A stretch of DNA of 64,000 nt, taken from NCBI GenBank assembly GCA_039808765.1, contig JBDHTQ010000001.1, positions 67,683 to 131,682 of the forward strand. The letters are read 5' to 3'. The notes beneath the pieces were generated by a model. It saw only the letters and a list, made by a program, of their open reading frames with translations. It did no database searches and had not been told where the DNA came from. The stretch comes from Bdellovibrionales bacterium (GTDB taxonomy: Bacteria > Pseudomonadota > Alphaproteobacteria > UBA2400). Both the position numbers and the translations under genes were made by a program. Below, piece after piece: positions 1 through 64,000 of this stretch. Numbering within the stretch: position 1 is the stretch's first letter; every line of letters starts with the position of its first letter.

Positions 1-2
1 AA

Positions 3-413
3 AGTCTTAAGAATGTTTTACATGATTTGTTGAGTGATTTAGCTCGCTCCACATTCAAGCAAACTGTTTCTGATCCTCTGTCATCTTTAGTTGGGAGTTT
101 TGTCGGTCAATTGTTTGGTCGTGCAAGCGGGGGCAGTGTGAGTCAAAATGTTCCCTATCTTGTGGGGGAACGCGGCCCGGAGTTGTTTGTACCATCAAGT
201 GCAGGAAGGATTGGCTCTGTTCCTGGTATGCAAAGCCAGTCTTCAAATGAAAGCTGGGGCGTTAATATTCGTATCGATGCCAGAGGTGCTGATGCCGGGG
301 CCGCAGAACGATTGCGCTCTGTAGCAAGTGACATTCAAAATAAAACATTTGAAGCAGTGTTTGCAGCCATGAACAGAGGTGGACGTTATGCACGCATGAG
401 CGGAAGACGCTAG
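3..413 (+). CDS. phage tail tape measure protein, C-terminal fragment (gene continues upstream of the window)
   Basis: The frame is open from base 3, with no stop before the listed 27..413 ORF. It contains the VGERGPELFVP motif typical of tape-measure C-termini and is followed directly by tail-tip genes. Confidence 0.55.
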   Translation, partial: SLKNVLHDLLSDLARSTFKQTVSDPLSSLVGSFVGQLFGRASGGSVSQNVPYLVGERGPELFVPSSAGRIGSVPGMQSQSSNESWGVNIRIDARGADAGAAERLRSVASDIQNKTFEAVFAAMNRGGRYARMSGRR

Positions 414-424
414 GGAGGAAAGGA

Positions 425-1636
425 ATGACTGTACCAATTTTGACATTACCGAACAGTGCGTTCACACGAAGCCAATTCGGTTTAAAAAGCAATACTCAAG
501 TTTTTAAAAGTCCGCTCACAGGCACGACACAAACACTGGAGCGTCCCGGTGCAAGATGGGTTGCCGAGTATGCTTTACCACCAATGAAACGCGCTCAATT
601 TTGCGAATGGCAAAGTTTTTTAACACAACTTCGCGGTGGAGCTGGGCGATTCTATGGATATGATCCAGACGCTAAAACGGCGCGTGGATCAATTTTAATA
701 TCGTCAACCAGTAGTACCAATTACATCGCAAACGGTGATGCTGTGGGCGCACGGGTGGGTGTTGAGGGCGCCGGAGGATTGTTACCAACAGGATGGGTGT
801 GGGGACTCGCTAATGGACTCACACGAGAAATTATTTCAAGTGGAACGCAAAATGGCATACCGTTTGTCGAAATCCGTTTTTACGGTACACCAACAAATAC
901 AACTGTGGCCACTAATTTTACGGCATCAAAATCCATTCCCGCAAGCAGTGGCGAAGATTGGACAAGTTCAATTGCCTATAAAATGACTGGGGGATCTTTG
1001 AGCAATATCGTTGGCGTCTATCAACGTATTGAGCAGGTTCAGATAACAGGACCTACTGCGAATATGAACGCAAAAGAACTTTTTTCTTTGGATAATACGT
1101 GGCGATATAGCCATCATTCAAAAACATTGACGGTGACATCGCCTGCAACAGGTTTTGTTCGTAATAGCGTGTATTTATCTTTAACAATTGGTCAGCCCAT
1201 AGATATTACTTTAGCGATTGGCCGTGTTCATCTCGAACGCAACAGCACTAATACCGTTTATATTCCGACAAGTGGACAACAACGCAGCCGCAGTGCTGGC
1301 GCGCGTGTTGATGGTGGGATGCAAATTGGTGGAACGCTTAAAACATGGAATTGGCAAGCGAATGCAGCAAACGTTTTGCTCAAAGGCGATTATATTGCAC
1401 TCGACACGCCTAATGGTCGCTCTTTGCATATGGTGGTGAATAACACTTCTTCGGATAATGATGGTCGCGCAGCCATCGCTATTGAGCCGCCACTGCGCGC
1501 CTCCCCGCTTGATGATACAAAGGTTATTATAGAAAATCCAAGCTGTGTGATGGCCTTGGTTGAAGACAGTATTCAGTGGCAAACAGATGAGACAGGGATA
1601 TATCGTTTATCCTTTGCTGCTGAGGAGCGTTTTTAA
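425..1636 (+). CDS. phage tail protein (minor/distal-tail-like N-terminus with a long C-terminal extension)
   Basis: A 403-aa ORF starting 11 nt after the tape measure. The N-terminal ~100 aa (ERPGARWVAEYALPPMKRAQFCEWQSFLTQLRGGAGRFYGYDP) resembles siphovirus minor tail proteins. It overlaps the next gene as TAATG. Confidence 0.5.
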   Translation: MTVPILTLPNSAFTRSQFGLKSNTQVFKSPLTGTTQTLERPGARWVAEYALPPMKRAQFCEWQSFLTQLRGGAGRFYGYDPDAKTARGSILISSTSSTNYIANGDAVGARVGVEGAGGLLPTGWVWGLANGLTREIISSGTQNGIPFVEIRFYGTPTNTTVATNFTASKSIPASSGEDWTSSIAYKMTGGSLSNIVGVYQRIEQVQITGPTANMNAKELFSLDNTWRYSHHSKTLTVTSPATGFVRNSVYLSLTIGQPIDITLAIGRVHLERNSTNTVYIPTSGQQRSRSAGARVDGGMQIGGTLKTWNWQANAANVLLKGDYIALDTPNGRSLHMVVNNTSSDNDGRAAIAIEPPLRASPLDDTKVIIENPSCVMALVEDSIQWQTDETGIYRLSFAAEERF

Positions 1637-2190
1637 TGACACGCGCTCTTTCCACATTGACACAATCAGCCAGCCAAAATGCTGTTGTGCGCCCCATCAT
1701 TTTTGCAGCCCTGGATTTTTCATCCGGCATGGTAAGAGTAAATGATGCGCCATTTGATGTTATGATCAAAGAGAATACTTATTATGGATTAGGACAATTA
1801 GGGGGAATTTCATCTGTTCAAGAAGGTGCTGAATTACAATCTTACAGCATTGAACTGACTTTAAGTGGGATTCCGCCTGAGTTGATTTCACTTGCATTGC
1901 TTGATCACTACCAAGGTCGTGATGTGGATATTTTTCTTGCTCTGCTTGATGAAGAGCATGTCATGATCGGCGATCCCACACTTCTCTTTCGCGGACGGAT
2001 GGACACCATGACAATCAGCCTCGGTGAAAAAGCGACTATCACCGTCGTGGCACAAAGCCGAATGGCAGATTGGGATCGAGCGCGCATCAGGCGCTATACG
2101 CACGAAGATCAAATTATTGATTATCCCGATGACAGGGGATTGGAATTTATTACACAAATGGCAGAAAAAACGATTTACTGGGGCCGCTAA
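1636..2190 (+). CDS. phage tail-tip associated protein, family unassigned
   Basis: A 184-aa ORF translationally coupled to both neighbours. It sits between the tape-measure-proximal tail protein and the peptidase-like gene, as in lambda/GTA tail-tip modules. Confidence 0.4.
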   Translation: MTRALSTLTQSASQNAVVRPIIFAALDFSSGMVRVNDAPFDVMIKENTYYGLGQLGGISSVQEGAELQSYSIELTLSGIPPELISLALLDHYQGRDVDIFLALLDEEHVMIGDPTLLFRGRMDTMTISLGEKATITVVAQSRMADWDRARIRRYTHEDQIIDYPDDRGLEFITQMAEKTIYWGR

Positions 2191-2192
2191 GC

Positions 2193-2621
2193 GTGCACAC
2201 TCCCGCGCGTCAGAAGGAATGGTGTAAGCAGTTAGATAATGTTATTAACCATTGGCGCAATCAACCTTTCATTTGGGGCAAATACGATTGCATCCATTTT
2301 GCCTATGATGCCGTGTGTGCGGTGAGTGCAAAAAACTGGTCACAACTTGATTTGCCTGCTTATAAAAATGCCATGCAAGCTTACAACGTCATGAAGCGGT
2401 GGGGGTTTGATGATCTTTGCCGACTGGTTGACGCCCTGCTTGGCTGTCATCATTCTCATCATCATGCACGGCGCGGTGATCTTATCGCCGTATCACAAAA
2501 AAAATTGAGCCTTTTTTCTTTCGCGCTTGGCGTTTGTCTCGGTGATGTTTGTGCAGCTCCCGGAAAAAACGGCCTTGTTTTTTTTCCTACATCCACATCT
2601 CAATTTTGCTGGAGAATATAA
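2193..2621 (+). CDS. phage cell-wall peptidase-like protein (NlpC/P60-like; GTA g14 / lambda K position)
   Basis: 142 aa with a GTG start 3 nt after the previous stop. There is a candidate catalytic Cys in GKYDCIHF and a downstream His-rich segment. It lies directly upstream of the J-like gene. Confidence 0.4.
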   Translation: MHTPARQKEWCKQLDNVINHWRNQPFIWGKYDCIHFAYDAVCAVSAKNWSQLDLPAYKNAMQAYNVMKRWGFDDLCRLVDALLGCHHSHHHARRGDLIAVSQKKLSLFSFALGVCLGDVCAAPGKNGLVFFPTSTSQFCWRI

Positions 2622-5459
2622 ATGCCTGCTGTCGTCATTGGAGCAATTGTATCAGCTGTTGGTCTGACTGGCGTTGTCGCAACGGTTGCCACTGCGGCTT
2701 TGGGTGCGGTTGCAAGTATGGCCGTGCAATCGATGACTGCGCGACAAAAAAAACCAAGCTCAACACTTTCTAGTGGGCGTCAAATCGATCTAGTTCGCTC
2801 ATCAACTGAACCACGACGGATTGTCTATGGACAAACACGGGTTTCAGGACCGCTTGCCTTTGCCTATACAACCAATTCACCTACCGGACAAAAAAATTAT
2901 GTCTTGAGTATGGTTGTTCCGCTTGCAACACATGAAGTTGAAAATATCGGTGCATTGTACGTTAACGATGATCGATTGCTCGGAAAGTCTGGGGCAAATG
3001 ACTGGGTAATCCCTCCAATTGGCTCTGTTTATAATGCAAACAGTAAATACAATGGCGTCAATGGTGTTCACCATATTCAGTGGCGTGTTCATTTAGGTTA
3101 TTCTGATCAAGTTGTTGATAATTTTCTTAAATCCACAGTACCGGTATGGACGGTCAATCATCGCTTAAGGGGAATGGCATATGTTGCTGTTCGGTTAAAT
3201 TGGAACAGCACGGTTTGGGCGAGTGGACTTCCCAATTTAAGCTGGGAAGTAAAAGGGAAAAAAGTTTACGATCCTCGTTATGATGCTGAATTATGGAGCG
3301 ATAATCCTGCCCTTTGTTTGCGGGATTATCTTCTTTCCTCTTATGGTTTGAGATGCCGGTCTGATGAAATTAATGAAGACAGTTTTATTGCTGCCGCCAA
3401 TATTTGTGATGAATTAGTCAATACAGCTGATGGCTTAGAACAAAAAAGATACACCCTCAATGGTGTGATCTCGCTTGATGAAAAACCAATTGATATTATT
3501 GAGCGCATGCTTACCACATGCGGCGGAACACTTGTCTACACGCAAGGGCAATACCGCTTATATGTTGCTGCATATCGAACGCCCGTGATGGATATTGATG
3601 ATTCAATTTTACGCGGACCCATTGTTGTTTATCCTGTTCACTCGCTGCAAACAAAAATAAACACAGTTCGAGGCACGTTTATTGATCCGAATAAAGGCTG
3701 GCAGGCAACTGATTTTCCTCAGGTTAGCGTACATCTCGAATATGATAATGGTGACATTTATGCTCAAGATGTAGAGCTTACCATGACAACCAATACATAT
3801 GAAGCGCAACGGCTTGCGCGATTGGTATTGCAACGAGGCCGTTATCCCTTGACAGTCGAGTTGCCCTGTACATTAGCGGCGTTACCTTTATCGGTTATGA
3901 ATCCTGTACGTTTAACGCTGCCTTCAATGGGGTGGAATAAAAAGGTTTTTACACCTATTGAGTGGACACTTACTGATGATGTTGGCATTAATCTTATTTT
4001 GCAAGAAGATGATATCGCTCTTTATGATTGGGAAGGTGGGGTAACACCAACCGAAATTACACCAAAAGTTGATCTTCCCAGTATGTTCCCTGAGGCGCCA
4101 ATTTTAAAAATTGATCAGCTTATAGCAAACGGTAAAAATATTTTACAGGTAACGGTTTTAAGTTCACTTGATGCGTTTATTTCACGTTCAGAAGTTGATT
4201 ACGCTTTAGGTGACGATGAGACGCTTGTTGATGAAGATGCGTGGCGATCAGCGGGATTTGGCCAGGTTGTGACGCTCGATCAATTACAACCCTATAAAAA
4301 TTATATTGTTCGTGCCCATACATTAAATCTTTTGGGGATGACTTCTCCGTGGACTTATCGTCGTGTGCAACTTGCCAGTGGCAATCTTCTGCCTGCCGAT
4401 GTGCTAGATGTACGCGCCAGCATACTTGATCAATCGCTTTTTATTAATTGGGACGCACCGGACAATTCAGAATTGCTGTCATATCACTTGCGTTGGTCTG
4501 CGGTTACTGTTGGCGCTCTTTGGTATTCAGCCATCGATATTGCAAGTGGTATAAGTGGAACACAGCTTGTTATTCCTGCTCGGGCAGGGACATATTTTAT
4601 AAAGGCAGTTGATTCAGTTTTTGGACGTGAAAGTGAAAATGCAGCAACAGTCGTTATTTCATCCTCATCACTTCAGGCTTTTACAAATGTCGCGACATAC
4701 ACGGAATCGCCGTCATACTCGGGCACAAAAACCAACACAAGCGTAGGTTCTGGTGGTCAGCTTATTATTTCAAGCCTCGGTGCGTTTGATGTGACATCAG
4801 GAAATTTTGATTCTCCGACAGTTCTTTTTGATGCTGCGGGAGGGGGAGACGATGTGATTGAGGGACAATACCTCTTCACAGCATCCCCCGATTTGGGTGC
4901 TGTTTATTTGGTTCGCGTTGCTGTCAATGTGCAATCAAGCATAATTGACTATGTTGTAAATTTTAATGATGCTGCGGGCGATTTTGATGAACGTGACGGG
5001 CAGTTTGATGGGAGTGATTTAAGTACAGTCAACGTTTTGATTGAGGTTGCAACGACACTTGATAACCCCAGTGGTAGTCCGACTTGGAGCGCGTGGAAAC
5101 CGATCAGCCTTGGCGATCATGTGGCACGGGGACTAAAATTTCGAGCGCGTTTATTAAGTGAAAACTTAATGGCGACACCAGCCATTAGTGCTTTATCACT
5201 TACCATTTCTCTTGCAGATCGAACTGAAGCTGGTGTTGGCCTTTCGAGTATATCCACAGGATCAAGCATAACATTTACAGAAGCTTTTAAGGACACACCA
5301 GCCATTAATGTAACGGGAAATAACCTGCAAACCGGGGACTATGTCAGCATTACAAGCAAAAGCAGGACAGGGTTTACCGTTCAATTTAAAAACACAATGG
5401 GCACAGGTGTCGTGCGTAATTACGACTGGGTAGCACGTGGATATGGTCGCGCCCAATAA
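2622..5459 (+). CDS. phage host-specificity / tail-tip protein (lambda J / GTA g15-like)
   Basis: 945 aa, with an N-terminal hydrophobic segment. RIVYGQTRVSGP and NPALCLRDYL-type motifs are characteristic of the J / Phage-tail_3 family. The start abuts the previous stop. Confidence 0.7.
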   Translation: MPAVVIGAIVSAVGLTGVVATVATAALGAVASMAVQSMTARQKKPSSTLSSGRQIDLVRSSTEPRRIVYGQTRVSGPLAFAYTTNSPTGQKNYVLSMVVPLATHEVENIGALYVNDDRLLGKSGANDWVIPPIGSVYNANSKYNGVNGVHHIQWRVHLGYSDQVVDNFLKSTVPVWTVNHRLRGMAYVAVRLNWNSTVWASGLPNLSWEVKGKKVYDPRYDAELWSDNPALCLRDYLLSSYGLRCRSDEINEDSFIAAANICDELVNTADGLEQKRYTLNGVISLDEKPIDIIERMLTTCGGTLVYTQGQYRLYVAAYRTPVMDIDDSILRGPIVVYPVHSLQTKINTVRGTFIDPNKGWQATDFPQVSVHLEYDNGDIYAQDVELTMTTNTYEAQRLARLVLQRGRYPLTVELPCTLAALPLSVMNPVRLTLPSMGWNKKVFTPIEWTLTDDVGINLILQEDDIALYDWEGGVTPTEITPKVDLPSMFPEAPILKIDQLIANGKNILQVTVLSSLDAFISRSEVDYALGDDETLVDEDAWRSAGFGQVVTLDQLQPYKNYIVRAHTLNLLGMTSPWTYRRVQLASGNLLPADVLDVRASILDQSLFINWDAPDNSELLSYHLRWSAVTVGALWYSAIDIASGISGTQLVIPARAGTYFIKAVDSVFGRESENAATVVISSSSLQAFTNVATYTESPSYSGTKTNTSVGSGGQLIISSLGAFDVTSGNFDSPTVLFDAAGGGDDVIEGQYLFTASPDLGAVYLVRVAVNVQSSIIDYVVNFNDAAGDFDERDGQFDGSDLSTVNVLIEVATTLDNPSGSPTWSAWKPISLGDHVARGLKFRARLLSENLMATPAISALSLTISLADRTEAGVGLSSISTGSSITFTEAFKDTPAINVTGNNLQTGDYVSITSKSRTGFTVQFKNTMGTGVVRNYDWVARGYGRAQ

Positions 5460-5483
5460 CTTCATCAACAAGGAGAATGAATA

Positions 5484-6326
5484 ATGGCTCAACATGACAT
5501 GAATATTGCAAATCAAGGATTCCCTTCTTTTCGCAGTGATTTGAATGCAGCACTGCTTGCATTGGTGACGCAATCAAGTGGTTCAAGCGTACCCGTAACC
5601 CCTACGCAATATCAACTCTGGCTTGATACATCGACGACACCTTTAACGCTAAAATTTTTTGATGGATCGGATTGGATCGTATTATCAGTTATTGATGTCG
5701 GGGCGAATACTGCACTCCCTGTTATTGCGAATGATGGTTTGAGCGGGAATGCTCTTCATGGAGGCGTGTATTCTGATTTTTCATCACTTGGTATTGATGA
5801 TAATGCTTCTGCAACACATCTTACCTTAAGCGACAGTGAAACTGTTGTGAATGAAAGCGGTGCTGCGCATGATTTTCGTATAGAAGGGGACACGGATACA
5901 TCTCTTTTAATTACAAAAGCCAGTTCCGATCGCATCGGGGTGGGTGTGAGTAGCCCCAGTGAAAAATTACACGTCAATGGCACAGTGATGGCCAATAGTT
6001 TTGTATCTAATCGCATTACACTCGCAAACAATGCAGCAACATCTATCAACTTAAATGCTAATTGCGCTGGATGGTGTTTCATTTCTTCATTTAGTGGGCT
6101 TATCGCCAAAGGCGGATTTTATTTTAAAGTGGGATCATCTGCTGCGCTTGATGCCAGTATGGTTTTGGGTACGCCAGGTGTATTTTCAATCGGCATTTTA
6201 AGCGGTGCTACGGGGATAAGCGGTGATTTTACGATTTCAGCGCATACAGATAACAAACTTTATTTTGAGAATAGAACGGGTGCGACGCTCACATTTACAA
6301 TCACCCTGATTGCAGCACATGTCTAG
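5484..6326 (+). CDS. phage tail fibre-like protein
   Basis: An RBS (aaggag) lies upstream. The N-terminus (IANQGFPSFRSDLNAALLALVTQSSG..LWLDTS..LKFFDGSDW) resembles the conserved anchor of alphaproteobacterial prophage/GTA fibres. The C-terminal part is Gly/Ser/Thr/Ala-rich. Confidence 0.5.
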   Translation: MAQHDMNIANQGFPSFRSDLNAALLALVTQSSGSSVPVTPTQYQLWLDTSTTPLTLKFFDGSDWIVLSVIDVGANTALPVIANDGLSGNALHGGVYSDFSSLGIDDNASATHLTLSDSETVVNESGAAHDFRIEGDTDTSLLITKASSDRIGVGVSSPSEKLHVNGTVMANSFVSNRITLANNAATSINLNANCAGWCFISSFSGLIAKGGFYFKVGSSAALDASMVLGTPGVFSIGILSGATGISGDFTISAHTDNKLYFENRTGATLTFTITLIAAHV

Positions 6327-6345
6327 TTTTTGTGAGGCTCCAATC

Positions 6346-6594
6346 ATGTCAGAACAATTTTTTGCACCGCTGCAATTTATTCATGAACTCGGGCATGTCG
6401 AAGGACGGCTTGCAATTCTAGAAAAAAAGGTCGATCGTCTTGAACAACACATGGAACAGCATTTTTGTGCTCTTAGCGATAAAATTGAAAACTTTCAAAC
6501 CCTACTTGATGTGGGGAGGGGAAGTTGGAAAACGTTGTTGTTGTTAGCCACTCTCATGGCAAGTCTTATTACATTTATTCAAGATGCCATCTAA
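6346..6594 (+). CDS. small coiled-coil protein with a C-terminal transmembrane anchor (lysis-cassette accessory, function unknown)
   Basis: I chose the ATG at 6346 (MSEQFF) because it lies after the fibre stop. The C-terminal hydrophobic helix is WKTLLLLATLMASLITFI. The stop overlaps the endolysin start. Confidence 0.35.
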   Translation: MSEQFFAPLQFIHELGHVEGRLAILEKKVDRLEQHMEQHFCALSDKIENFQTLLDVGRGSWKTLLLLATLMASLITFIQDAI

Positions 6595-7063
6595 AAGGCG
6601 AATTGAATTGGAAACACGACTAAGATATGGTCATCGCAGGGTTAATCAGCGTGGCCTTGTGCTCCTCAAAAATTTTGAGGGACTTTCGCTCAAGGCCTAT
6701 CTTTGTCCCGCAGGCGTGCTGACAATTGGCTATGGCCATACTGATAATGTTTCAGTAGGGCAGGAAATTACACTCGCACAGGCGGAAGCCTTGCTCCTGC
6801 ATGATCTTGAGGTATTTGAGCGAGATGTCGCTGCCCGTGTGCAGGTACCTTTGAACGATAATCAGTTTTCTGCATTGATTTGTTTTACTTTTAATATCGG
6901 CATTATGGCCTTTTGTCGATCTTCGCTTTTGCGAAAATTGAATAAAGGATTCTATCAGGAAATTCCCGCTGAATTGCGACGTTGGCGCTATGCAGCTGGT
7001 GTTGAAATGAAAGGGCTGATCAAGCGGCGTGATGCCGAGATTGCTCTATGGCAAAGTTTATAA
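6584..7063 (+). CDS. endolysin, T4-lysozyme-like (GH24) muramidase
   Basis: LKNFEGLSLKAYLCPAGVLTIGYGHT gives an E-x8-C-x5-T catalytic spacing. FNIG and RR..E motifs lie downstream. The protein is 159 aa. Confidence 0.8.
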   Translation: MPSKRRIELETRLRYGHRRVNQRGLVLLKNFEGLSLKAYLCPAGVLTIGYGHTDNVSVGQEITLAQAEALLLHDLEVFERDVAARVQVPLNDNQFSALICFTFNIGIMAFCRSSLLRKLNKGFYQEIPAELRRWRYAAGVEMKGLIKRRDAEIALWQSL

Positions 7064-7079
7064 TTTCAGGAGAAACATC

Positions 7080-7484
7080 ATGGCACTTGCAACATTAATT
7101 CCATTGCTTACGCCCTTAATTGATCAATTGATTGCTCATATTCCTGATCCACAGGCCCGTGACAAAGCCCGTAAGCAAGCCGAACAGGATTTATTGGGGT
7201 TTATCGCTCAGCAACAAAATGCGCAATCAGAAATCAATAAAATTGAAGCTGTTCATCCTAAAATTTTTGTAAGTGGATGGCGACCTTTTATCGGTTGGGT
7301 CTGTGGTGCCTCGCTCGCTTATACCTATATTGTGGCGCCATTTTGGTCATGGGTTCTTGTTTTGTGGTACCCTGATGTCAGTCTTCCTGCTTTGCCAACA
7401 GAAAGTTTATTTGAGCTTGTGCTCGCATTGCTGGGCTTGGGAGGTTTGCGGACATATGAGAAAACAAAAGGTGTAACACGCTGA
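7080..7484 (+). CDS. holin, 3-TM GTA-type (GTA_holin_3TM-like)
   Basis: The RBS aggag sits 6-7 nt before the ATG at 7080. The hydrophilic N-terminus (PDPQARDKARKQAEQDLL) is followed by hydrophobic helices and ends ..RTYEKTKGV, as in the alphaproteobacterial 3TM holin family. Confidence 0.6.
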   Translation: MALATLIPLLTPLIDQLIAHIPDPQARDKARKQAEQDLLGFIAQQQNAQSEINKIEAVHPKIFVSGWRPFIGWVCGASLAYTYIVAPFWSWVLVLWYPDVSLPALPTESLFELVLALLGLGGLRTYEKTKGVTR

Positions 7485-7565
7485 TTTGATCACTTCTTAT
7501 TTTAAAGCCTCACCTTGCCAGTCCTGCAGATTTGATTTATCTCCTTGAGAGGAGAGGATCTATAG

Positions 7566-8471
7566 ATGCAAACAATAACTGTTTTTGGCGGGACGGGTTT
7601 TTTAGGGCGAACAGTTGTGCGTGCTCTTGCGCGAGCAAATTACTGTGTGCGTGTTGCGCGACGAGCGCCAACGGATGATGCTTTTCTTCGCTCTTTGGGG
7701 GATGTCGGGCAGGTTGTTCCTGTTTCTTTTTCCCGTCTGGATCGCGAACAGGCACAAAAGTTGGTTGCAGGCACAGACGGTGTTGTTAACCTTATCGGCA
7801 TTATTTCAGAGCGGAAGCGTGGAGATTTCTTGCGCATTCACCGTGATTGGCCAAAAATTTTGGCTGAATCATGTCGTGATCTTAAAGTAAAGCGGTTTCT
7901 GCATGTTTCAGCTTTAGGCGCACACGGAGGAAGCGCATCGCAATATTTTCGCTCTAAGGCTGCTGGTGAAAATCTGATTCACGCTGCTCTACCTTGTGCA
8001 ATTCTTATGCGTCCGTCGATTATTTTTGGTGAAAATGACCATTTTTTTACGCGGTTTGCGAATATGGCGCGTTACTTACCGTTTTTGCCCACGATTGGGG
8101 GGGGGCATACTGTTTTTCAACCCGTTTATGTTTTGGATGTTGCTGAGGCAATTGTTCGTGCTCTTGAATCTGCTGAAGCGCAAGGAAAAATTTTTGAACT
8201 GGGTGGGCCAGTTATTGCTTCATTTTATAAACTACTTAATGACGTGCTTGAAGTCTTACAGCTTAGGCGCCAGCTTATTGATCTTCCATGGGTTGTTGCC
8301 AAAATTGAGGCGCAACTGTTACAGTTTTTGCCCTCAGCACCTCTTACACCAGATCAGGTCGAAATGTTAAAAACCAATACTGTAGTTTCGCCTTCGGCAC
8401 ATGGTATCACGCAACTGGGCATAACGCCCGCGCATTATAAAGCGCTTTTGCCGTTAATTCTAAAACGGTAG
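7566..8471 (+). CDS. NAD(P)-binding Rossmann protein, complex I NDUFA9-like / NAD-dependent epimerase family
   Basis: The N-terminus carries the ITVFGGTGFLGR nucleotide-binding motif. The 301-aa length and sequence fit the NDUFA9-like family common in alphaproteobacteria. Confidence 0.7.
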   Translation: MQTITVFGGTGFLGRTVVRALARANYCVRVARRAPTDDAFLRSLGDVGQVVPVSFSRLDREQAQKLVAGTDGVVNLIGIISERKRGDFLRIHRDWPKILAESCRDLKVKRFLHVSALGAHGGSASQYFRSKAAGENLIHAALPCAILMRPSIIFGENDHFFTRFANMARYLPFLPTIGGGHTVFQPVYVLDVAEAIVRALESAEAQGKIFELGGPVIASFYKLLNDVLEVLQLRRQLIDLPWVVAKIEAQLLQFLPSAPLTPDQVEMLKTNTVVSPSAHGITQLGITPAHYKALLPLILKR

Positions 8472-8476
8472 CATTA

Positions 8477-8695
8477 ATGAACGCTTTTTTCCCTTTACTT
8501 CTAAGTATTGTTGGAACAATTGGTGGGTTTGTTCTTGGCCAGTTGTCGCTGCTGTATATCTTAAAAGGAGAAAACCTCCCCAAAATCCTTGAACAGCGAA
8601 AGATTAGGTTCCTATTAGGCGCCTTGGTTTGGCTGATTGCTATTGTGGGGGCTCTTTTGGGGTGGCAAGCTGGTCAAAGCATTGCCTCAACTTGA
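8477..8695 (+). CDS. small membrane protein (two predicted TM helices)
   Basis: A 72-aa ORF 5 nt after the previous stop, with two long hydrophobic stretches. Confidence 0.4.
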   Translation: MNAFFPLLLSIVGTIGGFVLGQLSLLYILKGENLPKILEQRKIRFLLGALVWLIAIVGALLGWQAGQSIAST

Positions 8696-8723
8696 GGGAG
8701 GGGGCGTGATTTATTGAAAATAC

Positions 8724-8800
8724 TGGGGCGACCAATGGGACTCGAACCCACGACATTCTGGACCACAACCAGACGCTCTACCAACTGAGCTATGGCCGCC
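8724..8800 (-). tRNA. tRNA-His (anticodon GTG) with encoded G-1, C73 and CCA
   Basis: The reverse complement GGCGGCCATAGCTCAGTTGGTAGAGCGTCTGGTTGTGGTCCAGAATGTCGTGGGTTCGAGTCCCATTGGTCGCCCCA folds as a cloverleaf. The anticodon loop is TTGTGGT. The extra 5' G pairs with C73. Confidence 0.9.
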
Positions 8801-8927
8801 ACAAACAGAGTGACCTGTTCATGACAGATTTTGCCCCACTTCGTCAAGAGGGTTGACGCAAAAAAATGAAATTTAGAGTCTTGGTTAGTACTATTAAATT
8901 ATTGAATATCGGTTGTGCGGACATTTT

Positions 8928-9461
8928 TTACTGATGCGGTTCCTTTTCAAGTAAATAAAGAAATTGGCCATATCCTTTTTCTTCCATTTCTTCTTTCGGG
9001 ACAAAACTTAACGCGGCAGAATTAATGCAGTAACGAAGTCCCCCGCGATCTTTTGGCCCATCATCAAAAACATGGCCAAGATGTGATTCTGATTTACGCG
9101 CTTTCACTTCTGTTCGGCTCATCCCAAAGCGCTGGTCGCTTTCTTCGTGCACTGCATTTTCATCGATAGGTTTGGTAAAGCTCGGCCAACCCGTACCTGA
9201 ATCAAACTTGTCGCTGGATATAAAAAGCGGTTCTCCCGTTAAAATATCCACATAAATCCCTGCGCGATGATTGTCCCAGTAAGCATTGCGAAACGGCTGT
9301 TCTGTGCCTTCCTCTTGCGTGACTTGCATTTGTAATTCGGTAAGAGGCTGGCCAGTGTAGGATTTCATGATACGCTCCTTTGCAAAAACGGGTGTCGTGA
9401 ATAAATATAATCCTGCCACAACAATCATAATCTGGAAAATTTTTCCTTGGTGGTTGCTCAT
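8928..9461 (-). CDS. msrB: peptide-methionine (R)-S-oxide reductase MsrB, exported form
   Basis: GWPSF and RYCINSAAL active-site motifs are present. The N-terminal hydrophobic signal-like segment is [20 protein letters not shown]. Confidence 0.85.
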
Positions 9462-11221
9462 TCTTCACCTTCCTGAGCGGCGCCAAATGTAAATGCGTAG
9501 GCTTCTGTTTCTGCATCTTGAAAAGTAAGCTTAAGCGTTGCAAGGGCGTCGGTATCAAGATGCGCAACTTCATAAAGTCGATGCTCATTTACGGTTAAAA
9601 TTCCATTTTTAACATCCGTTGCATGGTTGGGTAGAGATTTACCATCGCTTTTAATTTCAACATGAACGTTAGACGGATGCTGTGCCCCGAGTACAAGAAA
9701 AACACGTCCAGCCCTGAACCGCATAATGATCTGATCACCTATTTTGCCTGAGATAATCTTATCACCTTCACGGTTCCAGTCACCGCTCAATCCCCATTCA
9801 TTTTGCTGCTCTGGATCACGGGAAAGCACAAAAGGTGCTTTTGTTTGATCGTTTATGATATTTTCGGCACGGCTAAATCCGAGATAGGTTTCCGGTGTTT
9901 GATTGAATGATGTTGCAGACTTGCTTTGCTTCAAGTCACTTCCCGTTATTGATAAAAGTGCACGAATGTTATGCTCGGTTTGCTCGGCATGACCTTCACC
10001 AAAGTGGGTGTAAACAATATTGCCCTCTTGATTAATTAAATAATGAGCTGGCCAATAGCGATTGTTATAAGCTTGCCACGTTGAAAATTGATTATCCAGC
10101 GCAACTGCATACGGGATTTTATATTTCTGCACTGCCATTTTAACATTTTCAGGGATGGATTCAAAAGGAAACTCCGGTGCGTGAACGCCAATAATGACAA
10201 GCCCTTTATCATGATACAATTGGTGCCACCGAATAAGATCAGGTAACGTACGTAAGCAGTTAATGCAGGAATAAGTCCAAAAATCAATCAGGACAACTTT
10301 ACCCTTAAGCTGCGCAAGTGTGAGCGGAGGGCTGTTTATCCAATCGGAAAGGTTTTGCATTTCGGGAGCTGCATAGGGAGCAGGCAAGGGGTGGATAAGT
10401 TTCATGGAATCAACCTCATTTTCACTTTGCGTTATCGACTTTTCTTGCTGAGGGCGTGCGTTCATTTTTGCCGTTACCCATTTTTCGCCAAGATTAATAT
10501 GCATCAAGCCAAGGGTGGCAAATACCACGATTACAATCCCCATTATGCGACGTATGAGTGTTGCGTGGCGTGAGAAAAAACGAATCGCATGGGTTAGTTT
10601 TTGACTCAACAAAGCAATCAGTAACATGGGTACTGCTGCACCCGTTCCGAAAAGAAGAACAGTTCCGACAGCGGTCAACGTTGTTTTGGCCTGAATAACT
10701 TGAATCAGTGCTGCCGCCAGTAGTGGTCCCGCACAGGGTGTCCAAATCGCACCGAGCAAGCCACCCAGTAAAAAAGCTCCCACGATACCTGTATCGTCTG
10801 TACTCGCGCTTAACGTATGTGCTTTTGAAGCAAAGCGTTGAGTTAGTCGCTCAAAACTTTCACTCATTACCGGCACAATCATTGTCATACCGAGAATAAA
10901 TAGAATAAAGAAAGCGCCTTGCTGAAGTGCCTCTTGCGAGAGATCAAAGGTCAAAATCAGCCAACGTGACGAAAGGGCAAAAGCCGTGAACGTTGTAATA
11001 AAACCAAGAACGAGCAACCAAGGGCGCCAAACATTTTTTTGTAATGACCCAGCGACTAAAAATGGGATGACTGGTAAAATACAAGGAGACAATGCAAGGC
11101 CAAAGCCTTCTACAAAAGCCAAAAGATAAGATGTTTGCCCGTCCATAAATTTACTCCACACGCGTTGATTTAGTTCAATTGTTTGTGTTTTCAAGGCGAA
11201 AGTTAAGTCTGTTTTGTTCAC
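9458..11221 (-). CDS. DipZ-type fusion: CcdA/DsbD transmembrane electron-transfer domain + thioredoxin-like domain + C-terminal domain
   Basis: The membrane half has [11 protein letters not shown] and WTPCAGPLL motifs. The TlpA/ResA-like motif is WTYSCINC. The stop overlaps the msrB start by 4 nt. Confidence 0.75.
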
Positions 11222-11223
11222 GC

Positions 11224-12198
11224 TTAGGTGTGTAGACCCGCCAGCAAATCATAAACTTTATCATCCAATTGAATGGATTGCTGGTTTTTGATCACAGTTT
11301 CAAATGCCCGGCCCTTCTCACCCGGCAAGGTAATGCCCAGCTGTGCGAGGTGGTCACAAATTTTTTGGATGGATTCAAAATAGCGCGAACGCTCAACAAT
11401 GAGATCAGGTTTATGCGCCATAATAAAAAAGCCCCAAGCTTCATCCTCATTTTCACCAACCAGCCCTTGCCCCATTGTCAGGGGACCCGCTATGAGCTCG
11501 ACCATCAAAGACAGGCCTGACGCTTTGGGGCTTTCACTAAAAGGTAAAATAGCTCCGTTCATTGCAGATTTTGGTTCGATTGTTGGCATGCCGCTTTCAT
11601 CAAGCGCAACATTTTCAGGTAATTTTTCACCTTTAAGGTGTTGGCTGACAAGGTATGAAAACGTTACCGCTGATGATGTCATATCAAAAACAACCGGTTC
11701 TTTAAGTGTGGGAAATGCCCAAGCGAGTGGATTTGTGCCAAACAATGGATTTTTAGAGCCGAATGGTGCGACTTGGGCTGAGGATCTGGCCACACAATGT
11801 GCCACAAGCCCTTGTTGAGCCAATTTTTCGACATAAAAACCTAATGCTCCTACACTGGCATTAAAACCGGAAGCTCCCACTACGGCAATACCACTGTGTT
11901 GCGCTAATTCAGCGCACGTGCGCATTGCCGTTTGAGCCACATGGTAGCTGGGCAGATTTTGCGCCACCACCCGGGCGCTGACGGAAGTGGTCTGTGCAAT
12001 GTTTAGCGCACTATGCGGATGTTCTGCGGATAGAGGGAATTTTTTATTAAGAAGTTTTGCAAGACCTTGGCCGATTTTATTGCGATATTCAGCATATAAA
12101 AGTGGCTCTATACAATCTTTGGCAATTGCCGAGCCATAGCGTTTTTCGAGAAAAACCGTCAATTGCGTTTCGAGTGCGGCAAGGGTGATTTCTTTCAT
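11224..12198 (-). CDS. Ldh_2 family (malate/L-lactate/ureidoglycolate-type) dehydrogenase
   Basis: 324 aa with the GTNPLAWAFP and DMTSSAV motifs typical of the family. Confidence 0.7.
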   Translation of the reverse strand: MKEITLAALETQLTVFLEKRYGSAIAKDCIEPLLYAEYRNKIGQGLAKLLNKKFPLSAEHPHSALNIAQTTSVSARVVAQNLPSYHVAQTAMRTCAELAQHSGIAVVGASGFNASVGALGFYVEKLAQQGLVAHCVARSSAQVAPFGSKNPLFGTNPLAWAFPTLKEPVVFDMTSSAVTFSYLVSQHLKGEKLPENVALDESGMPTIEPKSAMNGAILPFSESPKASGLSLMVELIAGPLTMGQGLVGENEDEAWGFFIMAHKPDLIVERSRYFESIQKICDHLAQLGITLPGEKGRAFETVIKNQQSIQLDDKVYDLLAGLHT

Positions 12199-12322
12199 TG
12201 ATATTGCGTATCATAACGCCTCATAGGGCGCAATCCCGAGTGCTGGCAGCTCTTGGGTGAAGTTCTTATTTGCTCTTCGGCAATTTTATGTGTAAAACCT
12301 GCAAAAATTGAAGGAGAGCATG

Positions 12323-13420
12323 ATGGGATTTAACTGTGGAATTGTGGGCTTGCCGAATGTGGGCAAATCGACCTTATTCAACGCATTAACAAAAACACAG
12401 GATGCCCAAGCTGCTAATTATCCATTCTGCACGATTGAGCCGAATGTGGGGCGCGTGGCTGTACCTGACGATCGCTTGGACAAAATTGCCGAGATCGGTA
12501 AATCAGCGAAAACAATCTACACACAACTTGAGTTTGTTGATATCGCAGGCCTTGTCAAAGGGGCCAGTAAAGGTGAGGGATTAGGCAACCAGTTCTTGGG
12601 CAATATTCGTTCTACGGACGCAATTTTGCATGTGCTGCGCTGTTTCGAAAATGGTGACATTACCCACGTTGAAAATACGGTTGATCCTGTGCGCGATGCT
12701 CAAATTATTTCGACTGAACTGATGCTTTCTGATTTGGAAAGTTTGGAGAAACAGGTTGATGGTTGGCGCAAGCGCGCGAAGCAAAGTGATAAAGAGGCAA
12801 TTGTTCGTGTTGTCGTTATCGAGAAGGTCATTAAGGCGCTTGAAGCAGGGAAGCCTGCTCGCAGTGTCTCATTGTCTGATGAAGAAAAGCCGGTTTATGC
12901 AGCACTTCAATTATTAACGGCGAAGCCTGTTCTTTATGTTTGCAATGTGGAAGAGGGTGCTGCCGCGACAGGAAATGCATTTTCTCAAGCGGTTGAAAAA
13001 ATGGCTGCTGATGAGGGGGCGTCTTCGGTTATTATTTCTGCGGCGATTGAAGCTGAAGTCGCGCAATTGGCACTTGATGAGCAAAAAGATTTTCTTGAAA
13101 CAATGGGATTGCAAGAGCCAGGATTGAATAAGGTTATTCGTGCAGGCTATCAGCTTTTAGGGCTGCTGACGTTCTTTACGGTAGGTCCTAAAGAGGCGCG
13201 TGCGTGGACTGTTGTCGCTGGGTCTCGTGCACCTCAGGCGGCCGGTGCAATTCATAGTGATTTTGAGCGCGGTTTTATTCGTGCAGAAACCATTGCTTAT
13301 CAAGACTTTGTTCAACTGGGCGGAGAAACCGCGTGCCGAGAATCAGGAAAATTGCGACAAGAAGGTAAAGAGTATTCGGTGATTGACGGGGATATTTTCC
13401 ACTTCAAATTTAACGTTTGA
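12323..13420 (+). CDS. ychF: redox-regulated ribosome-binding ATPase YchF
   Basis: The N-terminus is [23 protein letters not shown] and the C-terminal TGS-like end is [12 protein letters not shown] chose the second ATG for its RBS spacing (aaggag at 12311). Confidence 0.9.
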
Positions 13421-13542
13421 TCAGCTTTTAAGATTTAAAGTCATACGATGTGACAAATTAATGCTTGCACCATGGTTGCATAAGTGTGTATTCAGGCATG
13501 ATTTGAGATGAAATATTTTTACCCTCGAAAGGTTGTGCGCCA

Positions 13543-14496
13543 ATGGTTGAAGAATTAGAGCGACGCTATTGTCTTGGCACAGGATTTGACATTGCTCTTC
13601 ATCAACTTCCCCATCAAGTGAGGCTTATTCAACAAGCGCGCTTTGTGGCTGGTCAAGATGGACAAGTGCGCTTGTGTCGCGATGAAAAAGGGGCCTATGC
13701 CATAGAACTGCATCCGCACAGAGGAGGTGCATTGCAAAAGATTCCGCTTACATTGACGGAAGCCCGAGCCGTTCTTGCAGAACTGGAAACGACTTATGGG
13801 CAAGATACTTCAGGCTTCTCTCCACCATTCAATCTTTACGATCCACAAGCGATGATCAACCGCACAGTCTCGCTTACCGCAGCCTTTTTACACCTTCAGC
13901 AGGGGGTCATGGGGGCTTTCATGGCGGGTAATTTTGCCGGTGCGGCCAGACTTGCTTGCGAACAAGGGTATACAATGCTTTCTGATCCACCGCACACGCC
14001 TTTGCAAATAGTCTTGCCCGAAAAATTTTTTTTAAGAGTGCGGCAAGAAAAAAAACGTGGTTTTAAGCGCACTCAAGTTACTTTAAAAGGCCCGAATAAA
14101 AAAGCTGGTTCGTTTGTAAATCATCGGTTTGAACTGAATTTGTCCGCAAATGAACTCGACGGTCTTTATCAGCATATGCCCGCATCATCACGAATCTCGA
14201 AAACCCGTTATAGTTTGGGGCCCCTTTCAATTGGCACGAATGTTGATGTGGATTTCTATCAACGTGGTTCTCCTCAGCATCCTTGCGTCGTTGAGATTGA
14301 ATTTCCATCGATACGTGCTGCAAGCGATTTTGTGCCGGACCGGCAGCGGTTTCCCTGGATAGGGGAAGAGATAACCGCGCAGAAAATGTTTTCTCCTTCT
14401 GCCCAAAAAATGGTGGGTTCTGGTGGCCTTTCCTCTGGTTCAGGATCGCCTCAAACGCCTAAAGGCAAGCGACACCGTCATTTAAGGCTTGTATAA
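13543..14496 (+). CDS. CYTH-like (triphosphate tunnel metalloenzyme-like) domain protein, atypical
   Basis: The N-terminal ELERR is a variant of the ExExK signature. The C-terminal half (LKGPNKKAGSFVNHRFELNLS..ISKTRYSL..VDVDFYQ..VVEIEFPS..PWIGEEIT) follows the CYTH strand pattern. Confidence 0.4.
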   Translation: MVEELERRYCLGTGFDIALHQLPHQVRLIQQARFVAGQDGQVRLCRDEKGAYAIELHPHRGGALQKIPLTLTEARAVLAELETTYGQDTSGFSPPFNLYDPQAMINRTVSLTAAFLHLQQGVMGAFMAGNFAGAARLACEQGYTMLSDPPHTPLQIVLPEKFFLRVRQEKKRGFKRTQVTLKGPNKKAGSFVNHRFELNLSANELDGLYQHMPASSRISKTRYSLGPLSIGTNVDVDFYQRGSPQHPCVVEIEFPSIRAASDFVPDRQRFPWIGEEITAQKMFSPSAQKMVGSGGLSSGSGSPQTPKGKRHRHLRLV

Positions 14497-14651
14497 AACT
14501 GCGTTTTTTTATTGTTAGTCGACAAAACAGACCTAAAAAACTCTATCGTTATATTCTTGAACACACCGGCTCACCGTTTTTATGGCAGCGCTCTTCGTTT
14601 TTAATAAAGGGATGCTTGAAACGAGACGGGGCTTCAAAATAAAGATTCTGC

Positions 14652-14728
14652 TGGCGGACCTGACACGATTCGAACGTGCGACCTTTGCCTTCGGAGGGCA
14701 ACGCTCTATCCAGCTGAGCTACAGGTCC
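14652..14728 (-). tRNA. tRNA-Arg (anticodon CCG)
   Basis: The reverse complement is GGACCTGTAGCTCAGCTGGATAGAGCGTTGCCCTCCGAAGGCAAAGGTCGCACGTTCGAATCGTGTCAGGTCCGCCA. The acceptor stem is a perfect 7 bp and the anticodon loop is CTCCGAA. Confidence 0.9.
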
Positions 14729-14833
14729 GTGCCTTGTGTGCATACCGGAATTTCATTTAAACTGCTAGCAGTTTTATAGGAGGATAAATGTTTTTCTGAT
14801 GATTAAGGTTTTATGGTGTTGATTTGGACTCAT

Positions 14834-14868
14834 AAAAAAGAGGGGAAAAGCTGAAGCTCTTCCCCTCG
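14834..14868 (-). terminator. Rho-independent terminator downstream of rplI
   Basis: The GAGGGGAA..TTCCCCTC hairpin is followed by a T-run on the minus strand. Confidence 0.55.
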
Positions 14869-14884
14869 TTTAAAACACGGCAGC

Positions 14885-15538
14885 TTACTCTTCTTCAGCT
14901 TCAGCAGCCTTCTTTTTACCCTTAGCTTTTTTGGCGGGCTTTTCAGCTTTGCTTTCATCCGCTTGAGCAGATGTATTGCCTTGAAGTTCGCTCTGAGCAG
15001 CAGCAATCGCTGCAGCTTCTTCAGCCGCAATTTGTTCGGCTTGCTCGGACTTAATCGCAGCGGCGCCACGTTTTTCCTGCAATGCAGCTTCTTCTTCCGA
15101 GCGGGCGATGTTCAGTTTAACTGTGATGGCCACTTCAGGATGAAGGTGGATTGTTTGCTCAAACAAACCAATTGTTTTATAGGGTTGCTGCATATTAACC
15201 ATTGAGCGATCGATTTTGTGGCCGGATGATTCAACGGCGTCCGCGATATCGCGTGCGCTTACTGAACCATACAGGTGGCCTGCTTCACCAGCCTGACGAA
15301 CGAGAACGATTTTTAAGCCGTCCATTTTCTTTGCAGATGTCTCTGCTTCAGACTTACGTTTGGCGTTTTCTGCTTCAAGGTGGGATTTTTGTGCTTCAAA
15401 ATAAGCGATGTTGGCAGGGTTTGCGCGCAACGCTTTTTTTCTGGGCAGCAAGTAGTTTCGGGCATAACCCGGGCGAACGTTAACCGTCTCACCCATTTGC
15501 CCAAGGTGCGCAACGCGCTCAAGCAAGATGACTTGCAT
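14885..15538 (-). CDS. rplI: 50S ribosomal protein L9 with an Ala/Glu/Lys-rich C-terminal extension
   Basis: The N-terminus is MQVILLERVAHLGQMGETVNVRPGYARNYLLP. It is the last gene of the rpsF-rpsR-rplI operon. Confidence 0.9.
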   Translation of the reverse strand: MQVILLERVAHLGQMGETVNVRPGYARNYLLPRKKALRANPANIAYFEAQKSHLEAENAKRKSEAETSAKKMDGLKIVLVRQAGEAGHLYGSVSARDIADAVESSGHKIDRSMVNMQQPYKTIGLFEQTIHLHPEVAITVKLNIARSEEEAALQEKRGAAAIKSEQAEQIAAEEAAAIAAAQSELQGNTSAQADESKAEKPAKKAKGKKKAAEAEEE

Positions 15539-15550
15539 TCTTCAATCTCC

Positions 15551-15808
15551 TTAGATCACAACGTAGGGCAGCAGCGCGAGAAAACGTGCGCGCTTGATCG
15601 CAAGAGCGAGTGCGCGTTGATTCTTTTGCGACGTGCCTGAAATGCGGCTGGGTACAATCTTACCCCGTTCAGAGATATGACGACCCAACATGCGGATGTT
15701 TTTATAGTCAATCTTTTTGCCGGAGAGCGGGCAAGATTTGCGACGACGGTTGTAAGGACGACGTGTGCCGTTGTTTCCAGATGATTGGTTTAGTTCTTCA
15801 ACACTCAT
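15551..15808 (-). CDS. rpsR: 30S ribosomal protein S18
   Basis: The motifs [30 protein letters not shown] are present. Its start overlaps the rpsF stop by 4 nt. Confidence 0.9.
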
Positions 15809-16251
15809 TCTTCATCTCCATCGGAAGAGTCATTGCCACGTGAGGGGCGGGGACGATAGCCGCGATCTTGGTTCGCTGAGCCAGCCGAGCGGGGTGCACG
15901 TTCACCTGAATCAAAGGAGTCGCGATCGTCATTACGACGCATCATCACGGACGGACCTTCTTCCAATTCATCGACGCGGATGGTGAGAAAACGCAGAATG
16001 TCTTCACTCAAGCCCATGATGCGCTCTAATTCAGCAACGGCGGCCGGTTCTGCATCAATGTTGAGCATCACGTAATGACCTTTACGGTTTTTCTTGACTT
16101 TGTAGGCGAGGGTACGCAGACCCCAGCTCTCAGTTTTTGTAACCTTACCGCCTTGATTGGTCAAAACGGTGGTAAAATCGCTGGTCATTTGTTCAACCTG
16201 TTGTGGCGAAACGTCCTGACGTGCGATAAACACGTTTTCGTAATATGCCAT
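15805..16251 (-). CDS. rpsF: 30S ribosomal protein S6 (acidic C-terminal tail)
   Basis: The N-terminus is [20 protein letters not shown], with [19 protein letters not shown] further in. Confidence 0.9.
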
Positions 16252-16588
16252 ATGTTATCCCCCTATGGTTGTTGCGGCCCCCCATGGGCCAAAGCCCGAC
16301 GCTTGGCAACGTTGAGCAGGAGTGGGGGCTGTATGGCACAATAAGGCTAAGAATGCAATGTTTTCTTAATGATTTTTTAAAAAAGGCAATCTTGCTTCAA
16401 ACGGGGGCGCTGTTTGCATGAACTAAAGTGCTTAAAAGTTAAGGGGGCATTTATTTTCTTGATGGCAAATGGCTTAATGAGCGATATGACGGGTTGAGGC
16501 ATGAAGAAAAACAACTCGCCAAGGATGCCCACCGGGAGGATGAAAAGAAAATGGATTTGCTAGAACAGCGCGTGGGGTTTTATGCAGC

Positions 16589-17428
16589 ATGAATGAAAAA
16601 GACTGTCACACCTCGTTGTTGCTACTGGATGGAAAATCTTTGACAGAAGATGACTTTTTAAGCGGGGCCATCCGACTTTTCCAGCCCATCAAGGGATACC
16701 GCGCATCATCTGATTCGGTTTTGCTGGCCGCTCTAACACCGTTGGATCATGTAAAAAAAGTTTTGGAATTAGGCGTAGGTTATGGGCAGGTTTTACTTTG
16801 TCTGCTTGCACGTCAACCCGCGTTGAATGTTACAGGGATTGATATTCGTGAGGACGTGCTTGCCTTGGCCGAAAAGAATATTCACCACAATCATTTTGAA
16901 TCGCAATGTCGCCTGATTTGCGCCTCTGTTGCGGACCGAACGCGGTTGGAGCGCGAGAATTTAGGTGTATTCGACCGCATTGTGTGCAATCCACCCTATC
17001 GACATCATCGCACCCATACTGCTTCTGATAATGCGATAAAAGCCTGTGCAACGACAGAATCTCCCGATGTTTCGCTTGGGGTTTGGCTTGAAACAGCAGT
17101 TTCATTTCTGGCTTCTGAAGGGGAGTTTATTTTGATCCATGATGCGCAACGCAAGGCAGAAATTCTGGCGACTCTTCAAGCAGCGGGCTTTGCGTTGATC
17201 CAGGTATTGCCTCTGGCATCTCACAAAAATGGCATGATAAAGCGAATCGTTTTTCGTGCAAGAAAAGGCAAAGACAGTGAAAAATGTATGAGAATTGAAC
17301 ACCTGGAACCATTGGTTTTACATGAGGCGGATGGTCGCTGGTGCGCGCAGATTGATGCTGTTTTACGGTCACCCCTCGCGCTTGATGTGTGGACGCCTCA
17401 ACCAATCTGCCTTGACGGTGATGGGTGA
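16589..17428 (+). CDS. SAM-dependent N6-adenine methyltransferase, TrmN6/YfiC-like
   Basis: It has an ELGVGYG SAM-binding loop and a CNPPY catalytic motif. Confidence 0.65.
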   Translation: MNEKDCHTSLLLLDGKSLTEDDFLSGAIRLFQPIKGYRASSDSVLLAALTPLDHVKKVLELGVGYGQVLLCLLARQPALNVTGIDIREDVLALAEKNIHHNHFESQCRLICASVADRTRLERENLGVFDRIVCNPPYRHHRTHTASDNAIKACATTESPDVSLGVWLETAVSFLASEGEFILIHDAQRKAEILATLQAAGFALIQVLPLASHKNGMIKRIVFRARKGKDSEKCMRIEHLEPLVLHEADGRWCAQIDAVLRSPLALDVWTPQPICLDGDG

Positions 17429-17479
17429 TTATGTCAATCCAGTGAAGGCGATTGTGATGTGGTTTAAGAAAGAAAAATC

Positions 17480-17740
17480 ATGTATTTGTTCCGACTTGTT
17501 TTGATTATTGTGCTGCTCGTGCTGTTGCGCCGTTTATGGCGGCATTGGCAGATGAAAAATGGCGAGGGGTATAAGCATATTTTTCAGCGCCGTGCTGCTC
17601 CGAAGTCGGCAAAAGAAAAATCAAGAAGCGCATCTGCGACTGTTGGTACATTACAAGAGTGCAAAGTGTGTGGTGCCTACGTTGCAAATGAGAGCAAACC
17701 ATGTGAACGTGTCGGCTGTCCACAAGCAAAACAGGCTTAA
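17480..17740 (+). CDS. small membrane-anchored protein with a C-terminal Cys motif (PP0621-like)
   Basis: An N-terminal TM helix (LFRLVLIIVLLVLL) is followed by basic residues and a C-terminal CKVCGAYV...C....C motif. Confidence 0.4.
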   Translation: MYLFRLVLIIVLLVLLRRLWRHWQMKNGEGYKHIFQRRAAPKSAKEKSRSASATVGTLQECKVCGAYVANESKPCERVGCPQAKQA

Positions 17741-17879
17741 AGTGTTGCGACATCACATCACATGCCCCCACGCTGATTTTTTTTAACTTTTCCTGCTAGA
17801 ATGTTTTTTGAGCACATGGCACGCTTTGCGTGTCTTAAATGATGTTTTTAGGTTTATGTGCTTAACGTGGGGAGTGCTT

Positions 17880-18809
17880 ATGATGAAGAAATCTTTATTT
17901 GCTGTCGTCGCTCTCTTTCTTGGTGTGCTGGCCTCTGCTCCTGTATGTGCTGAGGATAGCAGCACGCTGGAAGCCCCATCATCGGTCAACTTGAGCGATG
18001 AACCGCCCCCCCCTGAGCAGATTATCAACACACAAGACAACCAGAGGTTCGCGATCAAACTGAAGGGTAAGAATACGCGGGTCTTTGTGCGTGTAAATGA
18101 TATTCCTGTGCTTTTTAAGATTCTTCGTGAAGACCAAGAATTTGATATTGCGTTTAATGAATGGATTAAGCAGGGATTGAATATTGTTAATGTCAGTGCC
18201 GAACCTTTTGATGATCATGCTGCATCAAAATTAAATTATCGCATCTACTATCAGTCTCCTTCGCAAATTGTTTCTAAGGAAAGCTTGACGCTTTTTGAAA
18301 GCCCGCCTGAAGTAAACTTACCTATTCGCCAGTCTGCTGGGTTTAGGGCAAAAACAGTTCCCGACCTACGCGTGTGGGAGGCCGAGAGCGTTCGTTTTAC
18401 ACCAAACGAACAGTCTCGGTTGCTTGATATGTTGAATGGTTTTCGTAGCCGCATTATTGAAGCTGTCGGTAAGGCGGACAATGCTTATCTCGCCACATAC
18501 GACAAAATGTTGCGTGATGAGGTTAACGTTGCTTATGGTCGGCGTCCAGAAAGTAAGGATGATATTATCGCACGCCGTAGAGAAATTGCGATGGCGTTTC
18601 GTAAAGATGTGAATGCAGGTTTGGTTGCCAGTCCCGTTCTGCAGTCTTCAGAGTTGGACTTTGAGGCCGTAGGAAACGGTAAACTTGTTCGTATTTCACG
18701 TTTGGATGGTCAACCGTTGATTGAGGTAAAACGTGGTACGCTAACTTTTAGCGTCGATAAGCCGATTTATGGCCGCATTGGGGGTGTCTGGGAAATGCTG
18801 CGCGAATAA
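17880..18809 (+). CDS. secreted hypothetical protein
   Basis: The ATG at 17880 follows a ggggag RBS. The signal peptide is MMKKSLFAVVALFLGVLASAPVCA. I recognise no family. Confidence 0.5.
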   Translation: MMKKSLFAVVALFLGVLASAPVCAEDSSTLEAPSSVNLSDEPPPPEQIINTQDNQRFAIKLKGKNTRVFVRVNDIPVLFKILREDQEFDIAFNEWIKQGLNIVNVSAEPFDDHAASKLNYRIYYQSPSQIVSKESLTLFESPPEVNLPIRQSAGFRAKTVPDLRVWEAESVRFTPNEQSRLLDMLNGFRSRIIEAVGKADNAYLATYDKMLRDEVNVAYGRRPESKDDIIARRREIAMAFRKDVNAGLVASPVLQSSELDFEAVGNGKLVRISRLDGQPLIEVKRGTLTFSVDKPIYGRIGGVWEMLRE

Positions 18810-18892
18810 CGCAGCTGTGTTTCCCAGACATTTTCTCAGGTCGATTTAGCGATATCGCTAACGATGAAAACGTTGAAATGATGTTTCATTCA

Positions 18893-19366
18893 TTAAAATT
18901 CGTCGGATTTTTTGCTGCCGTCGTTTTCTGCGCGCCAATCGTCGGGTGGGGCAAGAATTTTAACAGCTGTGCCAAAAGCATGGGTTTCATACGCAGCCAT
19001 AATTTGTCCATCGCGCATCGGTTGTTCGTAACGCAAGATATGAAACTGTGCATGGATGACGGCGTCTGCTCCCACGCGTAATGCCTCTTTCTGGATGTTA
19101 TAAATGGCGATGTCTGATGCCTGATGGGGGTCAGAACCAGCGCCGGGAAAACAGGGCACATAAGCCCAAGCCCGCACAGTGTTGATAATGGCGTACTTAT
19201 ATTTGATGTCACCCGTAATGACGCGTACGGCGGCAATTTGAGCTTTCATTTGCTCGTTCATACGGCGTCGCTCTTCGTCTTGTTGTGCACGCATTTGTTC
19301 ACGGGCTTTGCGCTCCGCCTCGTAGGCGGCAAAATTCTTGGCGAAGTTTCTGAAGCTTTCAAACAT
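18893..19366 (-). CDS. YbjQ/UPF0145-like domain protein with an N-terminal charged coiled-coil
   Basis: The C-terminal pattern ..KEALRVGADAVIHAQF....FGTAVKI resembles the YbjQ family. The N-terminal 45 aa are a Glu/Arg/Gln-rich helix. Confidence 0.35.
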   Translation of the reverse strand: MFESFRNFAKNFAAYEAERKAREQMRAQQDEERRRMNEQMKAQIAAVRVITGDIKYKYAIINTVRAWAYVPCFPGAGSDPHQASDIAIYNIQKEALRVGADAVIHAQFHILRYEQPMRDGQIMAAYETHAFGTAVKILAPPDDWRAENDGSKKSDEF

Positions 19367-19470
19367 GTCCCATAAAATACCATGCTTAATTATTCGGTCT
19401 AGCTTTATTTACATTTTAGGCGGTGATAATTGGCTTGGCCTTTGGGATTGAATGATGGATAACAGTCGCC

Positions 19471-20604
19471 ATGCACGTTCTTGATTTCTACGAACAGAAA
19501 ATTCATGCTGGTACATTGCTGGCCGATCCTGCTCAAACCAATGTGCTTCGGGCGCTGGATGAACTCGCGGGTGTGCTCAATGGGCGACATCACAACGCTT
19601 TGCTTTTTACACATCCGCTCGGCAAAGTGATAAGCAAAATTATGAATCTTCACCTTTTTTCATCTTTGCCTGCCGTATCTAAAAAAGAAGGATTGCAGGG
19701 GCTTTATATTTATGGTCCGGTCGGGCGAGGAAAAACTTTGTTGATGGATATGTTTTTCGAAGCAATTACGTGGCCTGAGCCATTGAAAAAACGCATCCAT
19801 TTTCATCTTTTTATGCAGGATGTTCACCGCCGGATGCATGATTTTCATCAGCGTGGCGAAAACTTGGATGATTGTGCACAAAACTATGCGGCTGAGACCA
19901 AACTTTTGTGCTTGGACGAGTTTCAAGTGACTAATGTTGCAGATGCGATGGTTATGGGGCGTTTTTTTACTGCTTTATTTGAAGCGGGGGTGGTGTTGGT
20001 TGCGACGTCCAACGTGCGGCCGGAAAATTTGTATGAAAACGGTTTGCAGCGTTCCCTTTTCTTGCCATTTATAGATGTTTTGAAGACATATTGTCGTGAT
20101 CTTCCTGTTGCGGGGGAGCAAGATTATCGCACGCGTCGTTTAAAAGGGCGACCGGTGTTTATTTGTCCGCCTGCAAATGAGTTACTGGAGAAAGATTTTT
20201 CTGATCTAACTGATGGTGCTGAAGGGCAATGCATTGATCTTGATGTCGACGGTAAATCGGTAAAAATTGCAAAGGCGGCGCATGGTGTCGCGTGGATGTC
20301 TGCCCGTGATTTTGATCAACAAAAGCTTTGGATTCCTGAGTTTGAGGCATTGGCAAAAAACTTTCCCACGCTTATTTTGACAGATGTTCGCGCGTTTACA
20401 GCAGATGAAAATGATCGTGCATCCCGTTTTATAGCGTTTATTGATGTTTGGTATGATCATCAGGCAAAATTAATCATAAGCGCAGATCATCAGTTGTCAG
20501 AACTATATAAAGAAGGCACTTTATTGACTGTTTTCGAGCGAACCCTCTCTCGGTTGACAGAAATGCAACATGACGATTGGTGGGAGCGAGGAGCCCGTGA
20601 ATAA
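19471..20604 (+). CDS. zapE: AFG1-family ATPase (cell division protein ZapE)
   Basis: The Walker A motif is YIYGPVGRGKTLLMD and the Walker B-like motif is LLCLDEFQV. The protein is 377 aa. Confidence 0.8.
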   Translation: MHVLDFYEQKIHAGTLLADPAQTNVLRALDELAGVLNGRHHNALLFTHPLGKVISKIMNLHLFSSLPAVSKKEGLQGLYIYGPVGRGKTLLMDMFFEAITWPEPLKKRIHFHLFMQDVHRRMHDFHQRGENLDDCAQNYAAETKLLCLDEFQVTNVADAMVMGRFFTALFEAGVVLVATSNVRPENLYENGLQRSLFLPFIDVLKTYCRDLPVAGEQDYRTRRLKGRPVFICPPANELLEKDFSDLTDGAEGQCIDLDVDGKSVKIAKAAHGVAWMSARDFDQQKLWIPEFEALAKNFPTLILTDVRAFTADENDRASRFIAFIDVWYDHQAKLIISADHQLSELYKEGTLLTVFERTLSRLTEMQHDDWWERGARE

Positions 20605-20765
20605 TTTCTTTTCCCTGCGGAAGGTCAGGCCGAAAATCGTTTCCTAAAAGCCTTAAAAAGTAACATCCACAATCAATTTTTTGCTAAAAAATGAAAAAAT
20701 CTCAATAAGTAACGTTCTGGTGAGATTTGCCCTCTATACAATAAATGCGGCTGAGGTAATCTTGA

Positions 20766-21782
<1,017 letters not shown>

Positions 21783-21798
21783 CTTTTTTATATGATTA

Positions 21799-21836
21799 AA
21801 GGACAGGGGAACTGTGGTTTTCCTGCCCTTTTTTTA
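21799..21836 (+). terminator. Rho-independent terminator after mdh
   Basis: AAGGACAGG pairs with CCTGCCCTT (8 of 9 positions) and is followed by TTTTTT. Confidence 0.55.
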
Positions 21837-21946
21837 TTGTGTGTTGTTTGAATCAATTAATTTAAGCACATTAGAAAGCATCGCTATGGTATGATCAGCG
21901 GATAAAATAATGTGTCAGGGGGTGTTTTCCCTTTAAGGAGGTGGAC

Positions 21947-22297
21947 ATGGGAGCATTTGATACCGAATCCGCTCAGCAGCGCCGCCAGAGACAATTTCTT
22001 GATGCCATCGAACAAGCAATTCATGATATTAATCATGAAGCTATTCATGGTGTGGTGCCGATGTTGGATAAAGCCACTTTTATGCAAATGGCAAAATCTG
22101 TGGCCCAACTGCGCGTAAAGTACATTGCTGCGGCAACGGCCTCTTTAGCAAGCGGTGCCGCTCCTCAGCCTCAGCAAATGTCCCAATTAAAGGCAATGCG
22201 GGAACAGTTTGAAGAGGCACGTGCTGCATTCGACGCGGTGAAAAGGGCGCTCACACGTAATTACATTAATGTTGCATTAAACGATAAAGACCTTTAA
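21947..22297 (+). CDS. hypothetical helical protein
   Basis: The RBS aaggag lies 6 nt upstream of the ATG at 21947. The 116-aa sequence is Ala/Gln-rich and predicted helical. Confidence 0.4.
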   Translation: MGAFDTESAQQRRQRQFLDAIEQAIHDINHEAIHGVVPMLDKATFMQMAKSVAQLRVKYIAAATASLASGAAPQPQQMSQLKAMREQFEEARAAFDAVKRALTRNYINVALNDKDL

Positions 22298-22335
22298 ACA
22301 GCAGGGGTTTTTTAATCCTAAGGCTGGAAGAGGTT

Positions 22336-23019
22336 ATGTCTGGCGCTTCACATCGAATCTCGACGTCTGCTCAAGCGCTTGAGCGTTTTTATGGTCGGCG
22401 CAGTGGCAAAACATTGCGTCCGCATCGCGCGCAATTGATGAAAACGCTTTTGCCTAAAGTCATGCTGCAATTGCCGCTTACAGATACCTCTAACTGGGAC
22501 GATCTCTGGCTTGAAATCGGCTTCGGTGCAGGTGAGCACTTGGCGTGGCAAGCAAAAGCTCATCCGCGTACACTTTTAATCGGCTGTGAACCCTATCAGA
22601 ACGGTGTTGCGCGGCTTGTCGATCAAATAAACGATGATAAAATAACTAATATTTTAATCCACCCGGATGATGCTCGTCCTGTGCTGGATCAATTGCCAGA
22701 GCAATGCTTGGGGCGGGTTTTTATTCTTTTTAACGATCCTTGGCCAAAGAAAAGGCACTGGGATCGCCGTTTTATTAGCAATCACAATCTTGACCGCCTT
22801 GCGCGTATCATGAAAAAAGGGGCAGAGTTGCGCATAGCCACCGATCATCCGGGCTTGCGGTATTGGATTTTAAAGCATACTCGTGCGCATAAGGATTTTG
22901 AATGGAAGCTAGAATACTGCCATCAGTGGCTAGCGCGTCCAGAAGACTGGCCTGCTACCCGCTATGAGGAAAAGGCTCTGCATGGCCGCCCTCATTTCTT
23001 TACATTTATCCGACGATAG
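22336..23019 (+). CDS. trmB: tRNA (guanine-N7)-methyltransferase
   Basis: The motifs LEIGFGAGEHL, FNDPWPKKRH and RYEEKA are present. Confidence 0.85.
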   Translation: MSGASHRISTSAQALERFYGRRSGKTLRPHRAQLMKTLLPKVMLQLPLTDTSNWDDLWLEIGFGAGEHLAWQAKAHPRTLLIGCEPYQNGVARLVDQINDDKITNILIHPDDARPVLDQLPEQCLGRVFILFNDPWPKKRHWDRRFISNHNLDRLARIMKKGAELRIATDHPGLRYWILKHTRAHKDFEWKLEYCHQWLARPEDWPATRYEEKALHGRPHFFTFIRR

Positions 23020-23049
23020 CCATCGCGTTACTGACAAACACTTAGCTCA

Positions 23050-23640
23050 CTAACAACCGCTTACTTCACCAGTTGGCAAGACAAGTTCCTGAGCGTAGCG
23101 GGGCATGTTATAGTTACTGCTGGTAATTTTTACTTGACCAACCCACGTGAACCATCTTGGTGTCCATGAATAAACAGAGTTGACATACAACACGTCATTC
23201 AATGTTGCTGTTCTTAACGTTAAGGGAAGAGCGTTTCCATTGCAGGCACTCGGGAAGGTTGTTGACGGCACCGTGTTCGGAGGGGTAAACGCCCGTCGCC
23301 AGCGAACACTGGAATTGATAACCGTTCCAACGGCAGTCAATTTATAATCGGTTGCATAAATGGTGAACTGGCCTGCCAAGGTAAGTGGGGCCATAATTTG
23401 TTTGGAGGCAAACGTGATGATCTTTAGTTCATCACTCGTAATCACGCCATCAGAGTCTTGAGTAATGAGGTCAGAAATGCTTGATGTTGCCGTGCGGGCT
23501 TTGGCATCAGCAATCAACAAGTTGGAAACCTCAATAACACCAAGAAAAAGAATAAAAAGGATGGGCACGATTAAAGCAAATTCAACAGCCGCAACACCTT
23601 TTTGGTCTCTAAAATAATTATGCATACTCATTGCTGGCAT
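23050..23640 (-). CDS. TadE/TadF-like pilus assembly (pseudopilin) protein
   Basis: The N-terminus QKGVAAVEFALIVPILFILFLGVIEV is the TadE-like signature. Confidence 0.6.
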   Translation of the reverse strand: MPAMSMHNYFRDQKGVAAVEFALIVPILFILFLGVIEVSNLLIADAKARTATSSISDLITQDSDGVITSDELKIITFASKQIMAPLTLAGQFTIYATDYKLTAVGTVINSSVRWRRAFTPPNTVPSTTFPSACNGNALPLTLRTATLNDVLYVNSVYSWTPRWFTWVGQVKITSSNYNMPRYAQELVLPTGEVSGC

Positions 23641-23646
23641 TCCTTT

Positions 23647-24252
23647 TTAGAAAGGTTCGTTACGGAAGGCAACAGTTGATATAACCGAAATCGTACTGTG
23701 AGATCCTGAAGGCATACCGGTTAAAACTGCGAGCTGAGGCAATAAAAAACTATAGGGGTAAAGCGATCGAACAATTACCACGTATCCACCGGCTCCTGGA
23801 TTGTAGTTCGTGTCATCATCATTCAGGGTACCATTGGCAGGGTGGCTTGGGTTTGCGCCATCAGAAATATTGGAATAGGTCACATCTGAAAAGTTGGAGG
23901 CTGGAAAACTTTGAACATCCACAAGAAGTTTTTGCACACAGGTGGACTTAAAAATAGCGTAAACATTGCTACAGACGAGTTCCTTGAAGGCGGCCTGAGA
24001 CTGCGAATTGTTTCCGGTTAGATCAACCGGCGGGTTCGGGCCTGAGCCATCCGGGTCGTAAGAACCACCAACACGGATATGGCGTGCGGCCTGTTCCGTC
24101 GCGGTTTGAAGTTGCGCGTTGACAAAAAAGTAGGAACTCAAGTCAAAAATAGCATAAACAAAGACGATAAATGCTGGAGCGAGGAGGGCAAATTCGACGA
24201 CCGTCGAACCTTGTTCATTTGAGCACACATTTTTTCTTTTAAAAAAGCGCAT
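23647..24252 (-). CDS. TadE/TadF-like pilus assembly (pseudopilin) protein
   Basis: The N-terminus EQGSTVVEFALLAPAFIVFVYAIFDL is the TadE-like signature. It lies 6 nt upstream of the second TadE-like gene. Confidence 0.6.
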   Translation of the reverse strand: MRFFKRKNVCSNEQGSTVVEFALLAPAFIVFVYAIFDLSSYFFVNAQLQTATEQAARHIRVGGSYDPDGSGPNPPVDLTGNNSQSQAAFKELVCSNVYAIFKSTCVQKLLVDVQSFPASNFSDVTYSNISDGANPSHPANGTLNDDDTNYNPGAGGYVVIVRSLYPYSFLLPQLAVLTGMPSGSHSTISVISTVAFRNEPF

Positions 24253-24524
24253 GGTCTACCTCTCTCAACTACCAAGTAATAGGATACTGTTTAATACTTA
24301 ATTTTAAAACCTGTTTTTTCATTCTCGAGAGAAAAAATAACTGTATTTGATATAATTTATCGGCAAATAACGAACAGTATGATTTTGCGCAAGATTGAGA
24401 GCGTGTTTTTTTCGTGAAGGGTGGTTGTCAAGGGCCTATGCTTATAGGGGGGTATCAATTTTTTCGCTGATTTAATAGGATGTTATGGCCATCTCCATGA
24501 TCCACTGTATCTGCCGTGTACTTA

Positions 24525-24626
24525 ACAAACCCCGAAAAGATGGAATCGTAGAAGCCATCATTGACGACGTATTTGCGTCATAAATATAAAACCAAGCAAG
24601 CCTATCTTTGAAAGATGTGCTCTGGG
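24525..24626 (+). repeat. dispersed intergenic repeat, copy A
   Basis: The copy reads caaaccccgaaaagatggaatcgtagaagccatcattGACGACGTATTTGCgtcataaatataaaac...atctttgaaagatgtgctctggg. It aligns along its length with copies at 53462, 28209 and 38175, and with the reverse complement of the 55032 tandem units. Confidence 0.7.
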
Positions 24627-24712
24627 CTGCTTTTTTTCTGTATATGCTCATCATGTTATCTCTTGGCACCGATGATGACCATCCTTTTTAAAGTAAATAA
24701 ACCCACAAAAAC

Positions 24713-24740
24713 AAAAAAGGCGAGGTGATTACCCCGCCTT
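24713..24740 (-). terminator. Rho-independent terminator after clpP
   Basis: AAGGCGAGG pairs with CCCCGCCTT in a hairpin flanked by A/T runs, 20 nt past the clpP stop. Confidence 0.55.
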
Positions 24741-24760
24741 TTAGGAGAATAAAGAATGAA

Positions 24761-25408
24761 TTATTCTTTTGAAATGGGTTCCTGACGAACGCTTACAACC
24801 TGATCGACGAGGCCCCATGCCTTTGATTCTTCAGCGGACATGAAATTATCCCGTTCCAGAGCCTGCTCAATTCTACTCAGTTCTTGACCCGTATGATGTT
24901 GGTAAATCTCGTAAAGCCGCTTGCGCAGTTTCAGGATCTCGCGGGCTTGAATCTCTATGTCTGTGGCTTGACCGCGTGCGCCGCCTAAAGGTTGGTGAAC
25001 CATGATACGTGCATTCGGAAGGGCAATACGCTTGCCCGCTGCACCAGCACAAAGCAACAGTGAGCCCATGGAAGCTGCTTGCCCCATGCACACGGTCGAG
25101 ACCGGCGACTTGATGTACTGCATCGTGTCGTAAATTGCCAATCCTGCCGTCACCACACCACCGGGTGAGTTGATGTAGAAAGAAATATCCTTGTTCGGAT
25201 TTTCAGCTTCAAGGAAAAGGAGCTGGGCACAGATCACGCTGGCGGAATGATCATTTACTTCGCCCACCAGAAAGATGATTCTTTCTTTAAGCAAGCGTGA
25301 GTAAATATCCCACGAACGTTCACCCCGTGCCGTTTGTTCAATTACAACCGGCACCAGATTGTTCATGCGTGTGATGTGATCTTCCGGTGTGTCCATATTC
25401 CAGCTCAT
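24761..25408 (-). CDS. clpP: ATP-dependent Clp protease proteolytic subunit
   Basis: The motifs [37 protein letters not shown] and MVHQPLGG are present. Confidence 0.95.
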
Positions 25409-25466
25409 GACTCTATCCTTTTTCTAGTCAGCATCTTTACTACTATCTGGTTAGCCGGAAAATGGT

Positions 25467-26858
25467 TTAAGATTCCTTACCAGAAGATTTTTTCTTTGTC
25501 TTCGTAGCTGATTCTGACGTTTCTTCGGATGTCGCTCCATTCTCATCATCCATCTCTTCTTCGCTCTTCAAATCATCTACTGTCCCGGGCTTTTCGGTAA
25601 TGTTGACGAGCTCAAAGAGGTAATCAATGACCTTATCCTCATAAATCGGTGCGCGCAGGGTTTCCATGGCGTTTTGATTCTTCATGTAGTATTCAACGAC
25701 TGCCCGCTCTTGACCGGGGTAGTTGCGGGCTTGTGCGAAGACAGCTTGGCGTAAGTCTTCTTGCGTAATCTCAATTTTATGACCCTGTCCGATTTCTGCC
25801 AGCAGCAGACCCAAGCGGACGCGGCGTTCAGCGATATCGCGGTATTCAGCCCGAATTTCTTCTTCAGTTGTGCCTTTCTCTGAAGGATCAGGGCCTTGCT
25901 GGCCACGTTGCTGCCAAATGCTGTTGAACTCAAAATCCACCATACCTTCTGGCACTTCAAATGAATGGGCTTTGGCCAATTCGTCGAGCAGTTGACGTTT
26001 GGATTTTGTGCGTGCAGCTGCTTTATAGGTATCCGCGATGTTGGATTTGATTTGCTCTTTGAGCTTGTCAAAAGATTCGATGCCGAAACCCTTGGCGAAG
26101 TCATCATTCAGCTCTGCTGCAGCAGGCTCATGTAATTCGTGAATTTTCACCTTGAACTCGGCCACTTGGCTGGCCAGTTCTTTTGCGTGATAATTTTCAG
26201 GGAAAGTGACAGTGACAACTTTTTCATCGCCTACTTTAAGGCCTACGAGTTGTTCTTCAAACGTATCGATAAATGACTTGGATCCCAGTTCCAACATGAA
26301 GTTTTCAGATTTCATGCCGGGACGCGGGGTGCCGTCAACTGTTCCGTCAAAGTCGATTTTGAGGGTATCACCCATTTTGGCAGCGCGGGCCTCGTCCACT
26401 TTTTTGGTGCTTTTGCGCATGGAGGACAACTCTGCAATTGCTTTGTCTACTTCATTATCAGCAACATCTACCGTTATGCGCTCAATGGTGATGTTTTTCA
26501 TATCGATCGGCTTGACCTCGGGCAGCACTTCCATGCTGAGTGTGTAGGTCAGGTCTTGCCCTTCAGCAAAGTCGCCGAGTTCAACCTTTGGCTGCATAGC
26601 CGGTCGCAATTTACGTTCAGACAGAAGGTCGCGTGTGCTGTTATTAATTGCTTTTTCCATAACTTCGGCGCGAACAGAGTCGCCGTAGCGTTGCTTCACC
26701 ATGGCCACAGGAGCCTTGCCAGGGCGGAAACCAGGAAAACGAGTCGTGCGGCTTATTTCGTTCAAGCGGCTTTCAACTTGCGTTGCGATGTCGTTAGCGG
26801 GAATGGTGATAGAATATTCGCGCTTTAAACCTTCTGACTTCTTTTCTGCGACCTGCAT
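25467..26858 (-). CDS. tig: trigger factor
   Basis: The protein begins MQVAEKKSEGLKREYSITI and contains FPGFRPGKAP. The start is set at 26858 because the longer ORF runs into tRNA-Leu. Confidence 0.9.
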   Translation of the reverse strand: MQVAEKKSEGLKREYSITIPANDIATQVESRLNEISRTTRFPGFRPGKAPVAMVKQRYGDSVRAEVMEKAINNSTRDLLSERKLRPAMQPKVELGDFAEGQDLTYTLSMEVLPEVKPIDMKNITIERITVDVADNEVDKAIAELSSMRKSTKKVDEARAAKMGDTLKIDFDGTVDGTPRPGMKSENFMLELGSKSFIDTFEEQLVGLKVGDEKVVTVTFPENYHAKELASQVAEFKVKIHELHEPAAAELNDDFAKGFGIESFDKLKEQIKSNIADTYKAAARTKSKRQLLDELAKAHSFEVPEGMVDFEFNSIWQQRGQQGPDPSEKGTTEEEIRAEYRDIAERRVRLGLLLAEIGQGHKIEITQEDLRQAVFAQARNYPGQERAVVEYYMKNQNAMETLRAPIYEDKVIDYLFELVNITEKPGTVDDLKSEEEMDDENGATSEETSESATKTKKKSSGKES

Positions 26859-26894
26859 TGTTCTACTCCAAGAAAAAGATAACGGCTCTACACA

Positions 26895-26979
<85 letters not shown>

Positions 26980-27289
26980 ATCAGAACTATAAGTTCTGGC
27001 CTATAGCACAGACACTTAAGCAAGCGAACAAGTTTTTGCGGATAAACGATTTTTTGCCCCTAAGATCCTTAATTTTTATCGAAAATTGGCCTAAAAACGG
27101 TTTTTAAGGTTTTTGAGTCGGTGTGTTTCGGTCATTGCCGGGGCTTTCTAACGGTTATTATCGTCTTTTAGGGGGGGAGGGCGGTGTTTAGAATAAATTT
27201 TTATGCAGCAAAGCTGATTTACGTCATTATAGCAATAATTGTCAAAACTTGAGACGGTGAAACAGCTAGATAAAAAGGCGGAGGCTGTC

Positions 27290-28159
27290 ATGAGCGATTT
27301 GATCGAGAGAGTGGACAGAGTAGCACGTTTTGTTGAAGAGCATCTCGAGGATGATTTTCAGCTGACAGAGCTTTCTTCAGTTGCCTGCTATTCTCATTAT
27401 CATTTCTTGCGCATGTTTGTATCTCTGACTGGCCAAACAGCAGGAAGCTATATTCGTCGTCGGCGCTTAACGAAAGCGGCTGAAAGTTTGCTTGTGAGCA
27501 ATGAGAAAATTATTGATCTTGCCTTTCAAGCTGGCTTCGAGTCGCAAGCAGCGTTCAGTCGGGCGTTTAAAGCAATGTTTTTGTGCACACCGGCACTGTT
27601 TCGTCGGCAGAGATCCCCGTCTCCATTCAAAGGGCAGCCAATACTCTCGGCCGCCTATCTTAAACATCTTAAAAAAGGAGCTGTTACCATGATTCCCAAA
27701 ATTATTCATCTTGATCAATTTACCGTGATTGGTTTGGGACAGGATACTGAACCCGAAAAAAACATTGCCGCTTTATGGGATACTTTCTTGGTCGAAAAAC
27801 ATAAAATTTTGAATGCCAAAGGCCATGAATCTTATGGAATTTGTTACGCCGCTCAAAACACTCTGAAAAAAAGTGAGCATATTCACTACACAGCAGCTTT
27901 GGCCGTTAATGATGGCGAAATCGTTCCAGAGGGGATGGAAAAAATAATTATTCCAGCTGGTGATTACGCTGTTTTTACGCATCATGGCTCGATTGCGGAT
28001 TTGCCAAAGACGAACAGCTATATCTGGAATACGTGGGTGCTGCAATCGGGTTATCAGCTTGCTGATTCTCCGGATTTTGAAGTCTATGATGCACGTTTTT
28101 CACCCGACAGCTTAGATAGTGCGTTCGATATTTATGTGCCCATCAAGAAAAAGGACTAA
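27290..28159 (+). CDS. AraC-family transcriptional regulator with a GyrI-like effector-binding domain
   Basis: The HTH region is ACYSHYHFLRMF...IDLAFQAGFESQAAFSRAFK. The C-terminal GyrI-like part includes YEICY-type and PDFEVYD motifs. Confidence 0.75.
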   Translation: MSDLIERVDRVARFVEEHLEDDFQLTELSSVACYSHYHFLRMFVSLTGQTAGSYIRRRRLTKAAESLLVSNEKIIDLAFQAGFESQAAFSRAFKAMFLCTPALFRRQRSPSPFKGQPILSAAYLKHLKKGAVTMIPKIIHLDQFTVIGLGQDTEPEKNIAALWDTFLVEKHKILNAKGHESYGICYAAQNTLKKSEHIHYTAALAVNDGEIVPEGMEKIIIPAGDYAVFTHHGSIADLPKTNSYIWNTWVLQSGYQLADSPDFEVYDARFSPDSLDSAFDIYVPIKKKD

Positions 28160-28168
28160 TTCTAAAAC

Positions 28169-28209
28169 CCGCTTTTTGTTCCTCGGGACGGGCGAAAAGC
28201 GGCCCTTTT
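28169..28209 (+). terminator. hairpin terminator after the AraC-family gene
   Basis: CCGCTTTTTG pairs with CGAAAAGCGG (9 of 10 positions). The following T-run is weak. Confidence 0.45.
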
Positions 28210-28296
28210 AGTGCAAATAGGGGCCATCTTTTTTGCGTTGACGACATCAAAAGAATAGAACGAGCGCGGTCTGTCTTCAGGAGATGCGCACTAGGG
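28209..28296 (+). repeat. dispersed intergenic repeat, copy B (shortened/rearranged)
   Basis: The copy reads tagtgcaaataggggccatctt..ttgacgacatcaaaagaatagaacgagcgcggtctgtcttcaggagatgcgcactaggg. Its 5' end (tagtgcaaat) and 3' hairpin match copy C. Confidence 0.6.
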
Positions 28297-28390
28297 TGTG
28301 GTGAGAGAGGGAAACATTTGTACCATGGCAAGAAACTCGGTGTGATACTGATCACCGACATGGGTAAATGCATGCGTAATCATGACGTTT

Positions 28391-29083
28391 CTATGGGCAG
28401 AAAACATTGCCCCAAGCTTCTTGAAGCGCCCGATCAAGATCATTTAAAGTGGCGGTGCAGCCCAAGGCCGCAAGTGACGTAATGCCATGTTCTTTAATGC
28501 CGCACGGGATAATACCCGTGTAATGGCTAAGGTCGGGGTCGACATTGATGCTTACGCCATGGAAAGTGATCCATTTGCGTATTCTTACACCAATGGCGGC
28601 GATTTTATCATCGGCAAGGCCATTTTTTCTGGGCACCCATAAACCGACACGGCCCTCTCGCCGCACAGCCTCTACCCCAACCTTTTGCAAAGCTAAAATC
28701 ACCCAGCTTTCAAGATTATGAACGTAGGCGCGCACATCTTGTCCACGGTGGTGCAAATCCACCATCACATAAGCAATGCGTTGGCCAGGTCCATGATAGG
28801 TGTATTGACCGCCGCGGCCCGCATCATACACAGGGAAACGATGCGTGAGCAGGTCGGATGGTTTTGCACTCGTTCCGGCGGTATAGAGGGGCGGGTGTTC
28901 TAAAAGCCAAACCAGCTCAGGTGCATGGTGTGCTTGTATCTCATCCACACGCTTTTCCATAAAATGCAAGGCTTTAGGGTAAGGAACGAGAGGCTGAGAT
29001 ATTTTCCATTCAAGGGCGGAATCGTGCACGAAGGCCGGTAAGAAAGGTTCCGCAGGAAGGTCGTGATCATCCACAGAATGCAT
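28391..29083 (-). CDS. lipB: lipoyl(octanoyl) transferase
   Basis: The motifs RGGQYTYHGPGQ and KIAAIGVRIRKWITFHG are present. Confidence 0.9.
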   Translation of the reverse strand: MHSVDDHDLPAEPFLPAFVHDSALEWKISQPLVPYPKALHFMEKRVDEIQAHHAPELVWLLEHPPLYTAGTSAKPSDLLTHRFPVYDAGRGGQYTYHGPGQRIAYVMVDLHHRGQDVRAYVHNLESWVILALQKVGVEAVRREGRVGLWVPRKNGLADDKIAAIGVRIRKWITFHGVSINVDPDLSHYTGIIPCGIKEHGITSLAALGCTATLNDLDRALQEAWGNVFCP

Positions 29084-29153
29084 CTTTTTTTACCCTCCCG
29101 TTTTATCCTCTTGCTTTCACGGATTTATTTTGCTATCTCAACGCCAGTTTCGT

Positions 29154-29238
29154 GCGGTCGTGGCGGAATTGGTAGACGCGCAGCGTTGAGGTCGCTGTGG
29201 GGCAACCCGTGGAAGTTCGAGTCTTCTCGACCGCACCA
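29154..29238 (+). tRNA. tRNA-Leu (anticodon GAG)
   Basis: The sequence is GCGGTCGTGGCGGAATTGGTAGACGCGCAGCGTTGAGGTCGCTGTGGGGCAACCCGTGGAAGTTCGAGTCTTCTCGACCGCACCA. The anticodon loop is TTGAGGT. Confidence 0.9.
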
Positions 29239-29297
29239 TCTCATAAGGTTAATCATCTGGCAAGGATAAGATCAATAAGATCACAGGGAGGGGCGCC

Positions 29298-30713
29298 ATG
29301 GCCGACACCACGCAGCAACCACCTGAACTCTTATCCACCTTTGCCGCGACCAGCACTCCCGTTCATACCGGAACCTTAAGCGACGAGCAGATTGATGCTG
29401 TTCATGAATGGCTGGCTGTGGGCGAAGTGGGAAAAATCTCATCTCTGGCCGAAGAGCTCGCCCCAGTTGATCTGGCTGAGTTACTTGAAAAAAGCAATGA
29501 AGAAGACCGTCAGGTTTTGATTGGTTTGCTTAAGCCATTCATTACGTCTGAGGTTATTTCTTTTCTTGAAATAGAGATTCGTGAACAGGTGCTCGAGCGC
29601 TTAGAGCCCAAAGAAATCGCGGCAGCCGTAGCCGAGATGGATTCAGATGATGCCGTTGATTTGGTTGAAGAGCTGGATGATGCTCAGCGTGCTGCTGTTA
29701 TCGCGAATTTACCCCAAACAGAACGCCAACAGGTTGAAGAGGCGCTAACATGGCCAGAGGAATCTGCCGGTCGTTTGATGCAGCGCGAAGTGATTGCCAT
29801 TCCTGTCGATTGGACGGTGGGCAAAACCTTTGATTATCTGCGTGAAGAAGCCGAAGAATTGCCCCCTATTTTTCATGATGTTGTGGTTATTGATCCTTGG
29901 CGCAAAGTGGTGGGTACGCTTCATCTTTATCATCTGTTGGTCGAGGGGCGTGGCACGAAAATTCGTGACATTATGGATGAGGATGTTCGTCATATTCCTG
30001 TAACGATGGACCGAGAAGAAGTTGCTTTCCTTTTTAAACGGTATCGACTGCAATCTGCGCCTGTGGTTGATGCTGAAGATCGCCTTCTAGGCGTTGTAAC
30101 CTTCGACGATATGGTCGAAGTTATGGAAGAAGAAACGGAAGAGGATATTCGCGCCATGAGCGGGGTGGGTGCCGAAGAAAGTATTCACGATAATGTGTTG
30201 GAGGTCACGCGCTCACGTTTCGTGTGGTTGCTGGTTAATCTTGTTACGGCTTTTATGGCTTCTGCTGCGATTGGGATGTTTGAAGCCTCTTTGCAACAGA
30301 TTGTCGCCTTGGCTGTTTTAATGCCCATCGTTGCCTCTATGGGAGGCAATGCAGGCACACAAACGCTGACTGTTGCTGTGCGCGCCATGGCCACACGCGA
30401 TATCGGTCCCAGCAATTATTGGCGGTTGGTCTGGCGTGAAACCTCCATTGGTGCCATCAATGGCATTGGCTTTGCAATTTTGGTCGGGATTGTCGCCTGG
30501 GTGTGGTTTAAAGATCCCTATATTGGATTGGTGATTGGTATGGCCTTGGTCATAAATCTGCTGGCCGCCGGCTTTTGCGGTGCGCTTATTCCTATTGCCC
30601 TGCGTCGATTTGGCGTGGATCCGGCAGTGGCAAGTAGTGTATTTTTAACAACAGTCACGGATATTGTGGGATTTGTGGCTTTTTTAGGTTTAGCAACCTT
30701 GGTATTGCTCTAA
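29298..30713 (+). CDS. mgtE: magnesium transporter MgtE
   Basis: It has an MgtE N-domain, tandem CBS domains and a TM domain with GNAGTQ and TDIVGF motifs. Confidence 0.9.
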   Translation: MADTTQQPPELLSTFAATSTPVHTGTLSDEQIDAVHEWLAVGEVGKISSLAEELAPVDLAELLEKSNEEDRQVLIGLLKPFITSEVISFLEIEIREQVLERLEPKEIAAAVAEMDSDDAVDLVEELDDAQRAAVIANLPQTERQQVEEALTWPEESAGRLMQREVIAIPVDWTVGKTFDYLREEAEELPPIFHDVVVIDPWRKVVGTLHLYHLLVEGRGTKIRDIMDEDVRHIPVTMDREEVAFLFKRYRLQSAPVVDAEDRLLGVVTFDDMVEVMEEETEEDIRAMSGVGAEESIHDNVLEVTRSRFVWLLVNLVTAFMASAAIGMFEASLQQIVALAVLMPIVASMGGNAGTQTLTVAVRAMATRDIGPSNYWRLVWRETSIGAINGIGFAILVGIVAWVWFKDPYIGLVIGMALVINLLAAGFCGALIPIALRRFGVDPAVASSVFLTTVTDIVGFVAFLGLATLVLL

Positions 30714-30782
30714 AAAGCGGGCGCCTCAATCTACTCGGCGCTTCATGCCAGCCACACATTGTACATTGTAAAGAGGAAAAAC

Positions 30783-31496
30783 ATGAATAGGCGGGGGATT
30801 GGATTACTGGTGGTAAGCATTCTCTTGTGCGCCCCACAAAGTTGGGCACAAGATGCTTATTCCTATTCTCATTCTGGCATGCCGGAAGAAGAGCCTGCTT
30901 TGACCGAGCTTTTACCCAGCCCTGCCAATACGCAACCCACTCCACCTCCTGAACCCATTGTCAATCAACCATCTGACGCACCGCCATCAACCGCAAATTA
31001 CACTGCTCAGAGTGATCCTCAGGCTCCTGTCACATCGGGGAACAAAAACGGTTCACTGGCTGATTTTGATCGCGTTGATTTTTTCTGCCGCTCTGATTCC
31101 GGTCGTGATTACACGGTCGAAAGCATCTGCATGGTCGCGCGTAACACCACCATGAGTGGTGCTTCAGAACTGGGTTTGCGCTATGGTGATGACCCAACGC
31201 TGAATAGTGAAAATGGTTTTGTATTATTGGTGCGCATTACGTCATCAGGTAAGGTGCCTCGTGCAATTTCAGCGATGATACAGGCATCACGTTATTATGA
31301 TCAAGCAGTGGACCTGAAGGCACCTCATGCCAGTGCTGCAGCGGTTTCCCGTCGTGGAAAACTTGTTATGTATGAAGAGATTATCACAGGTGTGGGGCAG
31401 GGCGATGGGTTGGAAAATGCCATGCGAGTGAGTGTGCGTCGAGTTATTCAAGGGCTATTTGCCCGTATTCGCCAAGATAAAAAGGATTCACGATGA
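30783..31496 (+). CDS. secreted hypothetical protein with a Pro-rich linker
   Basis: The ATG at 30783 follows an agagga RBS. The signal peptide is MNRRGIGLLVVSILLCAPQSWA, followed by a Pro/Thr/Gln-rich segment. Confidence 0.45.
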   Translation: MNRRGIGLLVVSILLCAPQSWAQDAYSYSHSGMPEEEPALTELLPSPANTQPTPPPEPIVNQPSDAPPSTANYTAQSDPQAPVTSGNKNGSLADFDRVDFFCRSDSGRDYTVESICMVARNTTMSGASELGLRYGDDPTLNSENGFVLLVRITSSGKVPRAISAMIQASRYYDQAVDLKAPHASAAAVSRRGKLVMYEEIITGVGQGDGLENAMRVSVRRVIQGLFARIRQDKKDSR

Positions 31497-31798
31497 CCAA
31501 ACGCGATGAAGCTTTGCGCTGGCGGTTAGATGTTTTTGATAAGCCTCATGGTTTGCACGTGGCAGATGCGGTTGAGATCGTGGCAGGTGAAATTGTGCGA
31601 CGGGTAACATTGTTGCAAGATGATTATGAGATTCTCAACTGTCGTAATCTTTGGCGGGCGAGCCACGATGGCAACGAGCCAACGGTTCAGGATTTAAGCG
31701 TACATGCGAAAAAATCGCTGGAAGATGTGGTGATTATCATTCGCAGACTTACAACGTCTGGTATTATCCCAACGTTGGATAAAGGCACGCTCCAGTAA
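31493..31798 (+). CDS. hypothetical protein (101 aa), translationally coupled to the upstream gene
   Basis: Its start overlaps the stop of 30783..31496 as ATGA. I recognise no family. Confidence 0.4.
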   Translation: MTKRDEALRWRLDVFDKPHGLHVADAVEIVAGEIVRRVTLLQDDYEILNCRNLWRASHDGNEPTVQDLSVHAKKSLEDVVIIIRRLTTSGIIPTLDKGTLQ

Positions 31799-31839
31799 TT
31801 TTTTAACCATGAAAACTTTGGCATAATGCTGATCAGCGA

Positions 31840-32766
31840 TTAGGCAATAACGCGCCCCACCCAACGCTTGAAAGTTGAATGTGCATGCGTAATCAAATCG
31901 TCACAATTACTGTAGCCTTCAAAATTTTGCCGGGTGCATTCAATTTTAAAATGTGAGGGGATCATTTTATCCACGCATGTGATATGTATGTTGAACGTGG
32001 CTATCTGATCGCTTTGTGAAATATTTTCTATTGCGTACGACGCGAGAGCAACCTGTTCACCCGCAGCGCATAAAGCAGCGCAAAGGGCAGTTTGCATGCA
32101 TTCATCTTTAACACTGCTCAGTCCGCGTAATGCGGGGGTGTAGATTTTGTGCGCAGCGAGTGACGCGATAAAGTTTTCGTACTGTTCAGTGCGAATGCGG
32201 CCATACATTACGCCTTCAGGAAAGCATAGTATGTTTGGAGCAAAGCGATCGCCTCCCAAATGAGAGGAGGGCATGAAAGTAAAATCAGAAAATTTTTCAG
32301 CTTCTAACCGATGTAATAAGGCACTACCAAATTTGGCACAGCAGGCGTTATGCTTGCCATCCAAACAGATAAAACCCAGGCGATTCTGAGGGGGAATTTT
32401 TTTCCACGTGCTTAGATCATCACAGGCAAAAGCCGATAACGCAGCGTGAATATCTTCAATGGTTTTAAACACATATTCAAACCCCCTGAACTCAGTCTCG
32501 GCATAGTTTTTGTCCGCACGCATGAAAAGCAACAGCCGAGATTGATCAGAATCACCCACAAAAAATCGTATTGTTAAATCCTTCTCTTTAAGGATGTTTT
32601 TCATGTGCTTTTTTTCTGTTTCAGAAAAAAAGGGGCACGAACTATCCGGCCAACGTGACTGTGTGGCTTGAATGAAAAGATAATGTGTCGCAGCTTTAAC
32701 TGTGCCTGCCACAGGCTCATGGGTATGTTCGCAATAATCACTGCAATAGGGCGAATCGGTCGTCAT
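31840..32766 (-). CDS. sucrase/ferredoxin-like (Suc_Fer-like, thioredoxin-fold) family protein
   Basis: The motifs CLDGKHNACCAKFG ... SSHLGGDRFAPN ... GVMYGR fit the family. Confidence 0.55.
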   Translation of the reverse strand: MTTDSPYCSDYCEHTHEPVAGTVKAATHYLFIQATQSRWPDSSCPFFSETEKKHMKNILKEKDLTIRFFVGDSDQSRLLLFMRADKNYAETEFRGFEYVFKTIEDIHAALSAFACDDLSTWKKIPPQNRLGFICLDGKHNACCAKFGSALLHRLEAEKFSDFTFMPSSHLGGDRFAPNILCFPEGVMYGRIRTEQYENFIASLAAHKIYTPALRGLSSVKDECMQTALCAALCAAGEQVALASYAIENISQSDQIATFNIHITCVDKMIPSHFKIECTRQNFEGYSNCDDLITHAHSTFKRWVGRVIA

Positions 32767-33701
32767 TAAACGCCTCGTAAAGGTTGTGTGTTTGGAGGTA
32801 AAAAACCCATGACGCAGGACTTTTCAATCATATTGCGCCAGCGATAATTTTCAACGTTGGGCGTGATCAACGTGTGTGCAGCGAGGTCAAGCTGTGAAAG
32901 GTTGCTAAAATTACGCCTTAACCAGAAAAATGAAGCATTGTGCTTTTGCTCAAAGTCTTTAGCCCATATGGTGGGGGTGCTGATAATTTTAAGACCACAT
33001 GCGGCATACTCCAGCAACTTGGTTGAGGTTTGTAGCGTGAAGGGGTAAGTGAGGGGTGTCAAGTTCAGGCCGAAGTGCGCGCTCTGCATCAACGCTGGTA
33101 ACCGTGTGTAGGGCATGCTTCCGGTGAAGGTTATGTGCTTAGCTTGCTTGAAGTGTTCGACATCATCTGTCTTTACATCTCCAATAACCAACAATGTACC
33201 AAGCGCTGGCGTTTTTGCGAAAAACTCAAGAAAACGTATCACTGTTCCGTCACGATACAGGCCACCTACATAGACAAAATCATATTCCTTTTTATTGCGT
33301 TCTAGTGGGTCAATAAAAAAGCCATCTGCCACACCCATATCCCGAAAACATGTTGTGACGTTATCATTAAAACCGAATCCTTTTGCTACCGATTCGTTTA
33401 AGAAGACTCGACGAAAAGGTCGTACATTAATGCACCGTTTGATAAAGTTTTTTGTTCGGGGAAAGGGCGCAACCGATAGCGATCCGTACTCATGAATGAC
33501 GCGCGTTTGTTGGTTAGCACAAGGCATGCGATCAATTCCTAAAAACTTCCAACGGTAATCAGGGGCCTTAAAATCACCGATGTTTTCTTCCGGCACATCA
33601 AGCGCTTGAACATGCGGATAATACCGCCGAAGATGGTCACAGTAGGCATTGATTTCGGGTAAAAAGACCCCTTTGCGACGCTCAAAAACAAGACTAATCA
33701 T
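32766..33701 (-). CDS. glycosyltransferase (GT-B, group 1-like)
   Basis: The C-terminal pattern is FTGSMPYTRLPALMQSAHFGLN ... STKLLEYAACGLKIIST. I chose the ATG at 33701 because the longer ORF starts with TTG and overlaps the divergent gene. Confidence 0.55.
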   Translation of the reverse strand: MISLVFERRKGVFLPEINAYCDHLRRYYPHVQALDVPEENIGDFKAPDYRWKFLGIDRMPCANQQTRVIHEYGSLSVAPFPRTKNFIKRCINVRPFRRVFLNESVAKGFGFNDNVTTCFRDMGVADGFFIDPLERNKKEYDFVYVGGLYRDGTVIRFLEFFAKTPALGTLLVIGDVKTDDVEHFKQAKHITFTGSMPYTRLPALMQSAHFGLNLTPLTYPFTLQTSTKLLEYAACGLKIISTPTIWAKDFEQKHNASFFWLRRNFSNLSQLDLAAHTLITPNVENYRWRNMIEKSCVMGFLPPNTQPLRGV

Positions 33702-33887
33702 GGTCTTTTTGTAATGGAGTATGCGAAGGATGCAAAGAATTATTTCGTTAAAAGTATGCTCGATCACGGTTTGCGACAAAAAAACTCAAAATGTGAAGGG
33801 GCTGGAGTGTTTCTGTTCTTGAAAAAATTTGTAATTCAGGCGACAAAATGGGAAACGAGGCCGTGCGCCTTGACAAAGGAGAGGCGT

Positions 33888-35012
33888 GTGACGGGCAAAA
33901 CAATTTTGATGTTGGGGGGACAGCTCACCTCGCTGGTGAATTTTCGTGGCCCCCTAATTCGGGAATTGATTGCGCAAGGCGACCGTGTGGTTGCAGTTGC
34001 TCCTGAACCAGAAGAACCATGGCTTTCTAAGCTGAAAGAGATGGGCGCTAATTATCACGAGATTAAGCTTGCACGCACCGGCCTCAATCCTTTGACTGAT
34101 CTGGGCACATTCATTAGCCTTGTGCGATTGATTCGTAAAATCAAGCCAGATGTTGTGTTTGCGTTTCAAGCCAAGGCCGTTGTGTATGGTTTGCCAGCTG
34201 CTTTGTGTGCCGGTGCTAAACACAGGGTTGCGATGATTGAGGGCTTAGGGCAGGGGTTTGGTTCAAACCGGGAGGGATGGCGACGTAAGCTCGTATGCTT
34301 TTTGGTGCCTCGCCTTTATAAAGCCTCTCTCAAATGTGCTCAATCCGTGATCTTTCTTAACCCTACCGATTTAAATGACTTCACGACAATGAAGATTATT
34401 CCTGCACAAAAAGCCGTCCAGATTGATGGTATTGGGGTTGATTTAGATCATTTTAAACCCCAACCGCTGCCACCAAATACCCCTTTGCACTTCATGATGG
34501 TGGCGCGCTTGTTGGTGGAAAAAGGGGTGCGCACCTATTTGGCGGCGGCAGAAGAAGTTAAAAAAATTCACCCAGAATGTCGTTTCAGTTTGTATGGTGC
34601 CGAAGATAAAAGCCATGCAGGTGTGCCGCTTGCTGAAGTGCAACGCCAAGAATCGGTGGTGTGGCATTATGTCAATGATCTGCGTGATGCATTATCGTCG
34701 TGTCATGTTTTTGTGTTGCCAACAGCCTATCGTGAGGGATTACCGCGCTCTACGCTTGAAGCCATGGCTACAGGGCGTGCTATTATTACAACGGATGTTC
34801 CTGGTGCGCGGGAGACGGTAGTTGACAGAGTGAATGGGCTTCTGATAAGACCACAAAGCGTTAGCAGCCTAGTGGAGGCCATGTTGTATATGGTAAGCCA
34901 CGTTTCAGAAGTTCAAAGATTCGGTAAAGCAAGCCTCGAAGCGGCGCGCGTGAGGTTTGATGTACGGAGTATAAACCGGATAATTATTGATACGCTTCAT
35001 GGAGGCGTTTAA
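33888..35012 (+). CDS. glycosyltransferase family 4 (GT-B)
   Basis: The N-terminus is KTILMLGGQLTSLVNFRGPLIREL. The EX7E-type region is PTAYREGLPRSTLEAMATGRAIITTDVPGARE. The GTG at 33888 follows an aaggag RBS. Confidence 0.75.
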   Translation: MTGKTILMLGGQLTSLVNFRGPLIRELIAQGDRVVAVAPEPEEPWLSKLKEMGANYHEIKLARTGLNPLTDLGTFISLVRLIRKIKPDVVFAFQAKAVVYGLPAALCAGAKHRVAMIEGLGQGFGSNREGWRRKLVCFLVPRLYKASLKCAQSVIFLNPTDLNDFTTMKIIPAQKAVQIDGIGVDLDHFKPQPLPPNTPLHFMMVARLLVEKGVRTYLAAAEEVKKIHPECRFSLYGAEDKSHAGVPLAEVQRQESVVWHYVNDLRDALSSCHVFVLPTAYREGLPRSTLEAMATGRAIITTDVPGARETVVDRVNGLLIRPQSVSSLVEAMLYMVSHVSEVQRFGKASLEAARVRFDVRSINRIIIDTLHGGV

Positions 35013-35818
35013 TGCAGCAATCCTTTTCTCTCAAGATTAAACGTATTCTTGATCTTTCCGGGGCGATGTTTCTACTGCTTGTGTTTTCGCCGCTGTTTTT
35101 GCTCACAGCACTGCTGGTATATCTAAATCTGGGTAAACCCGTCTTTTTTCTTCATCCACGCATTGGCTATAAAGGCAAAACGTTTATGGCATACAAGTTT
35201 CGCTCTATGCGACATCTGTGTGATGCAAGTGGCAAGCCTTTGCCGGATGGCTGCCGGATGACACTTTTTTCTCGTATTTTGCGCGCGAGCAGTTTGGACG
35301 AGATTCCACAACTACTGAACGTTTTAAAAGGGGAGATGAGTTTGATTGGTCCGCGCCCCATGCTTGTCGAGTATCTCCCTTATCTGAAAGAGCATGAATA
35401 TCGTCGTTTGGATATGTTGCCGGGGATCAGTGGATTGGCGCAAATCAGTGGGCGCAACTTGATTGGCTGGGATGAGCGTTTTGCTCTTGACATCCATTAC
35501 GTCGATCACTGGTCACTGACGATGGATTTCGTGATTGCTGTAAAAACTTTTCCAGTATGGATTCTGGCGCAGGGCATTTCGACGCCCGGTTATGCAACGG
35601 CTCCACGTTTAGATGAAGAGCGGCGTGATCAAATTGTGCCGTCAACACCGGACTTGCATGCGCACTCCGACATTAAATTTGATCAAGCAGGCAGTGGTAC
35701 TGCAAGTAATGAGAACGTTTCCTCCGTTAGCCTATCACCTGAAATGCGTGCAAGTCTTTTTTCCAATATAAAACCTCGCGCCTTGAGTGTTTCTGAAAAT
35801 GCTTTGCAGGATGGATGA
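35012..35818 (+). CDS. undecaprenyl-phosphate sugar phosphotransferase (PglC/WbaP C-terminal-type initiating transferase)
   Basis: The motifs KRILDLSGAMFLLLVFSPLF.., KFRSM, DEIPQLLNVLKGEMSLIGPRP and DIHYV are present. There is a ~70-aa non-conserved C-terminal tail. Confidence 0.8.
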   Translation: MQQSFSLKIKRILDLSGAMFLLLVFSPLFLLTALLVYLNLGKPVFFLHPRIGYKGKTFMAYKFRSMRHLCDASGKPLPDGCRMTLFSRILRASSLDEIPQLLNVLKGEMSLIGPRPMLVEYLPYLKEHEYRRLDMLPGISGLAQISGRNLIGWDERFALDIHYVDHWSLTMDFVIAVKTFPVWILAQGISTPGYATAPRLDEERRDQIVPSTPDLHAHSDIKFDQAGSGTASNENVSSVSLSPEMRASLFSNIKPRALSVSENALQDG

Positions 35819-37010
35819 GGTTAGGCCGTATTCATTTTGTTCAAAGGGTGCATGGTATTTTTCTGTGCTCATTTTTCTTTTACCCCTGATCGCGGTTCCT
35901 GCGCCGCGTGCCGTTTGGATTTTCCTGATACTTTTTGCACTACCGTGTGTTCCAGCGATCGTAAGGGCTTGGCCGCTTTTTTGCCTTTCGCTTAAAACCC
36001 ATGCCCCTGTTCTGATTATGGGCGTCATGTTATGGGGGTACGGACTATGGGTGTCACCTATTCCCGATCGTGCCATGAGCTTTGGTTTATTGGGTGGGGT
36101 TATTATTCTCTTGAGTCTGATTCTGATCTGGCATGTGCAATTTTTTAATGAGGTGCACATAAAGCGAATGTTTAAAGCGCTCACGATCGGATGCGGTCTT
36201 TGTTTGGTGCTGGTTCTCATCGACTATAATTTTAAACAGCCCATTACGGCGGGTGTAGCACACCTCATGGGGCAAGAAAAACCACCGCTCTACGTGTTAG
36301 ATCGCACACTTGTTTTGCTGAGCTTGTTTTATTGGGTATTGATTGCTTTTTATCGCCCTTCGCATTGGATGGTTGGTATTACTGCATTCGCCGCAATTTT
36401 AGGCCTTACACATACATCATCTCAAGCAGCCACACTTGCCATGCCTACCGGATTGATTGTTTATATAATGATGACGTTGATGCCGCGTCTTATGCGTCCA
36501 CTGCTTTGGTTTGGCCTTGTTATTGTGTTTTTTACTGCTCCCTTTATGGTTTTGTTGATAACCTATTTTGCCGACCAAGCGAAGGAAGCAATTGGATTAA
36601 TGTGGCAAATGTCGAATGCGGATATACGCTTAAACATCTGGCGCCTGACCACCATTAGCATGCTTGATCATCCGTGGTTGGGTCAAGGGATTGAAGCTGC
36701 TTTTGCACTTAAGCGCATGCTTCATCCACATAATGGTATTTTGCAAATATGGATTGAGTTTGGATTGGTGGGCATTTGTTTTGTATTTGCTTGCGTACAG
36801 AGGGTGTTTGAAAAAATTTGCGCAACACCAGCATTAATGGCTGTTTTTTTTGCTTGGCTGAGTATCTTTTGCGTAAGTTACAGCATATGGCCAGCGTGGT
36901 GGATTGCTACGGCTGGTGTTGTGTCTTTCTTGAGTGCGTGTTTTTTGCGGTTAGAAATGTACCAAAACAGTTCCGCGCGTTTGAATGTCGCACATGCAAT
37001 GAATACTTGA
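35811..37010 (+). CDS. O-antigen ligase/polymerase-like (Wzy_C) polytopic membrane protein
   Basis: About 10 hydrophobic helices, plus a periplasmic-loop motif ..HPWLGQGIEA....HPHNGILQIWIEFG. The start overlaps the previous stop as ATGGATGA. Confidence 0.6.
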   Translation: MDEVRPYSFCSKGAWYFSVLIFLLPLIAVPAPRAVWIFLILFALPCVPAIVRAWPLFCLSLKTHAPVLIMGVMLWGYGLWVSPIPDRAMSFGLLGGVIILLSLILIWHVQFFNEVHIKRMFKALTIGCGLCLVLVLIDYNFKQPITAGVAHLMGQEKPPLYVLDRTLVLLSLFYWVLIAFYRPSHWMVGITAFAAILGLTHTSSQAATLAMPTGLIVYIMMTLMPRLMRPLLWFGLVIVFFTAPFMVLLITYFADQAKEAIGLMWQMSNADIRLNIWRLTTISMLDHPWLGQGIEAAFALKRMLHPHNGILQIWIEFGLVGICFVFACVQRVFEKICATPALMAVFFAWLSIFCVSYSIWPAWWIATAGVVSFLSACFLRLEMYQNSSARLNVAHAMNT

Positions 37011-37070
37011 AAAACACCATTAAATCACATTAACACAATAATCTAATCTCTCAGATCCAGAATTTTTGTT

Positions 37071-37754
37071 ATGAAACGTTGTATACGTGTATTTGCTATT
37101 TTGGCTTCAATAGGTGTTCTTACTGCTGCATCTCTGCAGCCGGTGGAGGCTAAACAACCCACTCATCCCGCAGCCCCGGTTCACACCCCGCATGTCGATT
37201 TGCATACCCAAGAGGGTGCCTACGGTGAAAACTATTGTATAAAATTGGCAAATCAATACAAACAGAATCCCTCTAACAAATTTACTAATCTTATCGCGGC
37301 AAACATAATGATGATGGTGGCGCCAACGTGTGCTGAATTAGATGCTAATGGCATTGATTCGAGTGTTTTCATGCGAGGAGTGACCAATCCAATTCAGAAT
37401 GATGCGCATAATTTTGCTTCTAATGCAGTTGGCGGTGCGCTGCATGACACGATTCTTCTTGCCATCACTGGAAAACAAAATGTTGCGATGGGGATTGGGC
37501 AAAATCTCGGATCAATACAAAACTATCTCAATTTTGGATTAGTGGTAGAGCCGAGTGGTGCAGCAATAGTGACCGTTCTCCGCCGTAACGCACAAAACGC
37601 AGGTTATACAAAGCTTTATGGTGCATCGATTGCCCCGTCAGGAAAAAGTAGCCCACTTTCGGAAGCACAACTGCGAGAGTTGTTTGGAAAACTAGGAATT
37701 GATTACAAAAAACAGCCCTTTTTATCTACACCACGGGCCATAGAGATGGACTGA
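37071..37754 (+). CDS. secreted hypothetical protein
   Basis: The signal peptide is MKRCIRVFAILASIGVLTAASLQPVEA. I recognise no family. Confidence 0.45.
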   Translation: MKRCIRVFAILASIGVLTAASLQPVEAKQPTHPAAPVHTPHVDLHTQEGAYGENYCIKLANQYKQNPSNKFTNLIAANIMMMVAPTCAELDANGIDSSVFMRGVTNPIQNDAHNFASNAVGGALHDTILLAITGKQNVAMGIGQNLGSIQNYLNFGLVVEPSGAAIVTVLRRNAQNAGYTKLYGASIAPSGKSSPLSEAQLRELFGKLGIDYKKQPFLSTPRAIEMD

Positions 37755-37855
37755 TCAAGCTGCTGCGAACAAAAAATGAGTTGTTTTTGTGGTATAAAAA
37801 AAGTTAAGATGGCAAAATGGTGATGATTAAATTAATTTTTTAAGGAGATATGCTG

Positions 37856-38068
37856 ATGAAAACGAGGAGAAGCTTCAATAAGCTGGGAGTTATGATGGTT
37901 TTTGTGTCAGCTTTACTTGCCTCTTCGTCGTCTTCGCCACAAACGCCTGCAGGCGCGGTTACTCTTGATACCGCTCAATTTGATTTTCTGCAGTGGCAGA
38001 GAATGTGTGTGCACCATAGAATTTTTTTTCCTAATTCAAGAAAATGTCCGGGTGATCGGTACGCGTAA
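37856..38068 (+). CDS. small secreted hypothetical protein
   Basis: An RBS aaggag lies upstream and a signal-like segment VMMVFVSALLASSSS is present. The ORF is short and its coding status is uncertain. Confidence 0.3.
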   Translation: MKTRRSFNKLGVMMVFVSALLASSSSSPQTPAGAVTLDTAQFDFLQWQRMCVHHRIFFPNSRKCPGDRYA

Positions 38069-38174
38069 TTCTTCTTAGTGAAAAAGACGCTCAGCTGATT
38101 GTTTTTGCAAGAGGTGTGGCAGCACAGGGGGAGGCCTGCACTGCCACTGGGGGGGCTGTTGAGGGCTTAAGACG

Positions 38175-38274
38175 CATTTCCCGAAGGTAGACGCGCCCTC
38201 TTTTATGTTTTTGACGCAAGTACGTCATCATAGATAAATTCTGCGATTCTATCTTTTCGGGGTTTGCTTTAAGG
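38175..38274 (+). repeat. dispersed intergenic repeat, copy D (diverged)
   Basis: The copy reads catttcccgaaggtagacgcgccctcttttatgtttttgacgcaagtacgtcatcatagataaattctgcgattctatcttttcggggtttgctttaagg. It aligns with copy C along its length. Confidence 0.5.
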
Positions 38275-38283
38275 ACGAACTAT

Positions 38284-38673
38284 TCATCCGCCTGAACGCC
38301 AAAGGTGCAATGGTCGCGATGGGGTTGGTTTCACATCTTTAGTTTGCTGTGTGGCGTCGCGATAATCGCGCACGCGGGTGGCGCGCAAGCCGCGTGTACC
38401 GTGACGATCAATCAATTCTTGCCATGCAATAAACTCTTCAACCGAAAGGGTGTAGCGCTCGCACGCATCTTCAAGGGTAATCAAACCAGACCGCACCGCC
38501 GTAACTAAGGCTGCTTTGCGTCGTGTGACCCAGCGGGTAGTACCAACAGGGGGTAAATCATCGAGCGTAATGGATGGTAACAAATCCTTGTTTTTCTTTC
38601 TACCCAGTCGAATAACGGAGGATTTTTTATGTACTTCTGCCGACGAAAAGTGTGAAATTTTTTCTTTATCCAT
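38284..38673 (-). CDS. DUF1153 / SciP-family helix-turn-helix protein (CtrA-inhibitor-like)
   Basis: The core TRWVTRRKAALVTAVRSGLITLEDACERYTLSVEEFIAWQELIDRHGTRGLRATRVRDYR matches the DUF1153 signature. It is adjacent to flagellar genes. Confidence 0.6.
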   Translation of the reverse strand: MDKEKISHFSSAEVHKKSSVIRLGRKKNKDLLPSITLDDLPPVGTTRWVTRRKAALVTAVRSGLITLEDACERYTLSVEEFIAWQELIDRHGTRGLRATRVRDYRDATQQTKDVKPTPSRPLHLWRSGG

Positions 38674-38763
38674 AGAAAATAGCTCCGCAAATTTTTTAAA
38701 ATGTCATTCGATATAATTTAACTATACAACGAGCTGCTTAAAAACCTCTGAAAAATCAGTTTA

Positions 38764-38802
38764 TAAAAAGATAACGGCCCTGACGGGAGCGCCAAGGCCG
38801 TT
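38764..38802 (-). terminator. Rho-independent terminator after flgE
   Basis: The AACGGCC..GGCCGTT hairpin is followed by a T-run on the minus strand. Confidence 0.5.
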
Positions 38803-38835
38803 ACATGTAAGGGGAGGGGGATCCCTTTACGAGAA

Positions 38836-40485
38836 CTAACGCTTAATCTGCATCAACTCTTGCAGCATATCATCCGCTGTGCTGATTACTTTTGTGCCGG
38901 CAGAGTAAGCGCGTTGTGTAATGATCATTTTTGTGAATTCGTCCGAGAGGTCGATGTTTGACGTCTCCAGCGACGCTCCTTGCACCAGCCCCGCGCCGCC
39001 CGAGCCAGCCTCGCGAAGGTTGTATTGACCAGAGTCGGTGGTCTGAGCATACACATTACCGCTATGAGCCTCCAATCCATTAGGATTAGCAAAAGTGGCG
39101 ATTGGAAGTTTGTAAAGCTGACGAAATTCACCGTTGCTGAACGAGGCGATCACATAGCCATTTTCATCAATGGTGATGCCGGTTCTTTGACCAAGTTCGG
39201 CACCGTTCTGCGTTACGAAGGCCACGTTATAATCACTCGAAAACTGTGTAACAGCGCCGTTTGTGGGGTTGCCAGACGGATCAATGCCCAAGTCAAAGGT
39301 GATGGATTGTGTTCCAGCCCCTGTGTAGGCTGGATCCCAGTGAATGTTAACGGGGGTGGCGAGCTGTCCTGTCACACTATTGATCGACCCATCCGAATTA
39401 AAGTAAACGGTACCCGATGCAATATAGCCATCATCACCCGCTACGGTATCTACTAATCCTGTTGTGCGATTGACAGGCTGAACATACGTATTATCTGCAG
39501 CACGCGCTTCAACACTCCATTGGTTTACAGCAACTTTCTTAAAGCTAACAACAACGTCGCGCGCGGCGCCGAGAGAGTCGTAGATGCGCACTGTGCGTTG
39601 GAAGTCGTAGCCCAGCTGCGTGACAACACTGGTGCCGAAAAGATCCGTCATCACATTGCCCACGCTGCCGTTTTCCATGACGACTTTATCTTCAACATTA
39701 TCAGCCGTTACAACAAGCTGATTATTGATGATGCTGGCGCTGACCCCTGTAATGGCGTCAATTTTAGCCGCTAATGATTGCAAAGAGTCTGTGTCGTCAA
39801 CACTTACGTTAGTGGTGGTGCTGACACCGTTTGCATCCGTAACGGTAACATCGAAGTCGTAGGTAAAGGGTGCGGTAGCATTGAGGGTGCTTGTGAGTTC
39901 AGTCGCATCTGTTGGATCAGTGAAGGTTACAGACGATGCACCGAGTTTTTCTTCCGAATCTAAGTTAAGACCTAACTCAACCTTCGTCGTACCGGTGGCC
40001 ACACCATTGAGGAAGGCCACGTTCACAGGCTGCGTTGATGTAATATCAGCATTCGCGCTAGGGATTTGACCATCTGAATCCAGCAGCCAGCCATAGAGAT
40101 AAAAACCCGAAGCATTACGGAGATATCCTGTACTATCTTCTGAAAAATTGCCTGCGCGGGTATATAAAGCATTCGATTGCGATCCCGCGTCTGTTGAATC
40201 TTTGACCACAAAAAAACCGTTTCCGGAAATAGCAATATCAGTGGTAGAGCTGGATCCTTGGATAAGACCTTGCTGCGAAATTGTTTGAAGCGCTTTCACT
40301 CGTACGCCGCCTGGGTTATAGGTTACGCCGCGCTGCGCAACGGTTACCAAGCTTGAAAAAGAAGCGTTATCACCTTTATAACCAACAGTGCTTACGTTGG
40401 CGATGTTGTTTGAAATCATGCTGAGCGCCTGGCTTTGCGCGGAAAGTGCTGAAACCCCGGTGAACAATGATCCAAATAAGCTCAT
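38836..40485 (-). CDS. flgE: flagellar hook protein FlgE
   Basis: The N-terminus is MSLFGSLFTGVSALSAQSQALSMISNNIANVSTVGYK. The C-terminus is LETSNIDLSDEFTKMIITQRAYSAGTKVISTADDMLQELMQIKR. Confidence 0.9.
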   Translation of the reverse strand: MSLFGSLFTGVSALSAQSQALSMISNNIANVSTVGYKGDNASFSSLVTVAQRGVTYNPGGVRVKALQTISQQGLIQGSSSTTDIAISGNGFFVVKDSTDAGSQSNALYTRAGNFSEDSTGYLRNASGFYLYGWLLDSDGQIPSANADITSTQPVNVAFLNGVATGTTKVELGLNLDSEEKLGASSVTFTDPTDATELTSTLNATAPFTYDFDVTVTDANGVSTTTNVSVDDTDSLQSLAAKIDAITGVSASIINNQLVVTADNVEDKVVMENGSVGNVMTDLFGTSVVTQLGYDFQRTVRIYDSLGAARDVVVSFKKVAVNQWSVEARAADNTYVQPVNRTTGLVDTVAGDDGYIASGTVYFNSDGSINSVTGQLATPVNIHWDPAYTGAGTQSITFDLGIDPSGNPTNGAVTQFSSDYNVAFVTQNGAELGQRTGITIDENGYVIASFSNGEFRQLYKLPIATFANPNGLEAHSGNVYAQTTDSGQYNLREAGSGGAGLVQGASLETSNIDLSDEFTKMIITQRAYSAGTKVISTADDMLQELMQIKR

Positions 40486-40512
40486 GATACCCTCCTTGTT
40501 TAAAAAGTGTTA

Positions 40513-40528
40513 TGCAAAACCCGTTCCA
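40513..40528 (-). promoter_or_regulatory. sigma-54-type promoter motif upstream of flgE
   Basis: The minus strand reads TGGAAC-GGGTT-TTGCA (GG-N10-GC spacing). The -12 element lies ~28 nt upstream of the flgE ATG. Confidence 0.5.
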
Positions 40529-40530
40529 AC

Positions 40531-41268
40531 TTATGAACTTGTTGCGGTTGATGTTGAGTCACTTGATGCTGTTGTTGGAGCTGTGTAGGCACGTACTGAT
40601 TTTACAGCGCTGGGATCAATTTGCGCGCTGCCCATTTCAAGGACGGTATTGCCGCTGCTGTTTTGACTGATGCCTGTAACAACACCGTAGGTATTAATCG
40701 TATTTTTTACCGCAGCTCCACCCTCAGCGGTAGCCGTGACGCGTACCGTGTATGTGCCATCTGCAAGCTGATCACCTTCATTATCTTTGCCGTCCCAGCT
40801 CATTTCCTGTGCTTTGCCAGCTGTAAAATTCGAGCCATCAACTGTGAGGCCACGCACAAGTTTACCATCGCTGTCATAAATGCCGATATTGACCGATTTT
40901 GCCGCGCTCTCTAAGGTCACATCAAAGTTGGCATTGCTTCCTTGCAGCGGGAGTGTTGATGACTGAGATGAGACTTGCCAACCCAGATAATTCAGTGCGC
41001 TGTTGACGCCTTGACCTTGAAGCAAGTTAATCATGGAATCAAGTTTATCATTGGTTGAAAGCTGTTGCTCGACTTGGCTGTACATAACAAGTTGGTTGGT
41101 AAATTGTGCCGTATCCACCGGATTAAGGGGATCTTGATACTGCATTTGTGTTGTAAGCATTTGCAAAAATGTATCGAAATTGGCGTTCAGCGTTTTACGC
41201 GACGTTTCTGTTTTCGATGCGGTGGTATTGGTCGAGGTGGTTGAGGCGGTGGTCGTGGTCGTTGTCAT
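40531..41268 (-). CDS. flgD: flagellar hook capping/assembly protein FlgD
   Basis: The motif FDTFLQMLTTQMQYQDPLNPVDTAQFTNQLVMYSQVEQ is present, followed by a FlgD Ig-like C-terminal part. Confidence 0.85.
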   Translation of the reverse strand: MTTTTTTASTTSTNTTASKTETSRKTLNANFDTFLQMLTTQMQYQDPLNPVDTAQFTNQLVMYSQVEQQLSTNDKLDSMINLLQGQGVNSALNYLGWQVSSQSSTLPLQGSNANFDVTLESAAKSVNIGIYDSDGKLVRGLTVDGSNFTAGKAQEMSWDGKDNEGDQLADGTYTVRVTATAEGGAAVKNTINTYGVVTGISQNSSGNTVLEMGSAQIDPSAVKSVRAYTAPTTASSDSTSTATSS

Positions 41269-41298
41269 AACGTTTTCTCCTTAAACATTGTGGCGCCT

Positions 41299-43020
41299 TT
41301 AAACGCGTACATCCAAACGATCAGGATTGATGTACCATGTTACTTCACTGGCAGAGAGCGTTTGTTTATCGTCATTTTCACCATCTAAACCGAATCCAGC
41401 TTGAGAAGACGACGAACGTCCATCAGATTGTGCTTGTTGTTGTGACGATTGACCTTCGCCGCGCAGATTGAAGTTGAGGGTTGATCCATCTGTTTTAATT
41501 CCTGCATCGCTTAGCGCGCGTTCAAGACCTTTTTGATCACGTTGCAGCAGATCAAGTGTAGCGGGTTGATCGACCGAAAATCTCATCTGCACACTGCCGT
41601 CGCTGTTTGTGTCCATGCGCACCTCAATGCGACCTAGTTCAGCGGGATGAAGCTTAATGGTGATTTTATCTTGCCCGCTTTCAAAAGCATGCGAGATGTT
41701 TACCGCAACTTGATCACTCACGGGAACGTGGGTTCCATGACGATTGGAGTGAGCAAGCAAATCAGCAAATCGCGTCGCGCTATTTTCAGCTGTTTTATCC
41801 AGAGATTGAGGGGGGGTAAGTGTACCGCGATCTTTAAGCGTTACTTCTGTCCCATCAGGTTGATCGCTCTTCTTCTGTTCAAGCGTAACAACATCGGCCG
41901 AAACGGATGTTGCCATTGAGGAATGAGTTTCTGAGGTAAGTGATGCTTGAGTGATGGGGGGAGAGGGAGCAATCACGCTCTCATTTTGTGCCGATTGTTC
42001 CTCCTTGTGATGTGCAGAGGCTGCCATGTTTTTTGCGGTCGAGGTTTGATCGGTATCCACCGCTGTTTTTTGTTTGAGGGCTGTATCGGATTTGGTTCCA
42101 GCCTGCAAACCCACCTTGTGCGTATCAGATGTTTGATCCGTGCTCACTTCAGTATCAATGGTAGATGCTGTTTTTGTCTCTTGTTTATGGAGATCAATAG
42201 ATGCATTTGTTGCGTCATTGGCGTTGCTTACTCTTTGGGCGTCTGCAGTTTGCGCAGCCTGCTCTGATTGTTTTTGCTTCTGACTCGCGACAGCCTGCAT
42301 ATTTAGTTTTGCAATTGCATCCAAAAAGGCTTTGCCCATTTCTTCGGCCGAAGAAGAGCTGGAGAGTTGTGCAGCTTGCGCATTTTTGTTGGAGGCTTCC
42401 ACCTCTTGCAACGCTTGTGCGCGCTCAAGCAAATCGGCTAACGTCACGCCTTGGCTGCTGCCAGCTAAGGATGGACCGCTTTCGGCCAGAGTGGCTTGTG
42501 AGTCGGTTTTTTGTGTGGGCGCAAAAGCAGTAGGCGGCAGCGTCATCAAGGCACCGGCCAGACTGTCGAGCAAAGCGTTCTGCTCATCTTCTTTCAGGCC
42601 ATCCAAAACACCGGCTTCTTCAAGAAAACTGTGCAGAGCCGTCATATTCTCTTCTAATAAATCCGTTTGTAGACCCGGCATAACTGTTTCTAGCGAGACC
42701 ATACTCAACCCTTTGGCCTGTAACGCGGTGCTGAGCGCTGTCCATGAAACATTGGCTTGCGCGCTAGTGGTCGAGGCATAATTTTCCAGCGTTGTCAGAT
42801 TAATGGGTAAAGTTTGCCCAGTGACGCCGCCTTTGAATAACTTGAGCGAGGCAGTGGGTAAACCCTTGCCGCTTAAGGTTTGAATAAAACTGGAAAAGAG
42901 AGAAAATGCGTGGTTTTCGGTATTTTCTTGCGTGCTCGAAGCACCCAAAGCACCCAAAATGCCCGTACTGGACGAAGGAGTCGTGCTGGATAATGAAACG
43001 CCAGGAAGTGATGTCATCAT
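41299..43020 (-). CDS. fliK: flagellar hook-length control protein FliK
   Basis: The central region is long and Ser/Thr/Ala/Gln-rich. The C-terminal Flg_hook domain reads ITIKLHPAELGRIEVRMDT..VQMRFSVDQPATLDLLQRDQKGLERALSDAGIK. Confidence 0.75.
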   Translation of the reverse strand: MMTSLPGVSLSSTTPSSSTGILGALGASSTQENTENHAFSLFSSFIQTLSGKGLPTASLKLFKGGVTGQTLPINLTTLENYASTTSAQANVSWTALSTALQAKGLSMVSLETVMPGLQTDLLEENMTALHSFLEEAGVLDGLKEDEQNALLDSLAGALMTLPPTAFAPTQKTDSQATLAESGPSLAGSSQGVTLADLLERAQALQEVEASNKNAQAAQLSSSSSAEEMGKAFLDAIAKLNMQAVASQKQKQSEQAAQTADAQRVSNANDATNASIDLHKQETKTASTIDTEVSTDQTSDTHKVGLQAGTKSDTALKQKTAVDTDQTSTAKNMAASAHHKEEQSAQNESVIAPSPPITQASLTSETHSSMATSVSADVVTLEQKKSDQPDGTEVTLKDRGTLTPPQSLDKTAENSATRFADLLAHSNRHGTHVPVSDQVAVNISHAFESGQDKITIKLHPAELGRIEVRMDTNSDGSVQMRFSVDQPATLDLLQRDQKGLERALSDAGIKTDGSTLNFNLRGEGQSSQQQAQSDGRSSSSQAGFGLDGENDDKQTLSASEVTWYINPDRLDVRV

Positions 43021-43060
43021 AAACTCCTTGAAAAGAAATCAGTGCTCTGCATAGGAGATA

Positions 43061-43076
43061 AGCAAGACTTGGGCCA
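43061..43076 (-). promoter_or_regulatory. sigma-54-type promoter motif upstream of fliK
   Basis: The minus strand reads TGGCCC-AAGTC-TTGCT (GG-N10-GC). It lies ~40 nt upstream of the fliK ATG. Confidence 0.5.
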
Positions 43077-43155
43077 ATTCGATAAAACAATTTAAAAATC
43101 TTAGAAAATGGCGGTTATCCATACTTTTTTATTGAAGTGCCGACGTGCTTAAAAA

Positions 43156-43171
43156 TGGCACAAGATATGCA
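43156..43171 (+). promoter_or_regulatory. sigma-54-type promoter motif upstream of flgL
   Basis: The plus strand reads TGGCAC-AAGAT-ATGCA (GG-N10-GC). It lies ~80 nt upstream of the flgL ATG. Confidence 0.55.
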
Positions 43172-43251
43172 CAGATAAGGGAGCAAGGCGTCTGTCCGCA
43201 TGTGGGTCAGATCAGTTTGTTATGTTTGCCGATTAAATAAGGAGCGAAGCA

Positions 43252-44142
43252 ATGTCGACGATCTCCCGCGTGGGAACCCATCAATCTCAGAGCTTTATTC
43301 TTGATCAGATCAACAAAGCGACTGTTGGGTATGTTAAAACCCAAGAGCAGATTACCACGGGCTATAAATCCCAGCGTTACACGGGTATTTCAGATTATGC
43401 GGCTATGTCGGTCAACCTTTCCAACAGCAAAGATAATTTGCAGCAATATCTTGATGCCTCGAGTGTTACAAATTCTCGTATTAGTGCGATGCACACGGCT
43501 CTTTCTAATATCTTGGATATTGTTAGCTCAATGCGGGCGCAATTGATTCAAGGGATGACGGCCGATCAAGCTGATGATGCGCAGCTACAATCGGTTGCAT
43601 CCGAATATCTGTCGCAAGTTGAATCGGCTCTCAACACAGATTTGGGGGGCGTTTATTTGTTTGGCGGTACAAAAAATACGACGCCGCCCGTTGATTTAAG
43701 TGATCCGATCAATAATGCGAGCGGCGACTTTTATTCAGGCGCAGGGCAGTTGATGCAAGCGCGGATTGATGAAAACACCGTTTTCCAGTATGGCGATACA
43801 GCTAACCGACAAGGGTTTAAAGATTTGGTGGCGTCACTGCAGCGTGTTATTTCTGCTTCAGGGGATCTGAGTCAGCTCGAAACTGCATTGGATGAAATTA
43901 ACGACTCCCTCTCCGACCTCACAAATCTAGAGGCTGTGATGGGTTATCAGATGAAGGTTGTTGAGCAATCACAAACACGCAACGACGCCGTAAAATCGAC
44001 AGTAGTTAATCAGCTTTCCTCAATACAAGATGTTGACGTTTCTGCAGCCATGGTCGATCTCACCCAGCGCGAAACGATTTTGCAGGCGTCTTATCAAGTC
44101 ATTGCACGCGGTAGCCAGTTAAGTCTTACAAACTACCTGTAA
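43252..44142 (+). CDS. flgL: flagellar hook-associated protein 3 (FlgL), flagellin-fold
   Basis: 296 aa with flagellin-like N- and C-terminal helices (..LQASYQVIARGSQLSLTNYL). It is too short and too divergent to be a flagellin. No flgK is adjacent. Confidence 0.6.
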   Translation: MSTISRVGTHQSQSFILDQINKATVGYVKTQEQITTGYKSQRYTGISDYAAMSVNLSNSKDNLQQYLDASSVTNSRISAMHTALSNILDIVSSMRAQLIQGMTADQADDAQLQSVASEYLSQVESALNTDLGGVYLFGGTKNTTPPVDLSDPINNASGDFYSGAGQLMQARIDENTVFQYGDTANRQGFKDLVASLQRVISASGDLSQLETALDEINDSLSDLTNLEAVMGYQMKVVEQSQTRNDAVKSTVVNQLSSIQDVDVSAAMVDLTQRETILQASYQVIARGSQLSLTNYL

Positions 44143-44324
44143 AATCATTTGCCTTGCATTAATTCATTGTAGCGAGAGGATAAAATGATTTTATTTTTAA
44201 GATCGGAAAATTATGCGCACAGGACTAGAAATCCTTTTGTGAGTTGAAGGTGTAAATGATTAAATAATTTTTACTTTTTTAGTTTAGAGTGAAATTTCTT
44301 TGTAAAAAATTAGGAGAGTAAGTC

Positions 44325-44948
44325 ATGTTGTCACTCCTCATTCTAAGCGCAATTATGTTATGTGAACTTTTTATTCATTATGTATTTATATATGAGTTTA
44401 TTGGTGGCTGGCTGATCCTTCTCATAAAAATTGCGTCTGATAAAATCGCCCCGCGCAAGGCAAAAATTCTAAATTTTTTGGGTGTTCTTTTTTTTCCGCC
44501 CCTTATGTTGGTTTTTGCGTTGAAACAAAAATCGTGGGCATGGAAAATTTATGGCGGATTTAATTTGGTCGTTATTATTATCTTGTTGGCGCTGACAGTT
44601 TCTTATACGTCAATACACACAAAGCGTCCTTATCGGGATGATCAGTTTTTAAAAATATCTAAGAATGACAATTCGTCTGAAACATCGGCTAAACTTGCTA
44701 TCAATGATATATATGTAAAGGTTACGTCGCTTGAAGATGCTCATGACAAAAAAAGTCCCGTCGGTGTCGTTATTTTTCGATTGGGTCGTTATGCCGATAG
44801 CTTGGAAAGCCACGCCATTGAACCGCAAAGGATCGAATCTGAACTGAAAAAGTTAGAGCCTTATCTCGATGATAAAAAACTCACTTCGCATGAGGTGGAC
44901 CAGTGGGTTCGCGACACTATGCCGAGTAACTCTAAGGGGATGAAGTGA
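44325..44948 (+). CDS. hypothetical membrane protein in an AT-rich insert
   Basis: Four hydrophobic helices in the N-terminal half and a charged C-terminal half. The gene and its flanks are visibly more AT-rich than the neighbouring flagellar genes. Confidence 0.4.
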   Translation: MLSLLILSAIMLCELFIHYVFIYEFIGGWLILLIKIASDKIAPRKAKILNFLGVLFFPPLMLVFALKQKSWAWKIYGGFNLVVIIILLALTVSYTSIHTKRPYRDDQFLKISKNDNSSETSAKLAINDIYVKVTSLEDAHDKKSPVGVVIFRLGRYADSLESHAIEPQRIESELKKLEPYLDDKKLTSHEVDQWVRDTMPSNSKGMK

Positions 44949-44966
44949 TTTTTTGCAGAAAAGTTT

Positions 44967-45260
44967 TCAAGTGTTTGGCGCGGTGTAAACTTTGTTGTTG
45001 GCAGCATAAACGCGCGCCAGAATTTCACTGACAACATGTAATGCTTCAAGGGGAATGTTCTCACCCACATCAACGGCCGCAAGAATTTGAGCGAGGTCGG
45101 CGTCTTCACGCACTTTTACGCCATTTGCAAAGGCAAGCTCTAAGATCGCTTGAGCAACTTCGCCATAACCGCTGGCAACTACTTTGGGCAGCGGTCCTTC
45201 TGCGCCTTGTAACGCGACTGCGACGGTGCGGGGTGGGGAAGGGGGGATCATCAACAACAC
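44967..45260 (-). CDS. FlhB C-terminal-domain-like protein (EscU/YscU/HrcU family fragment, YlqH-like)
   Basis: The sequence VAVALQGAEGPLPKVVASGYGEVAQAILELAFANGVKVREDADLAQILAAVDVGENIPLEALHVVSEILARVY matches the soluble C-terminal domain of FlhB. It has no TM domain. Confidence 0.7.
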   Translation of the reverse strand: MLLMIPPSPPRTVAVALQGAEGPLPKVVASGYGEVAQAILELAFANGVKVREDADLAQILAAVDVGENIPLEALHVVSEILARVYAANNKVYTAPNT

Positions 45261-45279
45261 TCCTTCACGTAGCGATATT

Positions 45280-46842
45280 TTACCCTAATAATGCATAAAC
45301 CCATTCAGGGCGAAGATCAGGCCACCACAAAAGCAACAATGCGATGACAATCACTGCAAGGCTTGCTCCCCAACCAATCGAACCGGCAGTCGCAGAAATT
45401 TTTTTATTGGGTGCGATGATGGTTTTAAGGGCGCGACGTCCGGCTATTTCAACGCTTATCCATGGAATAAGAGCAAAAATAGCGATAAGGCCGATATCCA
45501 TAGCCCATGTTGGCACGTTGGCGGGAATAAACTCAGGGCGGGGATTATAGAGCCACGCAAAAATAGCTCCGCTTGAAAGTGCGATAGATCCGCCCGCAGC
45601 GATTAATCGCGGTTTAACAGTTACGGTTGAAAACAAGCGTCGCAATTGTCCTGCTAGCATGAAGGCGACATCGGGAGAGACGCCGTAAGGATAGCGTCGC
45701 GCAAAAAACACTCGGGGTTTAACGCCCGCAGCCAAGGCTTCGCTCAGTTCTCGCAATAAACGAAACTGACGGCAGAATTTTGGCAAGGTTGTTAAGTCAA
45801 GTGATCGTGTTATTTGTTTCAAACGATCATCCAGTAATGGGGGGAAGGAGACAAGAATGGGTTTGTATCCTAATGATTCCACCACTACGATTTCATCTTT
45901 AAGCTGTAAAGTAAATTGGCCATAGGGAAAGCGGGCGTCAAGCGCAATAGCTGGTACATCCATTTCGGGCGGGGTTGGGGCGGGCGAAACCAATGCAATG
46001 CCCATTTTATCGAGCTTATCCAGCCCAACGTCGTTCAGTGCATCAACGACGTTCCCATTAGGTTGAGGGATGAAACTTCCAGCGCGAAAACTGCTTACAG
46101 CATTCACTGTTAGTGTTGTTAATTCTGTAAAATAACCTTGTCCATTACAGAGAGTGCATTGTGTTTGGCCATGGCCTTGGCAATGGGTGCAAACAATACG
46201 TCCGCGACTGTTGCATTGAGGGCATGGCAACGTGCGCAGACCATTGCATTGGGGGCATGCCCGTCCGCCTTGGCTGGACGGATCGCTGCCTGTACCGCGA
46301 CACGTGGTACAATTAATGCGGCCACGCTCATAGCAAAGTTCGCATGATCGTTCGCGCTGGCCGTGGCAGGTGCGACACACTTCCCAACGTTGGCCCTTAC
46401 ATTGTTCGCATACTTCCGTCAAAGCAACTGTTTGGGTTAAGCGAGGCAAAGGCCAGCGCGCTGCGTTGCTTCCCCAAAGCTGACTTAATTGGCCTTGTAC
46501 AGCAGTTTGAACATCTTCTAGCCAACCTGGTTGTGCTTCAAACGTTTGAGTGGCCGTGCTGAGGTAATGAGTATATTGGTGACGGTCTTGAAAAACCTTG
46601 TTTTCATTGCCGTTGGTCTGCCCGGGGCGCCGCTGGGTGTTCTGGTTTACGGCGAGTTTAAATTCTACCAAGCCTTTAAGGGTAAAATCGGTATTTTTAT
46701 CCTGACGGATATCAATTTCATCGAATCGGTATCCGTTGCCTGCAAGGATGCGGCGCAATAAAGTCAGTGTGCTATTGCGCAGGTCACCAATTTCATCAGC
46801 GGACGAGATGGGCAGGTCGGGATCTATGGGTTGATCAGACAT
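45280..46842 (-). CDS. membrane protein with a DnaJ-type zinc-finger array (eight CxxC motifs) and C-terminal TM helices
   Basis: Residues ~169-260 of the listed ORF read CEQCKGQR, CRTCHGQR, CELCYERG, CTTCRGTG, CPQCNGLR, CPQCNSRG, CTHCQGHG, CTLCNGQG. Three or more hydrophobic helices lie at the C-terminus. The start is uncertain (46914, 46854 or 46842). Confidence 0.55.
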   Translation of the reverse strand: MSDQPIDPDLPISSADEIGDLRNSTLTLLRRILAGNGYRFDEIDIRQDKNTDFTLKGLVEFKLAVNQNTQRRPGQTNGNENKVFQDRHQYTHYLSTATQTFEAQPGWLEDVQTAVQGQLSQLWGSNAARWPLPRLTQTVALTEVCEQCKGQRWEVCRTCHGQRERSCELCYERGRINCTTCRGTGSDPSSQGGRACPQCNGLRTLPCPQCNSRGRIVCTHCQGHGQTQCTLCNGQGYFTELTTLTVNAVSSFRAGSFIPQPNGNVVDALNDVGLDKLDKMGIALVSPAPTPPEMDVPAIALDARFPYGQFTLQLKDEIVVVESLGYKPILVSFPPLLDDRLKQITRSLDLTTLPKFCRQFRLLRELSEALAAGVKPRVFFARRYPYGVSPDVAFMLAGQLRRLFSTVTVKPRLIAAGGSIALSSGAIFAWLYNPRPEFIPANVPTWAMDIGLIAIFALIPWISVEIAGRRALKTIIAPNKKISATAGSIGWGASLAVIVIALLLLWWPDLRPEWVYALLG

Positions 46843-47182
46843 GGGATGAATCATCCTCGGGTGTTTGGTTGGGATTGGAAAGTGGGCCCTTTTCCTCTGA
46901 CGAAGGGTGGGCATGGGGATCGGATTCTTGAAGAGTGACTTTACCTAAAGAAAAGGGCTTGTCTGGCAAAATAAGGGGCCGGTCCGGCGGTATGAAGGCA
47001 ATTTCTGCCGCGGCGCGGTTCTCCTCCTGAATGCGGTCAAAGACTTCTTTGCGCAGGATTGTGATTGACTCAGGGAATTTTAACCCCAGTTTAACAGATT
47101 TTCCCGAAACAGAAACCACTGTAATCTCAATGTTTTCATTGATCATAATGGTTTCGCCGATTTTTCTGGTCAGATAAAGCAC
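46835..47182 (-). CDS. csrA: CsrA-family RNA-binding regulator with a ~50-aa Pro-rich C-terminal extension
   Basis: A GTG start at 47182 gives MLYLTRKIGETIMINENIEITVVSVSGKSVKLGLKFPESITILRKEVFDRIQEE. This is collinear with E. coli CsrA ([54 protein letters not shown]). Confidence 0.7.
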   Translation of the reverse strand: MLYLTRKIGETIMINENIEITVVSVSGKSVKLGLKFPESITILRKEVFDRIQEENRAAAEIAFIPPDRPLILPDKPFSLGKVTLQESDPHAHPSSEEKGPLSNPNQTPEDDSSHV

Positions 47183-47186
47183 GGAT

Positions 47187-47202
47187 TGGCCTGTTTCCTG
47201 CA
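47187..47202 (+). promoter_or_regulatory. weaker sigma-54-like motif facing flgB
   Basis: The sequence is TGGCCT-GTTTC-CTGCA (GG-N10-GC), ~135 nt upstream of the flgB ATG. It is a weaker match than the three motifs above. Confidence 0.3.
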
Positions 47203-47295
47203 AGGGGTTAATCGATAGGGTGTAAGAGCATAAGCTCCCGGTAAAAATGACCGACCTATTTGTAACAGGACTGTTCTCACCTGACAAAGGCAAAA

Positions 47296-47311
47296 TGCGA
47301 AAAGCACGCCA
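47296..47311 (-). promoter_or_regulatory. weaker sigma-54-like motif facing the csrA-like operon
   Basis: The minus strand reads TGGCGT-GCTTT-TCGCA (GG-N10-GC), ~115 nt upstream of the csrA-like GTG. Confidence 0.3.
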
Positions 47312-47338
47312 GTAGGAGAGAGGAGAAGGGGGTAAACG

Positions 47339-47752
47339 ATGTCCATGAGTGGATTAACATTACTTTCTCAAATTGAGAAAAAAGTCGATTGGCTGGCAGC
47401 ACGATCGCAAATTTTGTCCAAAAACGTGGCAAATGCCGACACACCGGGTTATCGTACGCAGGACTTGAAGCCATTTAGCCTTACTCGCACCCTTCAGGGT
47501 GCACCGGCGCTGGCGCTGGCAAGCACAAGTAGCGGTCATATCACCGACTCGCCGCGTGTTTCGCAGGTGCCGGTCCTTGATGATAATCTGCCGATTACCG
47601 AAACCTCGCCGGATGGTAATCAGGTTTCGATTGAAGATCAAATGACCAAAGTTGCTGATACCGGTATGGAGTATCAGACAATGACCAACCTTTACCGCAA
47701 ACAACTATCTATGCTGAAAACGGCGATCGGTCGTGGCGGCGCGTCAGCATAA
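47339..47752 (+). CDS. flgB: flagellar basal-body rod protein FlgB
   Basis: The motif LAARSQILSKNVANADTPGYR is present. It is the first gene of flgB-flgC-fliE. Confidence 0.85.
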   Translation: MSMSGLTLLSQIEKKVDWLAARSQILSKNVANADTPGYRTQDLKPFSLTRTLQGAPALALASTSSGHITDSPRVSQVPVLDDNLPITETSPDGNQVSIEDQMTKVADTGMEYQTMTNLYRKQLSMLKTAIGRGGASA

Positions 47753-47775
47753 TTGAAGAGACAGAGGAGGTTTAG

Positions 47776-48192
47776 ATGGACGGAAGTTTTTCAACCACAC
47801 AAAAAATTTCTTATGCCGGTCTTGCTGCACAAGCAGCACGCATGCGCGTGATTGCAGAAAATATTGCAAATGCTGATTCGACCGCTCCTACGCCCGACGG
47901 TTTGCCATATCGTCGTCAGGTTGTAACATTCGGGCAGCAGCTTGATGAAACAAGCGGCACAGATTTGGTCAAAGTTAAAGACATCAAGCAAGACGGTAGC
48001 GAATTTCCCCGTAAATATATGCCAGGACATCCCAGTGCTGATGCCGATGGGTACGTTTTGTATCCTAATGTGAATAGTCTGGTAGAGACCATGGATATGC
48101 GTGCTGCTCAGCGCAGTTACGAAGCCAATTTGAATGTTATTGAAAATGAGCGTATGATGGCCGCGCGCTCAATTGATCTTTTACGCGCTTAA
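47776..48192 (+). CDS. flgC: flagellar basal-body rod protein FlgC
   Basis: The motif RMRVIAENIANADST is present. The C-terminus reads VNSLVETMDMRAAQRSYEANLNVIENERMMAARSIDLLR. Confidence 0.9.
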   Translation: MDGSFSTTQKISYAGLAAQAARMRVIAENIANADSTAPTPDGLPYRRQVVTFGQQLDETSGTDLVKVKDIKQDGSEFPRKYMPGHPSADADGYVLYPNVNSLVETMDMRAAQRSYEANLNVIENERMMAARSIDLLRA

Positions 48193-48224
48193 GGTATGCT
48201 GGAGAGAGCAGAAAGGAGGGTCGC

Positions 48225-48539
48225 ATGGTAAATCTTAATCAGGTTGCGTCTGCGGCCTATGGCGCCAGTCAGAAACTAGGCTTAAAAGGGGCTGGTGAGC
48301 CCGCTCAGAATGATGGCCAGTACGATACCTTTGCCGCTATGGTTGAAAAAGGGATGGATAGGGTTATCGATAGCCAGCACCGTGCCGAAAAGCTTTCCGC
48401 CGATTTGGTTATGGGGAAAGCGGATGTCAATGATGTGATTTTTGCAACTCAGGATGCCAGTATGATGCTTGAAACATTTGTTGCGCTTCGTGATAAAGTC
48501 CTTCAGGCTTATCAAAATATCATGAGTTCAGCGATCTAA
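48225..48539 (+). CDS. fliE: flagellar hook-basal body complex protein FliE
   Basis: 104 aa. The C-terminus is DVNDVIFATQDASMMLETFVALRDKVLQAYQNIMSSAI. Confidence 0.85.
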   Translation: MVNLNQVASAAYGASQKLGLKGAGEPAQNDGQYDTFAAMVEKGMDRVIDSQHRAEKLSADLVMGKADVNDVIFATQDASMMLETFVALRDKVLQAYQNIMSSAI

Positions 48540-48743
48540 ACTGAGGCAAGTGCAATCGTTTACTCCTTACTTCTTGCATCTTCTTTTTTCCTTTGATGCT
48601 GCCTGCAGCAAAACTTCGCGTTGTGTTTTTGTTCGATCAACTTTATAAGTTTTTATCCCCCTACGGATTGCTCGAAGGTTTTGCCGGGCGAGTGAGGCAG
48701 GGATCAGTGTTTCGCCGTAAAAATTACCGAGGTTTTGTTCAAA

Positions 48744-50228
48744 ATGAAGAAGTCTGGCTGGATTGCGTTATCGATTTTTCTGATTGTGATTTTGGCGATT
48801 GCTGTCGCTGCTGATCGCCTGCTTGCCTTTTCAGCAACAAAGATGTTGGAGGATGCACAAAATCGTCTTCCCGCGGGAACAACCTTTATGCACGGCGAAT
48901 TGCATACCAGCCTCTTTCGGCGGGTGGTCGTGCTTGATAATTTTGTCTACCAAACACCCATATGGACGTTTAAAGCCGATCGCGCCGTGTTGCGTGGCGT
49001 GCCTTGGATCGACAATGAATCATTGTCGTTAGGCGGTATCGAACTGGTAAAGCCTGTTGTAACGGGACCGGTGAGTGGCTCGCTTGATCAATTGGTCGTG
49101 GGGCATCCTTATATCGGACCCGTTAAGGAGGGTGAGGCATCGGGCCTGCAATTCCAATCGCTTGAGGCAAAAAATCTAGACTCGCGTTATGAAAAAGATG
49201 GTAGTTTTCTGCGTGTGGGGGATTTGGAAATCAAAAATTTAACGGGTACAAATCTCGGTCAACTAAAAATTGTGGATTTGGAAGCCCATATTGCCGATAT
49301 TAACCTTGCCGAAAAGTTACAGCGACAAGCAGAGATACGTAGGCTAAATGCGAACATCGATTCGCTTCCTGATGGACCTGTGGTTCCCGCTGAGCCGGTT
49401 AATGCAAAGCTTGAATTTCTCTCTGCCGACGGGGTTGACCTCGCGCTTTTTAAAAATAATGATTCGACCGATGTTTTAAATCGGCTTTTTTTTCAAGATA
49501 GCTTGCGTGCCCTTGAGATAAAAAAACTAAAGGTAGAAAAAAATAATCATCAGGATTTTGATGTCGATTCTGTCCTATTTAATGGGGAAGATGTTGCCCA
49601 TAACGAGCGCCGCGGCCTTAATTTCGCTATTCAAAATCTCAAGATCGCAGCAGGTGGCCTTCCCCCGGAGTTAATCGAAAATCTAAAGGCAGGTGGGCAT
49701 GATGCGCTTCTCGTCAATTTGACTGCAGGTGCAACTTTTGATGAAACAGCGCATCAGTTAAAGATTGGGCCGTTTGAATTGCGGGCTGATGGCCTGTTTG
49801 CTCTCAGCGCTTTCTTTAATCTCGTAAATATTAGAAATCTTGCTCAAATGTCGAGTCCTGCTGCCGTCGCGTCAATGGGATTTAAGGATGGCGAGATCAG
49901 TCTTGTTGATTTCGGCGGCATTTCACGCTATACAAATATGAAAGCAAAGAATCATGGCATGACACGCGCTGATTATGTTGCGACACAGCTGAACATTTTT
50001 TCTCAAGGGACGCCCCTTGATCAAATGCCCAGCCGAAGTCGCGATATTTTTACAGCCGTGACGCGTTTTTTAAACGAGCCATCAGGTGTGCGCTTTGTCG
50101 CACATCCTCAAGATCCTGTATCGTTAGTCCTTATCTTCGTGATGGTCCAAACGAAACAAGTGCAGGTTTTATTGGATAAAATAGGATTAACAACTGAAAA
50201 AATGGAGAATCAACATTTATCACAATAA
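48744..50228 (+). CDS. membrane-anchored hypothetical protein (~495 aa)
   Basis: A single N-terminal TM helix (GWIALSIFLIVILAIAVAA) is followed by a large extracytoplasmic part. I recognise no family. Confidence 0.45.
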   Translation: MKKSGWIALSIFLIVILAIAVAADRLLAFSATKMLEDAQNRLPAGTTFMHGELHTSLFRRVVVLDNFVYQTPIWTFKADRAVLRGVPWIDNESLSLGGIELVKPVVTGPVSGSLDQLVVGHPYIGPVKEGEASGLQFQSLEAKNLDSRYEKDGSFLRVGDLEIKNLTGTNLGQLKIVDLEAHIADINLAEKLQRQAEIRRLNANIDSLPDGPVVPAEPVNAKLEFLSADGVDLALFKNNDSTDVLNRLFFQDSLRALEIKKLKVEKNNHQDFDVDSVLFNGEDVAHNERRGLNFAIQNLKIAAGGLPPELIENLKAGGHDALLVNLTAGATFDETAHQLKIGPFELRADGLFALSAFFNLVNIRNLAQMSSPAAVASMGFKDGEISLVDFGGISRYTNMKAKNHGMTRADYVATQLNIFSQGTPLDQMPSRSRDIFTAVTRFLNEPSGVRFVAHPQDPVSLVLIFVMVQTKQVQVLLDKIGLTTEKMENQHLSQ

Positions 50229-50314
50229 AATTGTTTCAACGTCTTGCCTAGAATGACGATAATGGTTAATGTCAATTTTTAACAGGTAGAGGCATTTAGC
50301 AGAAGGAAAAAAAA

Positions 50315-50932
50315 ATGAAGTTTTACCCCGATGAGCGTGTTGCTGTTTTTATTGATGGAGCAAATCTTTATTCAGCCGCACGTGGATTGGTTTTTGATAT
50401 CGATTACAAGAAGATGCTTGAGTTTTTCCGGAGTCGTTGCCGTTTGATTCGCGCGTGTTATTACACCGCTCTTCTTGATGACAATGAGTTTTCTCCTATT
50501 CGTCCATTGGTCGACTGGTTGGATTATAACGGCTACACGATGATCACCAAACCCGCGAAGGAATTCACGGATTCTATGGGCCGCCGTAAAATCAAAGGCA
50601 ATGTTGATATTGAACTGGCCGTTGATATGATGGAAATGTCTTTGAATGTTGATCATATCGTTTTGTTCTCCGGTGATGGCGACTTCCGCTCACTGGTTGA
50701 AGCAGTGCAACGTAAAGGCGTACGTGTGACAGTTGTCAGCACCATGCGTTCACCTACCCCTATGGTGGCGGACGAATTGCGTCGTCAGGCCGATACATTT
50801 GTTGATCTTGTTGAGTTGGTTCCTTTCATCAGCCGCGCCCAGCGTGCTGAAGGTGCTACAAACAATTACGAAGAATCTTATGAAATGGATGTTCAACCCC
50901 AGCACGATGCTGCGCTGGAAACAACACCCTGA
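50315..50932 (+). CDS. NYN-domain (LabA-like) protein
   Basis: The motifs RVAVFIDGANLY, KGNVDIELAVD and LFSGDGDFRSLVEAVQRKG are present. Confidence 0.75.
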   Translation: MKFYPDERVAVFIDGANLYSAARGLVFDIDYKKMLEFFRSRCRLIRACYYTALLDDNEFSPIRPLVDWLDYNGYTMITKPAKEFTDSMGRRKIKGNVDIELAVDMMEMSLNVDHIVLFSGDGDFRSLVEAVQRKGVRVTVVSTMRSPTPMVADELRRQADTFVDLVELVPFISRAQRAEGATNNYEESYEMDVQPQHDAALETTP

Positions 50933-50948
50933 TTTCTTCAAATCACAC

Positions 50949-50982
50949 AAAAAGGCCGGCCTTCACGGGTCGGCCTTTTTTT
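50949..50982 (+). terminator. Rho-independent terminator after the NYN-domain gene
   Basis: The sequence is AAAAAGGCCG-gccttcacgggt-CGGCCTTTTTTT. Confidence 0.6.
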
Positions 50983-51074
50983 ATGCGGGGAAAATTTGTC
51001 TTGTTTCCCATTAATCAGATGCACAATTTTACCGAATGTGATAGGCAACGCACAACGATAAATGAGGTGCAGCG

Positions 51075-51872
51075 ATGGATATACTTCTTGTATTAAAAGC
51101 CTTGGTGATGGGAATTGTTGAGGGGGCAACTGAGTTTCTTCCTGTTTCTTCCACAGGGCATTTGATCATCGCTGGCCAGCTCATTAATTTTCCTGCAAAA
51201 GACAATGTTTTTGAAATTGTGATTCAAACTGGCGCAATTTTGGCTGTCATATTGCTCTATTTTGCCAAACTCTGGTCAACACTTGTGCGTATGCCACATG
51301 ACCTGATGGCGCGGCGTTTTGCTTTCGCCGTGGCGATCGGTTTTTTACCCGCTGCACTGCTTGGTGTAGCTTTTCATGATTTTATCAAGGAATATCTCTT
51401 TAATTTGTATGTAATTGCCATTGCTTTAATTATTGGGGGTCTGATTATTTTGTGGGTAGAGCGGCAAAAAATTACAGTGACTGTGTCGACGGTTGACGAT
51501 ATTCGCCTGAGCGACGCATTAAAAATCGGGTTGTTTCAGTGTATTGCGATGATTCCCGGGGTCTCGCGTTCGGGGGCCACGATTATGGGGGCCTTAATGC
51601 TTGGCATTGAACGCAAAGCTGCCGCCGAATTTTCGTTCTTTTTATCTATCCCGACACTCATCGGGGCAGGGGTATATGATTTGCTGAAATCCAGACATGA
51701 ACTTGGTACATCAGACATGTTGCTGATTGCCATTGGCATGTTATCAGCATTCCTAAGCGCTCTTATTGTGGTAAAAGGGTTCGTCGCATGGATTAGCCGC
51801 AATGGTTTTACCGCTTTTGCATGGTATCGAATCGTTTTGGGTATATTAATTTTAGCATTCTTGATCGTTTAA
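51075..51872 (+). CDS. uppP: undecaprenyl-diphosphate phosphatase
   Basis: The motifs GIVEGATEFLPVSSTGHL and IPGVSRSGATI are present. Confidence 0.9.
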   Translation: MDILLVLKALVMGIVEGATEFLPVSSTGHLIIAGQLINFPAKDNVFEIVIQTGAILAVILLYFAKLWSTLVRMPHDLMARRFAFAVAIGFLPAALLGVAFHDFIKEYLFNLYVIAIALIIGGLIILWVERQKITVTVSTVDDIRLSDALKIGLFQCIAMIPGVSRSGATIMGALMLGIERKAAAEFSFFLSIPTLIGAGVYDLLKSRHELGTSDMLLIAIGMLSAFLSALIVVKGFVAWISRNGFTAFAWYRIVLGILILAFLIV

Positions 51873-51896
51873 TCGCTTCTTTAGAGGAGGGGAAAA

Positions 51897-52049
51897 ATGG
51901 CTCATGCAAAAAATCAGAAACAAGAGCGCCTGGCCCAAGCTTTACGGGATAACCTTAAAAAGCGCAAAGCTCAGGAGCGTGCTCGCTCGGATTTTCTACC
52001 CCCAAATGATGAAAAAATGTCTGACACCAAATCGGATGATAACGTCTAA
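51897..52049 (+). CDS. possible small basic protein (50 aa), not in the supplied ORF track
   Basis: A strong RBS (gaggagggg) lies 5-7 nt before the ATG. The sequence is MAHAKNQKQERLAQALRDNLKKRKAQERARSDFLPPNDEKMSDTKSDDNV. Confidence 0.3.
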   Translation: MAHAKNQKQERLAQALRDNLKKRKAQERARSDFLPPNDEKMSDTKSDDNV

Positions 52050-52183
52050 AAGTTATTCATAGCGCCAAGAAAGGCCAATTTTCAATCTATGCTGGCAATC
52101 AGGGTGAAAATTTTCTATAAAGAACGGCGCTTGCCAAAATTTTGGGCAATGTAGTGAATTTGATAGCGCAAGGGGTTTTAAAA

Positions 52184-53464
52184 ATGCAAGGATTAATTGT
52201 TAAAAGTGGTGCCCAACTTCGGGGACAGATTCAGATTAGTGGTGCAAAAAATGCAGCGCTAGCGTTGATGCCTGCCGCGCTTTTAACCGATCAGCCTTTG
52301 CGTTTGGTGAATATGCCTCAGCTCTCGGATACACTCCTGATGCAAGAGCTGATGGCACAATTTGGTGTGGATATTCGTGTCGGTGCAGAGAACGGTCTGA
52401 ACTGGGTTGAGATGAAAGCAGCCGAAATTAAAGATACCTGTGCACCGTATGACATTGTGCGCAAAATGCGCGCCTCAATTTTTACCCTTGGACCGCTGGT
52501 TGCGCGCATAGGGCAGGCGGATGTTTCTTTGCCGGGCGGTTGTGCAATTGGCACACGCCCTGTTGATTTCTATATTAATGGTCTGACGACTCTGGGGGCT
52601 CAAATCGAGCTTGAAAATGGTTACATTCGTGCGCGTGCCCCCCAAGGCCTAAAAGGGGCGAAAATTGTTTTTCCTTTCGCTTCTGTGGGGGCAACTGAGA
52701 GCATGATGATGGCGGCTACGTTAGCACAGGGAGAAAGTGAGCTGGTGAACGCTGCACGCGAGCCAGAAGTGATAGATCTGGCCAATTGTTTGATCGCCAT
52801 GGGGGCTAAAATTGATGGCGCAGGCACAGATACCATCCGCATTCAAGGCCAGGCAGCTCTGCACGGGGCAACGCACCGCATTATTGCTGACCGCATTGAA
52901 GCAGGGACGTATGTTATGGCTGCTGCGATCACGGGAGGGGATTTGGAGTTGTTGGGTGGAAACCTGAATGACTTGGCGGGCGCGCTCCCAATTTTAGAAA
53001 AAGCAGGCGTTGTTTTTACACCCACACAAAACGGTTATCGTGCCTCACGCCCAGGCCAGCTCATTGGTATTGATGCCATGACAGAGCCTTTTCCGGGTTT
53101 TGCAACCGATTTGCAAGCCCAGTACATGGCGTTGATGTGCGTGGCAAATGGTGCCGCGATGATTACAGAGACCATTTTTGAAAATCGCTTTATGCATGCA
53201 CCTGAGCTGATGCGTCTGGGTGCGAATATTACGATTCATGGTAGTTCTGCATTGGTGCGTGGTGTGCCAAAATTAAAGGGTGCTTCGGTTATGGCAACAG
53301 ACCTTCGGGCCTCTGTTTCTTTGGTTCTCGCCGGCTTGGTTGCAGAAGGTAAAACCATCATTAACCGCATTTATCACCTGGATCGCGGCTATGAAAATCT
53401 TGAGAAGAAACTTGCGCAATGCGGTGCTTTAATTGAGCGGGTGGATCTTGCCGATGCTGCTTAG
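52184..53464 (+). CDS. murA: UDP-N-acetylglucosamine 1-carboxyvinyltransferase
   Basis: The protein begins MQGLIVKSGAQLRGQIQISGAKNAAL and contains the active-site LPGGCAIGTRPVD. The ATG at 52184 is preferred over the upstream alternative start. Confidence 0.95.
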   Translation: MQGLIVKSGAQLRGQIQISGAKNAALALMPAALLTDQPLRLVNMPQLSDTLLMQELMAQFGVDIRVGAENGLNWVEMKAAEIKDTCAPYDIVRKMRASIFTLGPLVARIGQADVSLPGGCAIGTRPVDFYINGLTTLGAQIELENGYIRARAPQGLKGAKIVFPFASVGATESMMMAATLAQGESELVNAAREPEVIDLANCLIAMGAKIDGAGTDTIRIQGQAALHGATHRIIADRIEAGTYVMAAAITGGDLELLGGNLNDLAGALPILEKAGVVFTPTQNGYRASRPGQLIGIDAMTEPFPGFATDLQAQYMALMCVANGAAMITETIFENRFMHAPELMRLGANITIHGSSALVRGVPKLKGASVMATDLRASVSLVLAGLVAEGKTIINRIYHLDRGYENLEKKLAQCGALIERVDLADAA

Positions 53465-53567
53465 TGCAAATCCCGAGAAGACAGAATCGCAACTGCCATC
53501 TTTGACGACGTATTTGCATCAAAAAGATAAAACAGAGCGTATCTATCTTCGGGAGATGCGCTCTAGG
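53462..53567 (+). repeat. dispersed intergenic repeat, copy C (most complete)
   Basis: The copy reads tagtgcaaatcccgagaagacagaatcgcaactgccatctttGACGACGTATTTGCatcaaaaagataaaacAGAGCGTATCTatcttcgggAGATGCGCTCTagg. It starts on the murA stop codon. The GCAAAT/ATTTGC and 11-bp AGAGCGTATCT/AGATGCGCTCT inverted repeats are visible. Confidence 0.7.
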
Positions 53568-54046
53568 TGCCGATGATTCCGTCTTCACACCCGCCATATT
53601 GTCCAGCAGACCAGCGCTCGCACCGTTTGATATCGCTTGGTTTAGATGAAGAGGGGTTTTCTTTCCACGATGAGTGGATTGAATTGGCTCAAAAAACCTA
53701 TCACTCACTGCTGCGTTCGAATACGCTTCAGCTTAAATCTGACCCCGAGGCTGGTCCGTATCATTTAAGCCTTTACCCGCGCCGTGAAAGCATTGTCTGT
53801 ACGTTCAAGGATTTGGGGGGAGCAACGTTAGCTTCATTTGTTCTTGACCTCAGCCCTTATCGCGCGCTTAAGACGTTGTTGTCTGTTTCTGTTCCTCATG
53901 AAGACACTGAGCCATTTGTTGAAAAAGGGGCAAAAAGAGTCCGAGTTGATTTAGAGAGTGTCTGCACCGTTGATTATCAGACGGCAGCCTCTCTTTTTAA
54001 TCTTTTCATGCTCATTTTGTTGCAGATGGATGAAGATTCTACTTGA
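53567..54046 (+). CDS. hypothetical protein
   Basis: A 159-aa ORF. The start is uncertain (GTG 53567 or ATG 53573) and overlaps the end of repeat copy C. I recognise no family. Confidence 0.35.
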   Translation: MPMIPSSHPPYCPADQRSHRLISLGLDEEGFSFHDEWIELAQKTYHSLLRSNTLQLKSDPEAGPYHLSLYPRRESIVCTFKDLGGATLASFVLDLSPYRALKTLLSVSVPHEDTEPFVEKGAKRVRVDLESVCTVDYQTAASLFNLFMLILLQMDEDST

Positions 54047-54110
54047 CCAAATCGTTTGGCAAGGCCACTAAATAACGCGCTGACAAGCAAAAGGAAGAGA
54101 GTAAACCCTT

Positions 54111-54329
54111 ATGGCTAAAGAAGAGCTGATTGAATTAAACGGCAAAGTTATCGAATTGCTACCCAACGCAATGTTTCGGGTGGAGCTTGAGAATGGTCAT
54201 GTCATTCTGGGCCACACAGCGGGTAACATGCGCCGTAATCGCATTCGCGTGCTCGTGGGTGATCGGGTGACTGTTGAAATGACACCCTATGATCTGAGCA
54301 AAGGCCGGATCATTTTCCGCCATAAATAA
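54111..54329 (+). CDS. infA: translation initiation factor IF-1
   Basis: The sequence is [70 protein letters not shown]. Confidence 0.95.
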
Positions 54330-54385
54330 TTTTCATCACCCCGTTATGGGTGTGCACGACCGAGCATTTTTAGGAGGAGGGTTAA

Positions 54386-54913
54386 ATGGGTTTTAATGAA
54401 GTGCCGAGCGGTAAAAATGTGCCGGATGATGTCAATGTTGTTATTGAAATAGGCATGAACGGTGAGCCGATCAAGTATGAGGTCGATAAGGATTCTGGCG
54501 CGCTTTTTGTTGATCGCTTTATGGCAACCGCGATGCATTATCCCTGCAACTATGGTTATATTCCGCAAACGCTGGGGGGGGATGGCGACCCTGTTGACGT
54601 GTTGGTGGTAACACCTATTCCATTGTCGCCCGGTGTAGTTATTCGCTGCCGTCCCATTGGTGTATTGGAAATGGAAGACGAAGCCGGTGAAGATGCTAAG
54701 TTGCTGGCAGTACCCGTTGATAAATTGATCCCTATTTATAAGTCGGTTCAGTCTCCTTCAGACTTGCCTGCTTTGTTACTAGAGCAAATTAAGCACTTTT
54801 TTGAGCACTATAAGGATTTAGAGCCGGGTAAGTTTGTTAAAGTCAAAGGCTGGAGTGATGCCACAAAGGCCAAGGAAATTATTACTCAAGCCGCGCAAGC
54901 TTACAAAAAATAA
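54386..54913 (+). CDS. ppa: inorganic pyrophosphatase
   Basis: The motifs [40 protein letters not shown] and DAKLLAVP are present. Confidence 0.95.
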
Positions 54914-54950
54914 GATTTGTGTCCTTTGGTTTTCCCAAAGAATGAGAACG

Positions 54951-54980
54951 AAAGCCGCTTTTTATCGGGCGGCTTTTTCT
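54951..54980 (+). terminator. Rho-independent terminator after ppa
   Basis: AAAGCCGC and GCGGCTTT form a perfect 8-bp stem, followed by TTCTTTT. Confidence 0.65.
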
Positions 54981-55031
54981 TTTGGGTGGCTTGGCGTGGG
55001 CACTGAAGCGGCGGTCATTTTGGCGTTTGCA

Positions 55032-55260
55032 GGGATTTGCTCTCGTTGTGTTTTGCCGCAAATACGTCGTCTAAGATGGCCTCTTCGATCCCATCTTCTC
55101 GGGATTTGCTCTTGTTTTGTTTTTGCCGCAAATGCGTCGTCTAAGATGGTCTCTTCGATTCCATCTTCTCGGGATTTGCTCTTGTTTTGTTTTCGCCGCA
55201 AATGCGTCGTCTAAGATGGCCTCTTCGATCCCATCTTCTCGGGATTTGCTCTCGTGTTTT
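55032..55260. repeat. tandem array: 3 full units (69, 70 and 70 bp) plus a partial fourth; the units are the reverse complement of the 5' ~70 nt of the dispersed repeat family
   Basis: Units begin at 55032, 55101, 55171 and 55241 (gggatttgctct...). Each contains AAGATGG-N11-CCATCTT. The reverse complement of unit 1 is gagaagatgggatcgaagaggccatcttaGACGACGTATTTGCggcaaaacacaacgagagcaaatccc. Confidence 0.9.
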
Positions 55261-55352
55261 TTATCTCTTAAGATTTTTATACGTATTATGCATTCGTTAA
55301 TTTTTCATGCGCTATCTTGCCAGATAGGGGTTTGCCCATAAGAGTTGTGAAA

Positions 55353-57401
55353 ATGGCCGATAACGAGACAGTAAAAACCACTGCTGCTAAAACCGACGCT
55401 ATGCCCGAGAAAATCTCAATCTGCGGGGGGCACTTTGAGATCATGACTAAAGCGGTGTTGGATGGTTTGTCTCAGCCCTCGGGTAAAGCATATGCGTTAA
55501 ATGCCTCTCGGGGGGGCAATGGTTTATTCGCAATCGTGGTCAATCCGGGAGAGTTGCCCCGTGTCGAGCTTGCAAGCAACGCTTTAAACGTCAAAAGCCA
55601 GCAGGTAATGCGCTTTATTGAATATGATAGTGTCTACTGGCCTGAATTTGATATTGCTCAGCCTGTCTTTGTCTTCGAGCGACCCATAGGGCCTCGCCTG
55701 TTAGACCACCGGGCGCAAGAACGGCATCCGCTCAATAATGAAGTGTTCTTCCGTCAAGCTGTTGAAAGCTTAATGGATGGAATGCGCGATTTGTTCCTTG
55801 TCGGGTGTAATCATGGTCGCATTAATCCCACCAACCTTTATGTCAAAGAAGGTGGAGGAGCGCAGATTCAATTGGGGGAGTTTCTAACGTGCCAACCCGG
55901 CTGTGCGCAAGATCCAGCGTATGAAACAATTGAACGAATGATGGCTGCACCCTCTGGGCGCGGGCCAACTCTCCCTGCTGACGATGTATATGCAATTGGT
56001 GTGACCCTTTTAACGTTACTGTTCGGAAAATTACCTGCCGCTAACCTTTCAGCAGAAGAGCTTCTAATCGCAAAAATTGAAAAAACCAGTCTGTTGGCTC
56101 TTTTAAATGGCATGCGTTTGCCTAGCGCCTATAGCGAACTGATGCGCGGATTGTTAACAGATGATTCTAAGCAACGTTGGTCGTTGGATGATGTCAGTCA
56201 TTGGTTGAGCGGACGGCGTATGGGAAGCAAGTCAGCGACACAGGTGAAAAAAGCACAGCGCGCCATTCTTTTTGAAAATGAACCAATATTCAATGCGCGT
56301 TTGCTGGCCCAAAAAATGGCTGAACGCCCCGATGAAGGTATGCGTATCATTGATGATAATTCATTGGCTCGATGGGTTAATCGTTCGCTGGGGGATGAAG
56401 AAATGGCCGCCAGAATTAATGATGCCATCGCCTCGGCAACATCGGTGACGCGTGGTGGTACGCCAGCTGAACGCACCCTTTCGCGTGTGGTACAGGCGCT
56501 GGATCAACGCGCACCCCTAAGGTTTCGTGATATCAGCGCCATGCCCTCTGGTTTAGGGCCTTATTTGGCGACTCTTATCTTAAATGGCCGTTCTCCTACG
56601 AATGTCGTCGAGCTTATATCAAGCCAGCTTATGACCTTTTGGTTAAACTTGTCAGAGAATCTTTGCAGCGAGAACATGGCGCTCACGCAAGCGTATGACG
56701 GTATGCGCATGCTCATGGATCGTGCGCAGATTGGTTTCGGTATAGAGCGTGTTGCTTATGAACTCAACCCGGGGTTGCCCTGCTTAAGCCCTTTTTTAGG
56801 CCATGCTCGGCCCCTCAATTTGAAGGGATTGATGCATGCACTTGAAGGCTGGGCTAAATCAAACGCCGGACAAGAACCAAAACGCGATCCTCTTGATCGG
56901 CATCTTGCCGCTTTTATTCTTTGTCACTATCGCCGCGTAAATGATCGGCTTTTTCAAGTGATTACCCCTAAAGGCGACCCGATTATGAAAGGTATCGCGC
57001 TGCTAACAATCTACGCAGAAATTCAACGAAAGTTTCATCCCGAAGATATGCCGCATCTGGCTAACTACCTTGTTGCTTTTCTTGAACCCTCGTTGAAACG
57101 ATTCAAGAGTCGCCATCTGCGCGAACGAATGCTTAAGGATTTACATCGGTTGGCTAAAAAAGGCAATCTTGATGCCATGCTGCAGGTGGTTGATGACGCG
57201 TCAACTATCGGTAAAGACGAGGAAGCGTTTCAGACGGCCTGCTCTCAATACGAAATGTTCGATAAAGTGATCAAAGACTTATCGTCAGGGGGCAAACGCG
57301 AAAAATCACTCACAAAGCAAGGTCAACAAATCACTGCGTTTTTAAGCTGCCTCTTGGCATTTATCGCGATCTCGCTCATGTTTTTTCTTCAATTGGTATG
57401 A
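55353..57401 (+). CDS. tail-anchored Ser/Thr-kinase-like pseudokinase with a large helical C-terminal region
   Basis: The kinase-fold C-lobe is recognisable but the catalytic motifs are degenerate. HGRINPTNL replaces HRDxKxxN, LGEF replaces DFG, and no Gly-loop or VAIK Lys is present. DVYAIGVTLLTLLFGKLP and DDSKQRWS are retained. The C-terminal TM helix is FLSCLLAFIAISLMFFLQLV. Confidence 0.6.
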   Translation: MADNETVKTTAAKTDAMPEKISICGGHFEIMTKAVLDGLSQPSGKAYALNASRGGNGLFAIVVNPGELPRVELASNALNVKSQQVMRFIEYDSVYWPEFDIAQPVFVFERPIGPRLLDHRAQERHPLNNEVFFRQAVESLMDGMRDLFLVGCNHGRINPTNLYVKEGGGAQIQLGEFLTCQPGCAQDPAYETIERMMAAPSGRGPTLPADDVYAIGVTLLTLLFGKLPAANLSAEELLIAKIEKTSLLALLNGMRLPSAYSELMRGLLTDDSKQRWSLDDVSHWLSGRRMGSKSATQVKKAQRAILFENEPIFNARLLAQKMAERPDEGMRIIDDNSLARWVNRSLGDEEMAARINDAIASATSVTRGGTPAERTLSRVVQALDQRAPLRFRDISAMPSGLGPYLATLILNGRSPTNVVELISSQLMTFWLNLSENLCSENMALTQAYDGMRMLMDRAQIGFGIERVAYELNPGLPCLSPFLGHARPLNLKGLMHALEGWAKSNAGQEPKRDPLDRHLAAFILCHYRRVNDRLFQVITPKGDPIMKGIALLTIYAEIQRKFHPEDMPHLANYLVAFLEPSLKRFKSRHLRERMLKDLHRLAKKGNLDAMLQVVDDASTIGKDEEAFQTACSQYEMFDKVIKDLSSGGKREKSLTKQGQQITAFLSCLLAFIAISLMFFLQLV

Positions 57402-57416
57402 TGGGGCGGTTTAATC

Positions 57417-57884
57417 ATGGGAAAAAAATCTAAATCCAAGAAGTCTAATCGCTCACTTCTCCTTGTTCTTGTAATGCTGGGCGTTTGGCAAATGCCATAT
57501 ACATTTGTCATTCTTTGTGGGCTGTTACCCAGCGGCGTTGTTTGGCTTATCGATCGCGGCCACTCCAAACTTACCGCAGTGACGATTGCAGCGATGAACG
57601 GAATCGCGTTGGTGCCGATCTTAATCCATCTTTGGGATCAAGGAGGTGGCATGACAGCTGCAATGAGTTTAATGGGATCAACTATAAATTGGGTTTTGAT
57701 CCTTCTTGCTGTCATTGTTGGATGGTCGTTTGCGCAAGGCGTCCCAAATTTTGTTGTCAGTATTATTCTTAACCGTGAACGCGCCCACATTAAACGTATG
57801 AAAGAAGGTCAGCGCCTGCTTATTGAAGAGTGGGGCGATGACGTTGCTGATGGGTTTGAAAAACCCAATTTTCCAAGCAAATGA
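57417..57884 (+). CDS. 4-TM membrane protein
   Basis: It starts 15 nt after the pseudokinase stop and has four hydrophobic helices and a charged C-terminal tail. Confidence 0.5.
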   Translation: MGKKSKSKKSNRSLLLVLVMLGVWQMPYTFVILCGLLPSGVVWLIDRGHSKLTAVTIAAMNGIALVPILIHLWDQGGGMTAAMSLMGSTINWVLILLAVIVGWSFAQGVPNFVVSIILNRERAHIKRMKEGQRLLIEEWGDDVADGFEKPNFPSK

Positions 57885-57992
57885 CTATAAGGTATTATAA
57901 AATTAAAAATCTTTATGACTTAATTTTTTATTCATCAGTAATCCCTTAATATGTTATGGTTGTGGTCCATATGGGACGGGGAGGGTATTGTT

Positions 57993-60530
57993 ATGTTTTT
58001 CCGTTTTTTTAAGAGTGATTTAACTCAATCTCATTCAGAAAAAAATAACAAAACCTTTTTTCGTGATCAAAGTGGCGCCTTTGTTATTCTTTTTGCCTTC
58101 CTGCTTGTGCCTTTGATCGCTGCTGTTGGGTTTGCTGTTGATTCAGCGCGCGGTTTTGCTGTTCGCTCGCACCTGCAGTCATCGTTGGATTCTGCAGCTC
58201 TTGTCGGGGTTAAATATTTCAATAATAATCCTCAAGAACGCGATCAGATGATCCATGATTACTTTTATGCCAATTGGCGAGCCAATTATCATAACAGCCG
58301 TGATATTCCCGATACTGATCTTCATATCGTTGCCAATTATGTTGATCCCGTAAGCCAACAGGAAATGAAACTTTTAGTGAGCGCAACTGTAGAAGTTCCC
58401 ACCGTTCTCATGCGCATTTTTAATGCCACATACGCGGGGGCTAGCGGACCGAACCTCATGAAGGTCGGGGGGCGATCCGGGACAGAACTACCTGACGTCG
58501 ATACCACGTTTGAAGTCGCTTTGGCGCTTGATACAACTGCTTCAATGAATACGACGATGAGCAACGGCCAACGTCGTATTGATTCGATGAAAGCCCGCGC
58601 AAAAGAATTCGTCAATCAACTCTTTACAGTTGAAGGCGCACTGACCGATGTGTCAGACGTGCTCAACGTAAGCGTTGTGCCATTTACCAGCGTGGTGAAC
58701 GTGGGGACACAACATCAAAGCTTCTTGGCAGCTAACTCACTCAATAATATTGTTTGGGATTTTCCTAAAAATTCTACTCCCTATAATTCATGGCGGGGCT
58801 GCATGTTTGAGCGTGCCTATTATGAAGATGGCTCTGGTTATCAAGGCAATGACATGACGGATGCTAGCCCGGATACCGAAAAATTTTGGCCATATCATGT
58901 TAATTATCCTCAAGTGCAAGCGTATCAATCATGTCCTGCTGCCCCTGTTCAACCTGGGCAGGGTTGTACACAATTTTGTAACCCTAGTGACCTTGTCACC
59001 GTTCAACAAGATTGTACTTATTATTTGGATGGTATTGCTCACCCAAAAATGTGCCCTTATACCTATTGTACTAATTCACAATGGTCGTGTACCGGTGCTG
59101 CCGGCAGTAGTAGTGGTAGCAGTCGTTGGGTTGAGCCAGGTGAACATCATCCTTGGGAATACGCAGGTGTAAAAAATACATCTGCAACAGGTTATCCTGA
59201 ATGCCCTGTCACAGACCAGCATAATCCCCCCTTGGTCACGCATGGTTTTACGAATGTAACTGGAACTCAATTTACGAATTATACGAGCTCTCCTGGTTTA
59301 AATGTTAAGCCATATGCAGTATTTCAGGATACAAATGGCTTTTATACAGTACATCCGACTGAGGTTGACAATTATCTCGTCTTGTATCTTGGTGCCAATT
59401 TTACCTTTACGGGAAGCTATTTTTACCCTGCTTTGAGAAATATGAGTGCCGTAGCAAACAGAAATCAGAACAACACTTCAGTGTGCTGTTATCCCACAGA
59501 TCATTATGCTATCGGTACTGCACCTATTAAATGGAGTATGGGGGGGCGGTGGATCTATCCGTGGCCTACGAACAGTGGACCTAATAACATTAAGTTTGGT
59601 GGGTATGGAAATTCAGGATGTGGTTTACCATTGCTGCCTCTCACCAACAAGCGCCTTGATATTCTTGCTTCAATTGACAAAATTGATGTGACTAATTACG
59701 TCAAATTGCATGAAGACTACCCCACTGGACAAGGTAATACGTATTATTATGATATCGCTTCATACAACGGTACGATTATCAATGAAGGCCTTGTTTGGGG
59801 ATGGCGCACAATTTCGTCAAAGTGGCAAAATAAATGGAAGTTTGAAAGCGGAACGCCGATCAATTCGGACCTGCCACGTAGCGAAAGCTTAAAGAGTAAC
59901 GTTAAGGCGGTTGTTGTTTTGACCGACGGCTTGAATAACGTGCAATCAGTCGAGTCAGGTTCTCTTTCAGAAACCTCCAATTCTAGCTTTCCTTGGTGGG
60001 TCAAATATATGGTGTCTGCTGATGTTTCAGGGAACATAGATGTTAACTCGCCTGTGAAAGGGAATATTGTGGATGCCGATGCTTCAGCATATGGATACAT
60101 GGCTGATACAGATATCAGTAACGCTCGTCGGCAATTTTGTTTGGTGCGTAAACAATTGCTTGCCGATACCCCTCTACGTAGTTCTGAGGTTATTCTCAAT
60201 ACGTGGGGTTGCCGAGATGTTGATTGTATGATCCGTGATTCATCTGGGCAGTGCACACAGCAATCTAACGCGGCTGGGTTTGGGACGTACTATGATACTC
60301 TTGAACAAAAGCTCAAGACAACCTGTTTGAACATGCGTGCAAAAAACATCCATCCGTACTTTATCCTGTTCGATGTGGATGGGTCAACCTATAAAAATCG
60401 TTTGATGAATACGTTAAATGAGTGTGTAGGGACTTCAGGCGGTGTTTATAGCGCTGATAATGCAAATGCATTAAGTGCAGCATTTGCTGCAATTGCTCAG
60501 TCGATTAGACGCTTGCGCCTAAGCTTATAA
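57993..60530 (+). CDS. TadG-like pilus-associated protein with a vWA domain and a large Cys-rich insert
   Basis: The RBS ggagg lies 8 nt before the ATG at 57993. The Tad_N signature is RDQSGAFVILFAFLLVPLIAAVGFAVDSARG. The MIDAS-like motif is ALDTTASM. WRGCMFERAY, VVVLTDGLNN and YFILFD are also present. Confidence 0.7.
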   Translation: MFFRFFKSDLTQSHSEKNNKTFFRDQSGAFVILFAFLLVPLIAAVGFAVDSARGFAVRSHLQSSLDSAALVGVKYFNNNPQERDQMIHDYFYANWRANYHNSRDIPDTDLHIVANYVDPVSQQEMKLLVSATVEVPTVLMRIFNATYAGASGPNLMKVGGRSGTELPDVDTTFEVALALDTTASMNTTMSNGQRRIDSMKARAKEFVNQLFTVEGALTDVSDVLNVSVVPFTSVVNVGTQHQSFLAANSLNNIVWDFPKNSTPYNSWRGCMFERAYYEDGSGYQGNDMTDASPDTEKFWPYHVNYPQVQAYQSCPAAPVQPGQGCTQFCNPSDLVTVQQDCTYYLDGIAHPKMCPYTYCTNSQWSCTGAAGSSSGSSRWVEPGEHHPWEYAGVKNTSATGYPECPVTDQHNPPLVTHGFTNVTGTQFTNYTSSPGLNVKPYAVFQDTNGFYTVHPTEVDNYLVLYLGANFTFTGSYFYPALRNMSAVANRNQNNTSVCCYPTDHYAIGTAPIKWSMGGRWIYPWPTNSGPNNIKFGGYGNSGCGLPLLPLTNKRLDILASIDKIDVTNYVKLHEDYPTGQGNTYYYDIASYNGTIINEGLVWGWRTISSKWQNKWKFESGTPINSDLPRSESLKSNVKAVVVLTDGLNNVQSVESGSLSETSNSSFPWWVKYMVSADVSGNIDVNSPVKGNIVDADASAYGYMADTDISNARRQFCLVRKQLLADTPLRSSEVILNTWGCRDVDCMIRDSSGQCTQQSNAAGFGTYYDTLEQKLKTTCLNMRAKNIHPYFILFDVDGSTYKNRLMNTLNECVGTSGGVYSADNANALSAAFAAIAQSIRRLRLSL

Positions 60531-60545
60531 AACATTCTCGGTTGA

Positions 60546-60577
60546 TAAAAAAAGGCGCTGAAAGGCGCCTTTTTTTA
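60546..60577. terminator. bidirectional terminator between the convergent TadG-like gene and queG
   Basis: The sequence is AAAAAAGGCGC-tgaaag-GCGCCTTTTTTT. Confidence 0.6.
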
Positions 60578-60595
60578 TTGGTCCTATGAATGACA

Positions 60596-61741
60596 TTATT
60601 TATCGCATAGCCACTCGTTTATCACGTCTGGGTCATTTTCCTGCTTAAGAAATTGTTTTTTGTTATCTTGAACAGCCTGAGGAATGAGTTGTTTTAAAGC
60701 CCAAACGGCCGCGCCTCTTACGAGCGAGGAAGAGTCGGTTAATCGATCAATGACGGATTGTTCAAAAGTTTGGGGATCATTGCTATTGCCGATTGCAATC
60801 AAGACGTTGCGAATAAAACGATCACGGCCGATACGTTTGATGGGCGAACCAGAAAATCGGGCACGAAACTGAGCGTCATCCAACGTGATTAAATCTAGAA
60901 GTGAGGGAAGCGCATTTTCTGGTTTTGGTTTTAAGTCGTCGTGCGAACATGTTTTGGCAAAGCGATTCCAGGGACAAACGGCGAGGCAATCATCGCAGCC
61001 ATAAATACGATTTCCCATCGCTGTACGAAACTCATGTGGGATTGGCCCCTTATGCTCGATGGTCAGATAAGAGATACAACGACGCGCATCAACGTTATAC
61101 GGCGCAACGATGGCACCTGTTGGGCAAATAGAAATGCAGCGTGTACAGCTTCCGCAATGATCAGATTGCGGTACATCAGGATGGAGGGGAAGGGATGTAA
61201 AAATCTCTCCCAAAAAGAGCCATGACCCATATGAACGCGAGACAATGTTTGTATGTTTGCCCATCCATCCGAGCGAGGCTTGTTGTGCAAGAGGTTTTTC
61301 CATCACGGGCGCGGTATCAACAAAAATTTTGACGTCGGTTTTAAATGTTTTTGCGATCCACGTTGCAAACACACGAAGGCGTTTTTTTATCACGTCATGA
61401 TAATCACGGTGGCGAGCATAAACGGAAATATTACCCTGACTTTTAAAAGCTAAATTATCTAAGGGTTGATGGTCCGGACCATAATTAACCCCTACTGTAA
61501 TGATTGAGCGTGCGTCTGGCCACAGTGCTTGAGGATGACTTCGTTGCGCGGCTCTTTCTTTTAGCCAGTTCATGTCGCCTTGCTTTTCGTCTTTCAAAAA
61601 TGATTGCAGGCGATCGTGAGCCTCTGCAGGCAATGTCGCTGAAGTAACCCCTAGGCAGTCAAAACCGAGCGTTAAAGCATACGCACGAATTTCTTCGTCG
61701 GGGGTTTGGTGTGGAGGGGCTTTAGAGCGTTTCATGCTCAC
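60596..61741 (-). CDS. queG: epoxyqueuosine reductase
   Basis: The 4Fe-4S motifs are CGSCTRCISICPTGA and CDDCLAVCPWN. A HEAT-like C-terminus is present. Confidence 0.9.
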   Translation of the reverse strand: MSMKRSKAPPHQTPDEEIRAYALTLGFDCLGVTSATLPAEAHDRLQSFLKDEKQGDMNWLKERAAQRSHPQALWPDARSIITVGVNYGPDHQPLDNLAFKSQGNISVYARHRDYHDVIKKRLRVFATWIAKTFKTDVKIFVDTAPVMEKPLAQQASLGWMGKHTNIVSRSYGSWLFLGEIFTSLPLHPDVPQSDHCGSCTRCISICPTGAIVAPYNVDARRCISYLTIEHKGPIPHEFRTAMGNRIYGCDDCLAVCPWNRFAKTCSHDDLKPKPENALPSLLDLITLDDAQFRARFSGSPIKRIGRDRFIRNVLIAIGNSNDPQTFEQSVIDRLTDSSSLVRGAAVWALKQLIPQAVQDNKKQFLKQENDPDVINEWLCDK

Positions 61742-61964
61742 AATGCGTAAAACGCGGTCGTTTATTGCCCTTGTATTCGATCGTTTCTAAAAACATGGCT
61801 GCTGGACGTACCCATAATTGATTAAGGGGATGCTCGCCTGCATACAAAGCCTGATAGACCACAAGTGTTTCCAATGTTTCACTGTGCAAAGCCGTGCCAA
61901 GAACGCGATATTTATTGCCTTTATAGTGTTGGTAAATTCCTAGCGGGATATTGCTGGATATCAT
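61722..61964 (-). CDS. DUF1653-family small protein
   Basis: The motif [34 protein letters not shown]....WVRP..MF is present. Its stop overlaps the queG start. Confidence 0.6.
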   Translation of the reverse strand: [80 protein letters not shown]

Positions 61965-62203
61965 TATTTTAGTCCGAGGATTGTTCTAACCGCTTCAGCT
62001 CTTATCATGTACATTGTTGCCCGACAAGTGCTTCACATCACCGGAGAATGAGAAAACAAAAAATTATGTTTTCGCATTGAGAGAAAAATTTGTCGTGTGT
62101 TGTGATGAAAATATGCAATTAACTAATTTTTAAGTATTTTGTGTTGTTTGTTCCGCCTGTAATTGGTATTGTCGTCAAGTAATATTCAAAAAAGGTTTTA
62201 AAC

Positions 62204-62776
62204 ATGTCTATATATGATACGGGGATGTTCGCCTCATCAGCCCATACTTCCACACTTGAACAACTTCCCCCCCTACCTGAAGGGACGGATTATAGATGTG
62301 TTCTTAATAATGGGGAGCCTGTTGGTTACAAGCATGAGCGATCAATGCTTCTAGCAGCATTAGCGGTTAGAAAAAAAACTTGTGCAGGGAGCGTTGTAAG
62401 TGATTTTATGAGGATCGCTGAGATCGCAGCCCAGCAGGGAAGTGATGATCTTGCCCTACGTATTGTTGAAAAAGCTCTTCTTGCTTCAGGGAATCCCAAT
62501 GATAATCATGGGAGTGAAATTTTGTTTATGGCATGTGATGTCACAGTTTATGGTACATTATTGAATGGTAAAAGATTCAGGATTGTTATTTTTCATCGGC
62601 CTAATGATCAGGGAGATATTATGGCGATTAATGGTTCTGTTCGCCCCGACCCAAGTCGAGACAGTGCAGTAATGCATGAAAGTAAAGGTTGGGAAATTCG
62701 CAGACAGTTACTATTGGATAGATTAGGGCAGTTAGTAGGGCCGCTAAAACCTCTATATAGCTTGTGTATAACATAA
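62204..62776 (+). CDS. hypothetical protein (ORFan-like), AT-rich locus
   Basis: A 190-aa ORF after a 240-bp very AT-rich spacer. I recognise no family. Confidence 0.4.
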   Translation: MSIYDTGMFASSAHTSTLEQLPPLPEGTDYRCVLNNGEPVGYKHERSMLLAALAVRKKTCAGSVVSDFMRIAEIAAQQGSDDLALRIVEKALLASGNPNDNHGSEILFMACDVTVYGTLLNGKRFRIVIFHRPNDQGDIMAINGSVRPDPSRDSAVMHESKGWEIRRQLLLDRLGQLVGPLKPLYSLCIT

Positions 62777-62853
62777 ACCTGATATTTGCTGGATATGTAC
62801 GAGGTTGTTTGAATGGGTTAGTATGTGTGGTTATTCTATTAAGGAGAAGTGGT

Positions 62854-63324
62854 GTGTTTGGTTTTTCTAGAAGCAGAGCTAGTATCAAGCCTCAAATCGA
62901 CGAAGGGGAACTTGAACTTCATTTGAATAAATTTTTTTCTGCAAAAAACGAAGCGGAGAGTAGGAGTGCGCGTATCGATTTGGCTCAGTTCGGACTTAAC
63001 CATATTGAGTCTCATCCTGTCCGAGCAGCAAGTGCAATGGCGTTCGCCTTAGAAGGTTTAGGATCCTCTGATAATAATAATGTTCGTGGCGTGTTGACAC
63101 GGGATGTTGCTGTTGTGTATTGCCCTAACGATGTACCGGTTGTCGCGTTTCCTGATGGTGAATGGTTTTCTGTTGTAGTGCTTGGGCAAAAAATTATGAA
63201 TCGTGACAGTTTGGATGGGATAACAAGCCAACTATTAGCTCGATTTAATGATATTGTTTCAACTCTGGGTGTTGTAGATTACATTGCTAATGCCACCCTC
63301 CCTGCAGTAAAATTGCGGCTATAA
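62854..63324 (+). CDS. hypothetical protein (ORFan-like), possible distant paralogue of the upstream gene
   Basis: The GTG at 62854 follows an aaggag RBS 7 nt upstream. The segment ALEGLGSSDNNNVRGVLTRDVAVVY resembles ALLASGNPNDNHGSEILFMACDVTVY in 62204..62776. Confidence 0.4.
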   Translation: MFGFSRSRASIKPQIDEGELELHLNKFFSAKNEAESRSARIDLAQFGLNHIESHPVRAASAMAFALEGLGSSDNNNVRGVLTRDVAVVYCPNDVPVVAFPDGEWFSVVVLGQKIMNRDSLDGITSQLLARFNDIVSTLGVVDYIANATLPAVKLRL

Positions 63325-63377
63325 GTTAGCTTTATGATAAAAAAATCGAGCCTCTGACTTTGGAGTACTTGATTTTT

Positions 63378-63992
63378 TTATTTGTCATTCTGAGTTAGTA
63401 TCACCCATAAAAAAGCTGCTGAATGAGTGGCTTCTTCAGGATCTTTCTTGCGATTGAAGATTACGCGTTCAAAGTCTGACTGAATCAAAACACTGCGAAT
63501 AAATTTAACCAGTGGTTGCTCTGTGTCTTTTGATGGAAGTGAATGGCTTATCTCTTCATCAATTGCTTTTAAAAAATACTCGTAAAGTCTCTCCCGCTCA
63601 GATATGAGTGCAGAAGAAGGTGAGAGAAGAAAATTTAATACAATCGACCAAATGCGCGACTGTTCCCTCAAGCTTTCATTGAACGTTGTTATGAAACTCT
63701 CAAAACGAAGAAAGCCTTTTTTACCTTTTGTTGCTTTTTTAAGAGCAAGAAGTAAATTTTCAATTGTGCGATGGCTGATAAGTAAAAGCACTTCGTCTGC
63801 GCTGGAAACAAGATTATACAGATGGCCCACTGAATAGCCCATATGTAGAGCAAGCGTACGCATCGTCAGAGCAGTGGGGCCTTTTTGCACAATAATGGCT
63901 TCAGCTAATGCCAGTAATTTTTCGCGCAAACTTTCTTGATCCAAGCTGTCTTTTCTGCGTGCCACGGTTTGTGCCTCATTCCATTTTCTCAC
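63378..63992 (-). CDS. TetR-family transcriptional regulator
   Basis: The N-terminal HTH is LREKLLALAEAIIVQKGPTALTMRTLALHMGYSVGHLYNLV. Confidence 0.75.
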   Translation of the reverse strand: MRKWNEAQTVARRKDSLDQESLREKLLALAEAIIVQKGPTALTMRTLALHMGYSVGHLYNLVSSADEVLLLISHRTIENLLLALKKATKGKKGFLRFESFITTFNESLREQSRIWSIVLNFLLSPSSALISERERLYEYFLKAIDEEISHSLPSKDTEQPLVKFIRSVLIQSDFERVIFNRKKDPEEATHSAAFLWVILTQNDK

Positions 63993-64000
63993 GTTTATAC

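Follow-up and report, generated by a model that had tools for sequence, protein, structure and literature searches.

A membrane protein with an eight-CxxC DnaJ-type finger encoded between csrA and flhX: a candidate flagellar accessory protein in Micavibrio-like alphaproteobacteria

In the 64-kb stretch of DNA analysed here (the window), a gene encoding a membrane protein with an eight-motif, DnaJ-CR-type zinc-finger array, which we call ZnF, is tightly packed between csrA and flhX. The csrA-ZnF-flhX operon, with its gene overlaps, is conserved in related loci, and ZnF emerges as a candidate new flagellar accessory protein from a large unnamed, otherwise non-flagellar family. We tentatively read it as a protein anchored in the membrane close to the export gate of the flagellum, where it would bind CsrA, FlhX or both; zinc binding, physical contact with either protein and an influence on how flagella are assembled are what we infer from the genomic and structural evidence presented below.

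Results

A csrA-ZnF-flhX unit divergent from flgBC-fliE

The three genes form one unit on the minus strand, divergent from flgB-flgC-fliE on the plus strand (Table 1), and the strands of the open reading frames agree with the divergent layout claimed by the earlier note on this DNA. The window flgB, flgC and fliE are 42-72% identical (tblastn) to their Pfam-annotated counterparts in related loci. The ZnF start was placed at ATG 46842 by the aligned N-termini of homologues, which begin with MS(D/Q), the longest open reading frame extending to 46914. The 5' neighbour, previously described as csrA-like, encodes a CsrA that passes the equivalog score (PF02599, 4.9e-20; TIGR00202, 74.8 bits vs a cutoff of 70.1), and its stop codon and the ZnF start do overlap as reported earlier, by 8 nt (ATGTCTGA) read from the window sequence. 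On the 3' side, the close spacing of flhX was correct, but the distance of 20 nt initially given becomes 28 nt when flhX starts at ATG 45251 (AAGGAG upstream, 8-nt spacer) or 19 nt when it starts at GTG 45260. The window also carries fliK, at 41299-43020, which matches Flg_hook (PF02120) at 8.1e-15.

Table 1 Coordinates of the csrA-ZnF-flhX unit, of the ZnF domains and of the divergent rod genes in the window
Feature	Position (nt)	Strand	Description
flhX	44967..45251	-	free FlhB C-terminal-domain gene, 94 aa; Pfam Bac_export_2 match
ZnF membrane protein gene	45280..46842	-	520 aa; stop TAA 45282-45280; ORF and sequence
ZnF transmembrane (TM) helices and short periplasmic tail	45283..45606	-	three helices, residues ~413-432, 446-468, 488-507; tail 508-520; hydropathy and model
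ZnF middle cytoplasmic domain	45607..46134	-	residues 237-412; beta-rich 237-332, helical 338-412 (model)
ZnF DnaJ-CR-type zinc-finger array	46135..46410	-	residues 145-236; eight CxxC motifs
ZnF N-terminal cytoplasmic domain	46411..46842	-	residues 1-144; first ~15 disordered
csrA	46835..47182	-	115 aa from GTG 47182; stop 46837-46835; 58-aa proline-rich C-terminal tail
csrA/flgB intergenic region	47183..47338	.	conserved promoter-like and leader blocks (9-locus alignment)
flgB	47339-47752	+	ORF; proximal rod gene
flgC	47776-48192	+	ORF; proximal rod gene
fliE	48225-48539	+	ORF; proximal rod gene

The free-standing FlhB C-terminal domain proposed in the earlier note is present (Bac_export_2, 7.7e-13, profile positions 258-335 of 335) and turns out to be already described, as FlhX (bioRxiv 10.1101/2021.08.29.457346, citing Pallen 2005, Wand 2006 and Smith 2009). 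It reaches 58.4 bits (6e-16) with TIGR00789, below the cutoff of 117.35, and its profile aligns to residues 4-84 of the post-cleavage chain 3B1S_B. PPRT replaces the NPTH of FlhB, leaving no NPTH cleavage site, and FlhX is a homologue and exact counterpart of the cleaved C-terminal subdomain of FlhB (FlhB-CC), a soluble protein of ~90 residues without TM domain or membrane anchor.

Alignment of the csrA/flgB intergenic region from nine loci revealed a promoter-like block (TTGTCA, 17 nt, TAnnAA) and an invariant element, TGCAGGAA..GGCCAA, located 12-13 nt upstream of the csrA start. A leader hairpin of variable sequence is present in the alignment and folds at the same place in each locus; its energies were not better than those of shuffled sequences (z -0.7 to +0.6), and RNAalifold found no compensatory pairs. 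Scanning 44200-47800 for promoters and terminators yielded counts equal to chance and no internal minus-strand signals.

ZnF combines a DnaJ-CR-type array with domains of no recognised fold

ZnF has 520 residues, and its AlphaFold2 model (pLDDT 93.9, pTM 0.76) bears out the architecture first outlined from the sequence: a soluble N-terminal region, the CxxC array, a middle domain and C-terminal TM helices, three by hydropathy and model where three or more had been announced. The N-terminal domain is modelled as a helix (21-33), a long beta-hairpin (43-73) and helices (87-122), with invariant GNG (35-37), G74 and WG (123-124), and matched nothing in Pfam, PDB or BFVD. The middle domain, with conserved PxFLD (334-338), YPxG(L/V)S (384-389) and R412, likewise gave no family or fold match in the same databases, and Foldseek searches of the whole model against PDB and BFVD returned no match outside the zinc finger. 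In the tail, P512 and W514 are conserved across the whole family. The flanking K+R counts, four before TM1, one in the TM1-TM2 loop, five in the TM2-TM3 loop and one in the C-terminal tail, indicate an N-in/C-out topology, and the positive-inside rule together with the lack of an evident signal peptide places the finger in the cytoplasm.

The eight CxxC motifs, which the earlier note had located at nt ~46135-46410, lie exactly there, starting at residues 145, 156, 167, 178, 196, 207, 218 and 229 (span of 88 residues, spacing 11-11-11-18-11-11-11). Several had been described as exact CxxCxGxG; this holds for three of the eight (178, 218 and 229), the others being CxxCxGxR or CxxCxxxG. None of 20,000 shuffles of the protein reached eight CxxC (maximum 5), and all 16 array cysteines are invariant across 55 homologues, down to 19% identity. 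By sequence, the array is a homologue of DnaJ's CR domain, and by analogy with DnaJ it would bind zinc, probably in four Cys4 sites. No Pfam or NCBIfam family spans ZnF, the only matches being sub-threshold (DnaJ-CR, BSD2 and GRXCR), and searching the full text of the literature brought up no flagellar component with such an architecture, in agreement with the earlier note, which knew of none.

The gene arrangement is conserved and accompanies a long CsrA tail

The csrA-ZnF-flhX unit faces flgBC-fliE in every close-clade locus (the window, L001-L009 and L012-L014; the window and nine others are complete, and three more lie on contigs too short for every gene), and the arrangement is partly visible in L015, L018, L023 and L024. 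The csrA stop and ZnF start overlap by 4-8 nt at six of the seven distinct junctions (the window and five of six related loci), and the ZnF stop and flhX start overlap by 4 nt at three of six. Within the unit, conservation is lowest for ZnF (29-48% identity), FlhX reaching 63-75% and CsrA 59-78% where the sequences align. Within the loci examined, ZnF was never seen beside flhX without csrA, and csrA-flhX without ZnF was found in L041, L045, L071, L079 and L087. Often, flhX is the first gene of an flhX-orf-fliO-like-fliP operon, a context also present in L004 and L012. Since flhX usually faces flgB directly, with ZnF upstream in only 2 of 80 metagenome loci, we conclude that ZnF is a lineage-specific insertion between csrA and flhX in the Micavibrio-like lineage.

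The CsrA tails of 10 ZnF-containing loci are 30-58 residues long with 6-10 prolines, most of them bearing a (P/F)DLxxLxLP-like motif, and those of five ZnF-free loci are 14-21 residues long with 0-3 prolines, so that the ranges do not overlap. The long proline-rich tail thus co-occurs with ZnF and is absent from the ZnF-free loci compared. As loci with and without ZnF may form no more than two clades, one event in evolution could account for the correlation. FliW had no match among the scanned open reading frames of the window, nor in the Pfam matches of related loci. CsrA in alphaproteobacterial flagellar loci appears to have received little study, literature searches having returned hardly anything on it.

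Most of the ZnF family lies outside flagellar loci

At E<1e-10 the ZnF family comprises 302 cluster representatives, each ~500-550 residues long, and at E<1e-30 it comprises 58. It is large and nameless and probably alphaproteobacterial. The 20 clusters looked up carried no name other than 'hypothetical protein', one of them coming from an Alphaproteobacteria MAG. The csrA-ZnF-flhX clade, which includes Micavibrio genomes, accounts for 12 of 145 family representatives, and all six contexts sampled for distant members are unrelated and without adjacent flagellar gene (uvrA twice, surA/dnaE, greA, truB-rpsO-pnp and mnmE/rho). The idea in the earlier note that ZnF might track flagellar loci is therefore not sustained, most homologues residing elsewhere. 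A word-indexed search with the 55-sequence profile retrieved only the six close relatives that were already known, broad family alignments contain no conserved stretch of 7-10 columns (column degeneracy), and tblastn against plasmids matched the zinc-finger segment only, in Halobaculum.

In the flagellar clade, every residue that is invariant across the family is retained and no domain has been gained, suggesting that the biochemistry of these proteins is probably that of the non-flagellar majority. Together with the size of the family, the small share of the flagellar clade, the unrelated distant contexts and the presence of a single family-HMM match in the 64-kb window, this would fit a housekeeping membrane protein merely resident in the operon, doing its family job (for example, general quality control of client proteins in the membrane or the cytosol) at a position owed to the accident of one ancestral insertion. 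We consider this somewhat unlikely: a chance adjacency is expected to decay over such divergence, whereas the arrangement and its start/stop overlaps are kept throughout the clade, at ZnF identities down to ~30%, and the presence of ZnF coincides with the altered CsrA tail.

Discussion

Our tentatively favoured reading, a membrane-anchored partner of CsrA and/or FlhX near the export gate, draws on the fixed gene arrangement despite 29-48% ZnF identity, on translational coupling by the start/stop overlaps, on the occurrence of ZnF beside flhX only with csrA, on the changed CsrA tail, on the export-gate context of flhX and on the cytoplasmic placement of the finger. Against it stand the function of csrA and flhX without ZnF in related lineages, the low conservation of ZnF within the unit, and the retention of the family invariants with no new domain in the flagellar clade. 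In the mechanism we propose, ZnF is held in the inner membrane, N-in, by three TM anchors, exposing a ~410-residue cytoplasmic part whose DnaJ-CR-type finger probably carries four zinc ions. As a rule, family members stand by themselves in unrelated surroundings; in the Micavibrio-like lineage, one copy was inserted between csrA and flhX, where the early export-gate operon of the flagellum begins, facing flgBC-fliE. There, ZnF would be made stoichiometrically with CsrA and FlhX as their membrane-tethered binding partner. It would most likely dock CsrA through the proline-rich tail specific to this lineage, and may also dock FlhX, a soluble mimic of FlhB-CC, beside the export gate. Control of translation through CsrA would thereby be linked to the state of this apparatus, a FliW-like role with an anti-TRAP-like binding mode.

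ZnF could instead be a dedicated assembly chaperone (holdase) or membrane anchor of the flagellar type III export gate, acting independently of CsrA, its finger holding FlhX at the membrane or the cytoplasmic parts of gate proteins. The membrane-tethered holdase or substrate-switch factor put forward in the earlier note, which would act with both the FlhB-like domain and CsrA, is a hypothetical mechanism too. The shared operon with flhX, extended by fliO-like and fliP genes downstream in L004 and L012-L014, the ZnF stop codon overlapping the start of flhX at three distinct loci, and the nature of FlhX, a counterpart of the cleaved FlhB-CC fragment without its own anchor, are consistent with such a role, as is the analogy with BSD2-type J-less DnaJ-CR proteins, which are assembly factors for specific complexes. 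Yet at least 55 metagenome loci with readable upstream sequence have flhX but not ZnF, the operons of the window and of L001 stop after flhX and have no gate genes beyond it, and both the restriction of ZnF to loci with csrA and the CsrA tail change are left unexplained, which makes this alternative unlikely. In its FlhX-holding version, ZnF and FlhX would constitute a two-piece FlhB-like module. Least probable by far is a redox or zinc sensor signalling oxidative stress or metal status at the membrane by a thiol/zinc switch like that of Hsp33 or ZAS factors: the 16 invariant cysteines of the cytoplasmic array allow only this general analogy, whereas the motif pattern and profile fit the structural zinc centres of DnaJ and not Hsp33/ZAS signatures, and Pfam scans of the window and related loci detected no sigma factor or signalling output domain within or adjacent to ZnF.

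Returning to the partner reading, a conserved third component fixed between CsrA and FlhX provides a concrete, testable handle on both. In a far-reaching and rather improbable form of it, ZnF, as a membrane-anchored protein with a four-zinc finger, would make up with CsrA and FlhX a previously unknown checkpoint device of Micavibrio-like alphaproteobacteria, sequestering or releasing CsrA at the gate depending on the secretion state. If true, ZnF would be a non-homologous replacement of FliW, and a large unannotated family with a new fold would receive its first function. Beyond flagella, ZnF flags an unnamed family of hundreds of 50%-identity clusters, with a confident predicted structure, an unusually long eight-motif DnaJ-type finger and no solved structural analogue outside it. 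Only a single lineage, uncultured or predatory, shows the association with flagella; other members of the family are non-flagellar.

Comparison with known systems

Among flagellar systems, the fliK2-flhX pairs (Pseudomonas putida PP_4328/PP_4329; flhX-fliK of Nitratiruptor) resemble the unit described here in that flhX shares its operon, in a flagellar region, with an uncharacterised gene upstream. The usual partner of flhX, however, has a FliK-type Flg_hook domain; ZnF shows no PF02120 match and was rejected as a FliK2-like partner. FliW, a CsrA antagonist in a flagellar partner switch, acts on the C-terminal extension of CsrA, and its gene adjoins csrA in flagellar loci, as does that of ZnF; the CsrA tail, long only in the loci with ZnF, is a second point of resemblance. 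Unlike ZnF, FliW is small and soluble, and the two share no sequence or fold similarity (no PF02623 match in ZnF).

The likeness to DnaJ (Hsp40 type I) resides in the repeated CxxCxGxG-type motifs: the family profile matches 1EXK with an E of 1.2e-10, and 36 of 55 family members match the CR domain PF00684, although the window protein alone reaches 17.9 bits, below the gathering score of 32.7. The DnaJ models of NCBIfam cover no more than residues ~199-278 and score 17-21 bits there, their cutoffs being above 330. By contrast with DnaJ, ZnF has eight motifs instead of four, is anchored by three TM helices and lacks the G/F region. Pfam and NCBIfam detected no J domain (PF00226, HPD motif) in ZnF at E<=0.1, and ZnF was rejected as a DnaJ family member on this ground. 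DnaJ CTD I/II gave neither a Pfam nor a Foldseek match, the DnaJ chain 6JZB matching the zinc finger only.

Cysteine-rich domains without J domain are also found in BSD2, the best PDB match of ZnF by Foldseek (6EKB; 61 columns, TMt 0.74, E 0.014). The BSD2 family PF25436 is matched by 29 of 55 family members, the window protein scoring 17.3 bits vs a cutoff of 27. The stand-alone CR fold of the BSD2 type has two zinc centres per four motifs. BSD2-type proteins of plants are small, reside in plastids and carry four motifs, whereas ZnF is bacterial, with a finger twice as long, and they contain nothing homologous to its N-terminal, middle or TM parts. The plant proteins OR, LQY1 and PSA2 are J-less DnaJ-like zinc-finger proteins as well, and some plant members are membrane-anchored. 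To our knowledge, the DnaJ-CR-type module is a protein-binding surface in every characterised relative.

Anti-TRAP (RtpA; PF15777; 3LCZ, 2BX9) is another DnaJ-CR-like zinc protein, and one that binds and inactivates an RNA-binding regulator. Its profile matches to the ZnF family are weak (E 0.006; 5 of 55 members), a similarity at the level of motifs only, and it differs from ZnF in being a 53-residue soluble oligomer from Bacillus whose target is TRAP and not CsrA. Its mechanism sets a precedent for CsrA as the target of a zinc finger, and the resemblance of ZnF to both BSD2 and anti-TRAP, two J-less protein binders, argues for a role of ZnF as a binding partner.

An eight-CxxC membrane protein encoded between csrA and flhX

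csrA, the gene for the 520-aa protein ZnF and flhX, which encodes a free-standing FlhB C-terminal domain, are packed head to tail on the minus strand of the window. The csrA stop and the ZnF start overlap by 8 nt (ATGTCTGA), and a gap of 28 nt separates the ZnF stop from the flhX start, which is preceded by an AAGGAG ribosome-binding site. ORFs, motifs and hydropathy confirmed the eight-CxxC membrane protein that the earlier note had placed beside csrA and an FlhB C-terminal-domain gene. The CxxC motifs begin at residues 145, 156, 167, 178, 196, 207, 218 and 229, three of the eight being exactly CxxCxGxG, and eight were reached in none of 20,000 shuffles of the protein. In a 55-sequence alignment with identities down to 19%, all 16 ZnF cysteines were invariant and the spacing 11-11-11-(17/18)-11-11-11 was kept in most members. 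ZnF has three hydrophobic helices (residues ~413-432, 446-468 and 488-507); the K+R counts of the flanking and intervening segments (4, 1, 5 and 1, in order) indicate an N-in/C-out topology, which places the zinc-finger array in the cytoplasm. An AlphaFold2 model computed from the same alignment (pLDDT 93.9, pTM 0.76) begins with an alpha/beta domain at the N terminus, followed by the finger, a middle region that is first beta-rich and then helical, and finally the transmembrane helices.

Features of the csrA-ZnF-flhX unit and of other parts of the window
Feature	Position	Strand	Remarks
csrA	GTG 47182 to stop 46837-46835	-	ORF and sequence
CsrA tail	46835-47008		
ZnF gene, 520 aa	ATG 46842 to stop 45282-45280	-	ORF and sequence
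flhX, FlhB C-terminal-domain gene, 94 aa	ATG 45251 to 44967	-	ORF and sequence
csrA/flgB divergent spacer	47183-47338		156 bp
flgB, flgC, fliE	47339-48539	+	divergent from csrA-ZnF-flhX
flagellin-family gene, probably flgL	43252-44142		
fliK, flgD, flgE	38836-43020		
DUF1153 gene	38284-38673	-	adjoins flgE; E 1.6e-30
207-aa hydrophobic ORF	44325-44948	+	flanks unit, convergent with flhX
497-aa ORF	48735-50228	+	flanks unit, downstream of fliE
NYN-domain protein	50315-50932	+	4.9e-40; just outside flagellar block
TadE/TadG-like pilus genes	23050-24252	-	
TadE/TadG-like pilus genes	57951-60530	+	
gene-transfer-agent- or prophage-tail-like block	1-7484		DUF6950, 945-aa Phage-tail_3 protein, phage lysozyme, GTA-type 3-TM holin

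The 207-aa and 497-aa flanking ORFs matched no family and had no detectable counterpart in related loci. Trigger-factor similarity roughly places the source organism as probably an uncultured relative of Micavibrio: the best placeable match has 67%, and cultured Azospirillaceae attain only ~50%.

Flagellar linkage is restricted to one clade of the ZnF family

A word-indexed search with ZnF returned five close relatives only. An exhaustive HMMER search yielded 1226 representatives at E<1e-3, the weakest of which may match by the zinc finger only; their number fell to 302 at E<1e-10 and to 58 at E<1e-30. Most hits covered the full length, with 22-30% identity, in proteins of ~500-550 aa. The only member name found was "hypothetical protein", in one case from an Alphaproteobacteria MAG. 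When the 145 near-full-length top matches were clustered, the protein of the window fell into a group with 12 members. Every placeable member of this close group, in eleven related loci (L001-L006, L012-L015 and L018) and three GTDB genomes (two Micavibrio MAGs and one MAG labelled Pseudobdellovibrionaceae), showed fliE-flgC-flgB facing csrA-ZnF-flhX; in L015 and L018 the contig stops before the whole arrangement is visible. csrA and ZnF overlapped by 4-8 nt in six of seven distinct junctions measured, and ZnF and flhX by 4 nt in three of six.

Six distant members, sampled from the two largest other clusters, each had a different context and no adjacent flagellar gene: two lie after uvrA, and the others between surA and dnaE (with fliE ~8 kb off), beside greA, before truB-rpsO-pnp, and between mnmE and rho. 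A faint DUF1153 match lies close to the distant member in L010. The flagellar linkage proposed in the earlier note is thus real but confined to one clade (12/145 representatives), most homologues lying outside flagellar contexts, an outcome that the earlier note had itself named as counting against its reading.

ZnF was inserted into a pre-existing flhX unit

Window FlhX aligns to the post-cleavage FlhB chain 3B1S_B over residues 4-84, with PPRT at the position of the FlhB NPTH. The FlhB-like neighbour is the already described FlhX, which a Pseudomonas putida preprint credits to Pallen 2005, Wand 2006 and Smith 2009 (bioRxiv 10.1101/2021.08.29.457346). The same preprint describes FlhX as usually accompanied by a FliK-like gene and its role as poorly understood.

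We scored the nearest recognisable gene upstream of flhX in 80 metagenome loci from an FlhX-alignment scan. It was a directly adjacent, divergent flgB in 40, flgB at a distance in nine, flgC at a distance in one, and ZnF in two; csrA was scored in four, the fifth csrA-flhX locus, with overlapping ORFs, being tallied under another class. No gene was recognised in seven loci with at least 1.6 kb of readable upstream sequence, and 17 had too little upstream sequence. Downstream, the common order was a ~110-aa ORF, a fliO-like gene and fliP (e.g. L027, L029, L061, L088 and L097; also L004 and L012). In most alphaproteobacterial metagenome loci flhX faces flgB directly, and in many it stands at the head of this operon, which puts FlhX among early export-gate genes. 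Its neighbours on both sides indicate that in the ancestral unit, opposite flgBC-fliE, flhX was the first gene of an operon for the early export gate. csrA was added to this unit in some lineages, and in one lineage ZnF was later inserted between the csrA and flhX genes.

A long CsrA tail accompanies ZnF

Beyond its ENRA motif, CsrA has a tail of 30-58 aa with 6-10 prolines in the ten ZnF-containing loci whose csrA can be read; a (P/F)DLxxLxLP-like motif and an acidic end are present in most of these tails. By contrast, the five csrA-flhX loci without ZnF (L041, L045, L071, L079, L087) have tails of 14-21 aa with 0-3 prolines. There is no overlap between these ranges, and among the loci compared the long proline-rich tail occurs only alongside ZnF; the loci with and without ZnF may simply represent two clades, so the difference could reflect a single evolutionary event.

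The csrA/flgB spacer contains blocks conserved across nine loci: TTGTCA, 17 nt and TAnnAA, a hairpin of variable sequence, and an invariant TGCAGGAA..GGCCAA 12-13 nt ahead of the csrA start. Their reading frame varies between loci, so conservation acts at the DNA/RNA level. These blocks could represent a leader for autoregulation by CsrA (GGA); leader fold energies were no better than those of shuffles.

Possible roles of ZnF

In the flagellar lineage, a functional link between ZnF and its neighbours is supported by its fixed position and translational coupling, its dependence on csrA presence, the changed CsrA tail, and the export-gate operon context. We tentatively favour, at somewhat less than even probability, a reading in which ZnF, tethered in the membrane close to the export gate, would be a partner of CsrA and/or FlhX. 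A serious rival, somewhat less probable, is that ZnF is a housekeeping protein merely resident in a flagellar operon; it is favoured by the non-flagellar contexts of most of the family and by the lack of a clade-specific domain in the flagellar-clade proteins. Another serious rival, slightly less probable again, is a putative CsrA-independent chaperone or anchor for the export gate or FlhX. The earlier note's interpretation of the unit is partly supported.

No Pfam or NCBIfam model covers ZnF outside the zinc finger, and neither collection detected a J domain. The family is unannotated, and ZnF is a new variant in architecture that uses an already known zinc-finger module. A Foldseek search (PDB and BFVD) with the ZnF model gave a sole match, 6EKB, the zinc-finger domain of BSD2 (TMt 0.74), and the family profile matched the DnaJ cysteine-rich domain 1EXK (E 1.2e-10) and, weakly, anti-TRAP. 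The similarity of ZnF to DnaJ, BSD2 and anti-TRAP lies at the zinc-finger module, which in every characterised relative, namely these three, is a protein-binding surface.

Follow-up and report, generated by a model that had tools for sequence, protein, structure and literature searches.

A CsrA-family protein with a long, predicted disordered C-terminal extension, encoded in a conserved flagellar locus of alphaproteobacteria

INTRODUCTION

CsrA can be antagonised by sponge RNAs or by FliW, which are the two well-established mechanisms, and in a special case by CesT. The described system closest to the gene discussed here is the CsrA-FliW-Hag switch of Bacillus subtilis and Geobacillus, represented by the PDB entries 1t3o and 5dmb. 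Binding of FliW requires residue N55 of CsrA, which is invariant wherever CsrA and FliW both occur, and inhibition by B. subtilis FliW also needs an acidic residue, D41, which forms a salt bridge to K123 of FliW (bioRxiv 10.1101/2020.07.02.184341). Longer C-termini of CsrA accompany the co-occurrence of FliW (PMC7366521). In the same work, a survey of KEGG found CsrA among the alphaproteobacteria only in Tistrella, two Thalassospira genomes and Magnetococcus, and FliW was present in 4 out of 4 (PMC7366521, Table S1). Beyond such presence/absence tables, we found no literature on alphaproteobacterial CsrA.

Three other systems are relevant for comparison. E. coli and Pseudomonas have CsrA and RsmA, together with the CsrB/Rsm sponge RNAs. 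In EPEC, CsrA is antagonised by CesT, a type III secretion chaperone, and this is a precedent for a secretion-system-associated antagonist other than FliW (PMC7366521). In Caulobacter-type alphaproteobacteria, which belong to the same class as the organism studied here, flagellin is controlled post-transcriptionally by FlaF and FlbT, which are unrelated to CsrA.

Here we describe a csrA gene within a stretch of 64 kb of alphaproteobacterial DNA, the whole of which is referred to below as the window.

RESULTS

The csrA gene and the core of its product

The csrA gene lies at 46835–47182 on the minus strand. It starts with GTG at 47182, has its stop codon at 46835–46837, and encodes 115 residues. 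A longer open reading frame of 152 residues, starting from TTG at 47293, was rejected as csrA, since every homologue has its N-terminal MLYLTRK aligned with the GTG.

The product matches the Pfam CsrA family (PF02599) with 77.3 bits (cut-off 27, E = 8.4e-22), covering model positions 1–53 out of 53, and its scores with two NCBIfam equivalogs are above cut-off too, at 79 bits for TIGR00202 (cut-off 70.1) and 77 bits for NF002469 (cut-off 73). The initial annotation, made from the sequence without database searches, had assigned the gene to this family and had described it as collinear with E. coli CsrA over about 55 residues. Both statements hold: the profile matches are above cut-off, and E. 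coli CsrA (1y00) aligns residue for residue over positions 1–55. The best matches in the PDB are CsrA from B. subtilis and the Geobacillus CsrA that was crystallised with FliW, which align over positions 1–61.

The core of the protein (residues 1–61; 47000–47182, minus strand) is predicted by AlphaFold2, as a monomer, to consist of β strands within residues 11–35 and a helix at 45–61, with pLDDT of 74–87. The window protein has M1, L2, L4, R6, K7, G9, E10, R44 and E46, none of which varies among 26 clade sequences; L2, L4, R6, R44 and E46 are RNA-binding positions. N55 and I14 are also invariant among the 26 clade members. The window protein contains the motif IQEENRAAA; its ENRAAA helix can be aligned to the CsrA of B. 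subtilis and Geobacillus, where the sequence is likewise IQEEN(N)RAAA. At position 41, where B. subtilis CsrA has an aspartate, the window protein carries T, and the clade as a whole T, S, A or R. By sequence, the fold family and the RNA-binding residues are shared with CsrA and RsmA of E. coli and Pseudomonas, although E. coli CsrA has K55, has no extension, and is not encoded among flagellar genes. A tblastn search with CsrA against plasmids gave no match. Judged by its sequence, the gene is a genuine member of the CsrA family, and ordinary in its core.

The C-terminal extension

Residues 62–115 (46838–46999, minus strand) form a tail rich in proline and acidic residues, in which pLDDT drops to 38–54 in the AlphaFold2 model. 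The extension of about 50 residues noted previously is thus real, and is 54 residues long. B. subtilis and Geobacillus CsrA also extend past the length of E. coli CsrA, but by only about 13 residues.

In the closest homologues, here called clade A, the reading frame stays open into similar proline- and acid-rich tails in 17 out of 17 cases, up to the start of the next gene, which encodes a zinc-finger membrane protein (ZnF, described below). An independent assembly (GCA_039808745.1, locus L001) encodes the same 115-residue protein with one substitution. Identity within clade A is 33% in the tail as against 82% in the core, while a motif and the composition of the tail are common to the members. 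The motif is (A)PDLxxLxLP, and the window tail opens with IPPDRPLILP, a local version of it. Tails with the (A)PDLxxLxLP-polyPro motif, of 86–115 aa (in the window the protein has 115 aa and the tail 54), occur only in the clade that carries ZnF. In the more distant clade B, the tails share 10% identity. To judge from the AlphaFold2 model and the clade-A alignment, the tail is probably disordered by nature and varies between lineages, with weak conservation of its first part (PDLxxLxLP-like).

The flagellar locus

The genes flgB, flgC and fliE, identified by Pfam matches, are divergently transcribed from csrA, at 47339–48539 on the plus strand. Downstream of csrA on the minus strand are the ZnF gene (45280–46842) and a small gene at 44967–45260, which encodes a protein similar to the C-terminal domain of FlhB. 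The small protein matches Bac_export_2 (PF01312) with 48.8 bits (cut-off 24.4), but only at positions 258–335 out of 335, that is, in the C-terminal subdomain of FlhB. It resembles the small paralogues FlhX/flhB_rel (TIGR00789), with a score of 58.4 bits that is below the cut-off of 117. Its translation probably begins from ATG at 45251, and a Shine-Dalgarno sequence, GAAGGAG, at 45260–45266 overlaps the GTG of the open reading frame.

The order fliE-flgC-flgB, csrA-ZnF-flhB-like, with the two groups divergent, is kept in 7 out of 7 distinct related loci of clade A, and in each of them the stop codon of csrA overlaps the start codon of ZnF. Taking both clades, csrA adjoins flgBC-fliE and the flhB-like gene in the window and in seven further non-redundant loci that have sequence downstream of csrA (locus L095 ends at csrA); tblastn found the flgBC-fliE synteny in all loci, and the flhB-like gene is likewise downstream of csrA in all. 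Clade B comprises more distant alphaproteobacteria (Denitrobaculum, Pelagibius and MAGs), in which CsrA is 55–60% identical and begins MLYLTRKIGE. They share the divergent flgBC-fliE neighbour and the downstream flhB-like gene, in the order csrA-flhB-like-fliOP, but differ in that the ZnF gene is absent, csrA starts with ATG, and the tails are mostly 74–84 aa and have no PDLxxLxLP/polyPro motif. Micavibrio-labelled MAG loci are among the relatives, and the named homologues of CsrA are alphaproteobacterial.

The earlier description of csrA as embedded in a flagellar locus holds. As far as gene order can show, csrA and a free FlhB-C-terminal-like gene, divergent from flgBC-fliE, make up a deeply conserved alphaproteobacterial module. 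That the synteny is kept so strictly in two deep clades speaks for a role of CsrA in the flagellum. The window also contains GTA genes and DUF1153, which, together with the Micavibrio-labelled MAG loci and the named CsrA homologues, support an alphaproteobacterial origin of the DNA.

The zinc-finger membrane protein and its coupling to csrA

ZnF is a protein of 520 residues, with an N-terminal domain that is predicted to be cytoplasmic, a β domain, a helical domain, and three C-terminal transmembrane helices, placed by hydropathy at about 413–432, 446–469 and 483–507. It has eight CxxC motifs, which would form four zinc centres of DnaJ/BSD2-like type, and the cysteine pairs are invariant in the alignments. 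The profile scores are below cut-off, both for DnaJ_CXXCXGXG (PF00684; 17.9 vs. 32.7) and for BSD2 (PF25436; 17.3 vs. 27). An AlphaFold2 model, with pLDDT of 73.6, gave a weak match to the BSD2 fold in Foldseek (E = 0.019), and nothing beyond the zinc-finger module. ZnF is not a DnaJ, since it has no J domain, nor is it a hidden FliW, for which the hhalign probability is 0.2%.

ZnF proteins are only 36–48% identical within clade A. They belong to a family of at least 247 clusters at 50% identity, as found in an exhaustive HMMER search, for which there is no Pfam model. A metagenome locus scan, made with a four-sequence alignment as the query, showed that relatives outside the clade adjoin uvrA and atpA rather than csrA, and the distant members examined are in housekeeping contexts, unlinked to csrA or flagella. 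On the strength of the alignments and models, ZnF is a member of a large uncharacterised family of membrane proteins, with its zinc-finger part predicted to face the cytoplasm.

The initial annotation had noticed that the stop codon of csrA overlaps the start region of this gene. The overlap is the 8-nt sequence ATGTCTGA (46835–46842, minus strand), in which the ATG at 46842 is taken as the start of ZnF because the homologues all begin MS. It is strictly conserved in related loci, in the form ATGA, TAATG or TGATG, and measures 1–8 nt over the seven distinct clade-A loci. The last codons of csrA, encoding E-D-D, contain GAGGATGA (46851–46858, minus strand), which is the Shine-Dalgarno sequence of the ZnF gene; the codons for the tail's acidic end supply a purine-rich sequence of this kind in 7 out of 7 clade-A loci. 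The acidic end is probably constrained mainly because its codons form this Shine-Dalgarno sequence. Overlaps of this kind imply translational coupling, and indicate that csrA is always co-translated with the ZnF membrane protein in the lineage.

Promoter and leader of csrA

A sigma-70-like promoter for the csrA operon is found at 47259–47287 on the minus strand, consisting of TTGTCA, a spacing of 17 nt and TACAAA, with TG before the −10 element. The same arrangement is seen in loci L002, L008, L010, L011 and L096. The promoters of flgE, fliK and flgL, by contrast, are of sigma-54 type. A possible sigma-54 promoter for csrA, TGGCGTGCTTTTCGCA, lies 129 nt upstream in the window, and was rejected as it is not conserved in relatives. 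A search of RNA runs found none that contains the locus.

The leader (47190–47239, minus strand) has a hairpin at 47224–47239, followed by the conserved sequence UGCAGGAAACAGG at the ribosome-binding site (47190–47202), which is a candidate site for autoregulation by CsrA. The inverted repeat that would form the hairpin, judged by eye, is present in the window and in L002, L008 and L010. The leader has GGA in five of the seven csrA leaders from clade A; it is replaced in L002 and L094. In all clade-A loci the start codon of csrA is not ATG. Within the window, candidate GGA sites are found in the csrA leader and in the flgL leader. Counts of GGA in leaders were uninformative as a prediction of targets, since nearly every Shine-Dalgarno sequence contains GGA.

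The search for FliW and flagellin

No FliW was found in the window by a Pfam scan of likely-gene open reading frames of at least 90 aa. An HMM built from three PDB sequences of FliW (2aj7, 5dmb and 9p4g) likewise gave no match among 12,553 open reading frames of at least 40 aa from the window and 93 loci. No fliW lies within 10 kb of csrA in another seven non-redundant alphaproteobacterial loci for which flanking sequence is available, and precomputed Pfam assignments for the neighbours of eight non-redundant csrA loci show it in none. No filament flagellin was found in the 64-kb window. The only gene of the flagellin superfamily there, at 43252–44142, is flgL-like and has the hook-junction motif YLFGG, and was not accepted as a filament flagellin. 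The absence of both genes from the window, as originally reported, is thus confirmed, although for fliW it is a limit of the 64-kb window and not a property of the genome.

Of the features associated with regulation by FliW, the window protein has N55 and the extended C-terminal helix and extension, and does not have an acidic residue at position 41. The B. subtilis and Geobacillus csrA is similarly located among flagellar genes. However, the window csrA is not adjacent to fliW or flagellin; in all loci its neighbours are flgBC-fliE and the flhB-like gene, together with ZnF in clade A. Bacillus has no counterpart of the ZnF membrane protein.

DISCUSSION

We consider that the best explanation as a whole is a flagellum-linked csrA operon, with an antagonist that is most likely FliW encoded elsewhere in the genome. 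The csrA product would be a functional translational repressor that binds RNA and is of the ancestral type linked to flagella, and csrA would head a conserved operon of three genes, csrA, ZnF and FlhB-C-terminal-like, transcribed from the sigma-70-like promoter and divergent from flgB-flgC-fliE. Together with the proposals for the tail and for ZnF, we put the probability of this explanation at roughly 0.55. If it works like its counterparts in Bacillus, Campylobacter and Borrelia, CsrA would recognise GGA within the ribosome-binding sites of late flagellar mRNAs, chiefly that of a flagellin encoded elsewhere, and it may also bind its own leader. Relief would come from a protein docking on the N55 face and on the first part of the C-terminal extension, for which FliW is the likeliest candidate. 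ZnF would be one member of its family that was recruited by the lineage into a flagellar operon, and it might act at the export gate, either as a chaperone or as an assembly factor.

Some observations count against this explanation, namely that no fliW was found in the window or within 10 kb of csrA in related loci, that D41 is absent, and that GGA is missing in two of the seven leaders. A further one comes from M. aeruginosavorus ARL-13, a named member of the order, where FlaF and FlbT are encoded beside flagellin, and CsrA and FliW are not annotated. This implies that the lineage has another translational control of flagellin, and that the target of CsrA may not be flagellin. The flaF and flbT genes were not found in the 64-kb window.

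The initial annotation had suggested that the extension or the neighbouring gene could replace FliW. This suggestion is not supported: CsrA keeps the marks of the FliW-type protein (N55, I14 and IQEENRAAA), FliW accompanies CsrA in all four CsrA-bearing alphaproteobacteria of the KEGG survey, the distant ZnF proteins are unlinked to csrA and ZnF has no similarity to FliW, and the acidic end of the tail is accounted for by the Shine-Dalgarno sequence. It is kept alive by the perfect synteny and coupling in the clade, by a tail motif that is specific to the ZnF-carrying clade, and by the missing D41. In its developed form, the co-translated ZnF protein would dock on the tail motif, on the N55 face, or on both, and would sequester CsrA at a membrane site close to the export gate, possibly helped by the FlhB-C-terminal-like protein, so that CsrA activity is tied to flagellar assembly without FliW. 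The fixed gene order and 1–8 nt overlaps in all seven clade-A loci, despite the low identity of ZnF, would fit such a switch, as would the failure to find fliW nearby and the nature of the N-terminal zinc-finger module of ZnF, which would be of a protein-binding DnaJ/BSD2 type and is predicted to be cytoplasmic. CesT offers a precedent for an antagonist other than FliW, although it is a small soluble chaperone with no similarity to the ZnF membrane protein. Against this, the FliW-type helix is retained along with N55, the wider ZnF family occurs in other contexts, and clade B has csrA and the flhB-like gene but no ZnF. We regard such a switch as unlikely, though it fares best among the alternatives. 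A more specific version, for the Micavibrio-related clade, is that a membrane-anchored protein with four zinc centres has taken over or supplemented the role of FliW by recognising the disordered PDLxxLxLP-polyPro tail, and with the free FlhB-C-terminal-like protein tethers CsrA at the export gate. This must be considered slightly more doubtful.

It is similarly doubtful that CsrA is a broader regulator of lifestyle, for example of a motile or attack phase versus growth, with no flagellar protein partner. Its control would then rest on the autoregulated leader and the weakness of the GTG start, with GGA-rich small RNAs perhaps contributing, and the translation of flagellin would be left to FlaF/FlbT, which adjoin flagellin in ARL-13. 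The conserved UGCAGGAAG at the csrA ribosome-binding site, the non-ATG start in all clade-A loci, and a promoter of different type from those of flgE, fliK and flgL are in keeping with this. However, the strict flagellar synteny in two deep clades points to a flagellar role, and the conservation of N55 suggests a protein partner. Moreover, no RNA of CsrB/Rsm type was found in the window, where an Rfam scan at the gathering threshold returned only four tRNAs, 64 kb being a small sample.

Least of all do we expect the extension to be an artefact, whether of a wrongly called frame, of faulty assembly or of the recent loss of a stop, with a real protein of about 60–75 residues: disorder and poor conservation of the tail would agree with that, but a frame error, which had been raised as a concern at the outset, was checked and is effectively refuted by the independent assembly and by the 17 in-frame homologues with their shared order of motifs, and csrA has no earlier in-frame stop.

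The locus has several implications. The acidic end of the CsrA tail doubles as the ribosome-binding site of the next gene, and caution is needed when reading function into "extensions" of overlapping genes. Contact between ZnF and CsrA, should it occur, would make ZnF a third class of antagonist and would tie translation directly and physically to the export gate; were CsrA tethered there, the state of secretion would gate CsrA-controlled translation by way of this new class of protein antagonist. Even if ZnF makes no contact with CsrA, the locus provides a first functional context, a flagellar one, for an unannotated zinc-finger family of several hundred clusters.

Identity of CsrA

The csrA gene (46835-47182, minus strand; GTG start at 47182, stop codon at 46835-46837) encodes a bona fide CsrA of 115 aa. 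The Pfam CsrA model is matched over its full length (77.3 bits, E = 8.4e-22), and two CsrA equivalog models of NCBIfam score above their curated cut-offs, in agreement with the family assignment of the initial annotation. The collinearity with E. coli CsrA over about 55 residues noted there was also reproduced: among solved structures, E. coli CsrA aligns without gaps to residues 1-55. The best matches of this kind are B. subtilis CsrA (1t3o) and the CsrA of Geobacillus co-crystallised with FliW (5dmb), both aligned over residues 1-61. A TTG at 47293 was rejected as the start, because all homologues begin MLYLTRK at the position of the GTG. The CsrA core is known, and such genes are already annotated as CsrA.

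Conservation of the operon

The protein belongs to an alphaproteobacterial clade in which every member opens with MLYLTRK(I/P)GE, and whose named members include Denitrobaculum, Pelagibius, 'Rhodospirillaceae' and 'Alphaproteobacteria bacterium'. The clade splits into two visible subclades: A, which includes the window and bears a ..VSVSGK.. motif, and B, which bears ..EVRGKSIKLGFTFP.. instead. Seven distinct clade-A loci were compared, namely the window, L002/L009 (Micavibrio sp. UBA2400), L008, L010 (Micavibrio sp.), L011-L013, L094 and L096. In all seven, fliE-flgC-flgB faces csrA, which is followed by the gene for a zinc-finger/transmembrane protein of 494-525 aa (here called ZnF) and then by a gene for a small FlhB-C-terminal-like protein. 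In the window ZnF has 520 aa (45280-46842, minus strand), the flhB-like gene lies at 44967-45260 (minus strand), and flgB (47339), flgC (47776) and fliE (48225) diverge from csrA on the plus strand. The overlap of the csrA stop with the ZnF start, originally noticed in the window (ATGTCTGA), is present in every one of these loci, as ATGA, TAATG or TGATG, and the flagellar setting of csrA extends likewise to the related alphaproteobacterial loci surveyed. A conserved flagellar operon opens with csrA, followed by the translationally coupled ZnF gene and an FlhB-C-terminal paralogue.

In clade B (L004 and L006/L007), the order is csrA, flhB-like, hypothetical, fliO, fliP, facing the same divergent flgBC-fliE-fliQR-flhB block, and the ZnF gene is absent. 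Because both clades have csrA next to the flhB-like gene and only clade A adds ZnF, the pairing of csrA with a free FlhB-C-terminal paralogue runs deep in the alphaproteobacteria, and the insertion of ZnF is confined to clade A. The csrA-ZnF-flhB-like module of alphaproteobacterial type also occurs on the L008 contig (CAYSDE010000099.1), where CsrA is 64% and FlgC 70% identical to the window proteins; its bin label, 'Pseudobdellovibrionaceae', is probably mistaken.

For the flhB-like gene, the GTG listed as start is overlapped by the gene's own Shine-Dalgarno sequence (GAAGGAG, 45260-45266); translation more likely begins at ATG 45251, for a product of 94 aa. Beyond this gene lie a 207-aa membrane protein (44325-44948, plus strand) and, identified by Pfam, a flgL-like gene (43252-44142, plus strand) and fliK (41299-43020), flgD (40531-41268), flgE (38836-40485) and DUF1153 (38284-38673), all on the minus strand. 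On the other side, fliE is followed on the plus strand by a 497-aa protein with no Pfam match (48735-50228) and an NYN-domain protein. The position after fliE is taken by unannotated genes of 327-437 aa in L011 and L096, and the 48735-50228 product may be an uncharacterised flagellar accessory protein.

In the remaining window, Pfam identified genes of housekeeping function, genes for Tad pili and, at 2193-7484, the terminal part of a GTA-like cluster (DUF6950, a 945-aa Phage-tail_3 protein, phage lysozyme and GTA_holin_3TM), which is consistent with an alphaproteobacterial host. The Tad/Flp genes (TadE-like, TadG-like) occur at two sites (55317-60530 and 23050-24252), one of them next to the gene for a 694-aa protein that weakly matches protein kinases. 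The organism is present in activated-sludge and wastewater metagenomes; among RNA-seq runs, none was found to cover it.

The C-terminal tail

The long extension reported after the CsrA core comprises 54 residues (62-115). It is most improbable that it is a frame or assembly artefact, given that an independent NCBI assembly (GCA_039808745.1) has the same 115-aa protein with one substitution, and that the 17 closest homologues all read on in frame into comparable tails. In the AlphaFold2 monomer model the CsrA strands and the helix 45-61 have pLDDT 74-87 and residues 62-115 only about 38-54, and the tail is predicted to be disordered.

Within clade A, identity is 82% for the core versus 33% for the tail, which nevertheless keeps a common order of elements: (A)PDLxxLxLP, a PxPxLPP-type polyproline stretch, and an acidic end. 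Clade-B proteins have mostly shorter tails (74-84 aa, a few of 96-108), with only 10% identity. The window tail, the longest known, elaborates on a feature found throughout the clade. At each of the seven clade-A loci, the overlapping ZnF gene has its Shine-Dalgarno sequence in the codons of the acidic end (46851-46858 in the window; GAGGAGG, GGAGGAAG, GAGGATGA and similar forms), which explains the acidity simply. The disordered tail contains a clade-specific short motif, and its acidic end doubles as a downstream translation signal.

The zinc-finger protein

Homologues place the ZnF start at ATG 46842 (MSDQP..), and an alternative at 46914 was rejected on their alignment. The family has eight invariant CxxC pairs, indicating four zinc centres, and three hydrophobic helices at the C-terminus; the placement of positive charges predicts that the large N-terminal part is cytoplasmic. 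No Pfam or NCBIfam model exists for it. DnaJ_CXXCXGXG and BSD2 profiles match below cut-off, and the AlphaFold2 model (pLDDT 73.6) has a weak BSD2 zinc-finger hit as its sole PDB fold match. A profile-profile comparison with FliW was negative.

The family is large: 1.84 billion representatives, searched exhaustively with HMMER, gave 247 clusters (50% identity) at E≤1e-30 and 729 at E≤1e-10, the majority being full length, at about 500-560 aa. In a distant subfamily, complete members from metagenomes (loci L016-L018) adjoin uvrA, atpA/atpH, MCP or metabolic genes, with no csrA or flagellar genes nearby. For this reason the ZnF family is not intrinsically a CsrA partner; rather, one branch of it was recruited into the flagellar operon.

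Regulatory signals

A sigma-70-like promoter precedes csrA (TTGTCA 47282-47287, 17 nt, TACAAA 47259-47264, with TG before the -10) and recurs in five of six further clade-A loci, L094 being the exception. It is followed by a small hairpin and a conserved UGCAGGAAR..GGCCAA at the ribosome-binding site, and the csrA start is non-ATG in all clade-A loci examined. Because the GGA of this element is kept in five of seven leaders, we put autoregulation of CsrA through its own leader no higher than plausible.

Sigma-54 motifs with one mismatch to TGGCAC-N5-TTGCW lie directly upstream of flgE (40513-40528, minus strand), fliK (43061-43076, minus strand) and flgL (43156-43171, plus strand); these three sit in flagellar intergenic regions, although the total in the window does not exceed chance. 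Two near-identical AUAAGG(G)AGC motifs, spaced by about 55 nt, occur in the leader of the flgL-like gene (43175-43185 and 43237-43246), the second being the gene's Shine-Dalgarno. This arrangement recalls the paired CsrA operator sites in flagellin leaders, but GGA occurs in almost every Shine-Dalgarno sequence here, and sequence-based target prediction is therefore meaningless. Rfam detected no Csr/Rsm RNA in the window.

The CsrA antagonist

Pfam scans of the window found neither FliW nor filament flagellin, and an HMM built from three PDB FliW sequences had no match, in line with the absence originally reported. There is also no fliW within 10 kb of csrA in the clade-A or clade-B loci examined. 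The protein itself has several features of a CsrA that works with FliW. Its IQEENRAAA helix is nearly identical to IQEENNRAAA of B. subtilis, and N55 and I14 are invariant in 26 of 26 aligned clade members, whereas E. coli CsrA has K at position 55. Mutation of N55 abolishes FliW binding, and N55 is reported to be invariant wherever CsrA and FliW both occur (10.1101/2020.07.02.184341). Longer CsrA C-termini go with FliW, and a KEGG table lists CsrA for just four alphaproteobacteria (Tistrella, two Thalassospira genomes and Magnetococcus); each of these has FliW too, and all the other alphaproteobacteria in the table lack both (PMC7366521). This circumstantial evidence leans towards a FliW-type CsrA.

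Two points stand against it. In B. subtilis, inhibition needs an acidic residue at position 41 as partner to K123 of FliW (10.1101/2020.07.02.184341), and in this clade that position is never acidic. Second, the gene tables of M. aeruginosavorus ARL-13 list FlaF and FlbT beside a 583-aa flagellin, and its flgB-fliP locus is annotated flgB-GMV1703-GMV1704-GMV1705-fliP, without CsrA, FliW or ZnF (PMC3189940). The order therefore has an alternative alphaproteobacterial flagellin control, and csrA-ZnF is not universal in Micavibrionales. The MAGs labelled 'Micavibrio sp.' differ in this from ARL-13, the type Micavibrio strain.

We suggest that CsrA would repress translation of late flagellar mRNAs, most likely that of flagellin, and that a protein docking at its N55 face would lift the repression. 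The likeliest candidate for this antagonist is a FliW encoded elsewhere (probability about 0.55). The proposal of the initial annotation, that ZnF, the tail or both act as antagonist independently of FliW, is unlikely: the coupling of csrA to ZnF is obligatory in clade A, but ZnF has no general association with CsrA. Rather doubtful, too, is a broader role for CsrA, autoregulated or controlled by an sRNA, with FlaF and FlbT handling flagellin; the csrA leader and the ARL-13 annotation fit such a role.

Literature searches turned up no account of three features, which appear to be undescribed: the alphaproteobacterial csrA-flhB-like module, the obligatory clade-specific csrA-ZnF coupling, and the tail motif.
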